A DNA stretch of 64,000 nt, taken from positions 240,994,001-241,058,000 of the forward strand of contig OZ024742.1 of the NCBI GenBank assembly GCA_964016885.1. The letters run 5' to 3'. A program made the translations under genes and the position numbers. The notes below the pieces were generated by a model. That model had not been told where the DNA came from and ran no database searches. It saw only the letters and a list, made by a program, of their open reading frames with translations. Source of the stretch: Eledone cirrhosa (taxonomy: Eukaryota). Of the stretch, positions 1 through 64,000 are shown in pieces (the first letter of the stretch is position 1; each line of letters starts with the position of its first letter).

Positions 1-146
1 TACGTTATCGGTTTTAAAGTAGTGACTATATCACTTACTTCTTTTCGGCGAAAGAAGGGAGAGAAACTAACAGAGCCACCCCCCACCCTGCTTCCGCCGA
101 AAATGATAGAAGCTGGATTCTTATAGAATCCCTAATAATAATCAGG

Positions 147-516
147 AACGACAGAGATGGGGGGAAGGTGAGAGGCAATGTGAAGGTGTTTTACATATAT
201 ATGTGTGTGTATATATGTATGTTTATGTATGTGTGTGTATGTGTACGTCTGCATATATGTATATGGGTAAATCTGACTGTATGTGTAGGTGACCTCATAT
301 ATGTGCATGTGCGTGTATGTGTGTATTGCCGGTACATGTGTGTGTATATATATATGTATATATATATGTGTGAGTATACGTGTGTGCGAGTGTGTATGTG
401 TATATCTTGCATACATGAGTGTGAGTCCATGTGCCCATACCCATGTGTATGTATGTGTATGTATATATGTAAAACACCTTCACATTGCCTCTCACCTTCC
501 CCCCATCTCTGTCGTT
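147..516. repeat. Fold-back inverted duplication (~54 bp arms) around a TG/TA microsatellite
   Basis: 147-200 (aacgacagagatggggggaagg...ttacatatat) is the reverse complement of 463-516. Confidence 0.85.
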
Positions 517-1149
517 TGCCACCCCCACCGATACTCCCCCCACTCTCCATATTCGTGTCCGCATGCGCGCATACACATACACGTGTGTACATATACATAT
601 TGGCTGTGTGTGAGCGTATGTCGATATGTGTGGGCAGGGATGTGCGTATGTGTTTTATGTTGTGTGTGTTTATACATATATACATATATGTGTGTGCGTA
701 TACGTATATACAAGGTATCTGTCAGACGAAGAGCGTCTAACTATGTATCTATGTAAGGACCTGACGCCACCAATACATCCACCACACCACCACAAACGCC
801 GCTACCTTAGACAATGGCACCACTACCACACCCCCACCCACACGCCAACCCGTCTACTGACAATCCACTAACCTCATACCACAGTCCATCCCACTAAATA
901 ACCTTAACCACCACCATATCATCACATCCACCCCCAGATACTCTACACGCCAAGGCCAACCCACCACCACTACACCACAGCCAACCTCATCCACAGACCA
1001 TCACCAACATCTCACCATCACACCCACCCCCATATACACTACAGGCCAGTACATCGCCTTGATCCTTCCCACCAATCAAAACAACTCATTTTGTCAAACT
1101 CTTGAAACTCTGACTTTACCACATAGCATGTATTTCATTTTCTTATAGC

Positions 1150-1291
1150 ATTTTAAGAGGGTCCGTCGAGCTGCCGATTATTGAGTCGGGTAGGATCGAT
1201 ATAGATCGAACCTTGAGCTGATCAGTGGCGAAACGCGCGTCACCTATCAATAAATGCAATGAAGGAATAATCAATCGTCCTTTTTATCCTT

Positions 1292-1324
<33 letters not shown>

Positions 1325-1440
1325 GTATACCCATGATGTTTGCTCTAATCTGAGATTAGAAGAACTGCGAAACCGGTAAAGGAACCAAATAAATATATAT
1401 ATTAAAAAAAAAAATAAGTCTCCAGTTGCATTTTCGATTT
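1150..1440 (+). mobile_element. Probable Penelope pLTR remnants with degenerate minimal hammerhead-like motifs
   Basis: CGAAACGCGCGTC (1229-1241) and CGAAACCGGTA (~1368-1378) have the palindromic stem III typical of PLE mini-HHRs. Each is followed by AATAAA and a microsatellite. The CUGANGA boxes are degenerate. Confidence 0.4.
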
Positions 1441-1451
1441 CATCTCTTTTT

Positions 1452-1508
<57 letters not shown>

Positions 1509-1512
<4 letters not shown>

Positions 1513-1870
1513 TAACAGATTAAAGTTTAAGCAAAGAATCGCTGCTTTCACCCTTAACGGAATCTTCTGAAATTAAAAAATCAATCTGTGAACGCAGAAG
1601 TAAATATTTCGAAAAACGTTGCAACCGAAGGAAGACAAGAGGACGATACTTTGGTTCGTGGAGACGTTCCCTGGCAATGAACGGAAAAAACGAAGATAAT
1701 ACGTCATTATTTGGATCGGTGAGAACAATTACACGCAAAGACAAAACCACCTTTATGGTATAAATGAAGTCGTAGACCAAAATTCTATTTAGGAAACCGA
1801 ATGATTCTCGGCTTCAGAGTTAAGAATAATGTAAATAAATTACAGAGGTTATTGAAATCAACAATAATTA
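1509..1870 (-). repeat. Dispersed repeat family, pLTR-like (CAGAAGA-stem-GAAA core)
   Basis: aataacagattaaagtttaagcaaagaatcg... recurs at ~7172-7295, ~7321-7405, ~34210-34320 and ~39425-39545. Confidence 0.65.
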
Positions 1871-2378
1871 AATATATACATGCACGCATCCATATATGTA
1901 CATACACATGCATACGCGAAAACACCCGTCATGAGTATACAAATACAGGCACGTACACAAAAACACGCACACACATATAAAAACCCGTGCAACGCCTGTA
2001 CCCGCACACATACGAACGTATACACCAAATACGCATACAATTATATAAAAACAAATATATATATGTGTGTGTGCGTGTATACATATAATTATATAAACGT
2101 ATATAAATATACACACATAAATACGTATATAACGCGCGCACACACATACCTACATGTAAATACACATATGTTCGCTAAACATACGTCAACCAAAACACAA
2201 AGTACACATATACACACACCCTACATACGTGAAAACCGGCATACACACACTAACGCAAAATACACGTATACACATAACCCTATACACATGTACCAGTATA
2301 TATAATATAATATATACCCCTATAAAAAATATATATATAAGAGAGTATTGAAGTTTGCTTGAAGCATTGTGGAATAAT

Positions 2379-5300
2379 AAGGTAAATTTCTTTAAGTCGT
2401 TTGGAAGCCTCGACAATGCAAATGGGTAAATCTCCGGGTAACAAGATCCGGTGGTGGAGAGAGAGATGTAAGTGGGTGTACGTTGAGATGCGTGGCGTGT
2501 AGAAGACTGTAGCGTGTAGACGAATGAAGGAATGAGCGTAAAGGATAAAAATAAAAATAACAACACGAGAAAGAGTTACCTTGGGAGAGATATAATTGTC
2601 CCTATATATTTCGGATTCACATCCATCAACTGGGGTTTTTTCCGGGGGTGGGTGGGGGGGTTGTCTGTCGGAAAGGTGCAAAACGTGTCCTCTTATGGAC
2701 GTGTAATTGGCGGTTGAGATGTTTCAGGATCTGTTTAATACACGTTCAGATCCTGAGACATTTCAACCGCCAATTACACGTCCATAAGCGGACACTCTCA
2801 GAGCGGACACACCGACTGTCAATAACACCCGGCAACTTGCTCCTGAAAATCACTAAAGCAATCGACCAGTGCTACCACTCCAGAGTCCAATACGAAAAAA
2901 AAAACGGATCAAGCGGAAATATAAGTGGATCTTGCGGAAATATAAGTGGATCTTGCGGAAATATAAGTGGATCTCCACAACGAGAACATCGACACTAACG
3001 AACAGACGGACCAGAACCACGTGGAAAACAACAACTTAATAACCGCCACCGCCGCATCCACCAACACCGAGCCACACCTCAACGATGCGACGCACCTGGT
3101 CACCGACCTAACCGGCACTCTCACGAGCGACGAGCTGAAACTCTTACACCTCGGACCCAAGTTCATCGTCTCACAACGACTCGACGACAGACTCAAACTC
3201 AACATCGAGGCCAACTTTTGTCGAGCCGCTTACCAACTTAAATGGGTGACCACCATCAACAGCGCCACAGAAAATAACAGCGCCCACGCAACCCACCCCA
3301 AGTTCCCCACTTACCACTCTGACAACCCACTCCATCCCCCACCACCAACCACGAACTCGACACTAAACTCATCAGGCTAAAACACTCCATCTCGGATATA
3401 CTTCACAAACACACACACACACACGTACAACACATAACCTCAGCAAATCTCAACTCACCACTCTCTCCAACATAACATCGAAGAACCTCATCTACCTCCC
3501 CTCCGACAAGGGAAAAGAATTCTGCGTCATCAGCAGAGAGGCCTACAACACCCTGGCCCTCCAACACCTTGACGATGACAACCTCTACTCCTAGGTCACG
3601 GGAATCACTCCCGCGCAGATAGAAGAGCAGCATCTGCGACCGACGGAAGCTCCCGAAGAAGCTGAGATACACCTCCTCACGAGGAACAGCAGACTACCCG
3701 CCTTCTACCACCTCGTGAAAACACACAAACAGGGACCCGACCTGAAGATCAGGCCCATTGTATCGAGCGTGGAAGGACCACTTTACAAAATTTCATGGCT
3801 CCTAGCCAGAATACTCAAACCCATCTTAGACACCTTGCCGGGACACGTTAACAGCTGCGAGGAGGTGTTGAAGCGCCTGCATCAAATGGATCCCGACACC
3901 AGAAAGAATAACAGATATGCCTTCAGCCTTGATGTAGTCGCTCTCTACACCTCGGTCCCGACACTCCCGGCCGTCAATATACTGATGGAACGCGTCCAAT
4001 CCACCGACCTACACTGCTTCGGGCTCACCACCACTGACATTCACCAACTCCTATCCATCGTCGTCGACAACACCTACTTCGGATTCCTTGACCAAACATA
4101 CCAACATCCCTCGGGACTGCCCATGGGATCAAGCCTGTCGGGTGTGCTAACGATCTCTTACATGGACAGCCTCGAGCGCAAGGCACTCAACGCCTGCCAC
4201 CCCAACGCTGTCGCCTTTTTCTCAAGGTACGTGGACGATATCCTCATCCTCACATCTTCCCAAGACATGGCGAACAGAATCTATGAGACGTTCAACAACA
4301 CGGACGAGAACATTGACTTCAGTGTTGAACACCCCAACGACGACGGGTCACTTGCCCTCCTCGACTTCCGAATCAACATCACGGAACAGGGAGGGATCCA
4401 CTGCAACTTCTACCGAAAGGCAGCCTGCAGGGACCGGTTCGTCCACTACAAGTCCGCCCTCCCTAACAGTGCCAAAAGAGGTTACATTACGAACGAGATC
4501 GCGCGAAACAAAAACAGATGCAGCGATCCCGCGAGTGGTGTCACTCATACCAAGCGATTCCTCGAGGTGCTGGAGACGAACGGATACCCTACCTCGCTCA
4601 CAGACAGAGTAGGAGACACCAGAGACAAGAGACAGAAAGGAACCCAAGGCAAGTGCTTCCTTAAAATGCCACACCTGGGCGAGAATACCACCAACGCTAT
4701 CCGCAAGGCTATACTGAGGGAGGGCCTCAACATCCACCTGGCCCACTGGGCCGCTCCCTGCGAAGATGCCTCTCCAGGAAACCCGGTAAATCAACTGACG
4801 CGTGCTCCCTCAGAGACTGCCCGATGCGCCATGCGAACTGTTGCCTACGCACATACGTCGTGTATAAGATAGAATGTAACAAGTGCAGCCAATACTATAT
4901 AGGTACACAATCCAGCCGTTGCACATCCGGATCAAGGAACACACTAAAACCAGGGCCTCGTCTTTCCGGAAACACATAACCAAATGCGGAAACAAAGACG
5001 GAAGGCCCATTGTCACAATTCTAGCGACAGAAAGAAACGTCGGCACGTTACGTATCAAGGAAGCACTTTGGATCAAACGCATAGGGCCACAATTAAACAA
5101 CCGATCCGAGAGAAGGGAAATGAGGTGGTTGGTTTAAGTTAACAAACGATGTAGCTACACACGCACACACACACACAAGCGATACAGAAACACACGCGCG
5201 CACACACACAGTAGCATTCCACCATACGAACATACTACACTGCCAATACAGAGGAACAAGGCAACAACACACGCATACACACACACACTCAAGCGAGACA

Positions 5301-5792
5301 ACAACACACGCACACACACCCATACAGTAACATTCACCAAACAGGCGGAGAATGGACTGACAGCTAGCGCCACCCCACTCCCACAATTGAAAGAACTACT
5401 TCGGCCACTGACATCTGGCTGACCGACCCCATTTCACGCGCACGCGCGCTCTGCTGAATACCTTAGATATTCAAAACAACGAACAGCGGAGGACAAGTTT
5501 CGCACCTTTCCGACAGACCCCCCCCCCGGAAAAAAAACCAGTTGATGGATGTGAATCCGAAATATACAAGGACAATTAAATCTCTCCCAAGGTAACTCTT
5601 TCTCGTGTTGTTATTTTTATTTTTATCCTTTACGCTCTTTCCTTCATTCCTCTTCACGTTACAGTCTTATACACGCCACGCATCTCAACGTACACCCACT
5701 TACATCTCTCTTTCCACCACCGGATCTTGTTACCCGGAGATTTACCCATCTGCATTGTCGAGGCTTCCAAACGACTTAAAGAAATTTACCTT
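2379..5792 (+). mobile_element. Penelope-like retroelement (RT + GIY-YIG) with inverted pLTRs
   Basis: The ~310 bp terminal repeat at 5488-5792 is present as its reverse complement at 2379-2692. There is a hairpin at 2686-2795, and PLE RT and GIY-YIG coding remnants lie inside. Confidence 0.9.
2967..5137 (+). pseudogene. Frameshifted PLE polyprotein: N-terminus, reverse transcriptase, Cys-rich linker, GIY-YIG endonuclease
   Basis: Motifs LLHLGPKF, KTHK..IRPIVS, FSLDVVALYTSVP, GLPMGS, SRYVDD, LLDFRI, FYRK; linker CSLRDCP..CC; VVYKIECNKCSQYYIGT, LHIRIKEH, IKEALWIK..P.LN. The sequence is split over several frames. Confidence 0.9.
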
Positions 5793-5794
5793 AA

Positions 5795-5869
<75 letters not shown>

Positions 5870-6060
5870 CACTATATATACATATATATATACACACACA
5901 CACCGCGTCATAATGTCGCAATGCAGACAGCCAGGCATACATACAGATATATATCTATATATAGAGGATAAAAACGTATCGTTTAAGGTAATCGATATTT
6001 ATAATCCATATTTATAATTATATATAAAACATATATAAGTGTAAATATTATTATTATGAC

Positions 6061-6092
<32 letters not shown>

Positions 6093-6748
6093 TTTATATG
6101 AGGCTTACTGACCAGGGATATGCAAACGGTTGTGATGCAGATAAATGGTACAAGCCTCAAGCCGGAGCAGTATAGAGTATTAAATAGATTGAAGGCTATA
6201 TGCAGTTGTATTCAGGTTTATTTCCATCTCTATGATACATATTTTACTGATGTTGGCGGCGAGGTGGTTTTATTTCCAACCATTCCGCTGGCCTGACCTC
6301 GTCAGATTGTATAAAAATCTTTAAACAATTTCACACAACTTAAAAAACCTTAAAAATTTAAAACAATTTCTACAAAAAATAAAAATCTCCTTTGAGATAT
6401 TATTTTCCTTTTTTGATTCAAAGGGGCCGGCAGTATTTGTTGATATTGTTTCTATCCCAGGCGGCCCTTTTATCATTCCTAGCTATGAGGCAGAAGTGTG
6501 ATTGGTCCCCTTCCCCCTCTCCTCTGTCTCACGCCACTTCCACCGGATGTCGAAAATAACAAGTCATATTTGTAGGAACCAATTCTGCAAGTAGCCTACC
6601 TCTCCTCTCTGCCAGACAGTGGTTGTTATAGTAGTATTGACAGATATCTTATCCCAACCCAGTGATCAACTTCGTCTGCAATACTACCACCCCGCCATTA
6701 AGGTTATGTTGGGGAAGACATGATCACTGCGAAAGAGGGGTTGGAATA

Positions 6749-7874
<1,126 letters not shown>

Positions 7875-8592
7875 TTATAACTAAAAACAAGAAGTAAATA
7901 TAAAATAAATTAAATTGAATGGATATAGTTAAAATAGAAAACGTTATAGCTTAACAAGAAAATAAAGTATATAAAGTAGTCATGATATAGTTAAAGTTTA
8001 ACTGGGGTAAAATGTGTTATAATGTGTGAGAGACCTTCTCCATAGTTAGGTCCCCGTTTAACTATAGTTCAATGGAGTTCATCCAGATGTCCATAGCTTT
8101 AGCCTAGGATATTCATGCACTCAATGATCTGAACGTCAGAATTTAATCTCGATATAAAGGGAATGTCCGGGTTGGGTGGTGGACAGTAGAAACATTCCCC
8201 ACAGCTTGTAGTAGACATCAGTGAGCCCCATCGATGTCTCCGAGTCAACGTGTCTAACCGATGATAAGAAACTATTAGTGAGTACTGTAAATAAGTACAT
8301 AGTTTAAGCTGAACCAGGCAAACTTAAAGTAAATATAAGTAAGTGAAACATAAAGATAAATTAAAGTAAATTAAATTAAAATAGGGTCAGAAGTGTACAT
8401 ATAATAAGTGAAACAGCATGATATAAAATATAACACTATGAGGGGTTAAAAAATATGAAAAACAAACAGTGGAACACATGTGGTCACACAAGAAGTAAAT
8501 GAAAAGGTACATATAATAGAGGCAATAAAATAGATGCAATAAAATACCATAACGTAGTCTGACATCTGCATAGGTACAAATGTGACTAAATA

Positions 8593-9160
8593 CAGGGGCT
8601 GGACAAAATAATGGAAACACCTAGCATCAGCGCATCATAATTTTGAAATATCTATAAAACCGTCAAAAGTTTGTTTATTTTTATTGTTCTCAAGGTGGTT
8701 GTTAAGCTCTGCAGTAATTTTGGGAGCTGTACTTTTGTGATCCTTTCTAACAATTCGCATAGGAGTCCGACGGTCCCTATCTGAAAATTTTGGTTTTCTT
8801 CTTGAGTTTTGTTTCGACGAGGAGGGTTTTCCCTCTTTCTCAAAGGCTGTCATTACTTTCGAGACAGTACTTCATGATACACCAAACATTTCGGCTGTTT
8901 TCGTTACGCTAGCGCCTGCCATACGAGCACCAACAATTTGACCTCTTTGAAAGTCTGATAGATCTGTCATTTTAATGAATTTTAATTACCTTTTTTTGAT
9001 GATATCTGAAAAGAAACAACAATTTTAACAAAAGTTATTCAGAAATACTAATAATAAATAAAAAAAACATAAAAATAAACAAGCTTTTGACGGTTTTATA
9101 GATATTTAAAAATTATGATGCTATGATGCTAGGTGTTTCCATTATGTTGTCCAACCCCTG
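8593..9160 (-). mobile_element. Internally deleted Tc1-like DNA transposon
   Basis: ~90 bp TIRs (caggggctggacaaaataatggaaacacc / ggtgtttccattatgttgtccaacccctg), TA on both sides, and a transposase N-terminal HTH remnant 8970->8685 (MTDLSDFQRGQIVGARMAGASVTKTAEMFGVS*STVSKV). Confidence 0.9.
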
Positions 9161-9932
9161 TATATATAGAAAATATATTGGGAAAATATACAGATAGTAA
9201 GGTAAATATACAGATAGTAAGTTAAATATATGGATGGGAATAGAGTTCATGGTGTTCGTAGAGAGAGATGTTCACTGGTTTGCCAGTTTGTGTGCAACAG
9301 GGGAAAAGGTTCTTCCAAAGGTGTTCCAATTCATATGGTTAGCCGTGGGTTAGAGTTAGGGTTAGGGTTAATGTTGTCCGTGGTCTGGGGATTATGTTAC
9401 TTTGCTTGTTCCGCCAGTCTAGAAGGATATGTTTGGTCCTCTGGTAAGCTTTGGTAGTCATATTAAAGTGGATATTTAAGCCCAGCGCTAGGGGTCTTAC
9501 AGGGGCCAGCTGGCATAGACGGCGCTAGGTAGTTTTCTTCTTACTCATTCCACTAGCCTAAGCTTCCCACATTTTCTAAGAATTTAAAAATGACCCAGAG
9601 CTGCGATAGCTTATATATAAATATATAATATTGTTTTCTTCGTGAGTTCGAGCACTGTAAAATTGAATTGAAATTTTAGGTAGACTAAATAAAAACAAAT
9701 GACTTTCGGTTAGTAGTTACAGCCACTTGATCGTTAATTCCCCCATGAAATATATGGATGCCAAAACTTTTAATTTTTATTCCTCTTATAAATCTCAAAA
9801 ATTCATGAAATAATTGTTATTTAATTGGCATGTGGCGAATCCTAAACCGATTTGTGTGGTGACAAATAATAACTTCCTTTTACATAAATTCCGACGAACA
9901 AAAGATAATTCTTATCAAATTTTAACATGGCC

Positions 9933-10053
<121 letters not shown>

Positions 10054-11028
10054 AAAAGCTATTTAGATAAAATTCATCTTAAAAGTCAACATTTATACTA
10101 AATTTTATTAAAGTAAGCATTAATCAAATCATACGTTAAAAATGAATTTTCTTTTTAAAAAGAAGAAAAAAAAAAGCAACATACTTGTCAGTTCAGTTTT
10201 GGTTTTTGTGAATATATATCTTTATAAGAAACATCAGCTGGAAGCTAAAAGAACACAATGATTGACATTTCCAATAAAATGTTGTTGATAAACAAACAAA
10301 CTAAAATATGTTGTACTAATTTTTTGTTTCTTTGTTAAATGATTGCATTTACCTATATGACATTCGTCGGATGAAGCTCTACTCCAAAATGTAGATTTAA
10401 AAAATGATGACTTCCTTATAATTTGACATCAATCAATATTTATTTCAAGGATGGGAGAAAGTGAATTGCTACATTTTTCCTAAACCGATTTATACGATTG
10501 GCGGATTGCCCCTACTAACTTCAGCGACGTGCTTCTCCAGGCTGTACCCATTAATTGTAAGGTTTAAAGCTCAACACTGCTCGTAAAACAAAAGAAATCA
10601 AAATAAAAACACTTGTTAATTTCACAGTGCTCCAGATGATTACAGGGTTAAGCTGCATTTCGGCGTAGAAACTATGTAGAATCATTTGGATTGGATCAGG
10701 AACATAGTAGTGCCCATGCTGGGATTCAAATTATTGACAAACTAACCGATAGGTCATCATTCCTTCCACTCATGCAGCTGTCAACCTACAGGGTGGTCCG
10801 AAAGTCTTGTCACTCCCTACCAAAATGTAATGAGAAACAGTTTATGTTCCCATCCCAGTATCATCCTCTTCGGAGGAGTTGGTTTGCCGAATCTTGCAGT
10901 GAAGTCATGTCGCACATCCTCTATGCTCTTACCAGAATGCACGCGATCATACACTTGCAAGCAGCCTCTCTTCCAAACTGTAGGAGCTCTGAAATAGAAA
11001 ATTATATTATTATTATTATATATTATAC

Positions 11029-11448
11029 AAAGGGCGGTGGATTGGAAGTATCGGTAGAGAGTCGGACGCCAAAGGGCGGTGGATTGGCAGTATCGGTAGA
11101 GAGTCGGACGCCAAAGGGCGGTGGATTGGCAGTATCGGTAGAGAGTCGGACGCCAAAGGGCGGTGGATTGGCAGTATCGGTAGAGGGTCGGACGCCAAAG
11201 GGCGGTGGATTGGAAGTATCGGTAGAGGGTCGGACGCCAAAGGGCGGTGGATTGGCAGTATCGGTAGAGAGTCGGACGCCAAAGGGCGGTGGATTGGCAG
11301 TATCGGTAGAGGGTCGGACGCCAAAGGGCGGTGGATTGGAAGTATCGGTAGAGAGTCGGACGCCAAAGGGCGGTGGATTGGAAGTATCGGTAGAGAGTCG
11401 GACGCCAAAGGGCGGTGGATTGGCAGTATCGGTAGAGAGTCGGACGCC
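11029..11448 (+). repeat. 42-bp minisatellite x10 derived from the SINE 5' head (A-box region)
   Basis: Unit aagggcggtggattgg(a/c)agtatcggtagag(a/g)gtcggacgcca. The last unit runs directly into the SINE body. Confidence 0.95.
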
Positions 11449-11602
11449 ATGCGTTGCAGCAAAGAGTTACGGCCCTTTATGATCTGAGTTCAAATCCCGC
11501 CGAGGTTAACTTTGCCTTTCATCCTTATGGGGTCGATAAAATAAGGTACCAGTAATACACTGGAATAATTGCTGGCCTTGTGCCAAAAGTAGAAACAATT
11601 AT
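11409..11602 (+). mobile_element. tRNA-derived SINE (octopus-type)
   Basis: A-box-like TGGCAGTATCGG, B box GAGTTCAAATCC, body ttgcctttcatcctt.ggggtcgataaaat, tail gctggccttgtgccaaaagtagaaacaatt. More than 8 copies in the window. Confidence 0.85.
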
Positions 11603-11883
11603 TATATATTATAATTAATGATACGTACATATATATATGTGTGCATGTATGTATATATATATATACTACTGTACGTCTGTATACATATGTGTATGTACGT
11701 GTACCTACTTATATATAAGTAACAGCCGTACTAAGAGTGGGAAATGAAATTTTGTTTCATTTTTTCCGTTTATCGTTTTCGGTGCACCCGGCCGATTAAC
11801 CCACTCGATATGCAAATTGGGCTACTCAGCCGTTAATATGCATAAGGTAAGTATATACGTTCAACAATCTGGCAGGAAGGTAT

Positions 11884-11926
11884 ACGTTGCTGACGATAGC
11901 TAATAAGCTTGAAACTAGTACAGCGT
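11884..11926 (+). ncRNA. Minimal type I hammerhead ribozyme
   Basis: Stem I acgttg/cagcgt, CUGACGA, stem II agct-aata-agct, GAAA, palindromic stem III actagt, GUA cleavage triplet. Confidence 0.8.
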
Positions 11927-12314
11927 TCCTTTGTCAGTGTTGAACAAACGAGCAACGATGGTTGCTAGACACTACGGCTTAATACGGGATGTTTGTTTAC
12001 AAACACACCGAGCATTATAATAAATGTTCGGTGAATCCATACGTGCACATATATATATGTGTGCATGCATGTATATATATATATACATACTTCTGTACGT
12101 CTGTATACATATATGTATGTACGTGTACATACTGATATTATATATTATACTATTAAAACAAAAAAATAATGAAAGTTAAAACATTATGTGACAAGGGGTG
12201 ACAAGACTTTCGGACCACCTTGTACAATGGTTTGAATGATTCGACAAGCCGATAGTCTTTGGGTTTAATGAAAAAAAACAACAATAAAACCAACAACAAA
12301 AAAAACAAAACGAA

Positions 12315-12575
12315 AGCAGAATCGTTAGAAGGACGTACAAAATGCCTTGTAGTATTCAGGTATTAGTCTTTCATATTCTGAGTTCAAATCTCACCATGAT
12401 TAACTTTGATTTTCTTTCATCCGAGATGTATAAAATACCACTGGAGTAATGGTGTCGATTTATGCATCTATAATTGGTTCTAATTTTGGCACAAGGCCAG
12501 CAATTATCCCTGTGCATTACTGGTACTTTATTTTATCGACCCCGTAATGATGAAAGGCAAAGTTGACCTCGGCTC
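12315..12575. mobile_element. Two partial SINE copies, tail to tail
   Basis: Diverged + copy (ctgagttcaaatctcacc...) followed by a - strand 3' half (ttttggcacaaggccagc...gttgacctcgg). Confidence 0.7.
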
Positions 12576-14529
12576 TATAATGCATCCTATATATATATAA
12601 GGAATTATATCATAACACTGAGATATGGCAGCTGCAAAACTGACGTTTGAAATATAAAGTATGCATCCATTTTCAGTGTTTAATTATGCAATTTCATTTA
12701 TTTTTTAAATTGCCTTTTAATGACTAAAATGCTGGTAATTTTGAATTTGGAAATATGTATAAACATAAATTAATAACTAAACGGGTATTCATTTGAGAAA
12801 TAAATACTTTCATTAATAAATATTTCTTTCGTCGGAAGACACATAGATACATTTGTAAAAGGAAAGTGAGGGTGTGCATCATTGGTAGATTCTATTACAA
12901 AATTCCACGTTGATACCAAACCAAATTGCAACAACGGAGAGCTTAATACTGAACGACATTCATCTTATTCTGTGCTCTATTGTTGAAACCATGCATGTTA
13001 AGATCTAATAGATATTGGTTTATTACACATGGTCAATTTTCTGCTCAAGGGAAAAATAAATCGATACTGCTACATATTTTATCGATATAATTTATCCTCA
13101 GTCTTCTTGAGATAAAAAGCCATTCTATCCCGATAAGATTCGATCTTAGAATCTAAAGCATCAGGCAGAATCATGAAAAAATAGTATAGTGATTTACTGG
13201 AATAAATATATAGAAATCGTAAATTAAAAATATGTAATAAGACGACTCCCGCCGAGCTCAACTTTGTTTTTAATGCTTCCAGGGTCAAAAAAATAAAGTA
13301 CCCGCTAAGGGTGATGGATTATCAGAATCGTTACAAAGCTGGACGAGAGGACTTACGGTATTTGTTCCTGCTCTTTGCATTCTGAGTTCATGGATTTTTA
13401 GGGTTAACTCGTCGCCCGGTTTAATACCATTATTGAGTTCTTTAAGTGGAGTTTGCTTGGTTACAAGCATTCGAATGAGATTTACGGTTTGATCGCAATT
13501 TTGCCCCACCACCACCTCAATCTCAAATGACCTGAAAACAAGATGTCATAGGCGTTGCCACACGCTCTCCGATCAAACAGTAAAAACAAAACCCTCCAGA
13601 TATTGTCAAATATCTACTTTGAAATAAAAGGGTTACACTTTCCCACCTCTGGTTAGGATGTCAATTTATCTTAGATAATCTGATGCGTGTTGCATCAATT
13701 TATATTAGATAATGGGATGTTTATTGAATGCTAGGGAAATAACGGCAATATAGAATAAAGAGGCTGACTCAGGAACTCTAAACAAAATACACCTTCGAAA
13801 GATTCGAATTTACGTCACTCACTCATTTTACTTTGAAGCCAAACCAACTGGAGACAAAAGGAGAGATAAAAGGCAAATTGGCGTCAGCAGAATTTGAATT
13901 TAGATTGTAGAGAGATAAAACAAAATATTGTAAAGTATTCAGTTTGGAGGTCAATCCTTTTTATGCATCCAACTTCTTTTTCTGGAAAATATTGATCACT
14001 TAGTTTGGCATGCTGCTTCAAATTCAAAGGGTGGCAAGACGTGTAGTCATTTTCATTGATCTTGTGTGTGACTGGCTAGTATTTCAATGATTTCTAAGTA
14101 ATGTGTGATGCGAAATTACTTCCTACAGAACTTGAACTGAGACTATGTATAGAATAAACTAAATACTATAAGATATTTAATCTGATATTCTACAGTCTAC
14201 ATTCCATTGTTTTTCTTATCTGAAACAAATAAAAATTACGTTTAAATGATGTTTTTTTCATCAGAGTCAGTCCAGGTTCGCCATGGTTTATAATTTGCGA
14301 CAAGTAATCTGTTCAAAAGAATTTATTTATTCCAGTGATGAAAATATCTTATGTTTTAGTTAACACCTCATATAAACTAATTTTGGACACAAAGTTTCAA
14401 CTCCATAATAAAAAGCAAATGGAATTATCTCCTATGTATCAATGGCCTAATATTTATAGGTGAAGAAGCATGGGTACAATCGGGAATAGAAACTCAATCG
14501 CCTTGCGGTTTACTTGGAAAGAGACGCAA

Positions 14530-14740
14530 GGGTTTCCGATTTGGTCAACAATTTTGGGGGAGGGGAAAGTGGATTAAGTCACCCCCAGTGCGTTACTGGT
14601 ATATTATTTTATCGATCCCGTAAGAATAAAAGGCAAAGCTAACCTCGGTAGGATTTGAACTCAAAACGTAAAGGGACGTAACCATATGCCGCAAATCAAA
14701 TTTTCCGAGGTTCTGCCGATACTTCCAATCTACTGCCCTG
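14530..14740 (-). mobile_element. SINE copy
   Basis: Reverse complement of the 11409-11602 family. Confidence 0.8.
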
Positions 14741-16029
14741 AATAGAGATATATTATATTCTATTACTTGTCACAGTAGTCTTCTTAAATGTCTTGAGAAG
14801 AAATCCATTTTTTACTGTAGAAAAAATGGGATTTGTATTAATTTAGTTCATACCATTATATGATTCCATTATTTTACTTTCTATATGGTTAGTTTCTATG
14901 ACCCTTTTATGTTATGTTGAATCTAGATATCTGTCTGTGTACTTTTTCATCTATCCATTTATCTACATTCCCTTCTGCCTTCAATAATCTTTTTACCTGA
15001 TTTACTATTCCCATTTCGTTTAAAATGAAGAAATATATTACCATAGCAGATAGTCTTTTTCCCCCCTTTTTTAATATATTTAAGGGAAAGTCGTCTTCTT
15101 CTCCCATCGTCTGGTATGAACTTTTCAATTTTATTAAATTCCCCTTGAAGCTTCACGCACACATACACACGGACACCAGGCGTAAGCGTCTTCTTTTAAA
15201 GGCCAACCATACTCTTAAATTCTCTCTGTTCAGCAACTTCTTCTCGTTTCTCTAGTTATTATATTAAATCATTGTATATATTTTTTCAGTAGCAGTACTT
15301 CTGTAAACTACTCAGCGTAAAACTTCTTTAGATCTCCTTTAATGGTGAAATTATGAATTGTTCTGATTTAATTTCGTTTTAATATAATTTTTCCACAAAA
15401 CTTCCCTCGACCTATTTTACGGGGGAATATAGAATGAAATAAATGATTAAAAGCGATCGATAATCGTTCAATTATAGCTTCAGAAATACTTTAATTTAAA
15501 AGTTTGAAAACTGAGATCGCTCAAAAGCTAAGAGAGAGAAAACTTCACTTGATAAAAAAAACCCTCCCTCCAAAAACAAACAAACAAAACAAAACAAACC
15601 CCCAAAACTCACACACACAGAAAACAACAAAACAAAACAAAAACCCAAAAGAACAACAGCAACAACAAACAGGGTAGAGAATAGGAGAAAGTTATTGATA
15701 CACGATATTTTAATGAGTTTATAGCTAAAATCGTAAAAGTCTTCAGTGGCATTTTGTTTAAAATTAAGAATAGCCTATTTTATTTTGAGTGAGAATAATT
15801 TTTATGGGAATTGATTTAATTAATCTATTTAAGCTAGAATAATGTTTTCTTGTTTCATTGTCACTGCAGTGTAAGAACCAGTTTTAATAATTCCACTTAC
15901 GCAATTAACACCCTGAGAAAGGCATGAATGCTAGTACATTCGTTTGCAGCCTCAAAATGTCCAAATTATTTCACCAAGTATAAACTGTAGTAAAAGTATT
16001 GGACATCCATATTACATTTTTTTTAAAAT

Positions 16030-16230
16030 AATGGTTTCTGATTTAAACCCAAGGCTAACAATTTTGAGGGACGAGAAAGTGGATTACTAGCACTTTATTT
16101 TATGAACCACAAAAGGATGAAAGGCAAAGCTTACCACGGCGGGATGTGAACTCAGAACTTAAATGGACGTAACTATATGCAGCAAAGCATGTTCTCCGAC
16201 GCTCTACCGATATTGCCAATCCACCGCTCT
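16030..16230 (-). mobile_element. SINE copy
   Basis: Reverse complement of the same family, diverged. Confidence 0.75.
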
Positions 16231-16795
16231 TTACAATAATGCCTAGAGAAGTAGGATCGAAACCAGTAATTGTACATTAGGATAACTACGATTGTGATTT
16301 TTCCTTTATATGTAGAGCAACCAGCTAACTATTAGAAATAGTGTCATAATGCTTTGAAAATGTTGCTAATCAAACAACAGTGGTTTTGAGGCTAACGAGG
16401 TATATACAGAGGTTACGGTTAATAGATTATAAACCAACTGAACATTTTTTTGTTAAGTCAAAGAGGAAGGAAGCCTCTATATGATCGTGTGATCAGTTAG
16501 AAACAGCAGTCGAATCAACTTCAAATTATACCTTATCATCTGAAAAGAACGCAGAAGACATATACATTTCGGGTAATGTCGTCTTAAATACTTTATACCT
16601 GATATAAAGCCGGGATGATCAGGCCATGGAAACCTTTTATTAAAGGTGCGAAAAATCAAAGCTGATCTTAGCTTAGACAACAGCAAAAATAACATTTGGG
16701 TGTGAGTGAATTAACCTTATTGTATCTATTTGTATCTAATAATATATCTATATACATATGTATATTGAACTATTTGTTATGTGTGTGTGTGTGTA

Positions 16796-16964
<169 letters not shown>

Positions 16965-16977
16965 GTGTGTGCATGTT

Positions 16978-17300
16978 CGCGCGGTTAAACCACTGGGAGT
17001 GAATGACCCCTAGCCTTTGCCAGGGCATTCTTCTAGGAGAAGGCAACTGAGGAAACTGGGATAACTGCCACATAAAACCTGCGACTCAGTAGTTATCGAT
17101 TATGTTGATCTTTTCTTCTTTTCGGGTTATAGCTAGTGTCGCTCAGAGAGTGGGATTGGCTCAGTGCACAGTATTTCTTTACTTTAACAAAAATCTTCAC
17201 GCACAGACATTGCACGATAGAATTAATTGATAATTATTAATAATGGTATATAGTACAATGGCCATATTCGATAACGAAGGGGCAGCCAACATCATGTATG
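16978..17300 (+). mobile_element. ~320-bp dispersed non-autonomous retroposon-like repeat with (ATGT)n tail
   Basis: Second copy in reverse orientation at ~37455-37778. Contains ctaggagaaggcaact, reminiscent of RTE 5'UTRs. Confidence 0.6.
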
Positions 17301-17840
17301 TATCTATGTATGTTGTTCTGATTTTATAATTTCACAAGTGTTTGCCAATAGAGAGAGAGTCGGTTTCTAACATAGACACAAGACTCTCTCATTGGAATTT
17401 ACACAACATCAACTAGGTAGATATGTATGAATGCATGCATGTGTAGATATGGATGTTATTGTATGTGTGGATGTGTATATTTTGAGTTGTATGTGTACAT
17501 GTGTATATGCTTTGTATCTGTACATGTGTATATGCAGTTATTAGATGCAACATTTTTGGAATATTTTACATATTTTTACTGTTCAATTAATGGATTGTAC
17601 TTGTAGTTTCCTAACTAGTTGTGTTCTTTCTGTTCCTGTGAAGCCTAGCTTCTCAAGATTTCGCTAATCTTTGATATTATATTGGCATCTGCTGGGCAGC
17701 TAATTACCACTACTGTGCATGCCTTCTTTTCCCTGTCCCACAACATAATATCTTGTCTGTTATACCTGCATTTTATTGGGGGTTTTTACTGGAACATTCC
17801 ACCAGTATTCTTTCATATTATATATATGTATGTCTTCCTC

Positions 17841-17872
<32 letters not shown>

Positions 17873-18234
17873 TGTATGTATGTATGTATGTATGTATGTA
17901 TGTATGTATGTGTGCGTATGTATGTATGTATGCATGTATGTGTGTATATATGCGTGTGCGTGTCAGTATGTATACTATGATGATTATTAAAGAGATATAT
18001 TTTCTTCCCAACTATCTCGACAAATAAATAAAAAATAAAGTCTATGCGAATTAAAATTTTCATTAATATTGTTCGTGTATTATTGAATTATATATTGGGC
18101 ATAAAGCCAAGCTGGGGGTATTGGTGAGCGAATCAATTTAAGCTCATAATTGGAACAGCTGTATCATTTCAGGAGGAATTAAAAGTAATGTCGACCCTGA
18201 CAAGGTTTAAACTAACATTGTAAAGGGAGATTTG

Positions 18235-18410
18235 TGAAGGAACAAGATTAGATCCGGAGAAGTGCCGCAGTATGTAGCGCCCCAGATTAAAGGTTTTCTT
18301 CTTTCGACCGGGAAAAGGGTTATCCCGTCGGAGGCAAGCATCACCACGGTCGAGGCTGGTGGTTGTGATGAGAAACCTGCCGCATCAACGCTCCTGTTGG
18401 CAACATTCAA
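18235..18410 (-). pseudogene. Degenerate CRE-clade non-LTR retrotransposon fragment (restriction-like endonuclease region)
   Basis: RSVDAAGFSSQ../SLDRGD../DGITLFPVERRKPLIWGAT matches the CRE pattern L.RGDGKRPDG.T..P...GK.L.WD.T. Confidence 0.6.
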
Positions 18411-18561
18411 AACGGTATGTCGAGGGAACTTAACAGCACTGTGATTATAGCGATAAGAGAGCGGATATTGCTCACTGTCTTAGATCATGGTGTTGGTGAT
18501 ACTCTTTGAAAGGAGTCCATGTTATATGAATCTCCCTGAATGAATGATTTCTGAAGTCACA

Positions 18562-18688
<127 letters not shown>

Positions 18689-18697
18689 CATACATGT

Positions 18698-18767
<70 letters not shown>

Positions 18768-19179
18768 CTTTCTCTCTCCCCTCTACCTCTCTCACGGGTA
18801 TTTATAATATGCTGTTGCAGCCTTTTATTGAAGAATTTCCAAAAGTCAAATCGCTACCAAATTTTATTTCCCAGATAATGGAGTTGTTGTGCCCCCAAAT
18901 ATGCTTCCATATTTCAAAATATGGATATATCATTCACCTCTTTCCCTTCACACGTGTTCCTGCACACGGTTTGAATAGACGAAAATGGGATGCATTTACT
19001 GATAGATTTTGTTTGGCAAACAGTCATATCTCGATGTATTTTTGACTAATTATATTTTGATGTTCTCAAATATTATTGTTTAAATATAACCATGCTGCAA
19101 TTCTTTAACAATCGTTTGAAAATTCGAAACCGTTAAAATCAGATTGGTGATTTAAGCAACGTCTAATAAAATATACAAA

Positions 19180-19233
19180 CTACTCTTTATGTATTGAGTA
19201 CTTTTCTCTAATTGTAAACACAAACGTTCACCA

Positions 19234-19276
<43 letters not shown>

Positions 19277-19920
19277 TGTTTGTATGTGGGTGTGTTGGTG
19301 TTGTCAATTGGTGAACGTTTGTGTTTACAATTAGAGAAAAGTACTCAATACATACATATATATATATATATATGTATATATATAGTATATTTGGCAATAT
19401 ACTGTATGCTTAATTAAAAACATTTTGAAGACCTTGCGCTATTATTTTAAAGTAGTGACAAAGTCACTTACTTCTTTTTTTCAACAAACAAAGGGAGATA
19501 AGCTGACAGATCTGTTTCATACTGTTGGTAATCATCAGATCTTAGCACTCGCCGATGCCTGTTGAAAATTATAGATGCTGGATTTTTATAGAATTCCAGT
19601 AATAATCAGAAATTGATTATACAGAGCGATTGCCGGTCCAGCAAAAATTGAAAATTAAAATTGGTGCTCTGAAATAGCGATGTATACATGAATATATATA
19701 TGGTGTATTTGGCAATATACTGTATAATGTTTTTAATTAAGCATACAGTATATTGACAAATATACTATATATATATTCATGTATACATCGCTATTTCAGA
19801 GCACCAATTCTAATTTTCAATTTTTGCTGGACCGGCAATCGCTCTGTATAATCAGTCCCTGATTATTACTGGAATTCTATCAGAATCCAACATCTATAAG
19901 TTTCAACAGGCACCGGCGAG
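19180..19920. repeat. Cluster of nested inverted duplications of pLTR-like repeats
   Basis: 19188-19236 mirrors 19307-19355, and ~19548-19697 mirrors ~19772-19920. The same family appears at 1-146. Confidence 0.75.
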
Positions 19921-19959
19921 TGATGAATACCAACAGAGAGAGAGAGAGAGGGGGAGAGA

Positions 19960-20025
<66 letters not shown>

Positions 20026-20140
20026 ACCACAATATCAACAGAAGCCATATAATAAATATATAAGCCAATCTATAAATACCATAAGACTTTCCTGGTGGTT
20101 TAATATAAATGAAACCGTTCTAGTTCTTTATAAGTCATTT

Positions 20141-20165
20141 CTATCTATCTATCTATCTATCTATG

Positions 20166-20240
<75 letters not shown>
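20141..20240. repeat. (TCTA)n microsatellite, 5' flank of the LINE stack
   Basis: About 25 TCTA units. Confidence 0.95.
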
Positions 20241-20473
20241 TAAATCTAGCTGTCGTCTGTTCGATAGCGTAGACGCAATTCACTTCGCGCAGAAGTTTTG
20301 TTCCAATTTATTGCGGAAATTTTGTAAGTTTAATTTTAATTTTGATACTATTGTGTAGCTTGACCCCCCGTCTGAACTGTCAGGCGGTGGGTCAGCTCAT
20401 TTTCGCCCCTCCCAGGGGTGAAAAACCTATTTTAAAAAATTTTGTTGCATAAAATTTCAATCGTCTGGCAGAA

Positions 20474-22378
20474 ATGTTAAACGAAGCTAACGAAAATAGT
20501 GGTGGGGGGACAGCGGTAAGAGTTGTAAGCTCGCACGCTTTAGTCCCCCCTTCCTTCCCAACTAACGTCATAGAGAAGGAAAGAAAAAATAAAATAAAAA
20601 CAGACGAATGTGCGGAGAAAAATGACGAAAACACAAATCTGGAGATTGATTCCAACAACAAAAAAAATTTGAAAGAATTGCATGACAATGTTAATACCAC
20701 AAACAAAGAAACAACAAACACAAAAATAACATTTGAAAACAACATCATAACAGAAAGCAAAACAGACGACAAAGTCAACACCAATAATATCTCATTTGCA
20801 CAAACAACAAAAACATCTTTAACATATATACCTGAAAATATTTCAGATGTGGCACAAAGAATAAAAAAACGCCAAACAATTCATAACTCAAGGGGAAAAT
20901 GGAACCTTATCGGTAAAAATGCCCCAAGAACTCACCAAAGATATTGAAAGTCGGACGGTCGTTTTCCGCACCATCAACAGCATCTAAAAAAAACCTCAAC
21001 AACCAACACAAGCAGAAATTAAAGCAGTACTTAGAGAAGTACTTAATGAAGCCACTTTCATAAGAAGAGACAGGCTGTATGGAAGCCTAGCCATTATTAT
21101 GAAGAACGAATCAGCGGCAAAAAAATATGCTTTGTCGCCGATTCGTTCGACGAATTTTACCTTTTATCCATCTTATATGGGTAAAAGAACTCAACGCATA
21201 TGGCTGGATGCGATGATGCCAGGTATGGACTACTGCTGGCTCATAGCTGGCTTCATCGATCCAGCGAATGACAACGTGATTTCCATTGGGAAAACCACAG
21301 GCAATGCGTTCAGTGGAACAGGTATAGAACTTGTAGTGCAAATGAAGCCTGAACGCATTGCCCAAATACCCGACAGAATCCTATTAGAGGGCCACGGGTA
21401 TATAAACATTAGCGTGGAGGTGAGAAGGCCGTCCTGTCATATCTGTGCAGGCAGAGGGCACCTGAAGGCGGCTTGTCCCCAACTCAACAAGAAGAAAACC
21501 CTGCTACCAACACCAGCTCCACCACCACCACAACAGATAAACAAACAACAAAACTCAGTCCCACCAAACCCGTCCCTCAGTAAAACTACACCACCACCAC
21601 AACATAAACAGTCACAACACATTACCCCAAAACAAAACACAGTCCCACCCAACTCCTCACTCAATAAAACAACACAACCACCGCAGCCACAACACACAAC
21701 ACAGTCTAACATAGTGACATCCATCTCCCCCACAAAGAAAACCAACACGGAAACATTACCAGCAAACATACCTCTTCCCTCCAACACTGAAGATAACCCA
21801 ACGAATTCGGAGGAAGAAACGGCGTCCTTCAGACAGATTAAAAGGAAAAAAAGAAAACATGTGCAAAACACACAAGGCCAAACAGCCCCTACCCAAATGT
21901 CAACACAATCCAACAAAACACAAAACACCCCTCCAGCAACAAACAAAACCAAACCTGCCCCTCCCCTCTTCGAAACACTCACACCATCCGAAAAAAAGAC
22001 ATTACACTATACTTACATCAACAGAAACAATAATAAATTAAATGAACTCATAAACAATAATCCTTCGGTACAAACCGAAGGGGTAAACTTTGTTTTTTCA
22101 GAAAACTACCCACATTTAAAATTAATAAAGATCCCAATGAACCTCTACCAAAAACTAAAAAAGGATTTTAAGGAGGACGTAGGACCACCCTCTGTCACCC
22201 ATAAACCGCGTCCTCCTAAAAAGCTTTCCCCCTCCTCTTCCCCTCCCCCAACACAACTCCAAACACCCCAACCCCACCACACACTGACGACCCCATACCA
22301 CCACAAGACACCCCTTCACCCAACACCCCCGACCCCATGGAAGTCGTGCGACCCGAACCCCGGGAAGTAGAAAGGTAG
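20474..22378 (+). pseudogene. ORF1 (gag-like) of copy A, frameshifted
   Basis: CHICAGRGHLKAAC zinc knuckle, Pro/Thr/Gln-rich linker, RQIKRKKRKH. Homologous to intact ORF1 at 61655-63490. Broken near 20940-21000 and ~22210. Confidence 0.85.
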
Positions 22379-22411
22379 GTCTCTACACTCTCCTTTGGCT
22401 TTGCCGCCCAC

Positions 22412-25400
22412 ATAGATGTGTTAAGAGTAGGATGTTTGAATGCACGTGGCCTGGGCTCAACTTGGAAGCAAGCAAAGCTTCTAAATGACCTCAGGTCACG
22501 TGGTATAAATGTAATGGTTATCTGTGAGACTCGGATCAGCGTCGTGCGGCAGCTGGCCCCTACCTTCGATGACTTTGAGGTGCATGCATCTCTCTGTCAA
22601 CCTGGAGGTGGGGGTAGGGTTGTCGTACTGCTGGAAAAACACCTGGGTCTCGCCGTACAGGTTATTCACTCGGACCCGGAAGGTCGTTTGTTGGTGCTAG
22701 ACGTTGGCAGTAGTAGAGGTGCGGCCTTGAGACTGGTCGCCGTCTACTCCCCTTTCGGAGCAGAACGACCCGACTTCTTCCAGCTTCTGGAGACTTTTCT
22801 GGGAACGTCGCGTTTCCTGCTTCTAGTGGGGGATTGGAATGACATCCTAGATGCACGTTGGAACTATGCAGGAGCATGTCCTAATAGAGGGGGGGGGGGG
22901 TGTAACAGCCTCAAGAGGTTACTCGACCGTTTTAACTTGGTCGATAGATATCGACTAGATTTTCCAACTGTGCCAACCTGGACTTGGACGAACCACAGTG
23001 GTCAATCTAGATCGTACTTAGATAGATTCTTAGTTCGAAGTAAGGATAGGGACATATTAAGCTGTCCAGAAATGCTCACCGTTGGCTATACAGATCACAA
23101 ATTAGTGACCTGCGTAGTCAATCTCGAGAAAACACATAGACAGGGTCCCGGTTACTGGAAACTTAATTTGTCTTTACCGGCAAAAGAGGCTTACAGAAAC
23201 CGGATTAGCAGATTAGTTAAAGAGAGGTTGACGGGTGCAATCGTCAACAACCGATGGTGGGCATCTCTCAAAAGAGAGATTAGAACAGAATCAATAAGTT
23301 ATAGCAAGATGTTAGCTGCCGATAGGAATAGGAACGAGAAAGAATTAACAGGTAAATTAGAAGAGGCAATCAAGAGCGAAGATGTGGCCAGAGTGCTGGC
23401 ATCGAGGATGGCCTTGAGCCAGTTTTTCGATGCAAAGCACGAAGGTTGCGTCATTCGAAGTAAAATACGTGCTCTAGGTAATGAGGAGGCCAAAGCCGTT
23501 GGCTGGGCCCGCCTGACAGAAGCTAAGAGTGGATATCGATCCACCATCCGGTCTTTGCAAGACGAGGATGGACGGGTGATCCGGGAGCCTAAGCAGATGT
23601 GCGAGGCCTTTCAAAGGCACTTTGCCTGATTGTTCGGGGGAGGCGAGGGTCCGGGCGGGGACGTGGATTTCGGTCCATACCTCGACGGCCTGCCGCGTCT
23701 CTCGAGCGAAGAGGCAGAGTCCTGCGAGGGACCAATCTCGGCTGATGAAATCGGGGATGCGCTGAGCCAATGCAGCAGACGCAAATCTCCAGGTCTCGAT
23801 GGTATACCTTACGAAATTTATTTAGCAATGCCGGTCTTCTTCTCCGAACTCCTCGAAGCGGTCTACTGCAATTGGCAGCAGAACGGGAGAATTCCTTGTT
23901 CTGTAGCCAAGGGCGTAGTCTCGCTGGTGAGGTAGGACGAGAACAAGGGGGATAGTATAAATAATTTTCGGCCCATAACTCTGCTAAACACAGAGTTAAA
24001 GATTTTGGCCAAGGTGTTAGCAAAGAGGTTGGCGCTTGTAGGTGGGTGGCCTGTTGGGAGATGCGCAGGTCCATTCACGACAACCTCCACCTCATGCGAT
24101 ACATCATAGAGAGGGTTGGCAACAAACTCGGCTTCGGTGGGGCCCTGATCAACTTGGATCAGTCTAAGGCGTTCGATAGGGTCGACCATGGTGCTAGCGG
24201 CGGCTGGGTTCGGTCCTGTTTTCAGAGGCTGGATCACTGCCTTACATAGCAACCACATCTGTTCTAGGATCAAGGTGAACGGCTACCTTTCGAAGCCGTT
24301 CGAAATCACACGATCCATTCGACAGGGGTGCCCTCTCTCCTCCCTACTGTACGTATTGACTCTCGAGCCTTTACTGAGGAAGTTGGAGTTGTTGCACGGT
24401 ATCCCCCTGGAACCAGGATTGAGCAAAGCGGTGTCGGCCTACGCCGATGACGTAAAAGTAATGGTATCGACCGACTCGGAGATCGAGGCGATCGGTACCT
24501 TACTGGAGGAATACGAAAGGTTGTCAGAAGTGAAACTGAACCGGGAAAAATCCATCGGGCTGCAACTCGGAACGTGGAGAGGCAGACCGATGCCTCCCGA
24601 CGGTGTCGTCCGACTCTGGACGGAGGGCCCGGTGAAGTTGCTTGGGGTCTGGTTTGGACCGGACTTCCAGGTGGAAAAGAACTGGGGCGAGGTTACGAAC
24701 AAGGTGTTTGCACTAACCCAGAAATGGGCCAAGTGTAAGCTGTCCCTAAAAGGTCGGGCGGAGGTGGCGAACATTTACATAGCGTCCGTCACCTACTACC
24801 GCCTGACTGTCGTGCCTTGCCCTAAGGAAACACTCACCACCATGGAACGCATGCTCTTTCAATTTCTTTGGAAGAAGCGCCCTCCTATGGTGAGAAGATC
24901 CATCTGCTGCCAACAACCTTCGAAAGGAGGGCTGGGGATGCCGTGGGTGATGATGCGTAGGCACGCATTAAGGCTACGGCACCTACAGGTATTCCTCACT
25001 GGTCAACCGGTGTGGGCTCCGTTCGTGAAACGAGCCTTTCCGAGACTCGTCTCGCTCACCGAGCTGCAGTCCTGGGTCAAGCAAAGATCCGGAAAACTGG
25101 GCGACTGGCACACTGAGTGTGCCCAGGCGCTCAGGGCTCTCTGGCAAGCGGACCCGGCCATCGGTGGAGAATCCACCTCGTCATTCTATAGAGGGCTGGT
25201 GGCTAGCAGGGGCGATGACACCCTTGAAGAGTCGCTGGACATGGAGGAGGACGAACTGCCCAGCCTGTTCGGTAGGACTTTCGGCCCGGGACCAATGGAC
25301 AACTTCCAGAAGTCACTGGCCTGGCAGTGCTACCGGGAGGCTCTACCCGTTCGAGAAAAGCTCTACAGACACGGGCGCCCGGGCAGGGATCCCTCGAAAA

Positions 25401-25822
25401 AGATTTGCCCTAGATGCGTGCGTCACGAAGAAACCGTTGCGCACGCATTGGTGCACTGTCCGGGCGTGGCTGATCTGCGTGGCTACGCCGAACCACTGTT
25501 GTCGCGGGTGGCGCCGATTCGATTGACCGCCGAGTCCGAGATGACAATCAAACCGCCTCCCCTCTTCACAAAGGAAGCAAAGGCGGTTTTTCTGTGCGTA
25601 ATAGCCATGTTGAAAGAGGTTGTTTGGTGGACACGATTGAAAGGTCTGAGGTCAGGCAACTTCCTCTCTGGCCATAGTCTGGTCTATTTCTTCCGATATT
25701 ACTTCGGAAGAAGGATAAGAATGGAGAGAGAGGTGCTTGGCCACAGGCAGTTTTATGAAAGGTGGGTGATAGTGGCGAGAATGGCTCGTATAAATGAGCC
25801 TTCTCTGTATACCATCCTGTAG
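22412..25822 (+). pseudogene. ORF2 of copy A (APE endonuclease, RT, C-terminal CCHC), with stops and frameshifts
   Basis: CLNARG, GDWN, SYLDRF, TDH, SPGLDG, DQSKAFD, RQGCPLS, YADD, CPRC..EETVAHALVHC. Stops at 23627 and 23933, frameshifts at ~24050-24190. Confidence 0.92.
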
Positions 25823-26039
25823 GTAAAGAAGTGAAGGAGAGGGGAGCACCTTCTCCATGTGCTCCCTGGGCAAAGGATTGCACACTTTTTCGGGTGTGTG
25901 TGCAACCCCCATCACGTCCCCTCCCTTTTGAGGTTGTTTTTGATTATTTTCATTTTATACCCTTTTTACTCGGTTTTATGTAAACTCCCCCTTTGTATTT
26001 GTCCCTTCTTTTTATACCTTTATGGTAAATAAAGAAATA

Positions 26040-26126
<87 letters not shown>

Positions 26127-26144
26127 CTATATATCTATCTATCT

Positions 26145-26597
26145 ATGGCGAAAGAGGTTGTATGGTGGACAAGTTTGAAAGGGCTGAGGTCAGACACCTT
26201 TCTCTCCGGCCAACAACTGATTCTTTTTTTCAAATACCACTTTGGAAGAAGAATCAGGATGGAGAGAGAGGTGCTGTACCCCAGCAAGTTTTATGAAAGG
26301 TGGGTGAAAGTGGCGAGAATGGCCCGAGTGAATGGGCCTTCTCTCTATATCAGCCTGTAGGTTGAGGGAAAGGAGGAGGAGAGGAAAGGAGTACAAACTC
26401 TTCGTACTCCTGGAGATGAGGGTTGCACATTTTTTCGGGGGTATGTGTTACCCATATGAACTGCCTCCCCCTATTGGGGAAAATCGACTAATTTTTTAAA
26501 TTGCATTTGTGATATTTTACACGTTTTTATTGTATGTAACCCCCCCCCCTTTGTATTTGCCCCCTTCTTTTGTGCCCCTGTGGCTAATAAAGGAATA
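26145..26597 (+). mobile_element. Tx1-clade LINE copy B, 5'-truncated (~450 bp)
   Basis: ORF2 C-terminus MAKEVVWWT...GPSLYISL* plus 3'UTR and AATAAA, between (TCTA)n tracts. Confidence 0.9.
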
Positions 26598-26630
26598 TAT
26601 CTATCTATCTACCTATCTATCTATCTATCT

Positions 26631-29600
26631 AAAAAAATTCCCCCACCCCCTCCCCAAAGACCCACACAACTACAAACACCCCAACCACACAACACACTGA
26701 TGCCCCCACACTTCCACAAACCACCACCCCACCCAACAACCCATCCACCACCCTCATAGAAATTGTGCAGCCCGATATTCGGGACGCAGAGAGGTAAGTG
26801 CTTTTCTCTTCACCACCAACATGGCTATGCTGAGAGTAGGTTGTCTAAATGCGCGTGGTCTGGGCTCAACTTGGAAGCAAGCAATGCTTCTAAATGACCC
26901 CAGGTCACAACGTATAGATGTGATGGTTATTTGCGAGGCCCGGATCAGCAACGTGCGACAGCTGGCCCCCACCTTTGATGACTTTGAGATGCACGCATCT
27001 CTCTGTCAGCCCGGAGGTGGGGGTGGGGTTGTCGTTCTGCTGCAAAACATCTGGGTCTCGCAACACAGACGGTACATTTGGACCCGGAGGGTCGACTAGT
27101 GGTTCTGGAACTTGGCAGTGGTGAAGGCGGAGCGTTTAGGCTGGTAGCCGTCTACGGCCCTTTCGGGTCAACGCGGCCGGACTTCTTCCATCGTCTGGAG
27201 ACTTTTATAGGGACGTCCCGCTCCTTGCTATTAGTGGGGGACAGTAATGGTATCTTAGATGCACGTTGGGACTACGTAGGGGCCTGTCCCGATAGAGAGG
27301 GGTGTAACAGTCTCAAAGGGTTAATCGGCCGATTTGACCTGGCCGATAAATATCGACTAGATTTTCCGACTGCGCCAACCTAGACTAGATAGGTTCTTAG
27401 TTAGAAATAAGGATAAGGACTTTTTAAGTTGTCCAAAAATGCTCATGGTTGGCTATTAAGACCACAAGTTAGTGACCTGCATGGTCTACCTTGACAGAAC
27501 GCATAGACAGGTACCGGTTACTGGAAGCTCAACTTATCCTTACCGGCAAATAAAGCTTACAGGGACCGGATTAGCACTTTAGTTAAGGAGCGGTTGACGA
27601 GCGCCATCGTCAACAGCAGGTGGTAGGGATCTCTCAAAAGAGAGATTAGAGTAGTCTCTATAGAATTTAGTAAAGTGTTAGCCTCAAATAGAAATAGGAA
27701 GGAAAGGGAGTTGGTAGATAGTGTAGGAGAGGCAATTAGAAGCGGCGACGTAGCCAGAGTGCTAGCGTCGAGAACGGCCCTGGGCCAGTTCTTCGACGCG
27801 AAACATGAAGGCTGCATCGTCCGAAGCAAAATACGTGCTCTGGGAAACGAGGGGACCAAAGCTGTTAGCTGGGCCCGCGTGACAGAAGCCAAAAGAGGGA
27901 GCAGATCCACTATCCGGTCTTTGCGAGACCAGGAAGGACGGGTAATACTTGAACCTAAGCAGATGTGCGAGGCTTTTCAAAAGCACTTTGCCAGATTGTT
28001 CGGAAGGAACGGGGAGCCGGTTGGGGAAGTGGACTACGGTCCATACCTCGACGCCCTACGGCGTCTCTCGGACAAGGAGGCGGAGTCCTGCGAGGAGCCG
28101 ATTTCAGCCGCTGAGATAGAGTGCTGAGCCAATGCGGCCAATGCAAATCCCCGGGTCTCGATGGTCTTCCATACGAACTATATCTAGCTATGCAGGACTT
28201 GTTCCCCGATTTTCTCGAGGTGATCTACTGCAACTGGCAACAGAACGGGAGAATTCTCTGTGCTGTGACCAAGGGCGTAGTCACGCTAGTGAGGAAGGAC
28301 GAGAACAAGGGGGACGATATAAATAATTTCAGGCCCATAACTTTGCTAAATACAGAGTTACAGATGTTGGCCAAGGTGCTAGCAAAGAGGTTGGCGCTTG
28401 TCGTGGGCAACCTGGTGGGGGATGCGCAGACATGTGGTATCCCGTCTAGGTCCATCCACGACAACCTTCACCTCATGCGATACATCATAGAGAGGGTTGG
28501 GAACGAACCCGGCTTTGGTGGGGCCCTGATCAACTTGGATCAATCTAAAGCGCTCGATAGGGTCGACCATGGTTACCTCGATGCGGTGCTAGCGGCGGCA
28601 GGCTTCGGACCCGTTTTCAGGGGCTGGGTCACTGCCATGCACAGCAGCCGCATCTGCTCTAGGGTCAAGGTGAACGGACCTCTCGGAGCCGTTCGAAATC
28701 GCGCGGTCCATCCGACAACGGTGCCCTCTCTCCCCCCTTTTGTATGTAACGACTCTAGAGCCACTGCTGCGGAAGTTGGAGTTGTACAGGGCATCCCGTT
28801 GGAACCGGGATTGCGGAAAGCGGTGTCGGCCTACGCCGATGACGTAACAGTAATGGTGTCGACGACCTCGGCAGTCGGGGCGATCGGCACCTTACTGGAG
28901 GAGTACAGTGGCTAAGCTTAACCGGGACAAGTCGATCGGTCTGCAACTCGGCACGTGGAGGGGCAAATCGATGCCCTCCGATGGCGTCGTCGGGCGCTGG
29001 ACGGAGGGCCCGGTGAAGTTGCTCGGGGTCTGGTTCGGAACAGATCTCCAGGTGGAGATGAACTGGGGTGAGGTAACGAACAGGGTGTTTGCACTGACCC
29101 AGAAGTGGGCCGAGTGCAAATTGTCTCTGAAAGGTCGGGCGGAGGTGGCGAACACTTATATAGCGTCCGTCATCTACTACCGCCTGACCGTTGTGCCTTG
29201 CCCAAGGGAAAGGCTCGCCAAAATGGAGCGCGCACTCTTCCAATTCCTTTGGAAGAATCGGGCTCCTATGGTGAGGAGATCGATCTGCTGTCAACACCCT
29301 TCGAAAGGAGGGCTGGGGATGCCGTGTCTGATGATGCGTAAACACACATTAAGGCTACGGCACCTCCTGGTATTCCTCACCGGTCAACCGGTGTGGGCCC
29401 TGTTTGTGAGGCGAGCCTTTCCCAGACTCGTCTCGCTCACCGAGCTGCAATCTTGGGTCAAGCAAAGACCGAGAAAACTGGGCGCCTGGAACACCGAGTG
29501 TGCTCAGGCGCTCACGGCTCTCTGTCAGGCGGACCCGGCTGTCAGTGGAGAATCCACCTCGTCATTCTATAGAGGGCTGGTGGTTACCAGGTGCGACGAC

Positions 29601-30453
29601 GCCCTCGGAGAAGCCCTAGGCATGGAGGAAAACGGACTGGCCAACCTGTTCGGTAGGACATTCAGCCCGGCACCTATGGATAACTTCCAGAGGTCCCAGG
29701 CCTGGCAGTGCTACCGAGGGGCTCTGCCCGTTCGAGAAAGACTCTACAGACACGGGCGCCCGGGTAGGGACCCCTCGAAGAAGATCTCTCCCAGATGCGG
29801 GTGCGACGAGGAACCCGTTGCGCACACATTGGTACACTGCTCGGGCATTGCCTATCTGTTGGGCTATGTCGAACGACTGGTGTCACGGGTGGGGCTGATC
29901 CGGTTGACCACCGAGTCTATTGTAACGATCAAGCTGCCTCCCCTCTTCAAAAACGAAGGAGAGGCGGGGTTTCTGTGCGTAATAGCCATGGCGAAAGAGG
30001 TTGTATGGTGGACGCGTCTGAAAGGACTGAGGTCAGACACCTTTCTCTCTGGCCAACAACTGGTCCGTTTCTTCCGATATCATTTCGGAGAGAGAGGTGC
30101 TGCACCCTAGCTGTTTTTATGAAAGATGGGTGAAAGTGGCCAGAATGGCCCGTGTGAATGGGCCTTCACTCTACATCAGACTGTAGTTGAGAAAGATGAA
30201 AGATCAAGGGAGCACCCTCTCTCTGTGCTACTGAGGAGAAGGGTTGCACACTTTTTCGGGGGTGTGTGCGACCCCCCAAGGCGCCTCCTCCCTATTGAGG
30301 ATTTTGTTATTCAATTTATTTTTCTTATATTTTATATCTTATATTTTTATATTTTGTTATTGCCTCCTCCTTATTGAGGACGCCTTTTTATGTAAACGCC
30401 CCCCATTGTATATGTCCCACTCTTTGACGACCTGGTGGTAAATAAAAAGAAAG

Positions 30454-30454
<1 letters not shown>
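26631..30454 (+). mobile_element. Tx1-clade LINE copy C, 5'-truncated within the ORF1 end, decayed ORF2 (26821-30186)
   Basis: ORF2 starts MAMLRVGCLNARG and has many stops, frameshifts and small deletions. 3'UTR with AATAAA, (TCTA)n flanks. Confidence 0.92.
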
Positions 30455-30497
<43 letters not shown>

Positions 30498-30875
30498 ATT
30501 CTTTTTTTCAAATACCACTTTGGAAGAAGAGTCAGGATGGAGAGAGAGGTGCTGTACCCCAGCAAGTTTTATGAAAGGTGGGTGAAAGTGGCGAGAATGG
30601 CCCGAGTGAATGGGCCTTCTCTCTATATCAGCCTGTAGGTTGAGGAAAAGGAGGAGGAGAGGAAAGGAGTACAAGCTCTTCGTACTCCTGGAGATGAGGG
30701 TTGCACATTTTTTTTCGGGGGTATGTGTTACCCATATAAACTGTCTCCCTCTATTGGGGAAAATCGACTAACTTTTAAATTCCATCTGTGATAACATTTT
30801 ACACGTTTTTATTGTATGTAAACTTCCCCCTTTGTATTTGTCCCCTTCTTTTGTGCCCCTGTGGCTAATAAAGAA

Positions 30876-30876
<1 letters not shown>
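30498..30876 (+). mobile_element. Tx1-clade LINE copy D, 5'-truncated, same subfamily as B
   Basis: Nearly identical to 26220-26597, with (TCTA)n flanks. Confidence 0.9.
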
Positions 30877-30912
<36 letters not shown>

Positions 30913-30920
<8 letters not shown>

Positions 30921-32144
30921 ATACTAAAAGTACTAAAAGCTTGTGATTGTTTGCTTGCTTGTCTGTAATGTAATACAGTCAAAAGGACTCATAATGGGAA
31001 TATACTTTAAATAGATGGGTATATCATGTTATATATAGTTGTTCTAATGAGTTATAAGGGATATTGGTTTTGTATTTTATGTAAATAAATATGTATTTAA
31101 AATTGAGAATGATTTAAAATTAAATTAAATCAAATTAAATTAAATTAACTGAGTTAAGAATATTTATATTTATATTTATATGATTGAAAAGGGAAGATAA
31201 GGAAAAAACTCCGGTTTTATTTATTTATTCGTTAGTGTGAGACTATTTAGTCAAAATAAGTATGGATGTTTAAGATACATTTAGCCAGAATCAGATAGTG
31301 GTTATTAATGTATTGAAAAAATATTGAAAAAATATTGAGAAAATATTGAAAATATATTGAAAAAATATTGAAAAAATATTGAAAAAATATTGAAAAAATA
31401 TTGAAAAAATATTGAGAAAATATTGAAAATACATTGAAAAATTATTGAAAAAATATTGAAAAAATAAAAAAAAAATAAAAAAAATGTTGTAAAAAAAATT
31501 ATTTTTTAAGAGATAAGTAATTTTTAAAGAAATAAAAAATTATTAAAATTTAAAAAAATTAGAATTATATACGTATATATGAAAATTTTTAAGAAGTGGA
31601 AGTACAGCAAATGTTAGAGATATTATGATTTAGAGATATCAATATATTAAAACCAAGTGGATGAGATTGTTATGGAGATTAATAGGAATATTATAAGTAT
31701 AATTATAAGTTATATATAGTTCTGAATGTTGAATTCTGGCGATGTCTACAAGAATTAAATAAATTCGTTTTTAGATTAATAGAGTTTTTACAGTTAAGTA
31801 TATAAAAAAATTCCTCAATACACAGTTTGCAGAATCTAGATAACGCTGTGTTTCAGTACGCGGGTGATTTTGAAACTGTTTCCCAAGCTAATGAATAGTC
31901 TATATTCTTGCATTTTAAGTTCCAAATACCCCTTCTACTTATATATATATGTATACAAACACACACATTTATAAATATATATATATATACATACACACAC
32001 GTATATATATGGACCTTCTAGTTTCATTTCACTTTATATACATGTAAGTGTATATTTTAATTATTTAAAAATTATTTTTAAGAGAACATGATTTTAAAAA
32101 ATATCTTGAATTGAACGTGACCTAGCGAGTCACGGGTGGTCTAG
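30913..32144 (+). mobile_element. Probable non-autonomous Helitron (second family)
   Basis: TCTATCTAATACTAAAAG 5' end, internal (tattgaaaaaa)n array ~31311-31460, hairpin cgtgacctagcgagtcacg (32116-32134), then CTAG|T. Confidence 0.6.
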
Positions 32145-33114
32145 TATAAACTAAAGATGCCTACTAGACTCTACTACCGCATTGAGTACCTTTTTAAACT
32201 GTGGTCACCTTCTTATACCCAATGGGAATCTTTTCGTCATACATCTGTGGACGTATTAAGAATTAGAAATAGAAGCCAGGACTATCCATCATCAGTGGTC
32301 TGCTAGCCATCATAGGTATTTCTTCGCATTAAAGACCAGATATCTCAGGCTAGCGCGAACAATATCTAAAATAAGTTATTGGAATAAAAAGAATTGGGTG
32401 GAGAAAGAGAGACAGGTAAACAAACACGAATGGTAAAGAGAGGAACAAATGAGAAATTCAAGTCAATGATTCATTTGAACATAAGAACTTGCGAATATTG
32501 ACGAGAAGACGAAAGACACATCTGAACCTTGCAAAAAGTAAGCGAGGAAAGAATTTCGCACGGTGTGGGGCGATGGAGGAAGTGAGAGAGAGGGTGAGTA
32601 GAAGAAAGTGAGTGAGTGAAAGTGTGAGGAAGAGGCTAGCCAAGAGAGGGTGACTAGCAGAGGGGGTGAATGAAAGTAGGAGGGAGAAGGAGAGAGAAAG
32701 GGGAGAGAGAGAAAGAGGATAGCAGTAAGGGAAGAGAAAAAGACAGGTCATAGCGAAGGAGAAGCATATAGGAATATGTAAAATATGTAAAATCATATGA
32801 TTCCAGTTCCTTAGAGAAATAACAACACAACCAGGAGCTGGACATATCGATGGATTGACGGAGTAAAACACACTTCAACAACATGTGTACCTGTCTTTCC
32901 CACACCAATTCGGACTGCCTGAAGAGGTCACAGCCAATGATGGTTGTCACCGAAATATATATAGCAGTATATCTATAATTTACAATAAACGAAGCCAAAT
33001 TTTACATATTTGACTTAATTATTTTACATTACTCCGGAGTAAACAAATCAACCTGCGTACTTCGTCGAGTGCTCCAATCTGCAACTAAGGTGTCAGTAAA
33101 CAACTAACATATAC

Positions 33115-33167
<53 letters not shown>

Positions 33168-33446
33168 AGTATATGTTAGTTGTTTACTGACACCTTAGTA
33201 TGCAGATTGTGTCATACTAAGGTGTCAGTAAACATATTTACAGGACATACTCCATATATACTCCATATATATATATATATATATATATGGAGTATATGTT
33301 AGTTGTTTACTGACACCTTAGAATGCAGATTGGTGCATATATATATATATATATATATGGAAAGTTATATTTAAATTGTTGGGTTACAACTAGTAAATAT
33401 TTATAACTGATATAAAAGCACTCGACAAGTATTTGGAGTATATTTA

Positions 33447-33596
33447 CAATATTAAATAAATGGAAACTATATTTATAAAACCATATCTATTTCATTATAT
33501 ATATTTCAGGGATATCATATTAATATGATATCCCTGAAATATATATAATGAAATAAATATGGTTTTATAAATATAGTTTCCATTTATTTAATATTG
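33447..33596. repeat. Near-perfect 150-bp palindrome of a pLTR-like family
   Basis: Centred on gatatcatattaatatgatatc. Same family as 46991-47325. Confidence 0.85.
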
Positions 33597-33608
33597 TGTT
33601 TATTTAAT

Positions 33609-33643
<35 letters not shown>

Positions 33644-33664
33644 CGAGTAAATATCGTCCTCACC

Positions 33665-33724
<60 letters not shown>

Positions 33725-33729
33725 ATATA

Positions 33730-34152
33730 CAGGGTGAGGACGATATTTACTCGCAATTTCCAACTGCTAATTTTATGCAATTTTTTTGTTACTTCCGTTG
33801 TCACTTTTGTCTTCATAAAAAACAGTGACTATATTTTCATTATTTATTTTCAGAATAATTGATTATGAATCATTTTGAACCTCCAAATTTGTGGAAGAGA
33901 CACGGAGTTCTTCTTGGAATCCGCGCCGGGAGGACAAATAAGGAAATTTCAGACTTTCTCAACGTCAGCAGGAGATGGTGTCTCATCCAAAGACGTGCCC
34001 AGAGTCATGCAGATAAAGTTTCCAGCGACAACATTGGTCTTAGGTGTCGTCAGCAGTCAAGGTGACGTCATGCCACCTCACTGCTTCCCTGAGGTCCTCA
34101 AGCTGAACCTCGATGGCTACATCCGCGTTCTGAGCGAGCTAGTAAAGCCTTC
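33730..34152 (+). mobile_element. Deleted Tc1/mariner-superfamily transposon (maT/DD37D-like) fragment
   Basis: TA|CAGGGTGAGGACGATATTTACTCGCAAT terminus (mirrored at 33641-33669), and transposase remnant DVPRVMQIKFPATTLVLGVVSSQGDVMPPHCFPEVLKLNLDGYIRVLSELVKP. Confidence 0.7.
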
Positions 34153-34704
34153 GATAAGGATAATATATATATATAAAAATATATAAAACCACAGAGCAAA
34201 TATTTATCAAAATAACAGATTAAATTCTAAGCAAAGAATCGCTGCATTCTGAAACTTCAGAAGATCCCGTTAAGGGGGAAAGCAGCGATTCTTTGCTTAA
34301 ACTTTAATCTGTTTTTTTTAAATATATATGTATATATATATTCCTTTGTCCCGTGTCTCCCCACGATGGGATCTGTTCACCTATTTATTCTTCTTTTTTC
34401 CCTTTTCCTCTTTCTTCCTCTCTCCTCACCACCTTTCCCCCTCTGATCTTCCTCCTCTTTTCCCTCTTTATCTTTCATTTTTCTCTTCTTTTCCTCCTGG
34501 CCTTTTCATTAAGAAAAGGGCGCATCGTGGATCGCTACAGATGTCCTGTAAACAAGAGCTGAAATATTTGGATCGCGGATTACAGCTGACGAAGGATTCT
34601 TTCTTCCTTTCTCCTCTTGTTCCGTCCAAACCACTATCGCAAACCTTGTTTTTAGTAACCACACAGTTACTTTCGTTTCTTATCACATATATATAATAAA
34701 AAAT

Positions 34705-35078
34705 AAGAAATTAGAAGTTAGGATTATCCATCATCAGTTGTCTAGGCATTTCTTCGCATTAAAGACAAGCTACCTCGGCCTTGGGCGAAACAATAACTAA
34801 AGTAAATTATTGGGATAAAGAAGTCGGTGGCGAAAGAGAAGGACATTGTTCGAAATGAATTATTGACTTGATTTTTTTCTTTTTTCCTCTCTTTACGTTG
34901 CCTCACCCATCGTGTCTGTTTATATGTCCTTCTCTTTCTCCACCCACTTCTTTTTATCCCAATAATTTAATTTAGTTATTGTTTCGCCCTAGGCCGAGGT
35001 ATCTTGTCTGTAACGCGAAGAAATACCTATGACGCCTAGTAGACAACTGATGATGGATAATCCTAACTTCTAATTTCT
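34705..35078. repeat. Inverted pair of pLTR-like repeats (~125 bp arms)
   Basis: 34705-34830 mirrors ~34940-35078. Contains ctgatgatggataatcc. A further copy lies at ~32260-32400. Confidence 0.7.
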
Positions 35079-36098
35079 CATTTTTCATTATACTTAATTG
35101 CAACAACACAGCTCGCCATTTTGATTCATATATATATATATATATATATATAAATATAGTTATATTTGGGGAGGGTCATATTTGTGTAATATTGCCAGAA
35201 TTAATAACAGAACACACTCACTGTTTGGTTGGTTTTCGCTTTTCGCTTCTGTGTCTTTTATATCGGTAATCTAATTTATTCGGTCTTCAATGTTGCCATT
35301 GACTGACCAACGGTCAAAAATAATACTGATACAATATAGACACAAACACATATATAGTTTATCAATGTTCTTTCGTTGCACATCTGCAACATCGTCAGTG
35401 GTGCTATTGTTTCCTCCCGTTGCATTGTATTTTCTACGCCATCTTTATTTAGTCTGTTTATATATTTATTTATTTGTTTATTTTATTTTGTCTTCTTTGC
35501 GCATGCGTTTGCGTGTGTGTATAGTGTTTTGTTTGATGTGTGTTCGTGATTGGGTGACTGTGTATTGGTTAATGTATTCTATCTTTACTAGTGTGTGTTT
35601 ATATGTGTTTGTTGTTATTGTGCTTGTGTATGTATTTATTTATTTATTTATCTATTTATTTATTTATACTTCTCTTAGGTCAGTGTTGTTTGTTTGGGTG
35701 TTGTTATTCCATTCATTCTTTCTGTTTAGCCTTGGCCTTCTAAGTTCTATTTCACTGGCCTCTATGATTTGCCTATCTGCTGGGTCATTTCTATGTTTAG
35801 ATATTATTCTAATTTCTATGTTGTCTATGTTACCGTCGTGTTGTCTGGCATGTTCGTATAGTACTGAACCGTTTTTTCGTCCTTTTAGTTCCCCCCAGTG
35901 TTGGTCTATCCTTTCACCTATGCTACGAACTGTCTCGCCTATGTATGTTGTTGTCATGTTTTTGCAAGTACCCTCTGTACATCTTATGCTATAGACTACG
36001 TTTCTAGTTTTACAGTTTATCCGGGGGTTTACCTTACATATGATACATTTCCTATTAGTAAAGTGGGTTCTCTTAAAAGGGTAGGTTTTGCTGATCAG

Positions 36099-36578
36099 AT
36101 TAAGGTGGTAGAAAAGCCAGGAACCACCATAAAATCCCTGATCTGCAAAACCTACCCTTTTAAGAAAACCCACTGTACTAATAGGAAATGTATCATATGT
36201 AAGGTAAACCCCCGTATAAACTGTAAAACTAGAAACGTAGTCTATAGCATAAGATGTACAGAAGGTACTTGCAGAAACATGACAACAACATACATAGGCG
36301 AGACAGCTCGTAGCATAGGTGAAAGGATAGACCAACACTGGGGGGAACTAAAAGGACGAAAAAACGGTTCAGTACTATACGAACATGCCAGACAACAACA
36401 CGACGGTAACATAGACAACATAGAAATTAGAATAATATCTAAACATAGAAATGACCCAGCAGATAGGCAAATCATAGAGGCCAGTGAAATAGAACTTAGA
36501 AGGCCAAGGCTAAACAGAAAGAATGAATGGAATAACAACAACACCCAAACAAACAACACTGACCTAAGAGAAGTATAA
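36099..36578 (+). pseudogene. PLE linker + GIY-YIG endonuclease C-terminal fragment (mirror copy 35664-36098 on - strand)
   Basis: IKVVEKPGTTIKSLI..C...CIIC......CKTRNVVYSIRC....C.....YIGETARSIGERIDQH...RQIIEASEI....P.LNRKNEW. Confidence 0.88.
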
Positions 36579-36841
36579 ATAAATAAATAGATAAATAAAT
36601 AAATAAATACATACACAAGCACAATAACAACAAACACATATAAACACACACTAGTAAAGATAGAATACATTAACCAATACACAGTCACCCAATCACGAAC
36701 ACACATCAAACAAAACACTATACACACACGCAAACGCATGCGCAAAGAAGACAAAATAAAATAAACAAATAAATAAATATATAAACAGACTAAATAAAGA
36801 TGGCGTAGAAAATACAATGCAACGGGAGGAAACAATAGCAC

Positions 36842-36880
36842 CACTGACGATGTTGCAGATGTGCAACGAAAGAACTTTGA
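36842..36880 (+). ncRNA. Hammerhead-like motif in the pLTR (mirror at ~35362-35400)
   Basis: CUGACGA, stem II gttgca-gatg-tgcaac, GAAA. Stems I and III are weak. Confidence 0.55.
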
Positions 36881-37213
36881 TAAACTATATATATGTGTTT
36901 GTGTCTATATTGTATCTGTATTATTTTTGACCGTTGGTCAGTCAATGGCAACATTGAGGACCGAGTAAGTTAGATTACCGATATAAAAGACACAGAAGCG
37001 AGAAGCAAAAACCAACCAAACAGTGAGTGTGTTCTGTTATTAATTCTGGCAATATTACACAAATATGACCCTCCCCAAGTATAACTATATTTGTTTCGAC
37101 ACACGATTTCATATAAAAAACCTCGCAAAACTATATATATATATATATATATATAAAGAAGTCGGTGGAGAAACAGAAGGACATGTAAACAGACATACGT
37201 GTATATAGATGTA

Positions 37214-37264
<51 letters not shown>

Positions 37265-37288
37265 GTATATGTATGTATGTATATATAT

Positions 37289-37344
<56 letters not shown>

Positions 37345-37454
37345 ACATACATCTTTATACACGTATATACATACACACATACATACATATATCTATATAC
37401 ACGTATATACATACATACATACATACATACATACATACATACATACATACATAC

Positions 37455-37778
37455 ATCCATACATGATGGCTGCCCCCTCCTTATCGAGTATGGCCATTGC
37501 ACATTATACCATTATTAATAATTATTAATTAATTCTTCCGTGCAATGCCTGTGCATGAAGATATTTGTTAAAGTGAGGAATGACTGTGCACTGAACCAAT
37601 CCCACTCTCTGAGCGACAGTAGCTATAACCCGAAAAGAAGAAAAGATCAACATCATCGGTAACTACTGAGCCGCAGGTTTTATATCGGAGTTATCCCACT
37701 TTCCTGAATTGCCTTCTCCTAGAAGAATGCCCTGACAAATGCTAGGGATCCTTCACTCCCAGTGGTTTAACCGCGCGG
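37455..37778 (-). mobile_element. Second copy of the 16978-17300 repeat
   Basis: Reverse-complement similarity along the whole length, with (CATA)n tail on the left. Confidence 0.65.
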
Positions 37779-38015
37779 TACATGTGTATATACATATTTA
37801 CACACTTTCGGATGGCTGTTGACTCTTATGAGTTCTTCCGCCCTTTGTCAGCTTTTGTTTTTTGTCATGCAGGGTGTCCAAAATCCCCCTCCTCACCAAG
37901 TAAACTTGGTGGGGTTTGCCGGTTTAATCGCCGACTACCCGACCATGCGACAGGTTGTACTGGGTTACATGTTACCAGTAGCACTCAAGAGTGACCCGAC
38001 ATAGACATATTAACA

Positions 38016-38047
<32 letters not shown>

Positions 38048-38339
38048 AACACTCCTTTCTCTCAGAAGCATCTGTCTCCAACTGACTCGGCTTGATCCCA
38101 AGCGAGACCAACCGAATATGTGGATTTCAACCAGAAAGAATATTCTACAGTACAAATGTATGTGACTGTTTACAAAATGTGACATTAAATAACAGTAATA
38201 ATTAATGAAAACGAAATACTGATTAAGTCAAAAGAATGAGTTTTTAAACATGGTAGGTATTTTAATAACATTAGATTGTTGTTTCAAAATTTAGAAATTG
38301 GAGAAACCTTAGAAAATAGCTATCACGATGTCATCAAAT

Positions 38340-38560
38340 ATGAACTTACCGGTCGCTCTCCGACAAGTTTGCGGTCGTGCCCTTAGCAGTGGAGACTTCT
38401 GGTGTCCTTGGCCCTCTGGCTACCTCCTTGCTCACCACCATAGGCGATGAGCTGGCCAGCCGGAGGTGTGAGTCTCACCAGATGGAATGGCTCTTTCAGC
38501 GCATCTCCCTTACCCTGTTCCGGGGAAACGCCTTCTCCATTCTGTCCACCGAGTCTGGGC
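38340..38560 (+). pseudogene. CRE-clade non-LTR retrotransposon C-terminal fragment
   Basis: VPLAVETSGVLGP...WLFQRISLTLFRGNAFSIL matches the CRE terminal motif P.AVET.G..GP...L.QRIS...QRGNA.S.L. Confidence 0.75.
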
Positions 38561-39044
38561 GGCGACCAGTAGATGGGACACTATACAGAGAGATGGGGAG
38601 CGCGAGAGAGATGGGGGCGATGACGGTGGGCGTTCGGTTCTTCCGTGTTCGGACACATTGCACCTGTCAAGAGTGTATTTTCATACCCAACGTACTATAT
38701 AGTCATATTCTGTCAAGCAAGCCAATTAAACAAAAAAAAAAAAAAGACACACAGTCACCATTTAACAAATGAGAAGCAAGAGATTATCACAGGATCCATA
38801 GCCTACAATGACTCGAAGTATATACATGATAGGTTCCATGCTGGAGTCTTGTTGGACTGGACTATATTCTGTTGTGGAGTCCCTCAGCAAAGACCGTGTT
38901 AAGCTAAATAAATGTAAAAACTGACAAGATCTACACCGATGCCGCCTCAATATCAGGTGTTCCCCATGATCTTGAATACTCAACCATTCTCACTGCTCCT
39001 TTGATACAAAAGAGAACAATCCTCAGCAACCTAAGAGTCTAAAG

Positions 39045-39344
39045 CAGGCATGTGCAACCTTTTTCGAGAAGCGGCCCGCATGAGATATGGCTCTTCATCA
39101 AGCGGGCCACAAGCGCTAATTTACATTCGTACCCACATTAAAAAAAGGGCGGTAACTCAGGTTGTTTTGATTTGTTTCTTCATAATTCGTACACGTGATT
39201 TGTTTCTTCAGAATTCGATCATAAAAATGATAGAAAAATAAATTACGACTGAAAAGTTTGGGCAAAAAAATCGGAAAGATTTCACTTAGGTGACTTAGGC
39301 GAGCCATTCAGAAAGCTTAGCGGGCTGCAAGTTGCCCATTACTG
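39045..39344. mobile_element. hAT (Charlie-type) MITE, 300 bp
   Basis: Perfect 8-bp TSD gtctaaag (39037-39044 and 39345-39352), imperfect TIRs caggcatgtgcaacct / aagttgcccattactg. Confidence 0.88.
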
Positions 39345-39424
39345 GTCTAAAGAGGGAGCTAGGTGAGACCAGTGACACAAGGTATTAATAATGATTTCTG
39401 ATTTATATAATTATATATAAATAT

Positions 39425-39880
39425 ATTAAAATAACAGATTAAAGTTTAAGCAAAGAATCGCTGATTTCACCCTTAACGGGATCTTCTGAAACTAATAAAA
39501 AATCAATCTGTGAACGCAGAAGTAAATATTTCGGAAAACGTTATACACTATATATATAGACACACTATATATACGTATATACACACACACATACCGCGTC
39601 ATAATGTCGTATTAAAGAAAGCCAGACATACAGACAGATATTATAAGGGCGCAACGTTATATCTATGTATCTCTCTAAAAAGAAAGACTACGAATTATAA
39701 AGAGAGATCGCTAAATCGCCTAATGCGGTCCCTAAGGCATTGAAAATTTGAAATATTCTTTGCTCAAAACACTCACACGACCATAAGTATTACATGTGTA
39801 AAGTTTGAAAACAATCGGTTGGGTGGTTCTCGAGTTTTAGTGAGTTGACAGACAGACATTCTCTGTTTTAGATATATAGA
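39425..39880 (-). mobile_element. 5' half of the non-autonomous Helitron (family of 6749-7874)
   Basis: Reverse complement of 6749-7295, TC terminus at 39880, abuts a SINE tail. Confidence 0.8.
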
Positions 39881-39881
39881 T

Positions 39882-40062
39882 AATTGTTTCTACTTTTGGC
39901 ACAAGGCCAGCAATTATCCAGTGCATTACTGGTACTTTATTTTATCCACCCCGTAAGGATGAAAGGCAAAGTTAACCTCGGCGGGATTTGAACTCAGAAT
40001 GGCAAGGGCCATAACTCTATGCGTCAAAGCATGGCGTCCAACCCTCTACCGATTCTGCCAAA
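39882..40062 (-). mobile_element. SINE copy
   Basis: Reverse complement of the 11409-11602 family. Confidence 0.85.
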
Positions 40063-40715
40063 TAATAATAGAAACAGTTAACAGAAATACGTCTAAGTGA
40101 TCGCTCGAGCTTCTACAAAAAAGCTATGAAATCTCCCTTAAATCCCATAAAAGGAAGGGCCTATTTTGTAATCTAAATCTAGATACAATATAACTGAAAA
40201 TCCAGATACAATATGACCGAAAATAAAATAATGGATGGTTATGGCTGGAACGCTTTTGATTATATGTTGTCTCTGCCAGGGCAGACATGTTTTTTAAGTA
40301 GTAAAGAAGCAACAGCAATGAGAACAACAACAACATTTGTTAACAGTAGTAACTACAATGATAAACAACAACGAAATAATAATATAAGGTGGTGTTGGAA
40401 GCAAAGTAAGACGAGCAAGAACAAAGTGTTGTGTGTAAAGAAAGCAGTTAAATCGCAGCTTGCTAGAGATAGGTTTTAAGCTGGTTATTCTGTTAACTGG
40501 GAGATTCTGACACACAACCGGATTAACAGATTAAGTTGCTATCTTCATCTGCTTGCTTTGACACCAGATCATCCCAAATTCAGTTGTACATATATACATG
40601 TAGACGTATACTTACATATAAAAACATTCACAATGAAGCACACCACGCATACACAAATACACACTCCTGATACTTATATAAATATATATTCACACATAGA
40701 TACCTATATATATAT

Positions 40716-40781
<66 letters not shown>

Positions 40782-40818
40782 TACATACATGCATACATAC
40801 ATATACATGCACACACAC

Positions 40819-40895
<77 letters not shown>

Positions 40896-41555
40896 AAACA
40901 CGCTATTTCTATATTTGTAGAGATTCAACACGCATCACAATACATTAAGAACGTATTTGTACACACAGGAACGTAAATATCCCCATATATACACATACAC
41001 AAATATGTATGCCCATCCAATTATCCACTTATCATAGTATGACAAAGCACACCACACGCGAATTTGGATTCTTCTAAGATTTTCGTACAAATGAACACTT
41101 TTCTTTGTGTCATGCTAAAAGAAAAAAAAATCAATTAAGTTCCGAAAATTCGATAATTGTTTCCCTCCTATGAAAATGTTCGGCTTTAATTGTAATTTTC
41201 ATCAAATGAAATTTCCAAATTCTAGTTTTCCTACAAAAGGGGGTGAAGTATACCGGGGAAGTCACTACTGCCACTTTATATTTCTATATTTGCTTGGTCT
41301 CAGTTTCTGATGATCTCTCACGTCTCTCATATTAACATACACGCATATGTTTAGAAACACACACACAAACAAACACACGCACACACAGACACACAGACGC
41401 ACAGACACACAGACACAGACATACACACACACACACACACACAGACACACACACGAACAGACACACAGAGACACACATACACACACACACACAGACACAC
41501 ACAGGCACACACACAGACACAAACACACACACACACACAGACATACACACGGACA

Positions 41556-41654
<99 letters not shown>

Positions 41655-41957
41655 ACACACACACACATATATATATATGCATTCTAAAGACTATATTTCA
41701 TCGTCCGGATCAAATTCCCGTCCTGATTATTATTGTTGACTATCTAAGAATCTCAAATGTGCCCACATTAGAGAACTGTTCACATATTTTGGTTGGTACT
41801 ACTCCAACTCGCACAAATAACTAAAAGGCCATTTAATTAATTGCAGAAAACCCCTACAACTACTATTGTTTATGCTCTCTCATTGTCTATTGTCATATAG
41901 TCGAAAGAAGTAGTGTCCGTTCAGTTTACTCGATTCAATCTCACAGTCCTTTCGACT

Positions 41958-43232
41958 AATATAGCCGCGCACTCCATTAAGTTCACTTGACCCAATGTCT
42001 CAGTTCTTTCAACTAATATAGCTGCACACTCCATTAAGTTCACTCGACCCAATGTCTCAGTTCTTTCAACAAATATAGCTGCACACTCCATTAGGTTCAC
42101 TCGACCCAATGTCTCAGTTCTTTCAACAAATATAGCTGCACACTCCATTAGGTTCACTCGACCCAATGTCTCAGTTCTTTCAACAAATATAGCTGCACTC
42201 CATTAGGTTCACTCGACCCAATGTCTCAGTTCTTTCAACAAATATAGCTGCACACTTCATTAGGTTCACTCGACCCAATGTCTCAGTTCTTTCAACAAAT
42301 ATAGCTGCACACTTCATTAGGTTCACTCGACCCAATGTCTCAGTTCTTTCAACAAATATAGCTGCACACTTCATTAGGTTCACTCGACCCAATGTCTCAG
42401 TTCTTTCAACAAATATAGCTGCACTCCATTAGGTTCACTCGACCCAATGTCTCAGTTCTTTCAACAAATATAGCTGCACACTTCATTAGGTTCACTCGAC
42501 CCAATGTCTCAGTTCTTTCAACAAATATAGCTGCACACTTCATTAGGTTCACTCGACCCAATGTCTCAGTTTTTTAAACAAATATAGCTGCACACTCCAT
42601 TAGGTTCACTCGACCCAATGTCTCAGTTCTTTCAACAAATATAGCTGCACACTTCATTAGGTTCACTCGACCCAATGTCTCAGTTCTTTCAACAAATATA
42701 GCTGCACACTCCATTAGGTTCACTCGACCCAATGTCTCAGTTCTTTCAACAAATATAGCTGCACACTTCATTAGGTTCACTCGACCCAATGTCTCAGTTC
42801 TTTCAACAAATATAGCTGCACACTCCATTAGGTTCACTCGACCCAATGTCTCAGTTCTTTCAACAAATATAGCTGCACACTTCATTAGGTTCACTCGACC
42901 CAATGTCTCAGTTCTTTCAACAAATATAGCTGCACACTCCATTAGGTTCACTCGACCCAATGTCTCAGTTCTTTCAACAAATATAGCTGCACACTCCATT
43001 AGGTTCACTCGACCCAATGTCTCAGTTTTTTCAACAAATATAGCTGCACACTCCATTAGGTTCACTCGACCCAATGTCTCAGTTCTTTCAACAAATATAG
43101 CTGCACACTCCATTAGGTTCACTCGACCCAATGTCTCAGTTCTTTCAACAAATATAGCTGCACACTTCATTAGGTTCACTCGACCCAATGTCTCAGTTCT
43201 TTCAACAAATATAGCTGCACCATTAAGTTCAG
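41958..43232. repeat. 57-bp minisatellite, about 22 copies
   Basis: Unit aatatagctgcacact(c/t)cattaggttcactcgacccaatgtctcagttctttcaaca, two 55-bp variants, degenerate edge units, no spacers. Confidence 0.95.
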
Positions 43233-44662
43233 TTGATCCAATCTCTCAGTTCTTTTGCCGTTCCTCTAGTGTCTCACCTATCAGATTTCGCAAAATACTT
43301 TTATTCAATCATCCTTCTTCTGAATTATTAACGTTTTTGTTCATTCTCTGCTAATATTTTCCCAACAGAAATTGAGAATATTGACAATAATGTCTGATAA
43401 TTACTATCCAAATCTTTCTCCTACTTCAGATGGATATGAAATACCAGAATCATTTTTGATCACAAAGCCAAAGGCGAATGAACGACGTGGAACGGACTTA
43501 TTTCCAGGTAGGAGAGCTGACTCAAATGTTCCGTCTGCTAAAGGCTTCTTAGGGTGTATGAAATCGCGCGGAAGTATCACCACACAGTTCCTACTTACCA
43601 AACTTAACTCACAAGGCTTTGGTCACTTTGATTAAACTTAACACTTGATAAAAGTTCCGCGGCGTAAGATCATGTTTGAAACATTGTAGTTGTGAAGCAA
43701 TCTTCTTAATCACACAACCGTATTTGTATATTACGGCGCAAGATAATATCTGAAACCATGTAGTTATAAAGATATCTTAACTACACAACCATACTTATAC
43801 ACTACGAAACAGTTTTGAATTTTTTTATAAACGAAGCAACAGTTTGAAACGCACATACATGATGTACTAATCAGATGGAATATTTTGAAAAAGACTTTGG
43901 AAATGAAAGGTGCTAATCTTTTTAAACAACCAGTTTCGGTAGCTAACTTATACGAAATTTGAAAAAAGTGAAACGTCTACATTAAATGGAAAACAAATTC
44001 TTGTCACTAGGGAAATTTAAAAAAAGTCTATTTTTGTTCAAGAAAATTCGACGTCAAGAATCACATTTGAGGCAAAAAGTAGTACCTTAATATGTTATTC
44101 TCTTTCACGCTGTTACAATATTATCAACTGAAAATATGATTTCACCAGGGCTTCAATAAATTTCTGATAGTTATATTTTCAGCAAATATTATGTCTGAAT
44201 ATTAATTCACTTTGTTTTGAGTTATTATTCATACTAGACATTAGTCATTTTACATTTCATGGGTTGTTCAGCGTACATCTAGCTTATCTGCTTCGATATT
44301 TTCTCTATGATAATGATATGTGACCATTTAGATTTCACGGACAATTCATATATCTTGAAGAATCAATGGTAAAGAAGCTACCTTCCTCTGAAGCGGCAGG
44401 TGTCTATGAAAATGAGTATTTCTGTTCGTTAATAATCAATTATGTTTTACAATATATGTTCTTCTGTAGTTTGAAATTCCCCTATAACAACTTTTTCTGC
44501 ATGTGTTTATTCTTATAATAACTTTAATAGATACAGACACATACGTATATCATATATGCACATATACATACGTAAATGCATATATGTGTATATACGCACA
44601 TATACTTTCACTCGTACATACAGGCATTCATAAATACACATGCACAAACACGTATGTACGTG

Positions 44663-44663
<1 letters not shown>

Positions 44664-44761
<98 letters not shown>
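44664..44761. repeat. (TCTA)n microsatellite without a LINE insertion (empty target)
   Basis: About 24 uninterrupted units. Confidence 0.95.
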
Positions 44762-44958
44762 ATAGATATACATATGTATATATATAAATATATATATACA
44801 TATATATACATATATATATCTATATATATGTATATATCTATATACATATATATATCTATCTATATCTACATATATATATCTACATATATATATCTATATA
44901 CATATATATATACATATATATATATATCCACATACATATATATACATACATATATATG

Positions 44959-44990
<32 letters not shown>

Positions 44991-45011
44991 TAGAGAGAGA
45001 GGGATAGATAG

Positions 45012-45045
<34 letters not shown>

Positions 45046-45797
45046 ATGTGTATAGCAATAGAAACATGCACTACAAATTAGCTTATAAAAAACGTTCCAT
45101 TTTTCTTTACATTGTGAGACCTACCAACATACATGTACTTGGCGTGCTTAAGGATTGTGTCTTTTTTCTATTTTGTGAATATAAACCTAAATCTAAAAAA
45201 ATAATAAATAACACCAAATATAATAAAAATAGGGTGCATGTACGCAATAGTGTAATTCGTTTCTCTGCGTGTTATTTTATTTCTTCTCTTAATGAAAAAA
45301 ATCTGCCATTTCCACATTATTTTTTTTCGTCTATATTTCATATTTACCATTACAAACTATTGGTTAATGTGTTGAATGACTGTATTGAGAACATTTGTCT
45401 CCTTCTTGATGTCAACTATGTACGAATAAACAATAATTAAAATATTCTTGCTGAGGTGAACATCTTCCAAAAAGAACTGAGTGTCATGTCTGATGAAAGT
45501 ATATTTTCATGATTTCCTTTGTTCTTAACTTGGATTTCATGTTTTAATTCCAGCTTTTTTCAATAGAAGAAAAATTATCCATAGCTGCCTTTTACAAAAA
45601 TACAAAAAAAAAAAAAAAAAAATCCTTGCTGAAAATGCTGAACATAATAGCAGTTTAGATAATGTTGTGTCTTTCTAGATATAATACATTCCATGTATTT
45701 TAACGTCGAATTGACACTGATAAGTCTCAGAAATTAGTGAGAAAATCTTTCTCTCTCTGACTCTCTGTCCCTCTGTCTTCTCCCCCCTCTCTCTCTC

Positions 45798-45872
<75 letters not shown>

Positions 45873-46390
45873 TATATATATAGTATATATATATATGTGT
45901 ATATATATATGTGTATATATATACATAACCTTTGAATATTCATAATGGATTCTTATTATGTGTGTGTGTTACTTAACACAATAAAATAAACATGAATTCA
46001 TTTTCAAATTGACACTAACCACGTTCACTGAACCATGACATTCCCAATTTTTGACGCAAAATCTACAAGAAAAATTCTAATCCTAATTATGTGGTCATCA
46101 ATTTTTGGCGCAAAAATCTACACACGTGATCTTCCCCAACCAATCCAATTGTACCTTAAGCAGGTAGCAATTGAGTCACTTTTTTTTTTGCATAAAACCG
46201 AAATATATCCGAGACGTATTACCACATAGTAGATAGTAATATATATCTCCATCTTAGTTATCTTTTGTAATCCATAGACCGCCAAAGTTATTATTAATAT
46301 ATATTCTTAAAGGCTCCAATCGTATTATCAAATTCTTTTTCATACACACACACATATGTGTGTGTGAGTATGTGTGGTAATACGTCTCGC

Positions 46391-46429
<39 letters not shown>

Positions 46430-46642
46430 TCTGTACACTTTAATCTATCCTTTTAATTCTTATATATTTTCCATTCTGTTCGTAGATTATATGATTTTCA
46501 CTCTGGTGGTCTTATGTCCCCTTTAATTGAACACACATCTCTTGGTGTACTTTTTTCTATATACTGTCTTATAAAGAGCCCTGGTCTATCTCTGGAGCGC
46601 ATTAGATTATAAGGGATTAATGTGAGTCTTTAACTCCGTTTT

Positions 46643-46681
<39 letters not shown>

Positions 46682-46696
46682 TATATATACACACAC

Positions 46697-47236
<540 letters not shown>

Positions 47237-47321
47237 AAAATACTCCAAAACCTGTTGAGTGCTTTTATATCAGTTATAAAATATTTACTCGTTGTAACCC
47301 AACAATTTTAAATAAAACTTT

Positions 47322-47396
<75 letters not shown>

Positions 47397-47471
47397 ATAA
47401 ATTAACGGAGCCATAGACTCGTTATTCCCTGTCAATAATGTGCTCAAAGGAAAAGGAATCCTGAACTCTTT

Positions 47472-47859
47472 AAAATACAATATGTTGAAAAGGTAACACA
47501 CTAGAGATAGATAGTGTGCAATCAATAAAACAGGGGAAAACCACCAGTGTATGGTGTCTATAATCTATGGAAGGCAGAGTAGACACACAATAATTAAAAA
47601 TATAAATTAAAATGTATATAGGCACCTCTATAACTATATAACACACGCGTACAAATCCAAAGAGATTTGTTTCGCCAGGAAGTTGTTGACTGAAATGGAA
47701 TAGCCTCTGGTTCATCAGCGTATATACATTTTAAAATATATTTTTAATTATTGTGTCTACCCTGCCTTCCATAGATTATAGACTCCATACACTGGTGGTT
47801 TCTCTGTTTTATTGATGGCACACTATCTCTCTTTAGTGTGTTACCTTTTCAACATATTG

Positions 47860-47868
<9 letters not shown>
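47472..47868. repeat. Inverted duplication (~135 bp arms)
   Basis: aaaatacaatatgttgaaaaggtaacacact... is mirrored at ~47735-47868. Confidence 0.8.
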
Positions 47869-47933
<65 letters not shown>

Positions 47934-48387
47934 ACATGTGTGTGTATCAATATATACACATGAATGTCTTCCAAATTATTACTCAAATGACATAGGTCAA
48001 ACCGAACTACAGTAAAAGAAACTTGCTGAAGGTGTCCTACATTAAGTACACATCTGGAATAACGTGATTCCGAAGCGAAATTCTTAAATACACAATTACT
48101 ATTACAGAAATGTGCTTAGTCTTCATACGTATCACAAACCACTTCAGTGACAAAATATTCTCTTTTCATATATGCCAAAATTATTTGAATACTCTGAAAA
48201 ATGAAAAAATCATTTGTTGACAGAATTATTGCGACCAGGAAGGTTTTTTAAAAATGTTTTCTATATTCAGATTAAGAAAGATGGTAGAAACAGCTTGTAT
48301 TTAGTTCCATAATTTTACGTTCTGAGTTCAAATCACATCTACCTTATTGTCGATATTGTTGTTCATATTTACAGGGTCGATGAAATA

Positions 48388-48565
48388 ATTTTTTCTACTT
48401 TTGGCACAAGGCCAGTAATTATCCCAGTGCATTACTGGTACTTTATTTTATTGAGCCCGTAAGGATGAAAGGCAAAGTTAACCTCGGCGGGATTTGAACT
48501 CAGTCCGTAAAGGGACGTAACTGTATGCTGGAAAGCATGGCGTCTGACCCTCTACCGATACTGCT
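48388..48565 (-). mobile_element. SINE copy
   Basis: Reverse complement of the family, preceded by a diverged + fragment at ~48315-48385. Confidence 0.85.
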
Positions 48566-48995
48566 GGACTCTGTCCTCATGACCGTCCCAGGAATAAGTG
48601 GGCGAGGAAGAAGAAGAAAGCCTGCGAGAGAAATTGTGCCAGATGGAATACGACGATGTTCTGGTAACTCTTCTTATAAATAAAATGGGGGATGAGAAAT
48701 ATTTTGCATCAGGTGTTCATAGATTATTCATTGGGCTTCTGGCCTCATCCGTTTCTTTTTTTTATCTGGGATCAGAACCGATATATTAGCTCCAAAGGGC
48801 CTTTCGTGGGTCCCTATATTATGCTCGACCCAACTGCCACACAATTAAAAGAAATTGCGTGGCCTTCTGCTTATATTACACATCATTACAGTGTATGAGA
48901 AATGATAATTTTCTGAAATGTTTTGCAGTTCTATTCATTGGTTTCCGTACTAAAAGTTTCTTTATATATAAGTAATCAACTTAATGGATTGCATG

Positions 48996-49094
<99 letters not shown>

Positions 49095-49472
49095 CAGGAT
49101 TACATGGGAAATATTAATACAAAAATCTCATTGCTTACCACGACAATAATATTACGCATGACCTTACAAATTGAAAATGGCTTGTAGATTTTTGGTTTTA
49201 TCGACTATGGCTGCTAATTTACAGATTTCCAATTTCCAAATATAAAATCAAACACACACACTCACACACACAAACACATACAAACATGCAACATATATAT
49301 ATAAATACATATACACACACACTTCTGTGTGTATATATATAACAATGTTAGTGACTAAAATCGAAGTTGCAGCTGCGACTAGCATCTTTCGAATACAATT
49401 CTGTGTGTTTATATCTATATATATATATATATATACATATAAAGGTATATATATATATAAACACAGACACAG

Positions 49473-49510
<38 letters not shown>

Positions 49511-49679
49511 GTATATGTACGTAGTTACAGACTGAATGAAAATATAAAGCAAGCTAGGAAATATATAATAATTTGTGGTGTTGACTTTTTACAGGCATTT
49601 CACGTGGAACCCAAGGGCCGTAAACTTCTATGATTTATGAGTCTTAATTAACAGCTGTACACTATTTAGCGCGCACAAC

Positions 49680-50025
49680 AGATAGGCACACACATACACA
49701 CACACAGAGGCACTCACACACACATAGGCACACACACACAGGCACACACACATACAGAGGCACACACGCACACACACATACAGGCACACATACAGATGCA
49801 CACACACGCGCACACATACACACACACACGCACAGTGGCACACACACACACACACATAGGCACACACACACAGGCACACACACACATACAGAGGCACACA
49901 CGCACACACACATACAGGCACACATACATATGCACACACACGCACACACATGCACACATAAACACACACACGCACAGTGGCACACACACACACACACACA
50001 CACACATAGGTACACACACATACAG

Positions 50026-50062
<37 letters not shown>

Positions 50063-50640
50063 CACACACGTTCACTTACATTCCTTCATACACACACACA
50101 CATACAGGCACACATACACAGAGGCACACACACACACACACACACTATTTCGCAATCACTCACAGGCACACACGTTCACTTACATTCCTTCATACACACA
50201 CATACAGGCACACACACACCGAGGCACACTCACACAGATACACACACACACGCACACAGGCACACACACACACACACTATTTCTCAATCACTCACGGGCA
50301 CACACGTTCACTTACATTCCTTCATACATACACACACACACACATACAGGCACACACACACCGAGGCACACTCACACACATACAGGCACACACACACCGA
50401 GGCACACTCACACAGACACACACACACGCACACACACACACACACACACACTATTTCTCAATCACTCACGGGCACACACGTTCACTTACATTCCTTCATA
50501 CACACACACACACACACATACAGGCGCACACACACAGAGGCACATGCACACACGTACACAGGCACACACACACACACACACACACACACTATTTCTCAAT
50601 CACTCACGGCCACACACTTTCACTTACATTCCATCATACA
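49680..50640. repeat. Compound CA-rich minisatellite
   Basis: (CA)n interspersed with recurring aggcacac, cgttcacttacattccttcat and ctatttctcaatcactcac modules. Confidence 0.85.
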
Positions 50641-51141
50641 AGCCACATGCTTTTAATCACACAAACTCATATACAGATATATAATCTCTCACCCCCTCTC
50701 TGATTCTCGCATATACACACATACATATCCATGCACTCATAATATCACACCTGTACACACCTGTATGTATATATATATACATACACATTTTCAGATATTC
50801 ATATACAGGAATACCCATCATTTAAGTAACACGTAAACACAGAAAATCACTCACATGTACACACACAAAATCTTTCACGCACTCACATATACATGCAAAT
50901 ACACAGACACATACATCTATATACATGCACTCTGTCTATGGTTCAAATAAATACACTCATAATCTTTCTAACGCACGCACACACATACATACACATACAC
51001 ATACACATAATATCAAATACACACCTAAATACTCATACACATACCCACAAACTCACTGAATCTCGCATTTACTTACGTAGCCACACGCGTAAATACACAC
51101 ACTTATGTACATGGTATAAAAACACACACATATGAACATGT

Positions 51142-51179
<38 letters not shown>

Positions 51180-51494
51180 CCAGTAACTGACAAATATGTA
51201 TATTAAATACAACACAACCAAACTGGAAATTTTCTTCTGACCATTCCTTTCAACAAAACAATGTTACACTATATCCACACATACACACACACTCCCCCCA
51301 CACACACATACATATGTGTGTGTATATATGTATACATATGTATATATATATATATATATAGTGAGCGTGGGGGGGGTACATTCACCAAGATTTGCGTATA
51401 TATATATATATAAACACATGCACAAACACTCATATGCACACATATGTATAAATATAAATGCACATACACAAGCGCACACACACACACATATATA

Positions 51495-51532
<38 letters not shown>

Positions 51533-51892
51533 GTACATACATACATACACTCACACACACTCTCACACACACGCACGGACACACACACACACATATATAC
51601 ATATACATATATATACATATATATATATATACAAACATCATATACCTGATACGTGAATGCCAAGCAATTCTAAAGACGATAATGATCTTAAACAAACAAA
51701 CACTGATCCAAGAAAACATTAGAGTTTCCTATTTAGCACCAGCAGCAATCAGTAATCAGTGTCAATAGGAATTGCAGAGTGGCAGGAAGCACACTATTAA
51801 TATATGAACTGAACTGTAGGAAACGCACACACACACACACACACATATATATATACACACACATATATACATATATATGAATGTATCGATGT

Positions 51893-51956
<64 letters not shown>

Positions 51957-52038
51957 GTATATATATATAGACATATAAACTATATATATATATATATATA
52001 GACACATAAACTATATATATATATATATTTAAAGAGGG

Positions 52039-52201
<163 letters not shown>

Positions 52202-53055
52202 TGTATGTGGTTGACGGCTGAAATTGTACTCAATACCAAAGTAGAGTTTTAATATTCATTATATTAAGGCTAAATTGTGAGTCTTGTTACTCGCTTATAT
52301 ATATATATATATATGTATATATATGTATATATGTATAAATATATATATATATGTGTGTATGTGTGTGTGAATATATGTGTATATATGTGAATATATGTAT
52401 ATATATATATAAATGTATAAATGGTGATTTAAAAAAAGGAGGTTTGAGGAAAGGGGCTAGGCTTTTTAGTTACTGAAGAGTAAACACCGGCCTTTTACGA
52501 AATATCAGCTGAACAATAATTAATCAAAGCTGAATATAACAGAAATCTTATTAATTTGCACCCTGAAATAGTTTCCCTTTCCTTCAACCGTTCTTTTTCC
52601 GTACGTCTCTCTAATGTTTACTTTCTTTCTTTCTTTCTTTCTTTCTTTTTTTCTTTTTTTGGATAAAATTAGGAATCAGTAAATTATGTACTGGAATACG
52701 GCGCTTTTGCTCGTTAGTGAAATCATTTTGGAGATTTCTACATCAGTATCGGTATTTGTAAGAATAGATGCATTGCAATAATATCATTATTAAAAATAAT
52801 CTGCATTTATAACATATTCACGATGCTATAACTTTAACAGCTCCTATGTAATATTTTTACGTGGTAGAGTTAGTCAATTAAGTCAATCATAGGACTTTGA
52901 AGATATTTTAGTCATAGACTGCAAAAGGATGAAATATAAAGTAGCTGTACAATCCACGACCATATAAATATCTGATATAGACACAAGGCTATAAATTGGT
53001 ACAGAGGGAACATTGGCTTATATCGATACCAGTAATTTATTGATTCCAGAATAAT

Positions 53056-53227
53056 TGTTCCTACTTTTGACACATGGCCAGCAAATACCTAGTATATTAC
53101 TGGTACTTTATTTTATCGACCCCGTAAGGATGAAAGGCAAAGTTAACCTCGGCGGGATTTGAGGTTAACTTTGCCTTTCATCCTTACGGGGTCGATAAAA
53201 TAAAGTACCAGTAATGCACTGGGTATC
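53056..53227 (-). mobile_element. SINE insertion with fold-back duplication and 14-bp TSD
   Basis: Arms 53096-53150 and 53161-53215, direct repeat gattccagaataat at 53042-53055 and 53228-53241. Confidence 0.8.
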
Positions 53228-54919
53228 GATTCCAGAATAATGAAAGATAAATGTAACTTCAGCGGGATTTGAACTCATATACGCTTTCATATATACATAT
53301 ATTAATAAAACAGACGGGCATGGAAAATGTGCCAACTGAAAAATTGATGTGAGCATTAAATTCTAACAAAATAATTAAACAGATAAGCCCTTGATTTAAG
53401 GAAGGCTTGGCTACTATTTTCAGTAGATATAGAGGAATATATTCCAGTAAAAAAGCAACAAACTACACCTGTTTCTAATAAAGGCAGTAGCACTCACATA
53501 GCGGGATTCATAATAAATGCATATAAAATATGTTTATGTACAATAAACATACAAGAGTCTCGCTATGAATGTTTAACCCGTGATCATGTCACAGTATTTC
53601 AGGAGCCGGTGAGAATGTTTGACACCTATTTCGAGATTTTTAACCGTCATAGGTGTCACTTACTCGGCAATGAGACATGAATAAGCTAAAATCTTATATC
53701 CTTTTTTTTTGCGTATGAAACATCGGGTGGGTGTACTCATTTGAATATAGTGCGAACTTGATCGAATATGGTTGATTAGCAATAGCACTAACATAGCCTA
53801 GTTCAAAATAGAGGTGTATATAGAGTCCTATAGTATATGTTAATGTACAATAAACATACAAGTGTCTCACTATGGATGTTTTAAGTTATGATTATGTCAC
53901 AGCTATCTCAGTAGCTAGTGAGAATGCCAGATATGTATAACTGGATTTTGTCCTTCATCGCTGACACTTCCGCACTCGATACTGTGACAAGAATAAACTA
54001 AAGACTTATATTATGAACCACGCTCTGTTAATGCTAATGTCAATTAAACCTTGCTAGTCAAGTTTACACCATATGCAAATAAGCATCTCCAGATGATTTT
54101 CATACGTGAAAATACATTTGGTTTTAACTTATTTTCTTCTCTTTACCAAGTAAACAAATATCACCGACTCCTGTGATAGCTGTGATATGATCACAGGTTA
54201 AAATAATCAGAATTAGTCTCATATGTTTATTGTACAAAAACATATATGCTTTTATGTACAGTCCTATTATTGCTTCGTATGTAGTTTAACAACGAAAGAA
54301 ATTAAAAGATTTCTGAGAAAATGAAATTGATAGACATTCGCAGAAGTATTATTGCATTATGAAAGAGATATTGTGCTTAGTACACAAATCATATAATACA
54401 TCATAGGGCAAGATAACAGACCTGCCAAGCTCTAAAAACACAAAAAAGTGCTTCAAAACGGGGAAAAATGAGACAAAATGGGGAGATTTTACATAATGAA
54501 AGTCATACCCATTTTCACAAGAGAAGACATCTCCCACCCACCCCAAAGTGGGTGGGAGATCTCCTCGTCAGACAGAAAGAGTTGACAAAACTGAGATAAA
54601 AAAATATGTATAGGAGATTAGGCAGTGTTAGCGCACAGAAACACTGAAATGAAGAAGAGGGCATGACGGGTAATCAAATGAAAATGTTTAAAATTCACTG
54701 AAAGTTACATTAGTTCTCATCTTGGCAAAGACATCAAGACGGCTTAAGTAATTGAATTTTAGTGTAAGCTCAAATCTAAGTACTGTGATGTGCTTTTAGC
54801 TTCAAATGTTCATTTTGATTTTCTATTCAATTAAACTGGTAATTTTTTATTGTTGATACAACCACACACAAGCATATACGCCCAAGCACAGACACGTGTA
54901 CGCTCACACACCCATATAT

Positions 54920-56815
<1,896 letters not shown>

Positions 56816-57532
56816 AAGTTTCCTCTGATACATGTTACGCACACAGACACTTGTATGAATGCATATGTGTATATAATGATATAGCGACACGACGGAGAGA
56901 ATGTGGAGATTGTTATTAAGATTATTACATTTAATCAATGTAAATATATACAAATGTGTATGATCATTAAAATTCTTTAAAAATATATTTTTGTATAATA
57001 TCTGTATAATAATTTTGTATAATAATCAATGTATAATATCTGTCACATTATATACACTTTGTTATAAATGTTGTATTTAGTATATCTTATATAGAATATG
57101 ATCTCTAACAAATGCACGTCCCACAACTGTAACTGAAGGTGTAGAAGCAAGGACTGAACGAAATAGAAGCAAGGACTTAACGACGTCATTTTCATTTAGG
57201 TCTCAACGGAAATAGATACGGAGGTAGGGTATCAAACTACTACACATCATCATGTCCGCCACTCTAACGATTCCGGGGAGTAAAAATGATGAGATAAAGA
57301 TAGCGGGAGACGGGTTGGTTTGAATGAAATATTACTTATAGCGACATTTTTAGTGAATAGATATCATTTTTGAATCCCAGAGGATAAGTCTTTAATCTTT
57401 TCATTTCTGATAAAATACATTGTATTTGGATTAATTGATGAAGAATTTGGAGGGATTTACTAAGATTTAATCGAAAATATTTCGATTATTAAGATGGCAT
57501 TTGTAATACAACGAAACGTTTATATGTAACAT

Positions 57533-57710
57533 TTGGCAGTATCGGTAGAGGGTCGGACGCCATGCTTTCCAGCATAGTTACGTCCCTTTACGATCTGAGT
57601 TCAAATCCCGCCGAGGTTGACTTTGCCTTTCATCCTTACGGGGTCGATAAAATAAAGTACCAGTAATGCACTGGGTAATTGCTGGCCTTGTGCCAAAAGT
57701 AGAAACAATT
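57533..57710 (+). mobile_element. SINE copy, close to consensus
   Basis: A-box, B-box, body and tail all present. Confidence 0.88.
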
Positions 57711-58220
57711 ATGTTGGAAGATCGTTAATTTAAAAAGGAGCATTTTAAAAGAATGGTTTTGTTCCACAGGTAGTTTTGGGCAGGTTCATATCAAAATAGT
57801 TAATTGATATCGATACACAAAATTCTTATCCGTCCGTGATGACCGGTTATTGATTGAAACTGTTTAAGAAGTTGATTGATAATAACTCTTTCAATCACAA
57901 GAAAGAAAGATAGATAGATAGAGAGATAGATAGAGAGATAGATAGAGAGATAGATAGAGAGATAGAGAGATAGATAGATAGATAGATAAATTTCTATTTA
58001 TTTGCCACGAGGGCACAAAAGAAGGGGACATTTACACAGTGGGGGAGTTTACATAAATCGAGTAAAGAAAAAAGGAATAACAATAATAATATAACAATAA
58101 AAAGTCCTCAAAAGGGAGGGGGCGTGTTGGGGATTGCACATACCCCCGAAAAGTGTGCAACTCTTTTCGCGGGGGAAGCCCAGAGAGGAGGCGCTCCCCC
58201 TTTCCTCTTCACTTCTTCAC

Positions 58221-61200
58221 CTACAGAACAATGTAGAGAGAAGGCCCATTTACACGGGCCTTTCTCGCTTCTTTCACCCACCTTTCATAAAACTGTCTGG
58301 GACCAAGCACTTCTCTCTCCATCCTGATTCTTCTTCCGAAGTGGTATCGGAAGAAGTAAACCAGGTGATGGCCGGAGAGAAAGTCACCCGACCTCAGACC
58401 TTTCAGGCGCGTCCACCACACAACCTCTTTCATCATGGCTATTACGCACAGAAAGACCGCCTCTGCTTCATTTCTGAAGGGAGGAGGCGGCTTGATGTTC
58501 ACCACAGACTCGGCGGTTAATCGAATCGGCGCCACACGCGACAGCAGTCGTTCGACGTAGCCCCACAGATCGGCAACGCCCGGGCAGTGTACCAGTGCAT
58601 GCGCAACGGTTTCCTCGTCGCGCACGCATCTGGGACAGATCTTTTTCGCGGGATCCCTGCCCGGGCGCCCGTGTCTGTAGAGCTTTTCTCGAACGGGCAG
58701 AGCCCCCCGGTAACACTGCCAGGCTAGGGACCTCTGGAAGTTGTCCATGGGTCCCGGGCCGAAAGTTCTACCGAACAGGCTGGCCAGTTCGTCCTCCTCC
58801 ATGCCTAGCGACTCTCCAAGGGTGTCGTCGCCCCTGCTAGCCACCAACCCTCTATAGAATGTCGAGGTGGATTCTCCACTGACAGTCGGGTCCGCTTGCC
58901 AGATAGCCGTGAGCGCCTGGGCACACTCAGTGTGCCAGTTGCCCAGTTTTCTCGGTCTTTGCTTCACCCAGGATTGCAGTTCGGTGAGCGAGACGAGCTG
59001 TGGGAAGGCTCGCCTCACAAACGGGGCCCACACCGGCTGACCGTTGAGGAATACCTGTAGATGCCGTAGCCTCAATGCGTGCCTACGCACCAACAGCCAC
59101 GGCATACCCAGCCCTCCTTTCGAAGGGTGCTGGCAGCAGATGGATCTCCTCACCATGGGAGGCTGCTTCTTCCAGAGGAACTGGAAGAGCATGCGTTCCA
59201 TGATGGTGAGCTTTTCCTTGGGGCAAGGCACGACGGTCAGGCGGTAGTAGATGACGGACGCTATGTAAGCGTTCGTCACCTCCGCCCGACCTTTCAGTGA
59301 TAGTTTGCACTTGGCCCACTTCTGGGTCAGCGCAAATACCCTGCTCGTCACCTCGCCCCAATTCTTCTCCACCTGGAGGTCCGGTCCGAACCAGACCCCG
59401 AGCAGCTTCACCGGGCCCTCCGTCCACCGCCCGACGACACCGTCTAACGGCATCGGTTTGCCCCTCCACGTTCCGAGTTGCAAACCGACTGACTTGTCCT
59501 GGTTCAGCTTAGCCCCCGTCAGCCTTTCGTATTCCTCCAGTAGGGTGGCGATCGCCCCGATTTCCGAGGCGTCCGCCACCATTACTGTTACGTCGTCGGC
59601 ATAGGCCGAGACCGCTTTGTGCAATCCCGGTTCCAGGGGTATGCCCCGCAGCAACTCCAACTTCCGCAGCAGTGGCTCGAGAGTCAATACGTACAGAAGG
59701 GAGGAGAGGGGGCACCCCTGTCTGATGGATCGGGTGATTTGAAACGGCTCCGAGAGGTAGCCGTTTACTTTAATCCTAGAGTAGATGTTGCCACTGTGCA
59801 TGGCAGAAATCCAGCCCCTGAAAACGGGTCCGAAGCCCGCCGCCGCTAGCACCGCATCCAGGTAACCATGGTCGACCCTATCGAACGCCTTAGATTGATC
59901 CAAGTTGATCAGGGCCCCACCAAAGCCGGGTTCGTAGCCAACCCTCTCTATGATGTATCGCATGAGGTGGAGGTTGTCGTGAATGGACCTGGACGGGATA
60001 GCGCATGTCTGCGCGTCTCCCACCAAACCACCCACCACAAGCGCCAACCTCTTCGCCAACACCTTGGCCAAAATCTGTAACTCTGCATTCAGCAGAGTTA
60101 TGGGCCTAAAGTTACTTAAGTCGTCCCCCTTGCTCTCGTCCTTCCTCACTAGCGTGACCACGCCCTTGGTCACAGAACAGGGAATTCTCCCGTTCTGTTG
60201 CCAGTTGCAATAGACAGCCTCGAGGAGTTCGGAGAACAAGACCGGCATAGCTAAATAAAGTTCGTATGGTAGACCATCGAGACCCGGGGATTTGCGTCTG
60301 CTGCATTGGCTGAGCGCTTCCCCGATTTCAGTGGCTGTGATTGGCCCTTCGCAGCACTCCGCTTCGCCGCTCGAAAGACGCGGTAGACCGTCGAGGTATG
60401 GACCGAAGTCCACATCCCCGTCCGGCCCCCCGCCACCTCCGAACAGTCGAGCAAAGTGCCTTTGAAAGGTCTCGCACATTCGCTCAGGTTCAAGGATCAC
60501 CCGTCCATCCTGGTCTCGCAAAGACCGAATGGTGGATTTAATCCCACTCTTGGCTTCTGTCACGCGGGCCCAGCTAACAGCTTTGGTCCCCACGTTTCCT
60601 AAAGCACGTATTTTACTTCGGACAACGCAGCCTTCGTGCTTCGCGTCAAAGAACTGGCTCAATGCCGTTCTCGTCGCTAACACTCTGGCTACGTCTCCGC
60701 TCCTAATCGCCTCTTCTAGTTTATCTGTTAACTCCCTTTCCCTCCTATTTCTATTCGCCGCTAGTTCCTTACTGTAACCTATCGAACTTACTCTAATCTC
60801 TCTCTTTAGAGATATCCACCACCTACTGTTGACGATCGCTCCCGTCAACCGCATCTTAACTAAGCTACTAATCCGGTTTCTGTAATCTTTCTTTGTCGGT
60901 AAGGACAAGTTCATCTTCCAGTAACCGGGACCCTGTCTATGCGTTCTATCAAGGTTGACCACGCAGGTCACTAATTTGTGATCTGAATAGCCAACCATGA
61001 TCAGTTCTGGACAACTAAATACGTCCCTATCCTTACTCCTAACCAAAAACCTATCTAGGTACGATCTAGATTGTCCACTGCGGTTTGCCCAGGTCCAGGT
61101 TGGCGCAGTTGGACAATCTAGTCGAAATCTATCGACCAGGTCGAATCGATCGAGTAACCCCTTGAGGCTGCTACACCCCCCTCTATCGGGACATGCCCCT

Positions 61201-61649
61201 GCATAGTCCCAACGTGCATCTAGGATTCCATTCCAGTCCCCCACTAAAAGCAGGGAACGCGACGTTCCTAGAAAAGTCTCCAGACGTTGGAAGAAGTCGG
61301 CTCTCTCCGCCCCGAAGGGAGCATAAAGACCGACCAGTCTGAAAGCCCCGCCTTCACCACCTCCGACGTCCAGCACCAGTAATCGACCCCCCGGGTCCGA
61401 GTGAACAATCTGTACGTCGAGAGTCAGACGTTTATCCAGCAGTACGGCAACTCCCCCCCCGCCTCCGGGTTGACAGAGAGATGCGTGCATCTCAAAGTCA
61501 TCGAAGGCGGGCGCCAGCTGTCTCACGCTGCTGATCCGACTCTCGCAAACAACCATCACATCTATACTTTGTAACCTGAGGTCACTTAGAAGCTTTGCTT
61601 GCTTCCAAGCTGAGCTCAGGCCACGCGCGTTCAAACAGCCAACTCTCAA
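58221..61649 (-). CDS. ORF2p: AP-like endonuclease, reverse transcriptase, C-terminal CCHC finger (1142 aa, no AUG at the start)
   Basis: CLNARG, CE, GDWN, SYLDRF, SDH; GPGYWK; SPGLDG, FRPITLLN, DQSKAFD, RQGCPLS, YADD; CPRC..EETVAHALVHC. L1/Tx1-type architecture. Confidence 0.95.
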   Translation of the reverse strand: MRVGCLNARGLSSAWKQAKLLSDLRLQSIDVMVVCESRISSVRQLAPAFDDFEMHASLCQPGGGGGVAVLLDKRLTLDVQIVHSDPGGRLLVLDVGGGEGGAFRLVGLYAPFGAERADFFQRLETFLGTSRSLLLVGDWNGILDARWDYAGACPDRGGCSSLKGLLDRFDLVDRFRLDCPTAPTWTWANRSGQSRSYLDRFLVRSKDRDVFSCPELIMVGYSDHKLVTCVVNLDRTHRQGPGYWKMNLSLPTKKDYRNRISSLVKMRLTGAIVNSRWWISLKREIRVSSIGYSKELAANRNRRERELTDKLEEAIRSGDVARVLATRTALSQFFDAKHEGCVVRSKIRALGNVGTKAVSWARVTEAKSGIKSTIRSLRDQDGRVILEPERMCETFQRHFARLFGGGGGPDGDVDFGPYLDGLPRLSSGEAECCEGPITATEIGEALSQCSRRKSPGLDGLPYELYLAMPVLFSELLEAVYCNWQQNGRIPCSVTKGVVTLVRKDESKGDDLSNFRPITLLNAELQILAKVLAKRLALVVGGLVGDAQTCAIPSRSIHDNLHLMRYIIERVGYEPGFGGALINLDQSKAFDRVDHGYLDAVLAAAGFGPVFRGWISAMHSGNIYSRIKVNGYLSEPFQITRSIRQGCPLSSLLYVLTLEPLLRKLELLRGIPLEPGLHKAVSAYADDVTVMVADASEIGAIATLLEEYERLTGAKLNQDKSVGLQLGTWRGKPMPLDGVVGRWTEGPVKLLGVWFGPDLQVEKNWGEVTSRVFALTQKWAKCKLSLKGRAEVTNAYIASVIYYRLTVVPCPKEKLTIMERMLFQFLWKKQPPMVRRSICCQHPSKGGLGMPWLLVRRHALRLRHLQVFLNGQPVWAPFVRRAFPQLVSLTELQSWVKQRPRKLGNWHTECAQALTAIWQADPTVSGESTSTFYRGLVASRGDDTLGESLGMEEDELASLFGRTFGPGPMDNFQRSLAWQCYRGALPVREKLYRHGRPGRDPAKKICPRCVRDEETVAHALVHCPGVADLWGYVERLLSRVAPIRLTAESVVNIKPPPPFRNEAEAVFLCVIAMMKEVVWWTRLKGLRSGDFLSGHHLVYFFRYHFGRRIRMEREVLGPRQFYERWVKEARKARVNGPSLYIVL

Positions 61650-61654
61650 TTGAT

Positions 61655-63490
61655 CTATTTTGGTGTTGAAAGTGAAGAAAGAAAAGTACTTACCTCTCCG
61701 GGTTGCGTAATTTCCATGGCATCAGGTGTGTTGGGTGGAGGGATGTTTTGTGGTGGTGTGGGGGTACACGTGTGTGGTGGGGTTGGGGTATTTGGAGTTG
61801 TGTCAGGGAGAGGGGCGGTTATGGGGAAATCTTTCAAGAGGACGCGATTCAACGGTTTTAAACAGGGGGGGCTCACGTCCCGTCTGAATTGTTCTTTTAA
61901 GGAACGATAAAGGTCCAGAGGGACCTTTATCATTTTTAAATGGGTGAAGTTCTCTGTTGAGATAAAGTTTGGCCCTTCGGTCTGCACCATAGGGTTATTG
62001 TTTATTAATTTAACCAGTTTTTTGTTTTCTTTATTTATATATGTGTATTGCAACGTCTTTTTTTGTGATGCTGTCAATGTTTCGGAGAGGGGAGGCGCAG
62101 ATTTATTTTTGTTTGTTGAGGGTGGGGTGTTTTTGATTGGAGTTGGTATTTGTGTGTGGGTTATTTGTGGTGTGCTGGGTGTGTGTTTTCTTTTTTTTCT
62201 TTTAACTTGTCTGAAGGCTTCTCCTCCTTCTTCTTCAGAAGTTGGGGGAAACTCTTCAGCGCTAGGTGGGAGGGACGTGTTGTGTGGTTGTTTTTTTTTT
62301 GCGGGAGGGGTAGATTTGTTACTGTTTTTTCTATTATTTGTTTGGAATGGGTTTTGTGGTGGTGGTGGTGGTAATGTTTGTGTCGTGCTTGTGGTTGGTG
62401 ATGGTGGTGGTGATGTTTGTGTTGTGGTTGGTGGTGGTGATTTTTGTGTCGTGCTTGTGTTTGGTGCTGGTGGTGGTGATGTTTGTGTTGTGTTTGTGGT
62501 TGGTGGTGTCTGTATTTTGTTTGCTGTGTGTGGTATTAGTGTATTTTTGGAGGTGGGTGGTGCTGGTGTACTGTTTGTGGTGGGTGTGGGCAATAGTCCT
62601 TTTTGGGGGATACGTTTCGGGCAGTTAGCCTTAACGTGTCCCCTTTCCATGCATAAATAGCATGCTGGTCTTCTCCCCTCTACAATTATGTCTATTGGGG
62701 TAAGGTCATCCAGCCAGATGCGATCCGGGATTTGTGCTATTCTTTCGGGCCTCATTTGGACTAGTATGTCGAGGCCCATTCCCAGGAACGCATCTCCAGT
62801 TGCCTTCCCCATTGACAGCATAGTGTCTTCGCCCATATCAATGAAGCCAGCAATAGCCCACCAGAAGTCCATTGTGGGCAGCATTGTTTTTACTTTTACT
62901 CTCTGTGTTCTTCTACCCATGTAGGAGGGATAGAAGCTATATGTTGTCGACGAGAGTGGGCTTAGGGAAAGCTTCTCCGCCGTTTCTTTGTCTCTTGTTA
63001 GGACCGAAATGCTGCCATAGAGTCGGTCCTTTCGTATGAAGAGAATATTCTTCATATAGTCTTTTAGGACTAACTCTATTTCCATTTGGCTGGGCTGTGC
63101 TGGCTTTCTTGTCTGGTTCAGTATAGTTCTGTATATAACTGTGTTTTCTGCTCTGGCTTTCTTGAATTCTGGGGGGGAGTTAATGGAAAACATTCCGTTC
63201 TCCCCCAAAACAATATGTTTCTTTGCTTCGGCCAGTTTTTCTCTGGCGGCAGTTAGGTCAATTGGTGTGTATGTAATGGATTGCTTTGTTTTCTGGGCGA
63301 AAGTTGCCCTGTCGTTATTTGTATTATTTTCTGTTTGTTTGTTTTCTGTTTGCTCATTTTCCTTAACATTTGTTTTTTCATTTTGTTTGTTTGTTTCAAT
63401 GTCTAATTTTGTTGTAATTATTTTTTGTTCTTCAGACTTGGGGGGCGTGGCAGAGCTAATGGCAGACATGTCTGCCATCTTTTCCGCCAT
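61655..63490 (-). CDS. ORF1p: gag-like nucleic-acid-binding protein with one CCHC knuckle (611 aa from the AUG at 63490)
   Basis: CYLCMERGHVKANC, Pro/Thr-rich linker, RQVKRKKRKH. Homologous to copy A ORF1. Confidence 0.9.
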   Translation of the reverse strand: MAEKMADMSAISSATPPKSEEQKIITTKLDIETNKQNEKTNVKENEQTENKQTENNTNNDRATFAQKTKQSITYTPIDLTAAREKLAEAKKHIVLGENGMFSINSPPEFKKARAENTVIYRTILNQTRKPAQPSQMEIELVLKDYMKNILFIRKDRLYGSISVLTRDKETAEKLSLSPLSSTTYSFYPSYMGRRTQRVKVKTMLPTMDFWWAIAGFIDMGEDTMLSMGKATGDAFLGMGLDILVQMRPERIAQIPDRIWLDDLTPIDIIVEGRRPACYLCMERGHVKANCPKRIPQKGLLPTPTTNSTPAPPTSKNTLIPHTANKIQTPPTTNTTQTSPPPAPNTSTTQKSPPPTTTQTSPPPSPTTSTTQTLPPPPPQNPFQTNNRKNSNKSTPPAKKKQPHNTSLPPSAEEFPPTSEEEGGEAFRQVKRKKRKHTPSTPQITHTQIPTPIKNTPPSTNKNKSAPPLSETLTASQKKTLQYTYINKENKKLVKLINNNPMVQTEGPNFISTENFTHLKMIKVPLDLYRSLKEQFRRDVSPPCLKPLNRVLLKDFPITAPLPDTTPNTPTPPHTCTPTPPQNIPPPNTPDAMEITQPGEVSTFLSSLSTPK

Positions 63491-63491
63491 G

Positions 63492-63630
63492 CTGCCAAGA
63501 AAGAAATTTTTCGGCAAAAATAAATATTTATTTTACCCCCTAAAAAGGGGGTAAATGCAAAAATGTTTCCCTAAATAACAGGGGTTAGTGTTCCAAATGT
63601 GTTGCACTAAAAAATTTATCCGGTACTTAC
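63492..63630 (-). promoter_or_regulatory. Putative 139-nt 5'UTR intron of LINE copy E (counterpart 20324-20471 in copy A)
   Basis: TT|GTAAGT donor and tttctttcttggCAG|cATG acceptor. Copy A has TT|GTAAGT and tcgtctggCAG|aaATG. Confidence 0.6.
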
Positions 63631-63884
63631 AATAGTAAGGGTAAATCCCGATGGAATAGCGGAGCCGATGCGAAGCGTGTCTTACTCTATCAAGATAGAG
63701 AGATAGATAGAGAGATAGATAGAGAGATAGAGAGATAGATAGAGAGATAGAGAGATAGATAGATAGATAGAGAGAGAGAGAGTATTCGTGTTACAATGAC
63801 CACCATCAATATGAATTGATAAATATATACATAATTACGTATAAATCATATCTATATATGTATGTATATATATATATGTATATA

Positions 63885-63924
<40 letters not shown>

Positions 63925-64000
63925 TCCGGGAGCTTCCAACAGAAATGGTCGCATTCTTTAAGGGTATGTCAATATTTATTTATAAAACTGATCTATATTA

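Follow-up and report, generated by a model that had tools for sequence, protein, structure and literature searches.

Five copies of one LINE family at two loci

The window, that is, the whole 64-kb stretch of Eledone cirrhosa DNA analysed here, contains five copies (A–E) of one LINE family of the L1/Tx1 group. All five insertions of the original prediction were recovered, with ends that proved correct to within 1–3 bases. Copies A–D share one array on the forward strand and copy E lies apart on the reverse strand, so the number of independent loci is two, not five.

The array opens with a (TCTA)n tract of 25 units, one of them a TGTA variant (20140..20240, +). Upstream of this tract, a sensitive BLAST search with four 3' UTR ends found no element 3' end. 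Copy A (20241..26037, +) is full-length, with ORF1 and ORF2 both broken, the latter by three frameshifts and two stops. It is followed by the tract TATA (TCTA)16 TTTA (TCTA)5 TATA (TCTA)3 T (26038..26146, +), the final 16 bases of which equal the start of the 3' flank of copy B, a match that possibly marks a target-site duplication. Copy B (26145..26595, +) is 5'-truncated and has 2-base microhomology (AT) at its 5' junction. Beyond the B–C tract, TATA (TCTA)3 CCTA (TCTA)4 (26596..26631, +), lies copy C (26629/32..30452, +), which is truncated near the end of ORF1 and is the most decayed copy, its ORF2 carrying eight frameshifts and three stops. Judged against the sequence of A, the 5' junction of C probably has 3-base microhomology (CTA). 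The array closes with the tract GTTA (TCTA)10 T (30453..30497, +), the 5'-truncated copy D (30498..30876, +), of the same subfamily as B with a different truncation point, and (TCTA)11 (30877..30920, +).

Copy E (57991..63692, −) is full-length with both frames open, and ends in AATAAA-TA-GAAA without poly(A). Its 5' flank is a TCTA/TCTC compound repeat of 13 TCTA and 8 TCTC units (63693..63779, −); its 3' flank begins with TTTA (TCTA)4 and continues as the same compound (57900..57990, −; 14 TCTA and 5 TCTC units). The tract of E, with its TCTC interruptions, abuts a short TC run. Elsewhere in the window, a (TCTA)24 tract without an element match (44663..44760, +) is an unoccupied potential target.

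Pairwise identity is 81% for A/E, 82% for C/E, 79% for A/C and 94.5% for B/D, and 70–79% between B or D and the other copies. Because identities between groups are 70–82% and B/D reaches 94.5%, the four copies of the array are assigned by identity to three subfamilies, in agreement with the predicted minimum of three diverged subfamilies in one array, and E to a fourth.

The family belongs to the L1 group and has a Tx1-like layout

ORF1 of copy E comprises 611 codons from its ATG (61655..63490, −), with a predicted layout of two RRM-like domains, one CX2CX4HX4C knuckle and then a low-complexity T/P-rich region. The ORF2 frame spans 1166 codons from stop to stop (58221..61721, −) and encodes an APE endonuclease, a reverse transcriptase (RT) and a zf-RVT-like zinc finger; its expected start is ATA, not ATG, and overlaps the ORF1 stop. 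A GT(A/G)AGT-like motif precedes ORF2, but its use as a splice donor with the following AG as acceptor was rejected, since it would leave the frames in E unfused.

In Pfam, ORF2 matched Exo_endo_phos, RVT_1 and zf-RVT (the last under its cut-off), and the best solved match of the ORF2 profile was human L1 ORF2p (E = 4e-107; R2, 5e-39). The family therefore has the N-terminal APE, the RT closest to L1 and the C-terminal zinc finger of the L1 group (L1 + Tx1). Mammalian-type L1 elements have a Transposase_22 ORF1 and end in a poly(A) tail; here, poly(A) is absent in 5/5 copies and Pfam gave no Transposase_22 hit. Within the group, the Tx1 clade is marked by an ORF1 of Type I, with an RRM and a CCHC knuckle in place of Transposase_22 (PMC5203782), and the ORF1 described here appears to be of this type, its RRMs being predicted. 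A Pfam search with ORF1 gave no hit, Transposase_22 included, and a homolog search gave no match. The CX2CX4HX4C knuckle is invariant across 18 aligned ORF1s, the ORF1 model (pLDDT 85) weakly resembles tandem-RRM proteins (E = 5e-5, TM 0.3–0.4), and its neighbours in the Atlas are CCHC and ZCCHC3-RBD clusters. In a tree of 165 RT regions, E clustered (support 1.0) with proteins from Argonauta and with unnamed ones, as sister to the stacking lineage described below; the closest named relatives of the family are cephalopod. That tree holds no protein named as a Tx1 family member, and the Tx1 placement, which the original prediction also made, fits by domain layout.

The predicted endonuclease retains the catalytic residues N14, E43, D145, N147, D206 and H231. 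L1 endonuclease structures match its model best (E = 1e-19, TM 0.78), the top match being 2v0r, an L1 scaffold with the Tx1L loop, in a near-tie among L1 structures. Its hairpin loop has 9 residues, as in the promiscuous human L1; that of Tx1L has 11.

A sister lineage stacks without a microsatellite

The sister lineage consists of host-animal contigs of one genome (G001) and cuttlefish proteins, with ORF2 identities of 35–52% (41% for the closest relatives with DNA context) and the same ORF1 layout as the GATA family. Near-identical full-length copies stack head to tail there without a microsatellite. Stacking is thus a habit of the lineage and not an effect of GATA: head-to-tail stacking is present in our array, as predicted, but is not peculiar to the GATA target. 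Across 62 distinct 3' ends of the sister lineage, A8 occurred in 0/62 and a TATC repeat, or any other microsatellite, in 0/62, so that GATA specificity is not lineage-wide. Each sister subfamily instead has its own 10–20 bases after AATAAA, shared between contigs in five cases, and subfamilies rejoin at these different short 3' ends, truncated copies included. The outer flanks of one two-copy stack agree at 16/18 bases. An Rfam search of five sister-lineage loci found nothing, and thus showed no RNA-gene target at those loci. The hairpin loop has 11–14 residues in 6/7 of the sister proteins compared.

All five copies share one register in TCTA-type tracts

The 3' ends of all five copies read AATAAA-N(0-2)-GRAA-NNTA-(TCTA)n, in a single register and without poly(A). 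The pattern AATAAA-N(0-2)-GRAA-NN-TATCTATC has five matches in the window, one per copy, and none in 100 shuffles; having been derived from these five copies, it shows a shared register and is not an independent test. The first unit after GRAA varies among copies (TATA, TATA, GTTA, TCTA and TTTA). A conserved 3' stem-loop was ruled out (−2.1 kcal/mol), and a 5' motif common to A and E was unsupported.

The original prediction held that (TCTA)n lies on the sense strand at both ends of every copy. TCTA-type tracts are indeed present at all ten flanks, but those of E are a TCTA/TCTC compound rather than pure. The fixed polarity that it also proposed is seen in 5/5 copies, but taken alone has a probability of 0.06 and is not significant.

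We compared repeat classes in the 47,844 bases of host DNA outside the elements. TA tracts make up 6.4% and CA tracts 2.3% of this DNA, against 1.0–1.3% for GATA-type tracts, and the more abundant classes are unused, as had been noted: 2/3 long GATA tracts in the window are occupied, compared with 0/56 TA and 0/31 CA loci. Under uniform insertion, the chance that both independent loci fall in GATA tracts is ~1.6e-4, rising to 4.8e-3 if any single repeat class counts. In the available text of PMC4494074, a family is target-specific when one sequence type occurs in >20% of its flanks; the corresponding figure here is 5/5 copies, drawn from two loci in one 64-kb window.

A model for GATA targeting and its alternatives

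In our preferred reading, to which we give a probability of about 0.55, the family targets pre-existing (TCTA/TAGA)n microsatellites: the endonuclease would nick the TAGA strand and the UCUA end of the RNA would prime. A genome-wide GATA preference, by either the endonuclease or the RNA-pairing route, is probable.

The endonuclease, for which a sequence preference for TAGA is predicted, would first nick the TAGA strand of the microsatellite. The RNA would carry a few terminal UCUA units, derived by read-through into the flank of its own source copy, and would be cut within the repeat ~10–25 bases past AAUAAA. This end would pair with the primer on the nicked strand, which would fix the register and bypass poly(A); RNA–target annealing is proposed for SART1 in the available part of PMC7265360. 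The top strand would be cut ~15–19 bases away and the resulting duplication masked by the repeat, within which nick position and duplication length are unreadable. Truncated 5' ends would be joined via 0–3 bases of microhomology. Every insertion would leave target on either side, so that one array could gather several subfamilies over time; double insertion via duplicated targets has a precedent (10.1101/158386).

The strongest alternative, which we consider unlikely though worth weighing, is that RNA pairing acts by itself: the endonuclease would be promiscuous, only nicks in (TAGA)n would pair with the (UCUA)n end, and the target would be inherited via the RNA and not the protein. The absence of poly(A), the register fixed in 5/5 copies and the L1 length of the hairpin loop agree with this, as does the way in which sister subfamilies, truncated copies included, rejoin at their different short 3' ends. 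Against it, a single target has persisted across four subfamilies of 72–82% identity, an outcome not assured if the RNA end drifts; the unit directly after GRAA is not constant among copies; and the Tx1L endonuclease is by itself sequence-specific, according to the available text of PMC1950540. More speculatively, and with a somewhat lower probability still, the lineage may have dropped poly(A) priming altogether, each RNA carrying at its end a brief stretch of the site where its parent inserted and priming on DNA that matches it, so that the target is inherited via the RNA end; one branch would then stack at private sites, and in the other a captured GATA repeat would have become a genome-wide, self-renewing target. 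If such RNA-end inheritance is true, the family drives GATA microsatellite turnover, and a LINE target can be reset by changing 10–20 bases of RNA.

A further alternative, which we regard as improbable, is that (TCTA)n is mainly a tail, with insertion into the tails of earlier copies or a local hot spot; the family would not be GATA-specific genome-wide and the two loci would be a lucky draw. The original prediction had argued that the repeat is the target and not just a tail from the 5' junctions of the truncated copies. That conclusion is probably right, but the argument is insufficient, because at B, C and D (3/5 of the 5' tracts) the upstream tract doubles as the 3' tract of the copy before it; tail plus self-insertion also predicts TCTA there, and the independent 5' tracts are those of A and E only. 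The window was moreover picked after the fact, one long GATA tract is empty, and stacking in the sister lineage needs no microsatellite. Against a tail stand the 5' tracts of A and E, which are 87–101 bases long with no element upstream, and the low chance (1.6e-4 to 4.8e-3) of two loci in a 1.3% class. The TCTC units at E argue in the same direction: they make up 8/21 units of its 5' flank and 5/19 of its 3' flank, compared with 0/107 in the other six GATA tracts, so the 3' flank of E is host-locus sequence and no uniform tail. A GATA repeat was present at locus E before insertion.

The age order within the array is suggestive only. C differs from A in private second-/third-position changes (70/128 vs 47/153, Fisher p 0.011) and has 8 frameshifts vs 3, whereas private amino-acid changes (41 vs 31, p 0.29) and disablements (11 vs 5, p 0.21) do not separate the two. 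If C is the older copy, as it looks, A probably inserted upstream of the oldest copy, into a tract that did not belong to any element as its tail.

Finally, an assembly artefact that joined separate loci through TCTA tracts is very improbable: the array, taken as assembled, does sit on repeat tracts, which are common misjoin points, but these tracts are just 34–109 bases long, a misjoin cannot make repeat-to-truncated-element junctions with microhomology, and E lies at a locus of its own, where the compound repeats on its two sides match.

Relation to known target-specific LINEs

Microsatellite-specific Tx1 families are, as the original prediction stated, already published, tetranucleotide ones included. 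The available text of PMC4494074 describes Kibi, in (TC)n, and Koshi, in (TTC)n, as Tx1-clade elements of teleost fish, and a crocodilian Tx1-1_Crp group in (TTCC)n and (TTTC)n. Compared by description, these resemble our family in being APE-type LINEs of the L1/Tx1 group in microsatellites, the crocodilian group also in four-base units. They differ in that the repeat here is TCTA/TAGA rather than a pure pyrimidine tract, and the host a cephalopod; none of their targets was found at our ten flanks, which are all TCTA-based. Tx1L of Xenopus laevis shares the modelled endonuclease fold, but its target, in the accessible part of PMC1950540, lies within a DNA transposon and its hairpin loop has 11 residues, against a simple repeat and 9 residues here.

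Other LINEs of short tandem repeats, as covered by the available portions of PMC7265360, PMC3812793 and PMC10088271, include the R1-clade elements SART1 and TRAS1 (telomeric), Waldo (ACAY) and Mino (AC), as well as Tx1-1_ACar (telomeric). On that description, SART1 likewise enters a short tandem repeat with fixed strand and phase, but joins its target via a poly(A) tail, which is missing here; the R1 elements are of a different clade, and our family sits in interstitial GATA repeat. The mechanism of microsatellite targeting is called poorly understood in the available text of PMC3812793.

We found no GATA-specific Tx1 family in the literature, Repbase lying outside the scope of the search. In Octopus vulgaris, 80 L1-Tx1 families, 13 of them recently active, have been annotated and may include the GATA family or one of its relatives; the available text and supplement mention no target preference (PMC13282606). 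The insertion habit itself is known, and GATA is likely to be a new target of it. If the preferred reading is true, GATA, a repeat that is common and widely used as a marker, joins the short list of LINE-targeted microsatellites, and the habit extends to molluscs. GATA markers in such genomes may conceal kilobase insertions. The open-frame copy E and the non-microsatellite sister lineage also form a pair for testing the shares of endonuclease and RNA–DNA pairing in target choice.

Searches in other sequence data

In a metagenome scan, the best segment among the 80 of 488 loci listed reached 43%, and none of these belonged to the GATA lineage. Viral contigs gave no protein match and a single pattern match, which bore no resemblance to the element. 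Neither (TCTA)3 nor (TAGA)3 occurred in 135 loci checked, and 48 further genomes around G001 had no match. Thirteen stretches from the genomes G001 and G002 contain 14 TATC tracts, none of which adjoins the GATA family, nor does one in a further locus (L154). No RNA run was among the listed matches containing E. Among the matches listed for sequencing runs, 15/19 contain part of E by word matches, which carry no weight in the conclusions here; four runs, all from one study that may be the source, reach at least half of the words, and the runs of two other organisms had E word fractions of 0.47 and 0.33.

Five copies of one LINE family

The window, an animal sequence (38% GC, rich in microsatellites), contains five copies of one LINE family. 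Four form a head-to-tail array on the plus strand: A (20241-26037, full length), B (26145-26595), C (about 26630-30452) and D (30498-30876). The fifth, E (63692-57991, minus strand), is solitary. BLAST with the elements and E's proteins found no further copies in the window. By BLAST, A, C and E are 79-82% identical to one another, B and D are 94.5% identical, and B/D share 70-79% with the remaining copies. Mismatches between copies concentrate at third codon positions, which together with these identity levels makes them four subfamilies whose divergence took place during their active life. B and D, truncated at different points, represent two separate insertions.

Both frames of E are open. 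ORF1 has 611 codons, and the ORF2 frame encodes an APE endonuclease, an RT and a zf-RVT-like finger (Pfam). ORF2 is disabled in A by three frameshifts and two stops, and in C by eight frameshifts and three stops. The position of the ORF2 start codon is ATG in C and ATA in E and A; given this ATA, E is open-framed but only putatively functional. The ORF1 stop in E overlaps the ATA, a hint of coupled, non-AUG ORF2 initiation. Judged by clade definitions in PMC5203782, PMC5753468 and PMC3747384, the domains agree with membership of the Tx1 clade, to which the family may belong.

Junctions and tract occupancy

We parsed the junction repeats as four-base units, reading TCTA on the element sense strand. 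All five 3' ends consist of AATAAA, 0-2 bases, GRAA and one unit ending in TA, followed by TCTA units in an identical register, with no poly(A). At the 5' ends the repeat reaches right to the element in all copies, with microhomology of 2 bases (AT) at B and probably 3 (CTA) at C; no clear 5' microhomology with the repeat was found at D.

GATA-type tracts, (TCTA/TAGA)n, make up 1.0-1.3% of the 47,844 bases of host DNA in the window, against 6.4% for TA (56 loci) and 2.3% for CA (31 loci). Once the elements are taken out, the window has three long GATA tracts, of which two are occupied and one is empty (44663-44760). For a window picked after the fact, the probability under uniform insertion that two loci both fall in GATA tracts is 1.6e-4, that they share any one repeat class 4.8e-3, and equal polarity of the five copies alone has P = 0.06. 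The feature is real, and on these two loci we put at roughly 0.8 the probability of true targeting by either of the mechanisms considered below.

Relatives and the sister lineage

Among named proteins, the closest come from Argonauta hians (61-69% over parts) and a cuttlefish (37-52%), which makes a cephalopod host probable. We screened 181 proteins of at least 700 residues, kept 164 and built a tree of 165 RT regions. E clusters with the Argonauta protein and two unnamed proteins, and this group is sister to a lineage with 48-53% RT identity. Of this sister lineage, 68 ORF2 matches (L081-L119, L125, L136-L155) lie on host-animal contigs inside G001, a bacterial species-representative record of which these contigs are a contamination. 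In G001, LINE copies that are nearly identical and often intact are stacked head to tail over long stretches, a LINE-derived tandem array that merits its own study. A splice-donor-like motif, GGTA(A/G)GT, is found directly 5' of the ORF2 start in E (61655-61700, minus strand), A (22370-22420), C (26795-26830) and the sister lineage (L086, 1515-1560).

The sister-lineage stacks have a period of 6.4-6.9 kb, and no A8 or TATC repeat was found within 30 bases of any of 62 distinct 3' ends on 15 contigs. The original prediction tied stacking to the GATA target; that the sister lineage stacks with no microsatellite at those 62 ends counts against this link. Stacking and ending without poly(A) thus belong to the lineage as a whole, and the GATA association would at most characterise the narrower branch. 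Each sister subfamily has its own 10-20 bases past AATAAA, some common to several contigs, and the junction of truncated copies lies at this point too. The outer flanks of one two-copy stack agree at 16 of 18 bases. In L098 (925-946 and 13734-13752), host DNA ahead of the stack's first copy agrees at 18 of 19 bases with the short 3' end of copies from another contig, which would be expected of a lineage that returns to one sequence.

A candidate mechanism

The endonuclease retains its catalytic set, whose match to L1 numbering is partly our assumption, and the best structural matches to its model (pLDDT 94) are L1 endonuclease structures. L1 has a target-probing hairpin loop anchored by T192 and S202 (PMC1950540). 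This loop is 9 residues long in A, E and three close relatives and 11-14 in six of seven sister proteins, a difference that marks the branch without showing specificity. With precedents in PMC7265360 and 10.1101/158386, we propose that the endonuclease would nick the TAGA strand and that the RNA, ending a few UCUA units beyond its AAUAAA signal, would pair with the primer; a second cut would fall ~15-19 bases from the first nick, and the 5' end would be joined via microhomology. The main rival, with which the data here also agree, is that RNA pairing alone sets all specificity. The sister-lineage 3' ends count for a priming step using the RNA's last bases; a conserved 3' hairpin was looked for and none was found.

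Target or tail

The truncated copies had been taken as proof that the repeat is the target. Targeting itself is probable, but this argument carries little weight: for each of B, C and D, the 5' tract doubles as the neighbour's 3' tract. Upstream of A and E the repeat extends for 87-101 bases, and no element end was found beyond either tract. TCTC accounts for 8 of 21 units in E's 5' flank, 5 of 19 in its 3' flank and 0 of 107 in six other GATA tracts, counts that are descriptive as units of one tract are not independent. Since these interruptions occur on both flanks and are absent from those six tracts, E's 3' flank is sequence of E's own locus. With TCTA written as A and TCTC as C, the flanks read AAAACACAACACAACAACA and AAAACACAACAACAACAAA, offset by one 8-base unit. 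Two readings account for this, a short duplication (up to 19 bases fits) inside a repeat that was already patterned, and a duplication of unusual length; on both the repeat must predate E's insertion. TATA(TCTA)3 stands on both sides of B, possibly a 16-base duplication marked by the variant unit, although the match may be chance since A's 3' flank also opens with TATA.

The rival in which (TCTA)n is a tail and not a target requires the oldest copy at the stack's 5' end, yet private second- to third-position changes (C 70/128, A 47/153, p 0.011) suggest that C is older than A, with private amino-acid changes (41 vs 31, p 0.29) and disablements (11 vs 5, p 0.21) not significant.

Comparison with known systems

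According to PMC4494074, Kibi occupies (TC)n and Koshi (TTC)n, and eight Tx1 families of crocodilians lie in (TTCC)n or (TTTC)n; further microsatellite targets may be named in the figure 3 labels and supplements of that paper. Other papers give ACAY, AC, TC, TTC and TAA (PMC3812793) and (TG)n (PMC4640811) as LINE targets, and cite a telomere-specific Tx1 (PMC10088271). For Octopus vulgaris, 80 L1-Tx1 families are described, with no mention of targets in the available sections (PMC13282606). The family in the window works like Kibi and Koshi but differs in target. No GATA-specific LINE was found in the literature covered, which took in few subscription papers; the family may already be catalogued in Repbase or Dfam.

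Other features

A separate RT fragment (3595-5140, Pfam RVT_1), Penelope-like by appearance, is flanked by CA and not TCTA repeats. A 1.8-kb near-perfect palindrome (35244-37043, arms 96% identical) is formed by a fragment whose product looks like a GIY-YIG, Penelope-type C-terminus. Two minisatellites, at 11028-11449 (42 bases x 10) and 41924-43255 (57 bases x 23.5), have units 96-97% identical. A second genome record, G002 (10.4 Mb; L135, L176-L187), holds LINE fragments along with many TA, CA and TATC microsatellites, and thus likely carries eukaryotic contigs as well.

What the first reader, a model, noticed from the sequence alone, without database searches (positions are those of the whole stretch)
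58221..61693. ORF2 appears to lie entirely inside an intron: donor at the ORF1 end, acceptor = ORF2 stop codon
All three copies that retain the ORF1/ORF2 junction have a strong 5' splice site 27-45 nt before ORF2, in otherwise divergent sequence: AG|GTAGGT (A, 22375), AG|GTAAGT (C, 26794) and AG|GTAAGT (E, 61693 on -). All five copies end ORF2 in a pyrimidine-rich tract plus CTGTAG| (ccttctctctacattgttctgTAG|G in E; 25822, 26360, 30186, 30638, 58221). Joining them removes ~3.4-3.5 kb and closes ORF1 at once: E ...GE|VKK*, A ...ER* (same as unspliced), C ...ES*. This predicts an ORF1-only subgenomic mRNA that keeps the 3'UTR. The logic is that of spliced gag mRNAs in copia-type LTR elements, which I do not know as a built-in feature of LINEs. 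With the 5'UTR intron this would be a two-intron switch between ORF1 mRNA and genomic RNA, and could also spawn ORF2-less non-autonomous copies.
Basis: partly seen in the sequence, partly recalled or inferred. Interest (0 to 1): 0.85.

Follow-up and report, generated by a model that had tools for sequence, protein, structure and literature searches.

The report
RNA clasp loops out LINE ORF2
In this abundant family of LINE retrotransposons, the sequences at the two ends of the reverse-transcriptase gene are complementary and change together across subfamilies, so they are predicted to form one long RNA helix that buries a conserved splice-donor motif and likely controls how the element's RNA is translated and kept intact; the proposed removal of the whole gene by splicing remains untested.

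Summary
The element is a Tx1-like LINE that inserts in microsatellites. The donor motif is a real nucleotide signal: top-scoring GT in 11 of 11 elements, kept in three ORF1 reading phases and with all three stop codons.

The acceptor is weak. Its pyrimidine tract is no better than synonymous recoding and has no branch-point match in 16 of 18. A sister family with about 3,500 donor-bearing copies ends ORF2 in TAA. No ORF2-less genomic copy was found, and no run on record as RNA was available.

New finding: the ORF1 end, donor, spacer and ORF2 start are complementary to the ORF2 end, stop and 3'UTR start. The predicted helix has 43-63 bp in 18 representatives and is the best partner window in 17 of 18. 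It is family-specific (0 of 20,000 permutations) and has two-sided changes, one beside TAG-G to TAA-A. This explains the conserved 'CTGTAG|G' without splicing. The helix likely folds the 3' end back onto the ORF1 stop, gates ORF2 and masks the donor. The ORF1-only spliced mRNA stays possible (about 30%).

The parts
57990..63693 (-). Copy E: full-length Tx1-like LINE between (TCTA)n arrays; ends approximate
   Evidence: 360 copies carry the same ORF1-end motif; the 30 best matches align to E over the ORF1/ORF2 junction at about 99% (29) or 95-99% in two pieces (1)
63571..63630 (-). Predicted 60-nt 5'UTR intron (GTAAGT, CTAAC branch match, TTTAG); retained in genomic copies
   Evidence: no intron-less E copy found
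61655..63490 (-). ORF1, 611 aa, one CCHC knuckle, Pro/Thr-rich middle; in E it reads through the donor and stops at a TAG overlapping the first ORF2 codon
61688..61696 (-). Conserved 5' splice-site motif GAG|GTAAGT, first intron base 61693
61647..61706 (-). 5' strand of the predicted long-range helix: last ORF1-side bases, donor, pyrimidine spacer, first ORF2 codons
58221..61658 (-). ORF2 (APE endonuclease, RT, zf-RVT); in family E it begins ATA with no in-frame ATG before the endonuclease motif
58174..58232 (-).
57990..58220 (-). 3'UTR with local hairpins, U-rich tract and AATAAA at 58002-57997
22372..22380 (+). Copy A donor motif AAG|GTAGGT containing the ORF1 stop
25797..25880 (+). Copy A ORF2 end, TAG (25822) and 3'UTR start (3' strand in family A)
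26791..26799 (+). Copy C donor motif GAG|GTAAGT containing the ORF1 stop
30161..30245 (+). Copy C ORF2 end, TAG (30186) and 3'UTR start
26148..26600 (+). 5'-truncated B-type 3' fragment (stop ends 26360); a second at about 30500-30880 (stop ends 30638)

Best explanation
The two sites lie in two stretches, one at each end of ORF2, that are complementary and co-vary across subfamilies, and are predicted to form a long-range RNA helix that likely folds the 3' end of the full-length RNA back onto the ORF1 stop, hiding the ORF2 start, the splice-donor motif and the 3'UTR hairpin until ribosomes open it. Shown from sequence: the complementarity (43-63 predicted bp), its fixed register at the ORF2 start and stop, its family specificity, and an independently conserved U1-type donor inside the 5' strand. 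Inferred, step by step: (1) once the 3'UTR is transcribed the helix forms and masks both the donor and the stop-codon AG, so the unspliced RNA survives as the retrotransposition template; (2) it places the ORF1 stop about 200 nt instead of 3.6 kb from the poly(A) end, which would protect the bicistronic RNA from nonsense-mediated decay; (3) a ribosome finishing ORF1, whose stop lies in the 5' strand, would unwind it and expose the ORF2 start for reinitiation, keeping ORF2p scarce; (4) opening would release the 3'UTR to refold into its local hairpin for the new ORF2p in cis. Before the helix forms the donor likely binds U1, and a minority of transcripts may splice to whichever acceptor the family offers; that need not be the ORF2 stop.
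For: Cognate window at the ORF2 stop is the best partner among about 560 windows per element (368 for the internally deleted H copy) in 17 of 18 representatives, against 0 of 8 distant metagenome relatives. Purine/pyrimidine-preserving shuffles of the 3' strand are beaten at P<=0.05 in 15 of 18. Own-family pairing beats cross-family permutations in 0 of 20,000 draws for 18 representatives and for an 11-lineage subset, after local structure is subtracted for 13 representatives (mean gain -28.8 vs -17.0 kcal/mol), and for each of three segments taken alone. Ten core pairs are 88% canonical against 24-41% in shifted registers. Two-sided changes occur at four of them (C-G to T-A and G-C to A-T in G; C-G to A-T in E and A and to T-A in J; A-T to G-C in F1 and F3), two of these pairs inside coding sequence at both ORF2 ends. 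The G change next to TAG-G to TAA-A keeps a pair while losing the AG. Donor evidence. Fold-back suppression of NMD: PMC2689704 abstract. Structure-dependent ORF2 reinitiation in SART1 and L1: PMC5972666 passages.
Against: All structure evidence is computed; nothing was probed. The windows were widened after a first pass in which the cognate 3'UTR ranked first in only 5 of 18 rows, so window choice is partly after the fact. Whole-RNA minimum-energy folds contain the helix in 2 of 4 elements (I, D), not in window copy E or in G1. Margins over the next window are under 3 kcal/mol in A, C1, D, F1, F2 and B4, and B3 ranks second. The spacer segment alone beats purine/pyrimidine-preserving shuffles in only 3 of 18. 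The 18 representatives are related and several are decayed copies. Pair -4 is broken in G1 and G2 and pair +3 in E. No functional step (NMD, reinitiation, cis release, splice masking) has direct evidence here.
Confidence: 0.55

Rival explanations
1. One reading: the donor is joined to the ORF2 stop AG and gives an abundant ORF1-only mRNA with the native 3'UTR, as in copia elements; the helix would then be the regulator of that intron. This is not exclusive of the best explanation.
For: Strong conserved donor. The stop AG is the best acceptor of 269 in E and third of 108 conserved AGs. 16,133 ends have TAG against 6,026 TAA/TGA. A stop follows the join within 1 codon in 8 of 18 cognate frames against 6 of 36 other frames, including phase-1 families F and B1. 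The purine-rich 3'UTR start resembles an exonic enhancer (recalled). The 5'UTR intron is also never seen removed in E copies, so missing spliced copies are weak evidence.
Against: G has the donor and no AG at the stop. The tract is explained by codons. No YTRAY branch match in 16 of 18. The other 9 of 18 joins would add at least 15 residues. No spliced copy: E 0 against 360 unspliced; C/B2 0 of 27 deviants among 1,517; A 0 of 24 deviants; D 0 of 1; B1/B4/I 0; G 0 of 60 read out of 124 deviants.
Confidence: 0.3
2. The donor is used, but with other partners or without splicing: it joins internal or 3'UTR acceptors, or bound U1 suppresses early polyadenylation, as shown for the copia element EVD.
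For: Other acceptors score as well or better: +1823 is conserved in 7 of 7 families and +397 in 6 of 7; a site about 250 nt before the ORF2 end ranks first in F1, F2 and G, and G has a strong 3'UTR CAG. U1 repression of premature termination: PMC5580714 passages.
Against: AATAAA in ORF1 is at chance level and not aligned, and ORF2 has none in 6 of 7 families. No C/B2 genomic copy is joined to any other acceptor (27 of 27 deviants read were point or small changes). It does not explain the helix.
Confidence: 0.25
3. The complementarity is a by-product: a C/T-rich spacer and a G/A-rich 3'UTR pair by composition, or an old inverted duplication is kept alike by template switching, with no RNA function.
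For: The spacer segment alone rarely beats purine/pyrimidine-preserving shuffles (3 of 18). The helix is missing from 2 of 4 whole-RNA folds.
Against: Family-specific pairing in all three segments, fixed register with two-sided changes that alter amino acids at both ORF2 ends, and persistence between families at about 50% four-fold identity.
Confidence: 0.08

Closest known systems
Tx1-clade non-LTR retrotransposons that target microsatellites (Kibi, Koshi, crocodilian Tx1; PMC4494074 passages)
   Same: Two ORFs, APE endonuclease plus RT plus zf-RVT; best solved-structure match is human L1 ORF2p; inserted in simple repeats.
   Different: Targets are (TCTA)n (A-E) or (TTA)n (G) rather than (TC)n, (TTC)n or (TTCC)n. 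The donor and helix were not seen in distant relatives at about 30-35% identity. Clade placement by tree was not tested.
Ty1/copia spliced gag mRNA (EVD shGAG; PMC5580714 passages)
   Same: A conserved U1 site at the end of the structural-protein ORF; the unspliced RNA is the genomic template.
   Different: Copia is an LTR element with one polyprotein frame and needs the splice to make a stop. Here ORF1 has its own stop, the acceptor is not conserved as an acceptor, and splicing is not shown.
Human L1 splicing and SpIREs (PMC5860796 abstract and Introduction)
   Same: Splice sites inside an L1-group element, including a 5'UTR donor.
   Different: SpIREs are 5'UTR or 5'UTR/ORF1 events found as genomic copies. 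Here the donor is at the ORF1 stop and no spliced copy was found.
Termination-reinitiation of LINE ORF2 (SART1, mammalian L1; PMC5972666 passages)
   Same: ORF2 follows ORF1 after a short spacer or an overlapping stop and start (family E); RNA structure is implicated.
   Different: The structures described in those passages lie downstream of the stop-restart site or within ORF2; here the partner is the ORF2 stop and 3'UTR, 3.4 kb away.
Fold-back suppression of nonsense-mediated decay (PMC2689704 abstract)
   Same: Base pairing would bring the poly(A) end close to an upstream stop codon.
   Different: [quoted passage not shown]
LINE 3'UTR stem-loop recognised by RT (PMC5135761 abstract)
   Same: A local hairpin lies just after the ORF2 stop.
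   Different: Here that hairpin competes with the long-range helix; RT binding to it is untested.

Membership tests
Tx1 clade (L1 group) LINE | ORF2 with APE endonuclease, RT and C-terminal Cys/His region | tested here: met
   PF03372 and PF00078 above cutoff, PF13966 just below cutoff; L1 ORF2p best PDB match, E 3e-48
Tx1 clade (L1 group) LINE | ORF1 with CCHC zinc knuckle | tested here: inconclusive
   CX2CX4HX4C visible in all five aligned ORF1s; Pfam zf-CCHC E 0.0086, below cutoff
Tx1 clade (L1 group) LINE | Target preference for a repeat such as a microsatellite | tested here: met
   Flanks are (TCTA)n in the window copies and many loci, (TTA)n for G; read by eye, not counted
Tx1 clade (L1 group) LINE | RT phylogeny groups with named Tx1 families | not tested
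   No named Tx1 reference sequences were fetched
Spliceosomal intron spanning ORF2 | U1-type 5' splice site | tested here: met
   Rank 1 in 11 of 11; three phases and three stop codons
Spliceosomal intron spanning ORF2 | Conserved terminal AG | tested here: not met
   Present in A-F and H-J, absent in G: 6,026 TAA/TGA ends, 97 of the first 100 listed of G type
Spliceosomal intron spanning ORF2 | Polypyrimidine tract beyond codon expectation and a branch point | tested here: not met
   Synonymous null P 0.05-0.92; YTRAY match in 2 of 18
Spliceosomal intron spanning ORF2 | Junction present in RNA | not testable with these tools
   No RNA holder listed
Copia-type spliced gag strategy | LTR element in which the splice creates the gag stop | tested here: not met
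   Non-LTR element; ORF1 stops without splicing
Functional long-range RNA helix | Conserved register with compensatory changes | tested here: met
Functional long-range RNA helix | Contact and effect shown in RNA | not testable with these tools
   Needs structure probing and compensatory mutants

The most novel reading that the evidence does not exclude
This LINE lineage uses one long-range helix as a master switch. With the helix closed the RNA is unspliced, shielded from decay and yields ORF2p only by reinitiation; if U1 wins before it closes, all of ORF2 is spliced out to give an ORF1-only mRNA whose last codons still pair with the 3'UTR and keep it from being reverse-transcribed. That would be a retrovirus-like genomic/subgenomic split built into a non-LTR element and would explain why thousands of copies include no ORF2-less one.
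Probability: 0.25. Interest if true: 0.88.

Novelty: new variant of a known kind. Interest (0 to 1): 0.72.

Why it matters
How bicistronic LINE RNAs translate ORF2, escape decay despite a stop codon 3.6 kb from the poly(A) end, and hand ORF2p to their own 3' end are open questions. [quoted passage not shown] My full-text searches listed no paper whose title or abstract start describes such a helix or an ORF2-spanning intron in a LINE. The library holds only openly licensed papers and preprints, and repeat databases were not available.

Tried and rejected
RNA evidence: no RNA holder listed. Four runs of unrecorded kind from one study were laid on part of copy E. No joint between the donor and the stop is among the 15 joints shown (210 not shown). 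In run X4 single contigs bridge the donor and the stop unspliced. X4 shows greater depth on one ORF1 contig than on ORF2 contigs, but contig depth cannot rank parts and its kind is unknown. None of this is used as evidence.

Spliced ORF1 protein in databases: no ORF1 relative found by word search, and the ORF1 sequences are not in the collection. The profile-free search gave only distant relatives.

Short in-frame intron fusing ORF1 to ORF2 at the Leu-Arg AG: rejected. It would be only about 40-60 nt, out of frame in E, F and B1, and family I has CGA there.

In-frame readthrough of the ORF1 stop: rejected, since spacer length and frame vary.

Donor as a by-product of Arg plus stop: rejected, since the motif persists in phases 0, 1 and 2.

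Conserved poly(A) signal in ORF1 guarded by the donor: AATAAA counts match chance and do not align.

Broad junction pattern: 5 hits, by the listed text four 5'-truncated insertions and one unrelated. It misses 3'UTRs with six T, so it was replaced by family-specific searches. Families F, H and J were not searched for spliced copies. Copy totals were not counted for A, D, B1, B4 or I. For E and G, exon starts other than those were not searched.

A genome-wide count of the ORF2 start codon in family E was not done; that point rests on the fetched copies only. Earlier scan notes: nothing returned.
Full report
What the element is. Copy E (about 63693 to 57990, minus strand) is a full-length non-LTR retrotransposon between (TCTA)n arrays, with a 611-aa ORF1 and an open ORF2 carrying endonuclease, RT and zf-RVT matches. 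Its best solved-structure match is human L1 ORF2p. Domain order and microsatellite targeting fit the Tx1 clade as described in PMC4494074 (passages); I built no tree with named references. The lineage is large in this 3-Gb genome: 5,575 matches to one endonuclease-start pattern and 16,133 plus 6,026 ORF2 ends. I fetched 100 genome stretches and sorted them into families that I label A to J (my labels). Among seven intact representatives, ORF2 identity is 66-85% in protein and 49-77% at four-fold sites, except C1/C2 at 96% and 94%.

The observation. All eight sites are at the stated coordinates. Two details are private to window copies: the T after copy C's stop and the ATA start of copy A.

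The donor is a real signal. With a recalled metazoan weight table it is the best of 274-351 GT sites in 11 of 11 representatives. In 30 loci picked by a distant protein query it ranks first in 22, second in 6 and has decayed in 2. It appears as GTAAGT, GTAGGT, GTGAGT or GTAATT, holding an ORF1 stop TAA, TAG or TGA in most families. It sits in phase 2 in most, phase 1 in F and B1, and phase 0 in E, where ORF1 reads through it. Only 72 of 266 four-fold sites are invariant across seven families, so six invariant motif positions are not expected from drift. In 11 distant metagenome relatives with an ORF2 start it is not the top site (ranks 2-85), so it belongs to this lineage.

The acceptor is weak. 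The stop AG ranks first of 269 in E, 6th-24th in nine other representatives, and is absent in G. Family G ends ORF2 with TAA yet has 3,490 copies with the donor exon end. The pyrimidine tract is no stronger than synonymous recoding of the same peptide (P 0.05-0.92 in six TAG families). A YTRAY branch match is present in 2 of 18, whereas E's 5'UTR intron has CTAAC. In favour: the site is third of 108 AGs conserved in at least six of seven families, and a join would close ORF1 within one codon in 8 of 18 cognate frames against 6 of 36 other frames; nine of 18 would add at least 15 residues.

No ORF2-less copy was found. E: 0 against 360 unspliced (five hits were four point mutants and one unrelated). 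C/B2 types: 1,503 plus 14 copies, all 27 deviants read, none spliced. A: 24 of 24 deviants read, none. D: 1 of 1. B1/B4/I: 0 matches. G: 60 of 124 deviants read, none joined to a 3' end. F, H and J were not searched. This weighs little: an RNA without ORF2 lacks the cis preference described for L1 (PMC5860796 Introduction), and the 5'UTR intron is also never missing in E copies. RNA could not be examined.

The new feature. Reading the junctions, I noticed that the pyrimidine spacer starting at the donor is complementary to the purine run after the ORF2 stop. A first test with narrow windows was mixed: the cognate 3'UTR ranked first in 5 of 18 rows, though the best partner windows clustered at the ORF2 stop. 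I then widened the windows, so the following tests are partly after the fact. The 59 nt around the ORF2 start pair best with the window at the ORF2 stop among about 560 windows per element in 17 of 18 representatives, with thin margins in six; none of 8 distant relatives does so, although two of those have broken frames. The full predicted helix has 43-63 bp and -49 to -80 kcal/mol, and runs from the last ORF1 codons across the donor and spacer into the first ORF2 codons, paired with the last ORF2 codons, the stop and 50-65 nt of 3'UTR. After subtracting local folds the gain is -11 to -40 kcal/mol. Shuffles that keep the purine/pyrimidine pattern are beaten in 15 of 18. Own-family pairing beats permuted families in 0 of 20,000 draws overall and for each of three segments alone, although the spacer segment beats its own shuffles in only 3 of 18. 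Ten core pairs anchored on the start and stop codons are 88% canonical against 24-41% when shifted, with two-sided changes at four pairs; two of those pairs lie in coding sequence and change amino acids at both ends of ORF2 together. In G the C-G pair just past the stop becomes T-A, so pairing is kept where the AG is lost; the neighbouring pair is broken. Whole-RNA folding recovers the helix in 2 of 4 elements, not in copy E. In E the strands are 61706-61647 and 58232-58174.

How it most likely works. Shown: complementarity, register, family specificity, and a U1-type motif inside the 5' strand, with 4-7 of its 9 positions paired in the 17 intact donors. Inferred: the helix closes the full-length RNA after the 3'UTR is made, masks the donor and the stop AG, and puts the ORF1 stop about 200 nt from the poly(A) signal. 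Fold-back of this kind suppresses nonsense-mediated decay in human cells (PMC2689704 abstract). The ORF1 stop lies in the 5' strand, often in an internal loop, so a terminating ribosome would open the helix and expose the ORF2 start; structure-dependent reinitiation is reported for SART1 and proposed for L1 (PMC5972666 passages). Family E fits this: its ORF1 runs through the whole spacer and stops on the first ORF2 codon, which is ATA in all 30 young copies read. The 3' strand competes with a local 3'UTR hairpin, the kind of element that stringent LINE RTs recognise (PMC5135761 abstract), so opening could release it in cis. Pairing does not explain why the donor stays U1-like while its partner varies, so U1 binding is likely real. 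Whether it splices, and to what, is open; in the copia element EVD U1 both splices and blocks early termination (PMC5580714 passages).

Comparison and novelty. It works like a fold-back or panhandle and resembles the copia strategy only if splicing is shown. Known L1 splicing concerns the 5'UTR and ORF1 start (PMC5860796), TART introns are in antisense RNA (PMC1636488 passages), and a recent Arabidopsis atlas notes many LINE isoforms without this structure in the passages read (PMC13547354). Searches listed nothing describing a helix between the two ends of a LINE ORF2; I saw only listings for most hits, and no supplements. ORF1-only 'half-L1' elements and a 5'UTR intron in a zebrafish LINE are recalled, not read.

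Verdict. Observation confirmed; interpretation partly supported. The element is a new family of a known kind. The conserved long-range helix enclosing ORF2 and burying a conserved donor is the notable result (about 0.85 that it is selected; 0.55 for the mechanism as stated; 0.3 for the ORF1-only spliced mRNA). Interest 0.72.

Noticed in passing
window 61655-61658 (-); loci L001-L030: Family E (360 copies with the ORF1-end motif, about 99% alike) has no ATG before the endonuclease motif: ORF2 begins ATA, overlapping the ORF1 stop, in 30 of 30 copies read, while the other families have ATG in a CAAC/CCAC-ATG context. A natural candidate for non-AUG reinitiation or a -1 slip.
   Followed up: partly
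window 63571-63630 (-) and 5'UTRs of loci L071-L110, L221-L240: Unrelated 5'UTR types in A-F carry GTRAGT within about 110 nt of the 5' end, several with CTAAC/TTAAC/TTGAC before an AG; G types have weaker donors. Genomic E copies keep the intron.
   Followed up: partly
loci L084, L092, L100, L102, L103, L144, L153, L221-L233: 5'UTR/ORF1 swaps and mosaics: the same 5'UTR type sits on E-like and B-like ORF2s, G has two 5'UTR types, L144 has a C1 junction with a C2 3' end, L153 an F junction with a G 3' end.
   Followed up: no
loci L161-L190, L236: Families G and H share a strong acceptor-like tract ending in CAG about 150-160 nt into the 3'UTR; in H a CTAAC, pyrimidine tract and TAG lie just before the ORF2 ATG.
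   Followed up: partly
window 20240-30900: Cluster of five insertions of different families in one (TCTA)n region; head-to-tail copies about 5.7-6 kb apart are common elsewhere in the genome.
   Followed up: no
L330, L331: Two distant relatives have AG|GTAATG with a stop followed by a pyrimidine-rich spacer before ORF2 (rank 6-9 of about 470), a faint echo of the donor.
   Followed up: partly
window 3595-4872, 35275-36904: An RT-like frame followed by a GIY-YIG-like region, and an inverted pair of GIY-YIG-like fragments, suggest Penelope-like elements (by eye; label recalled).
   Followed up: no
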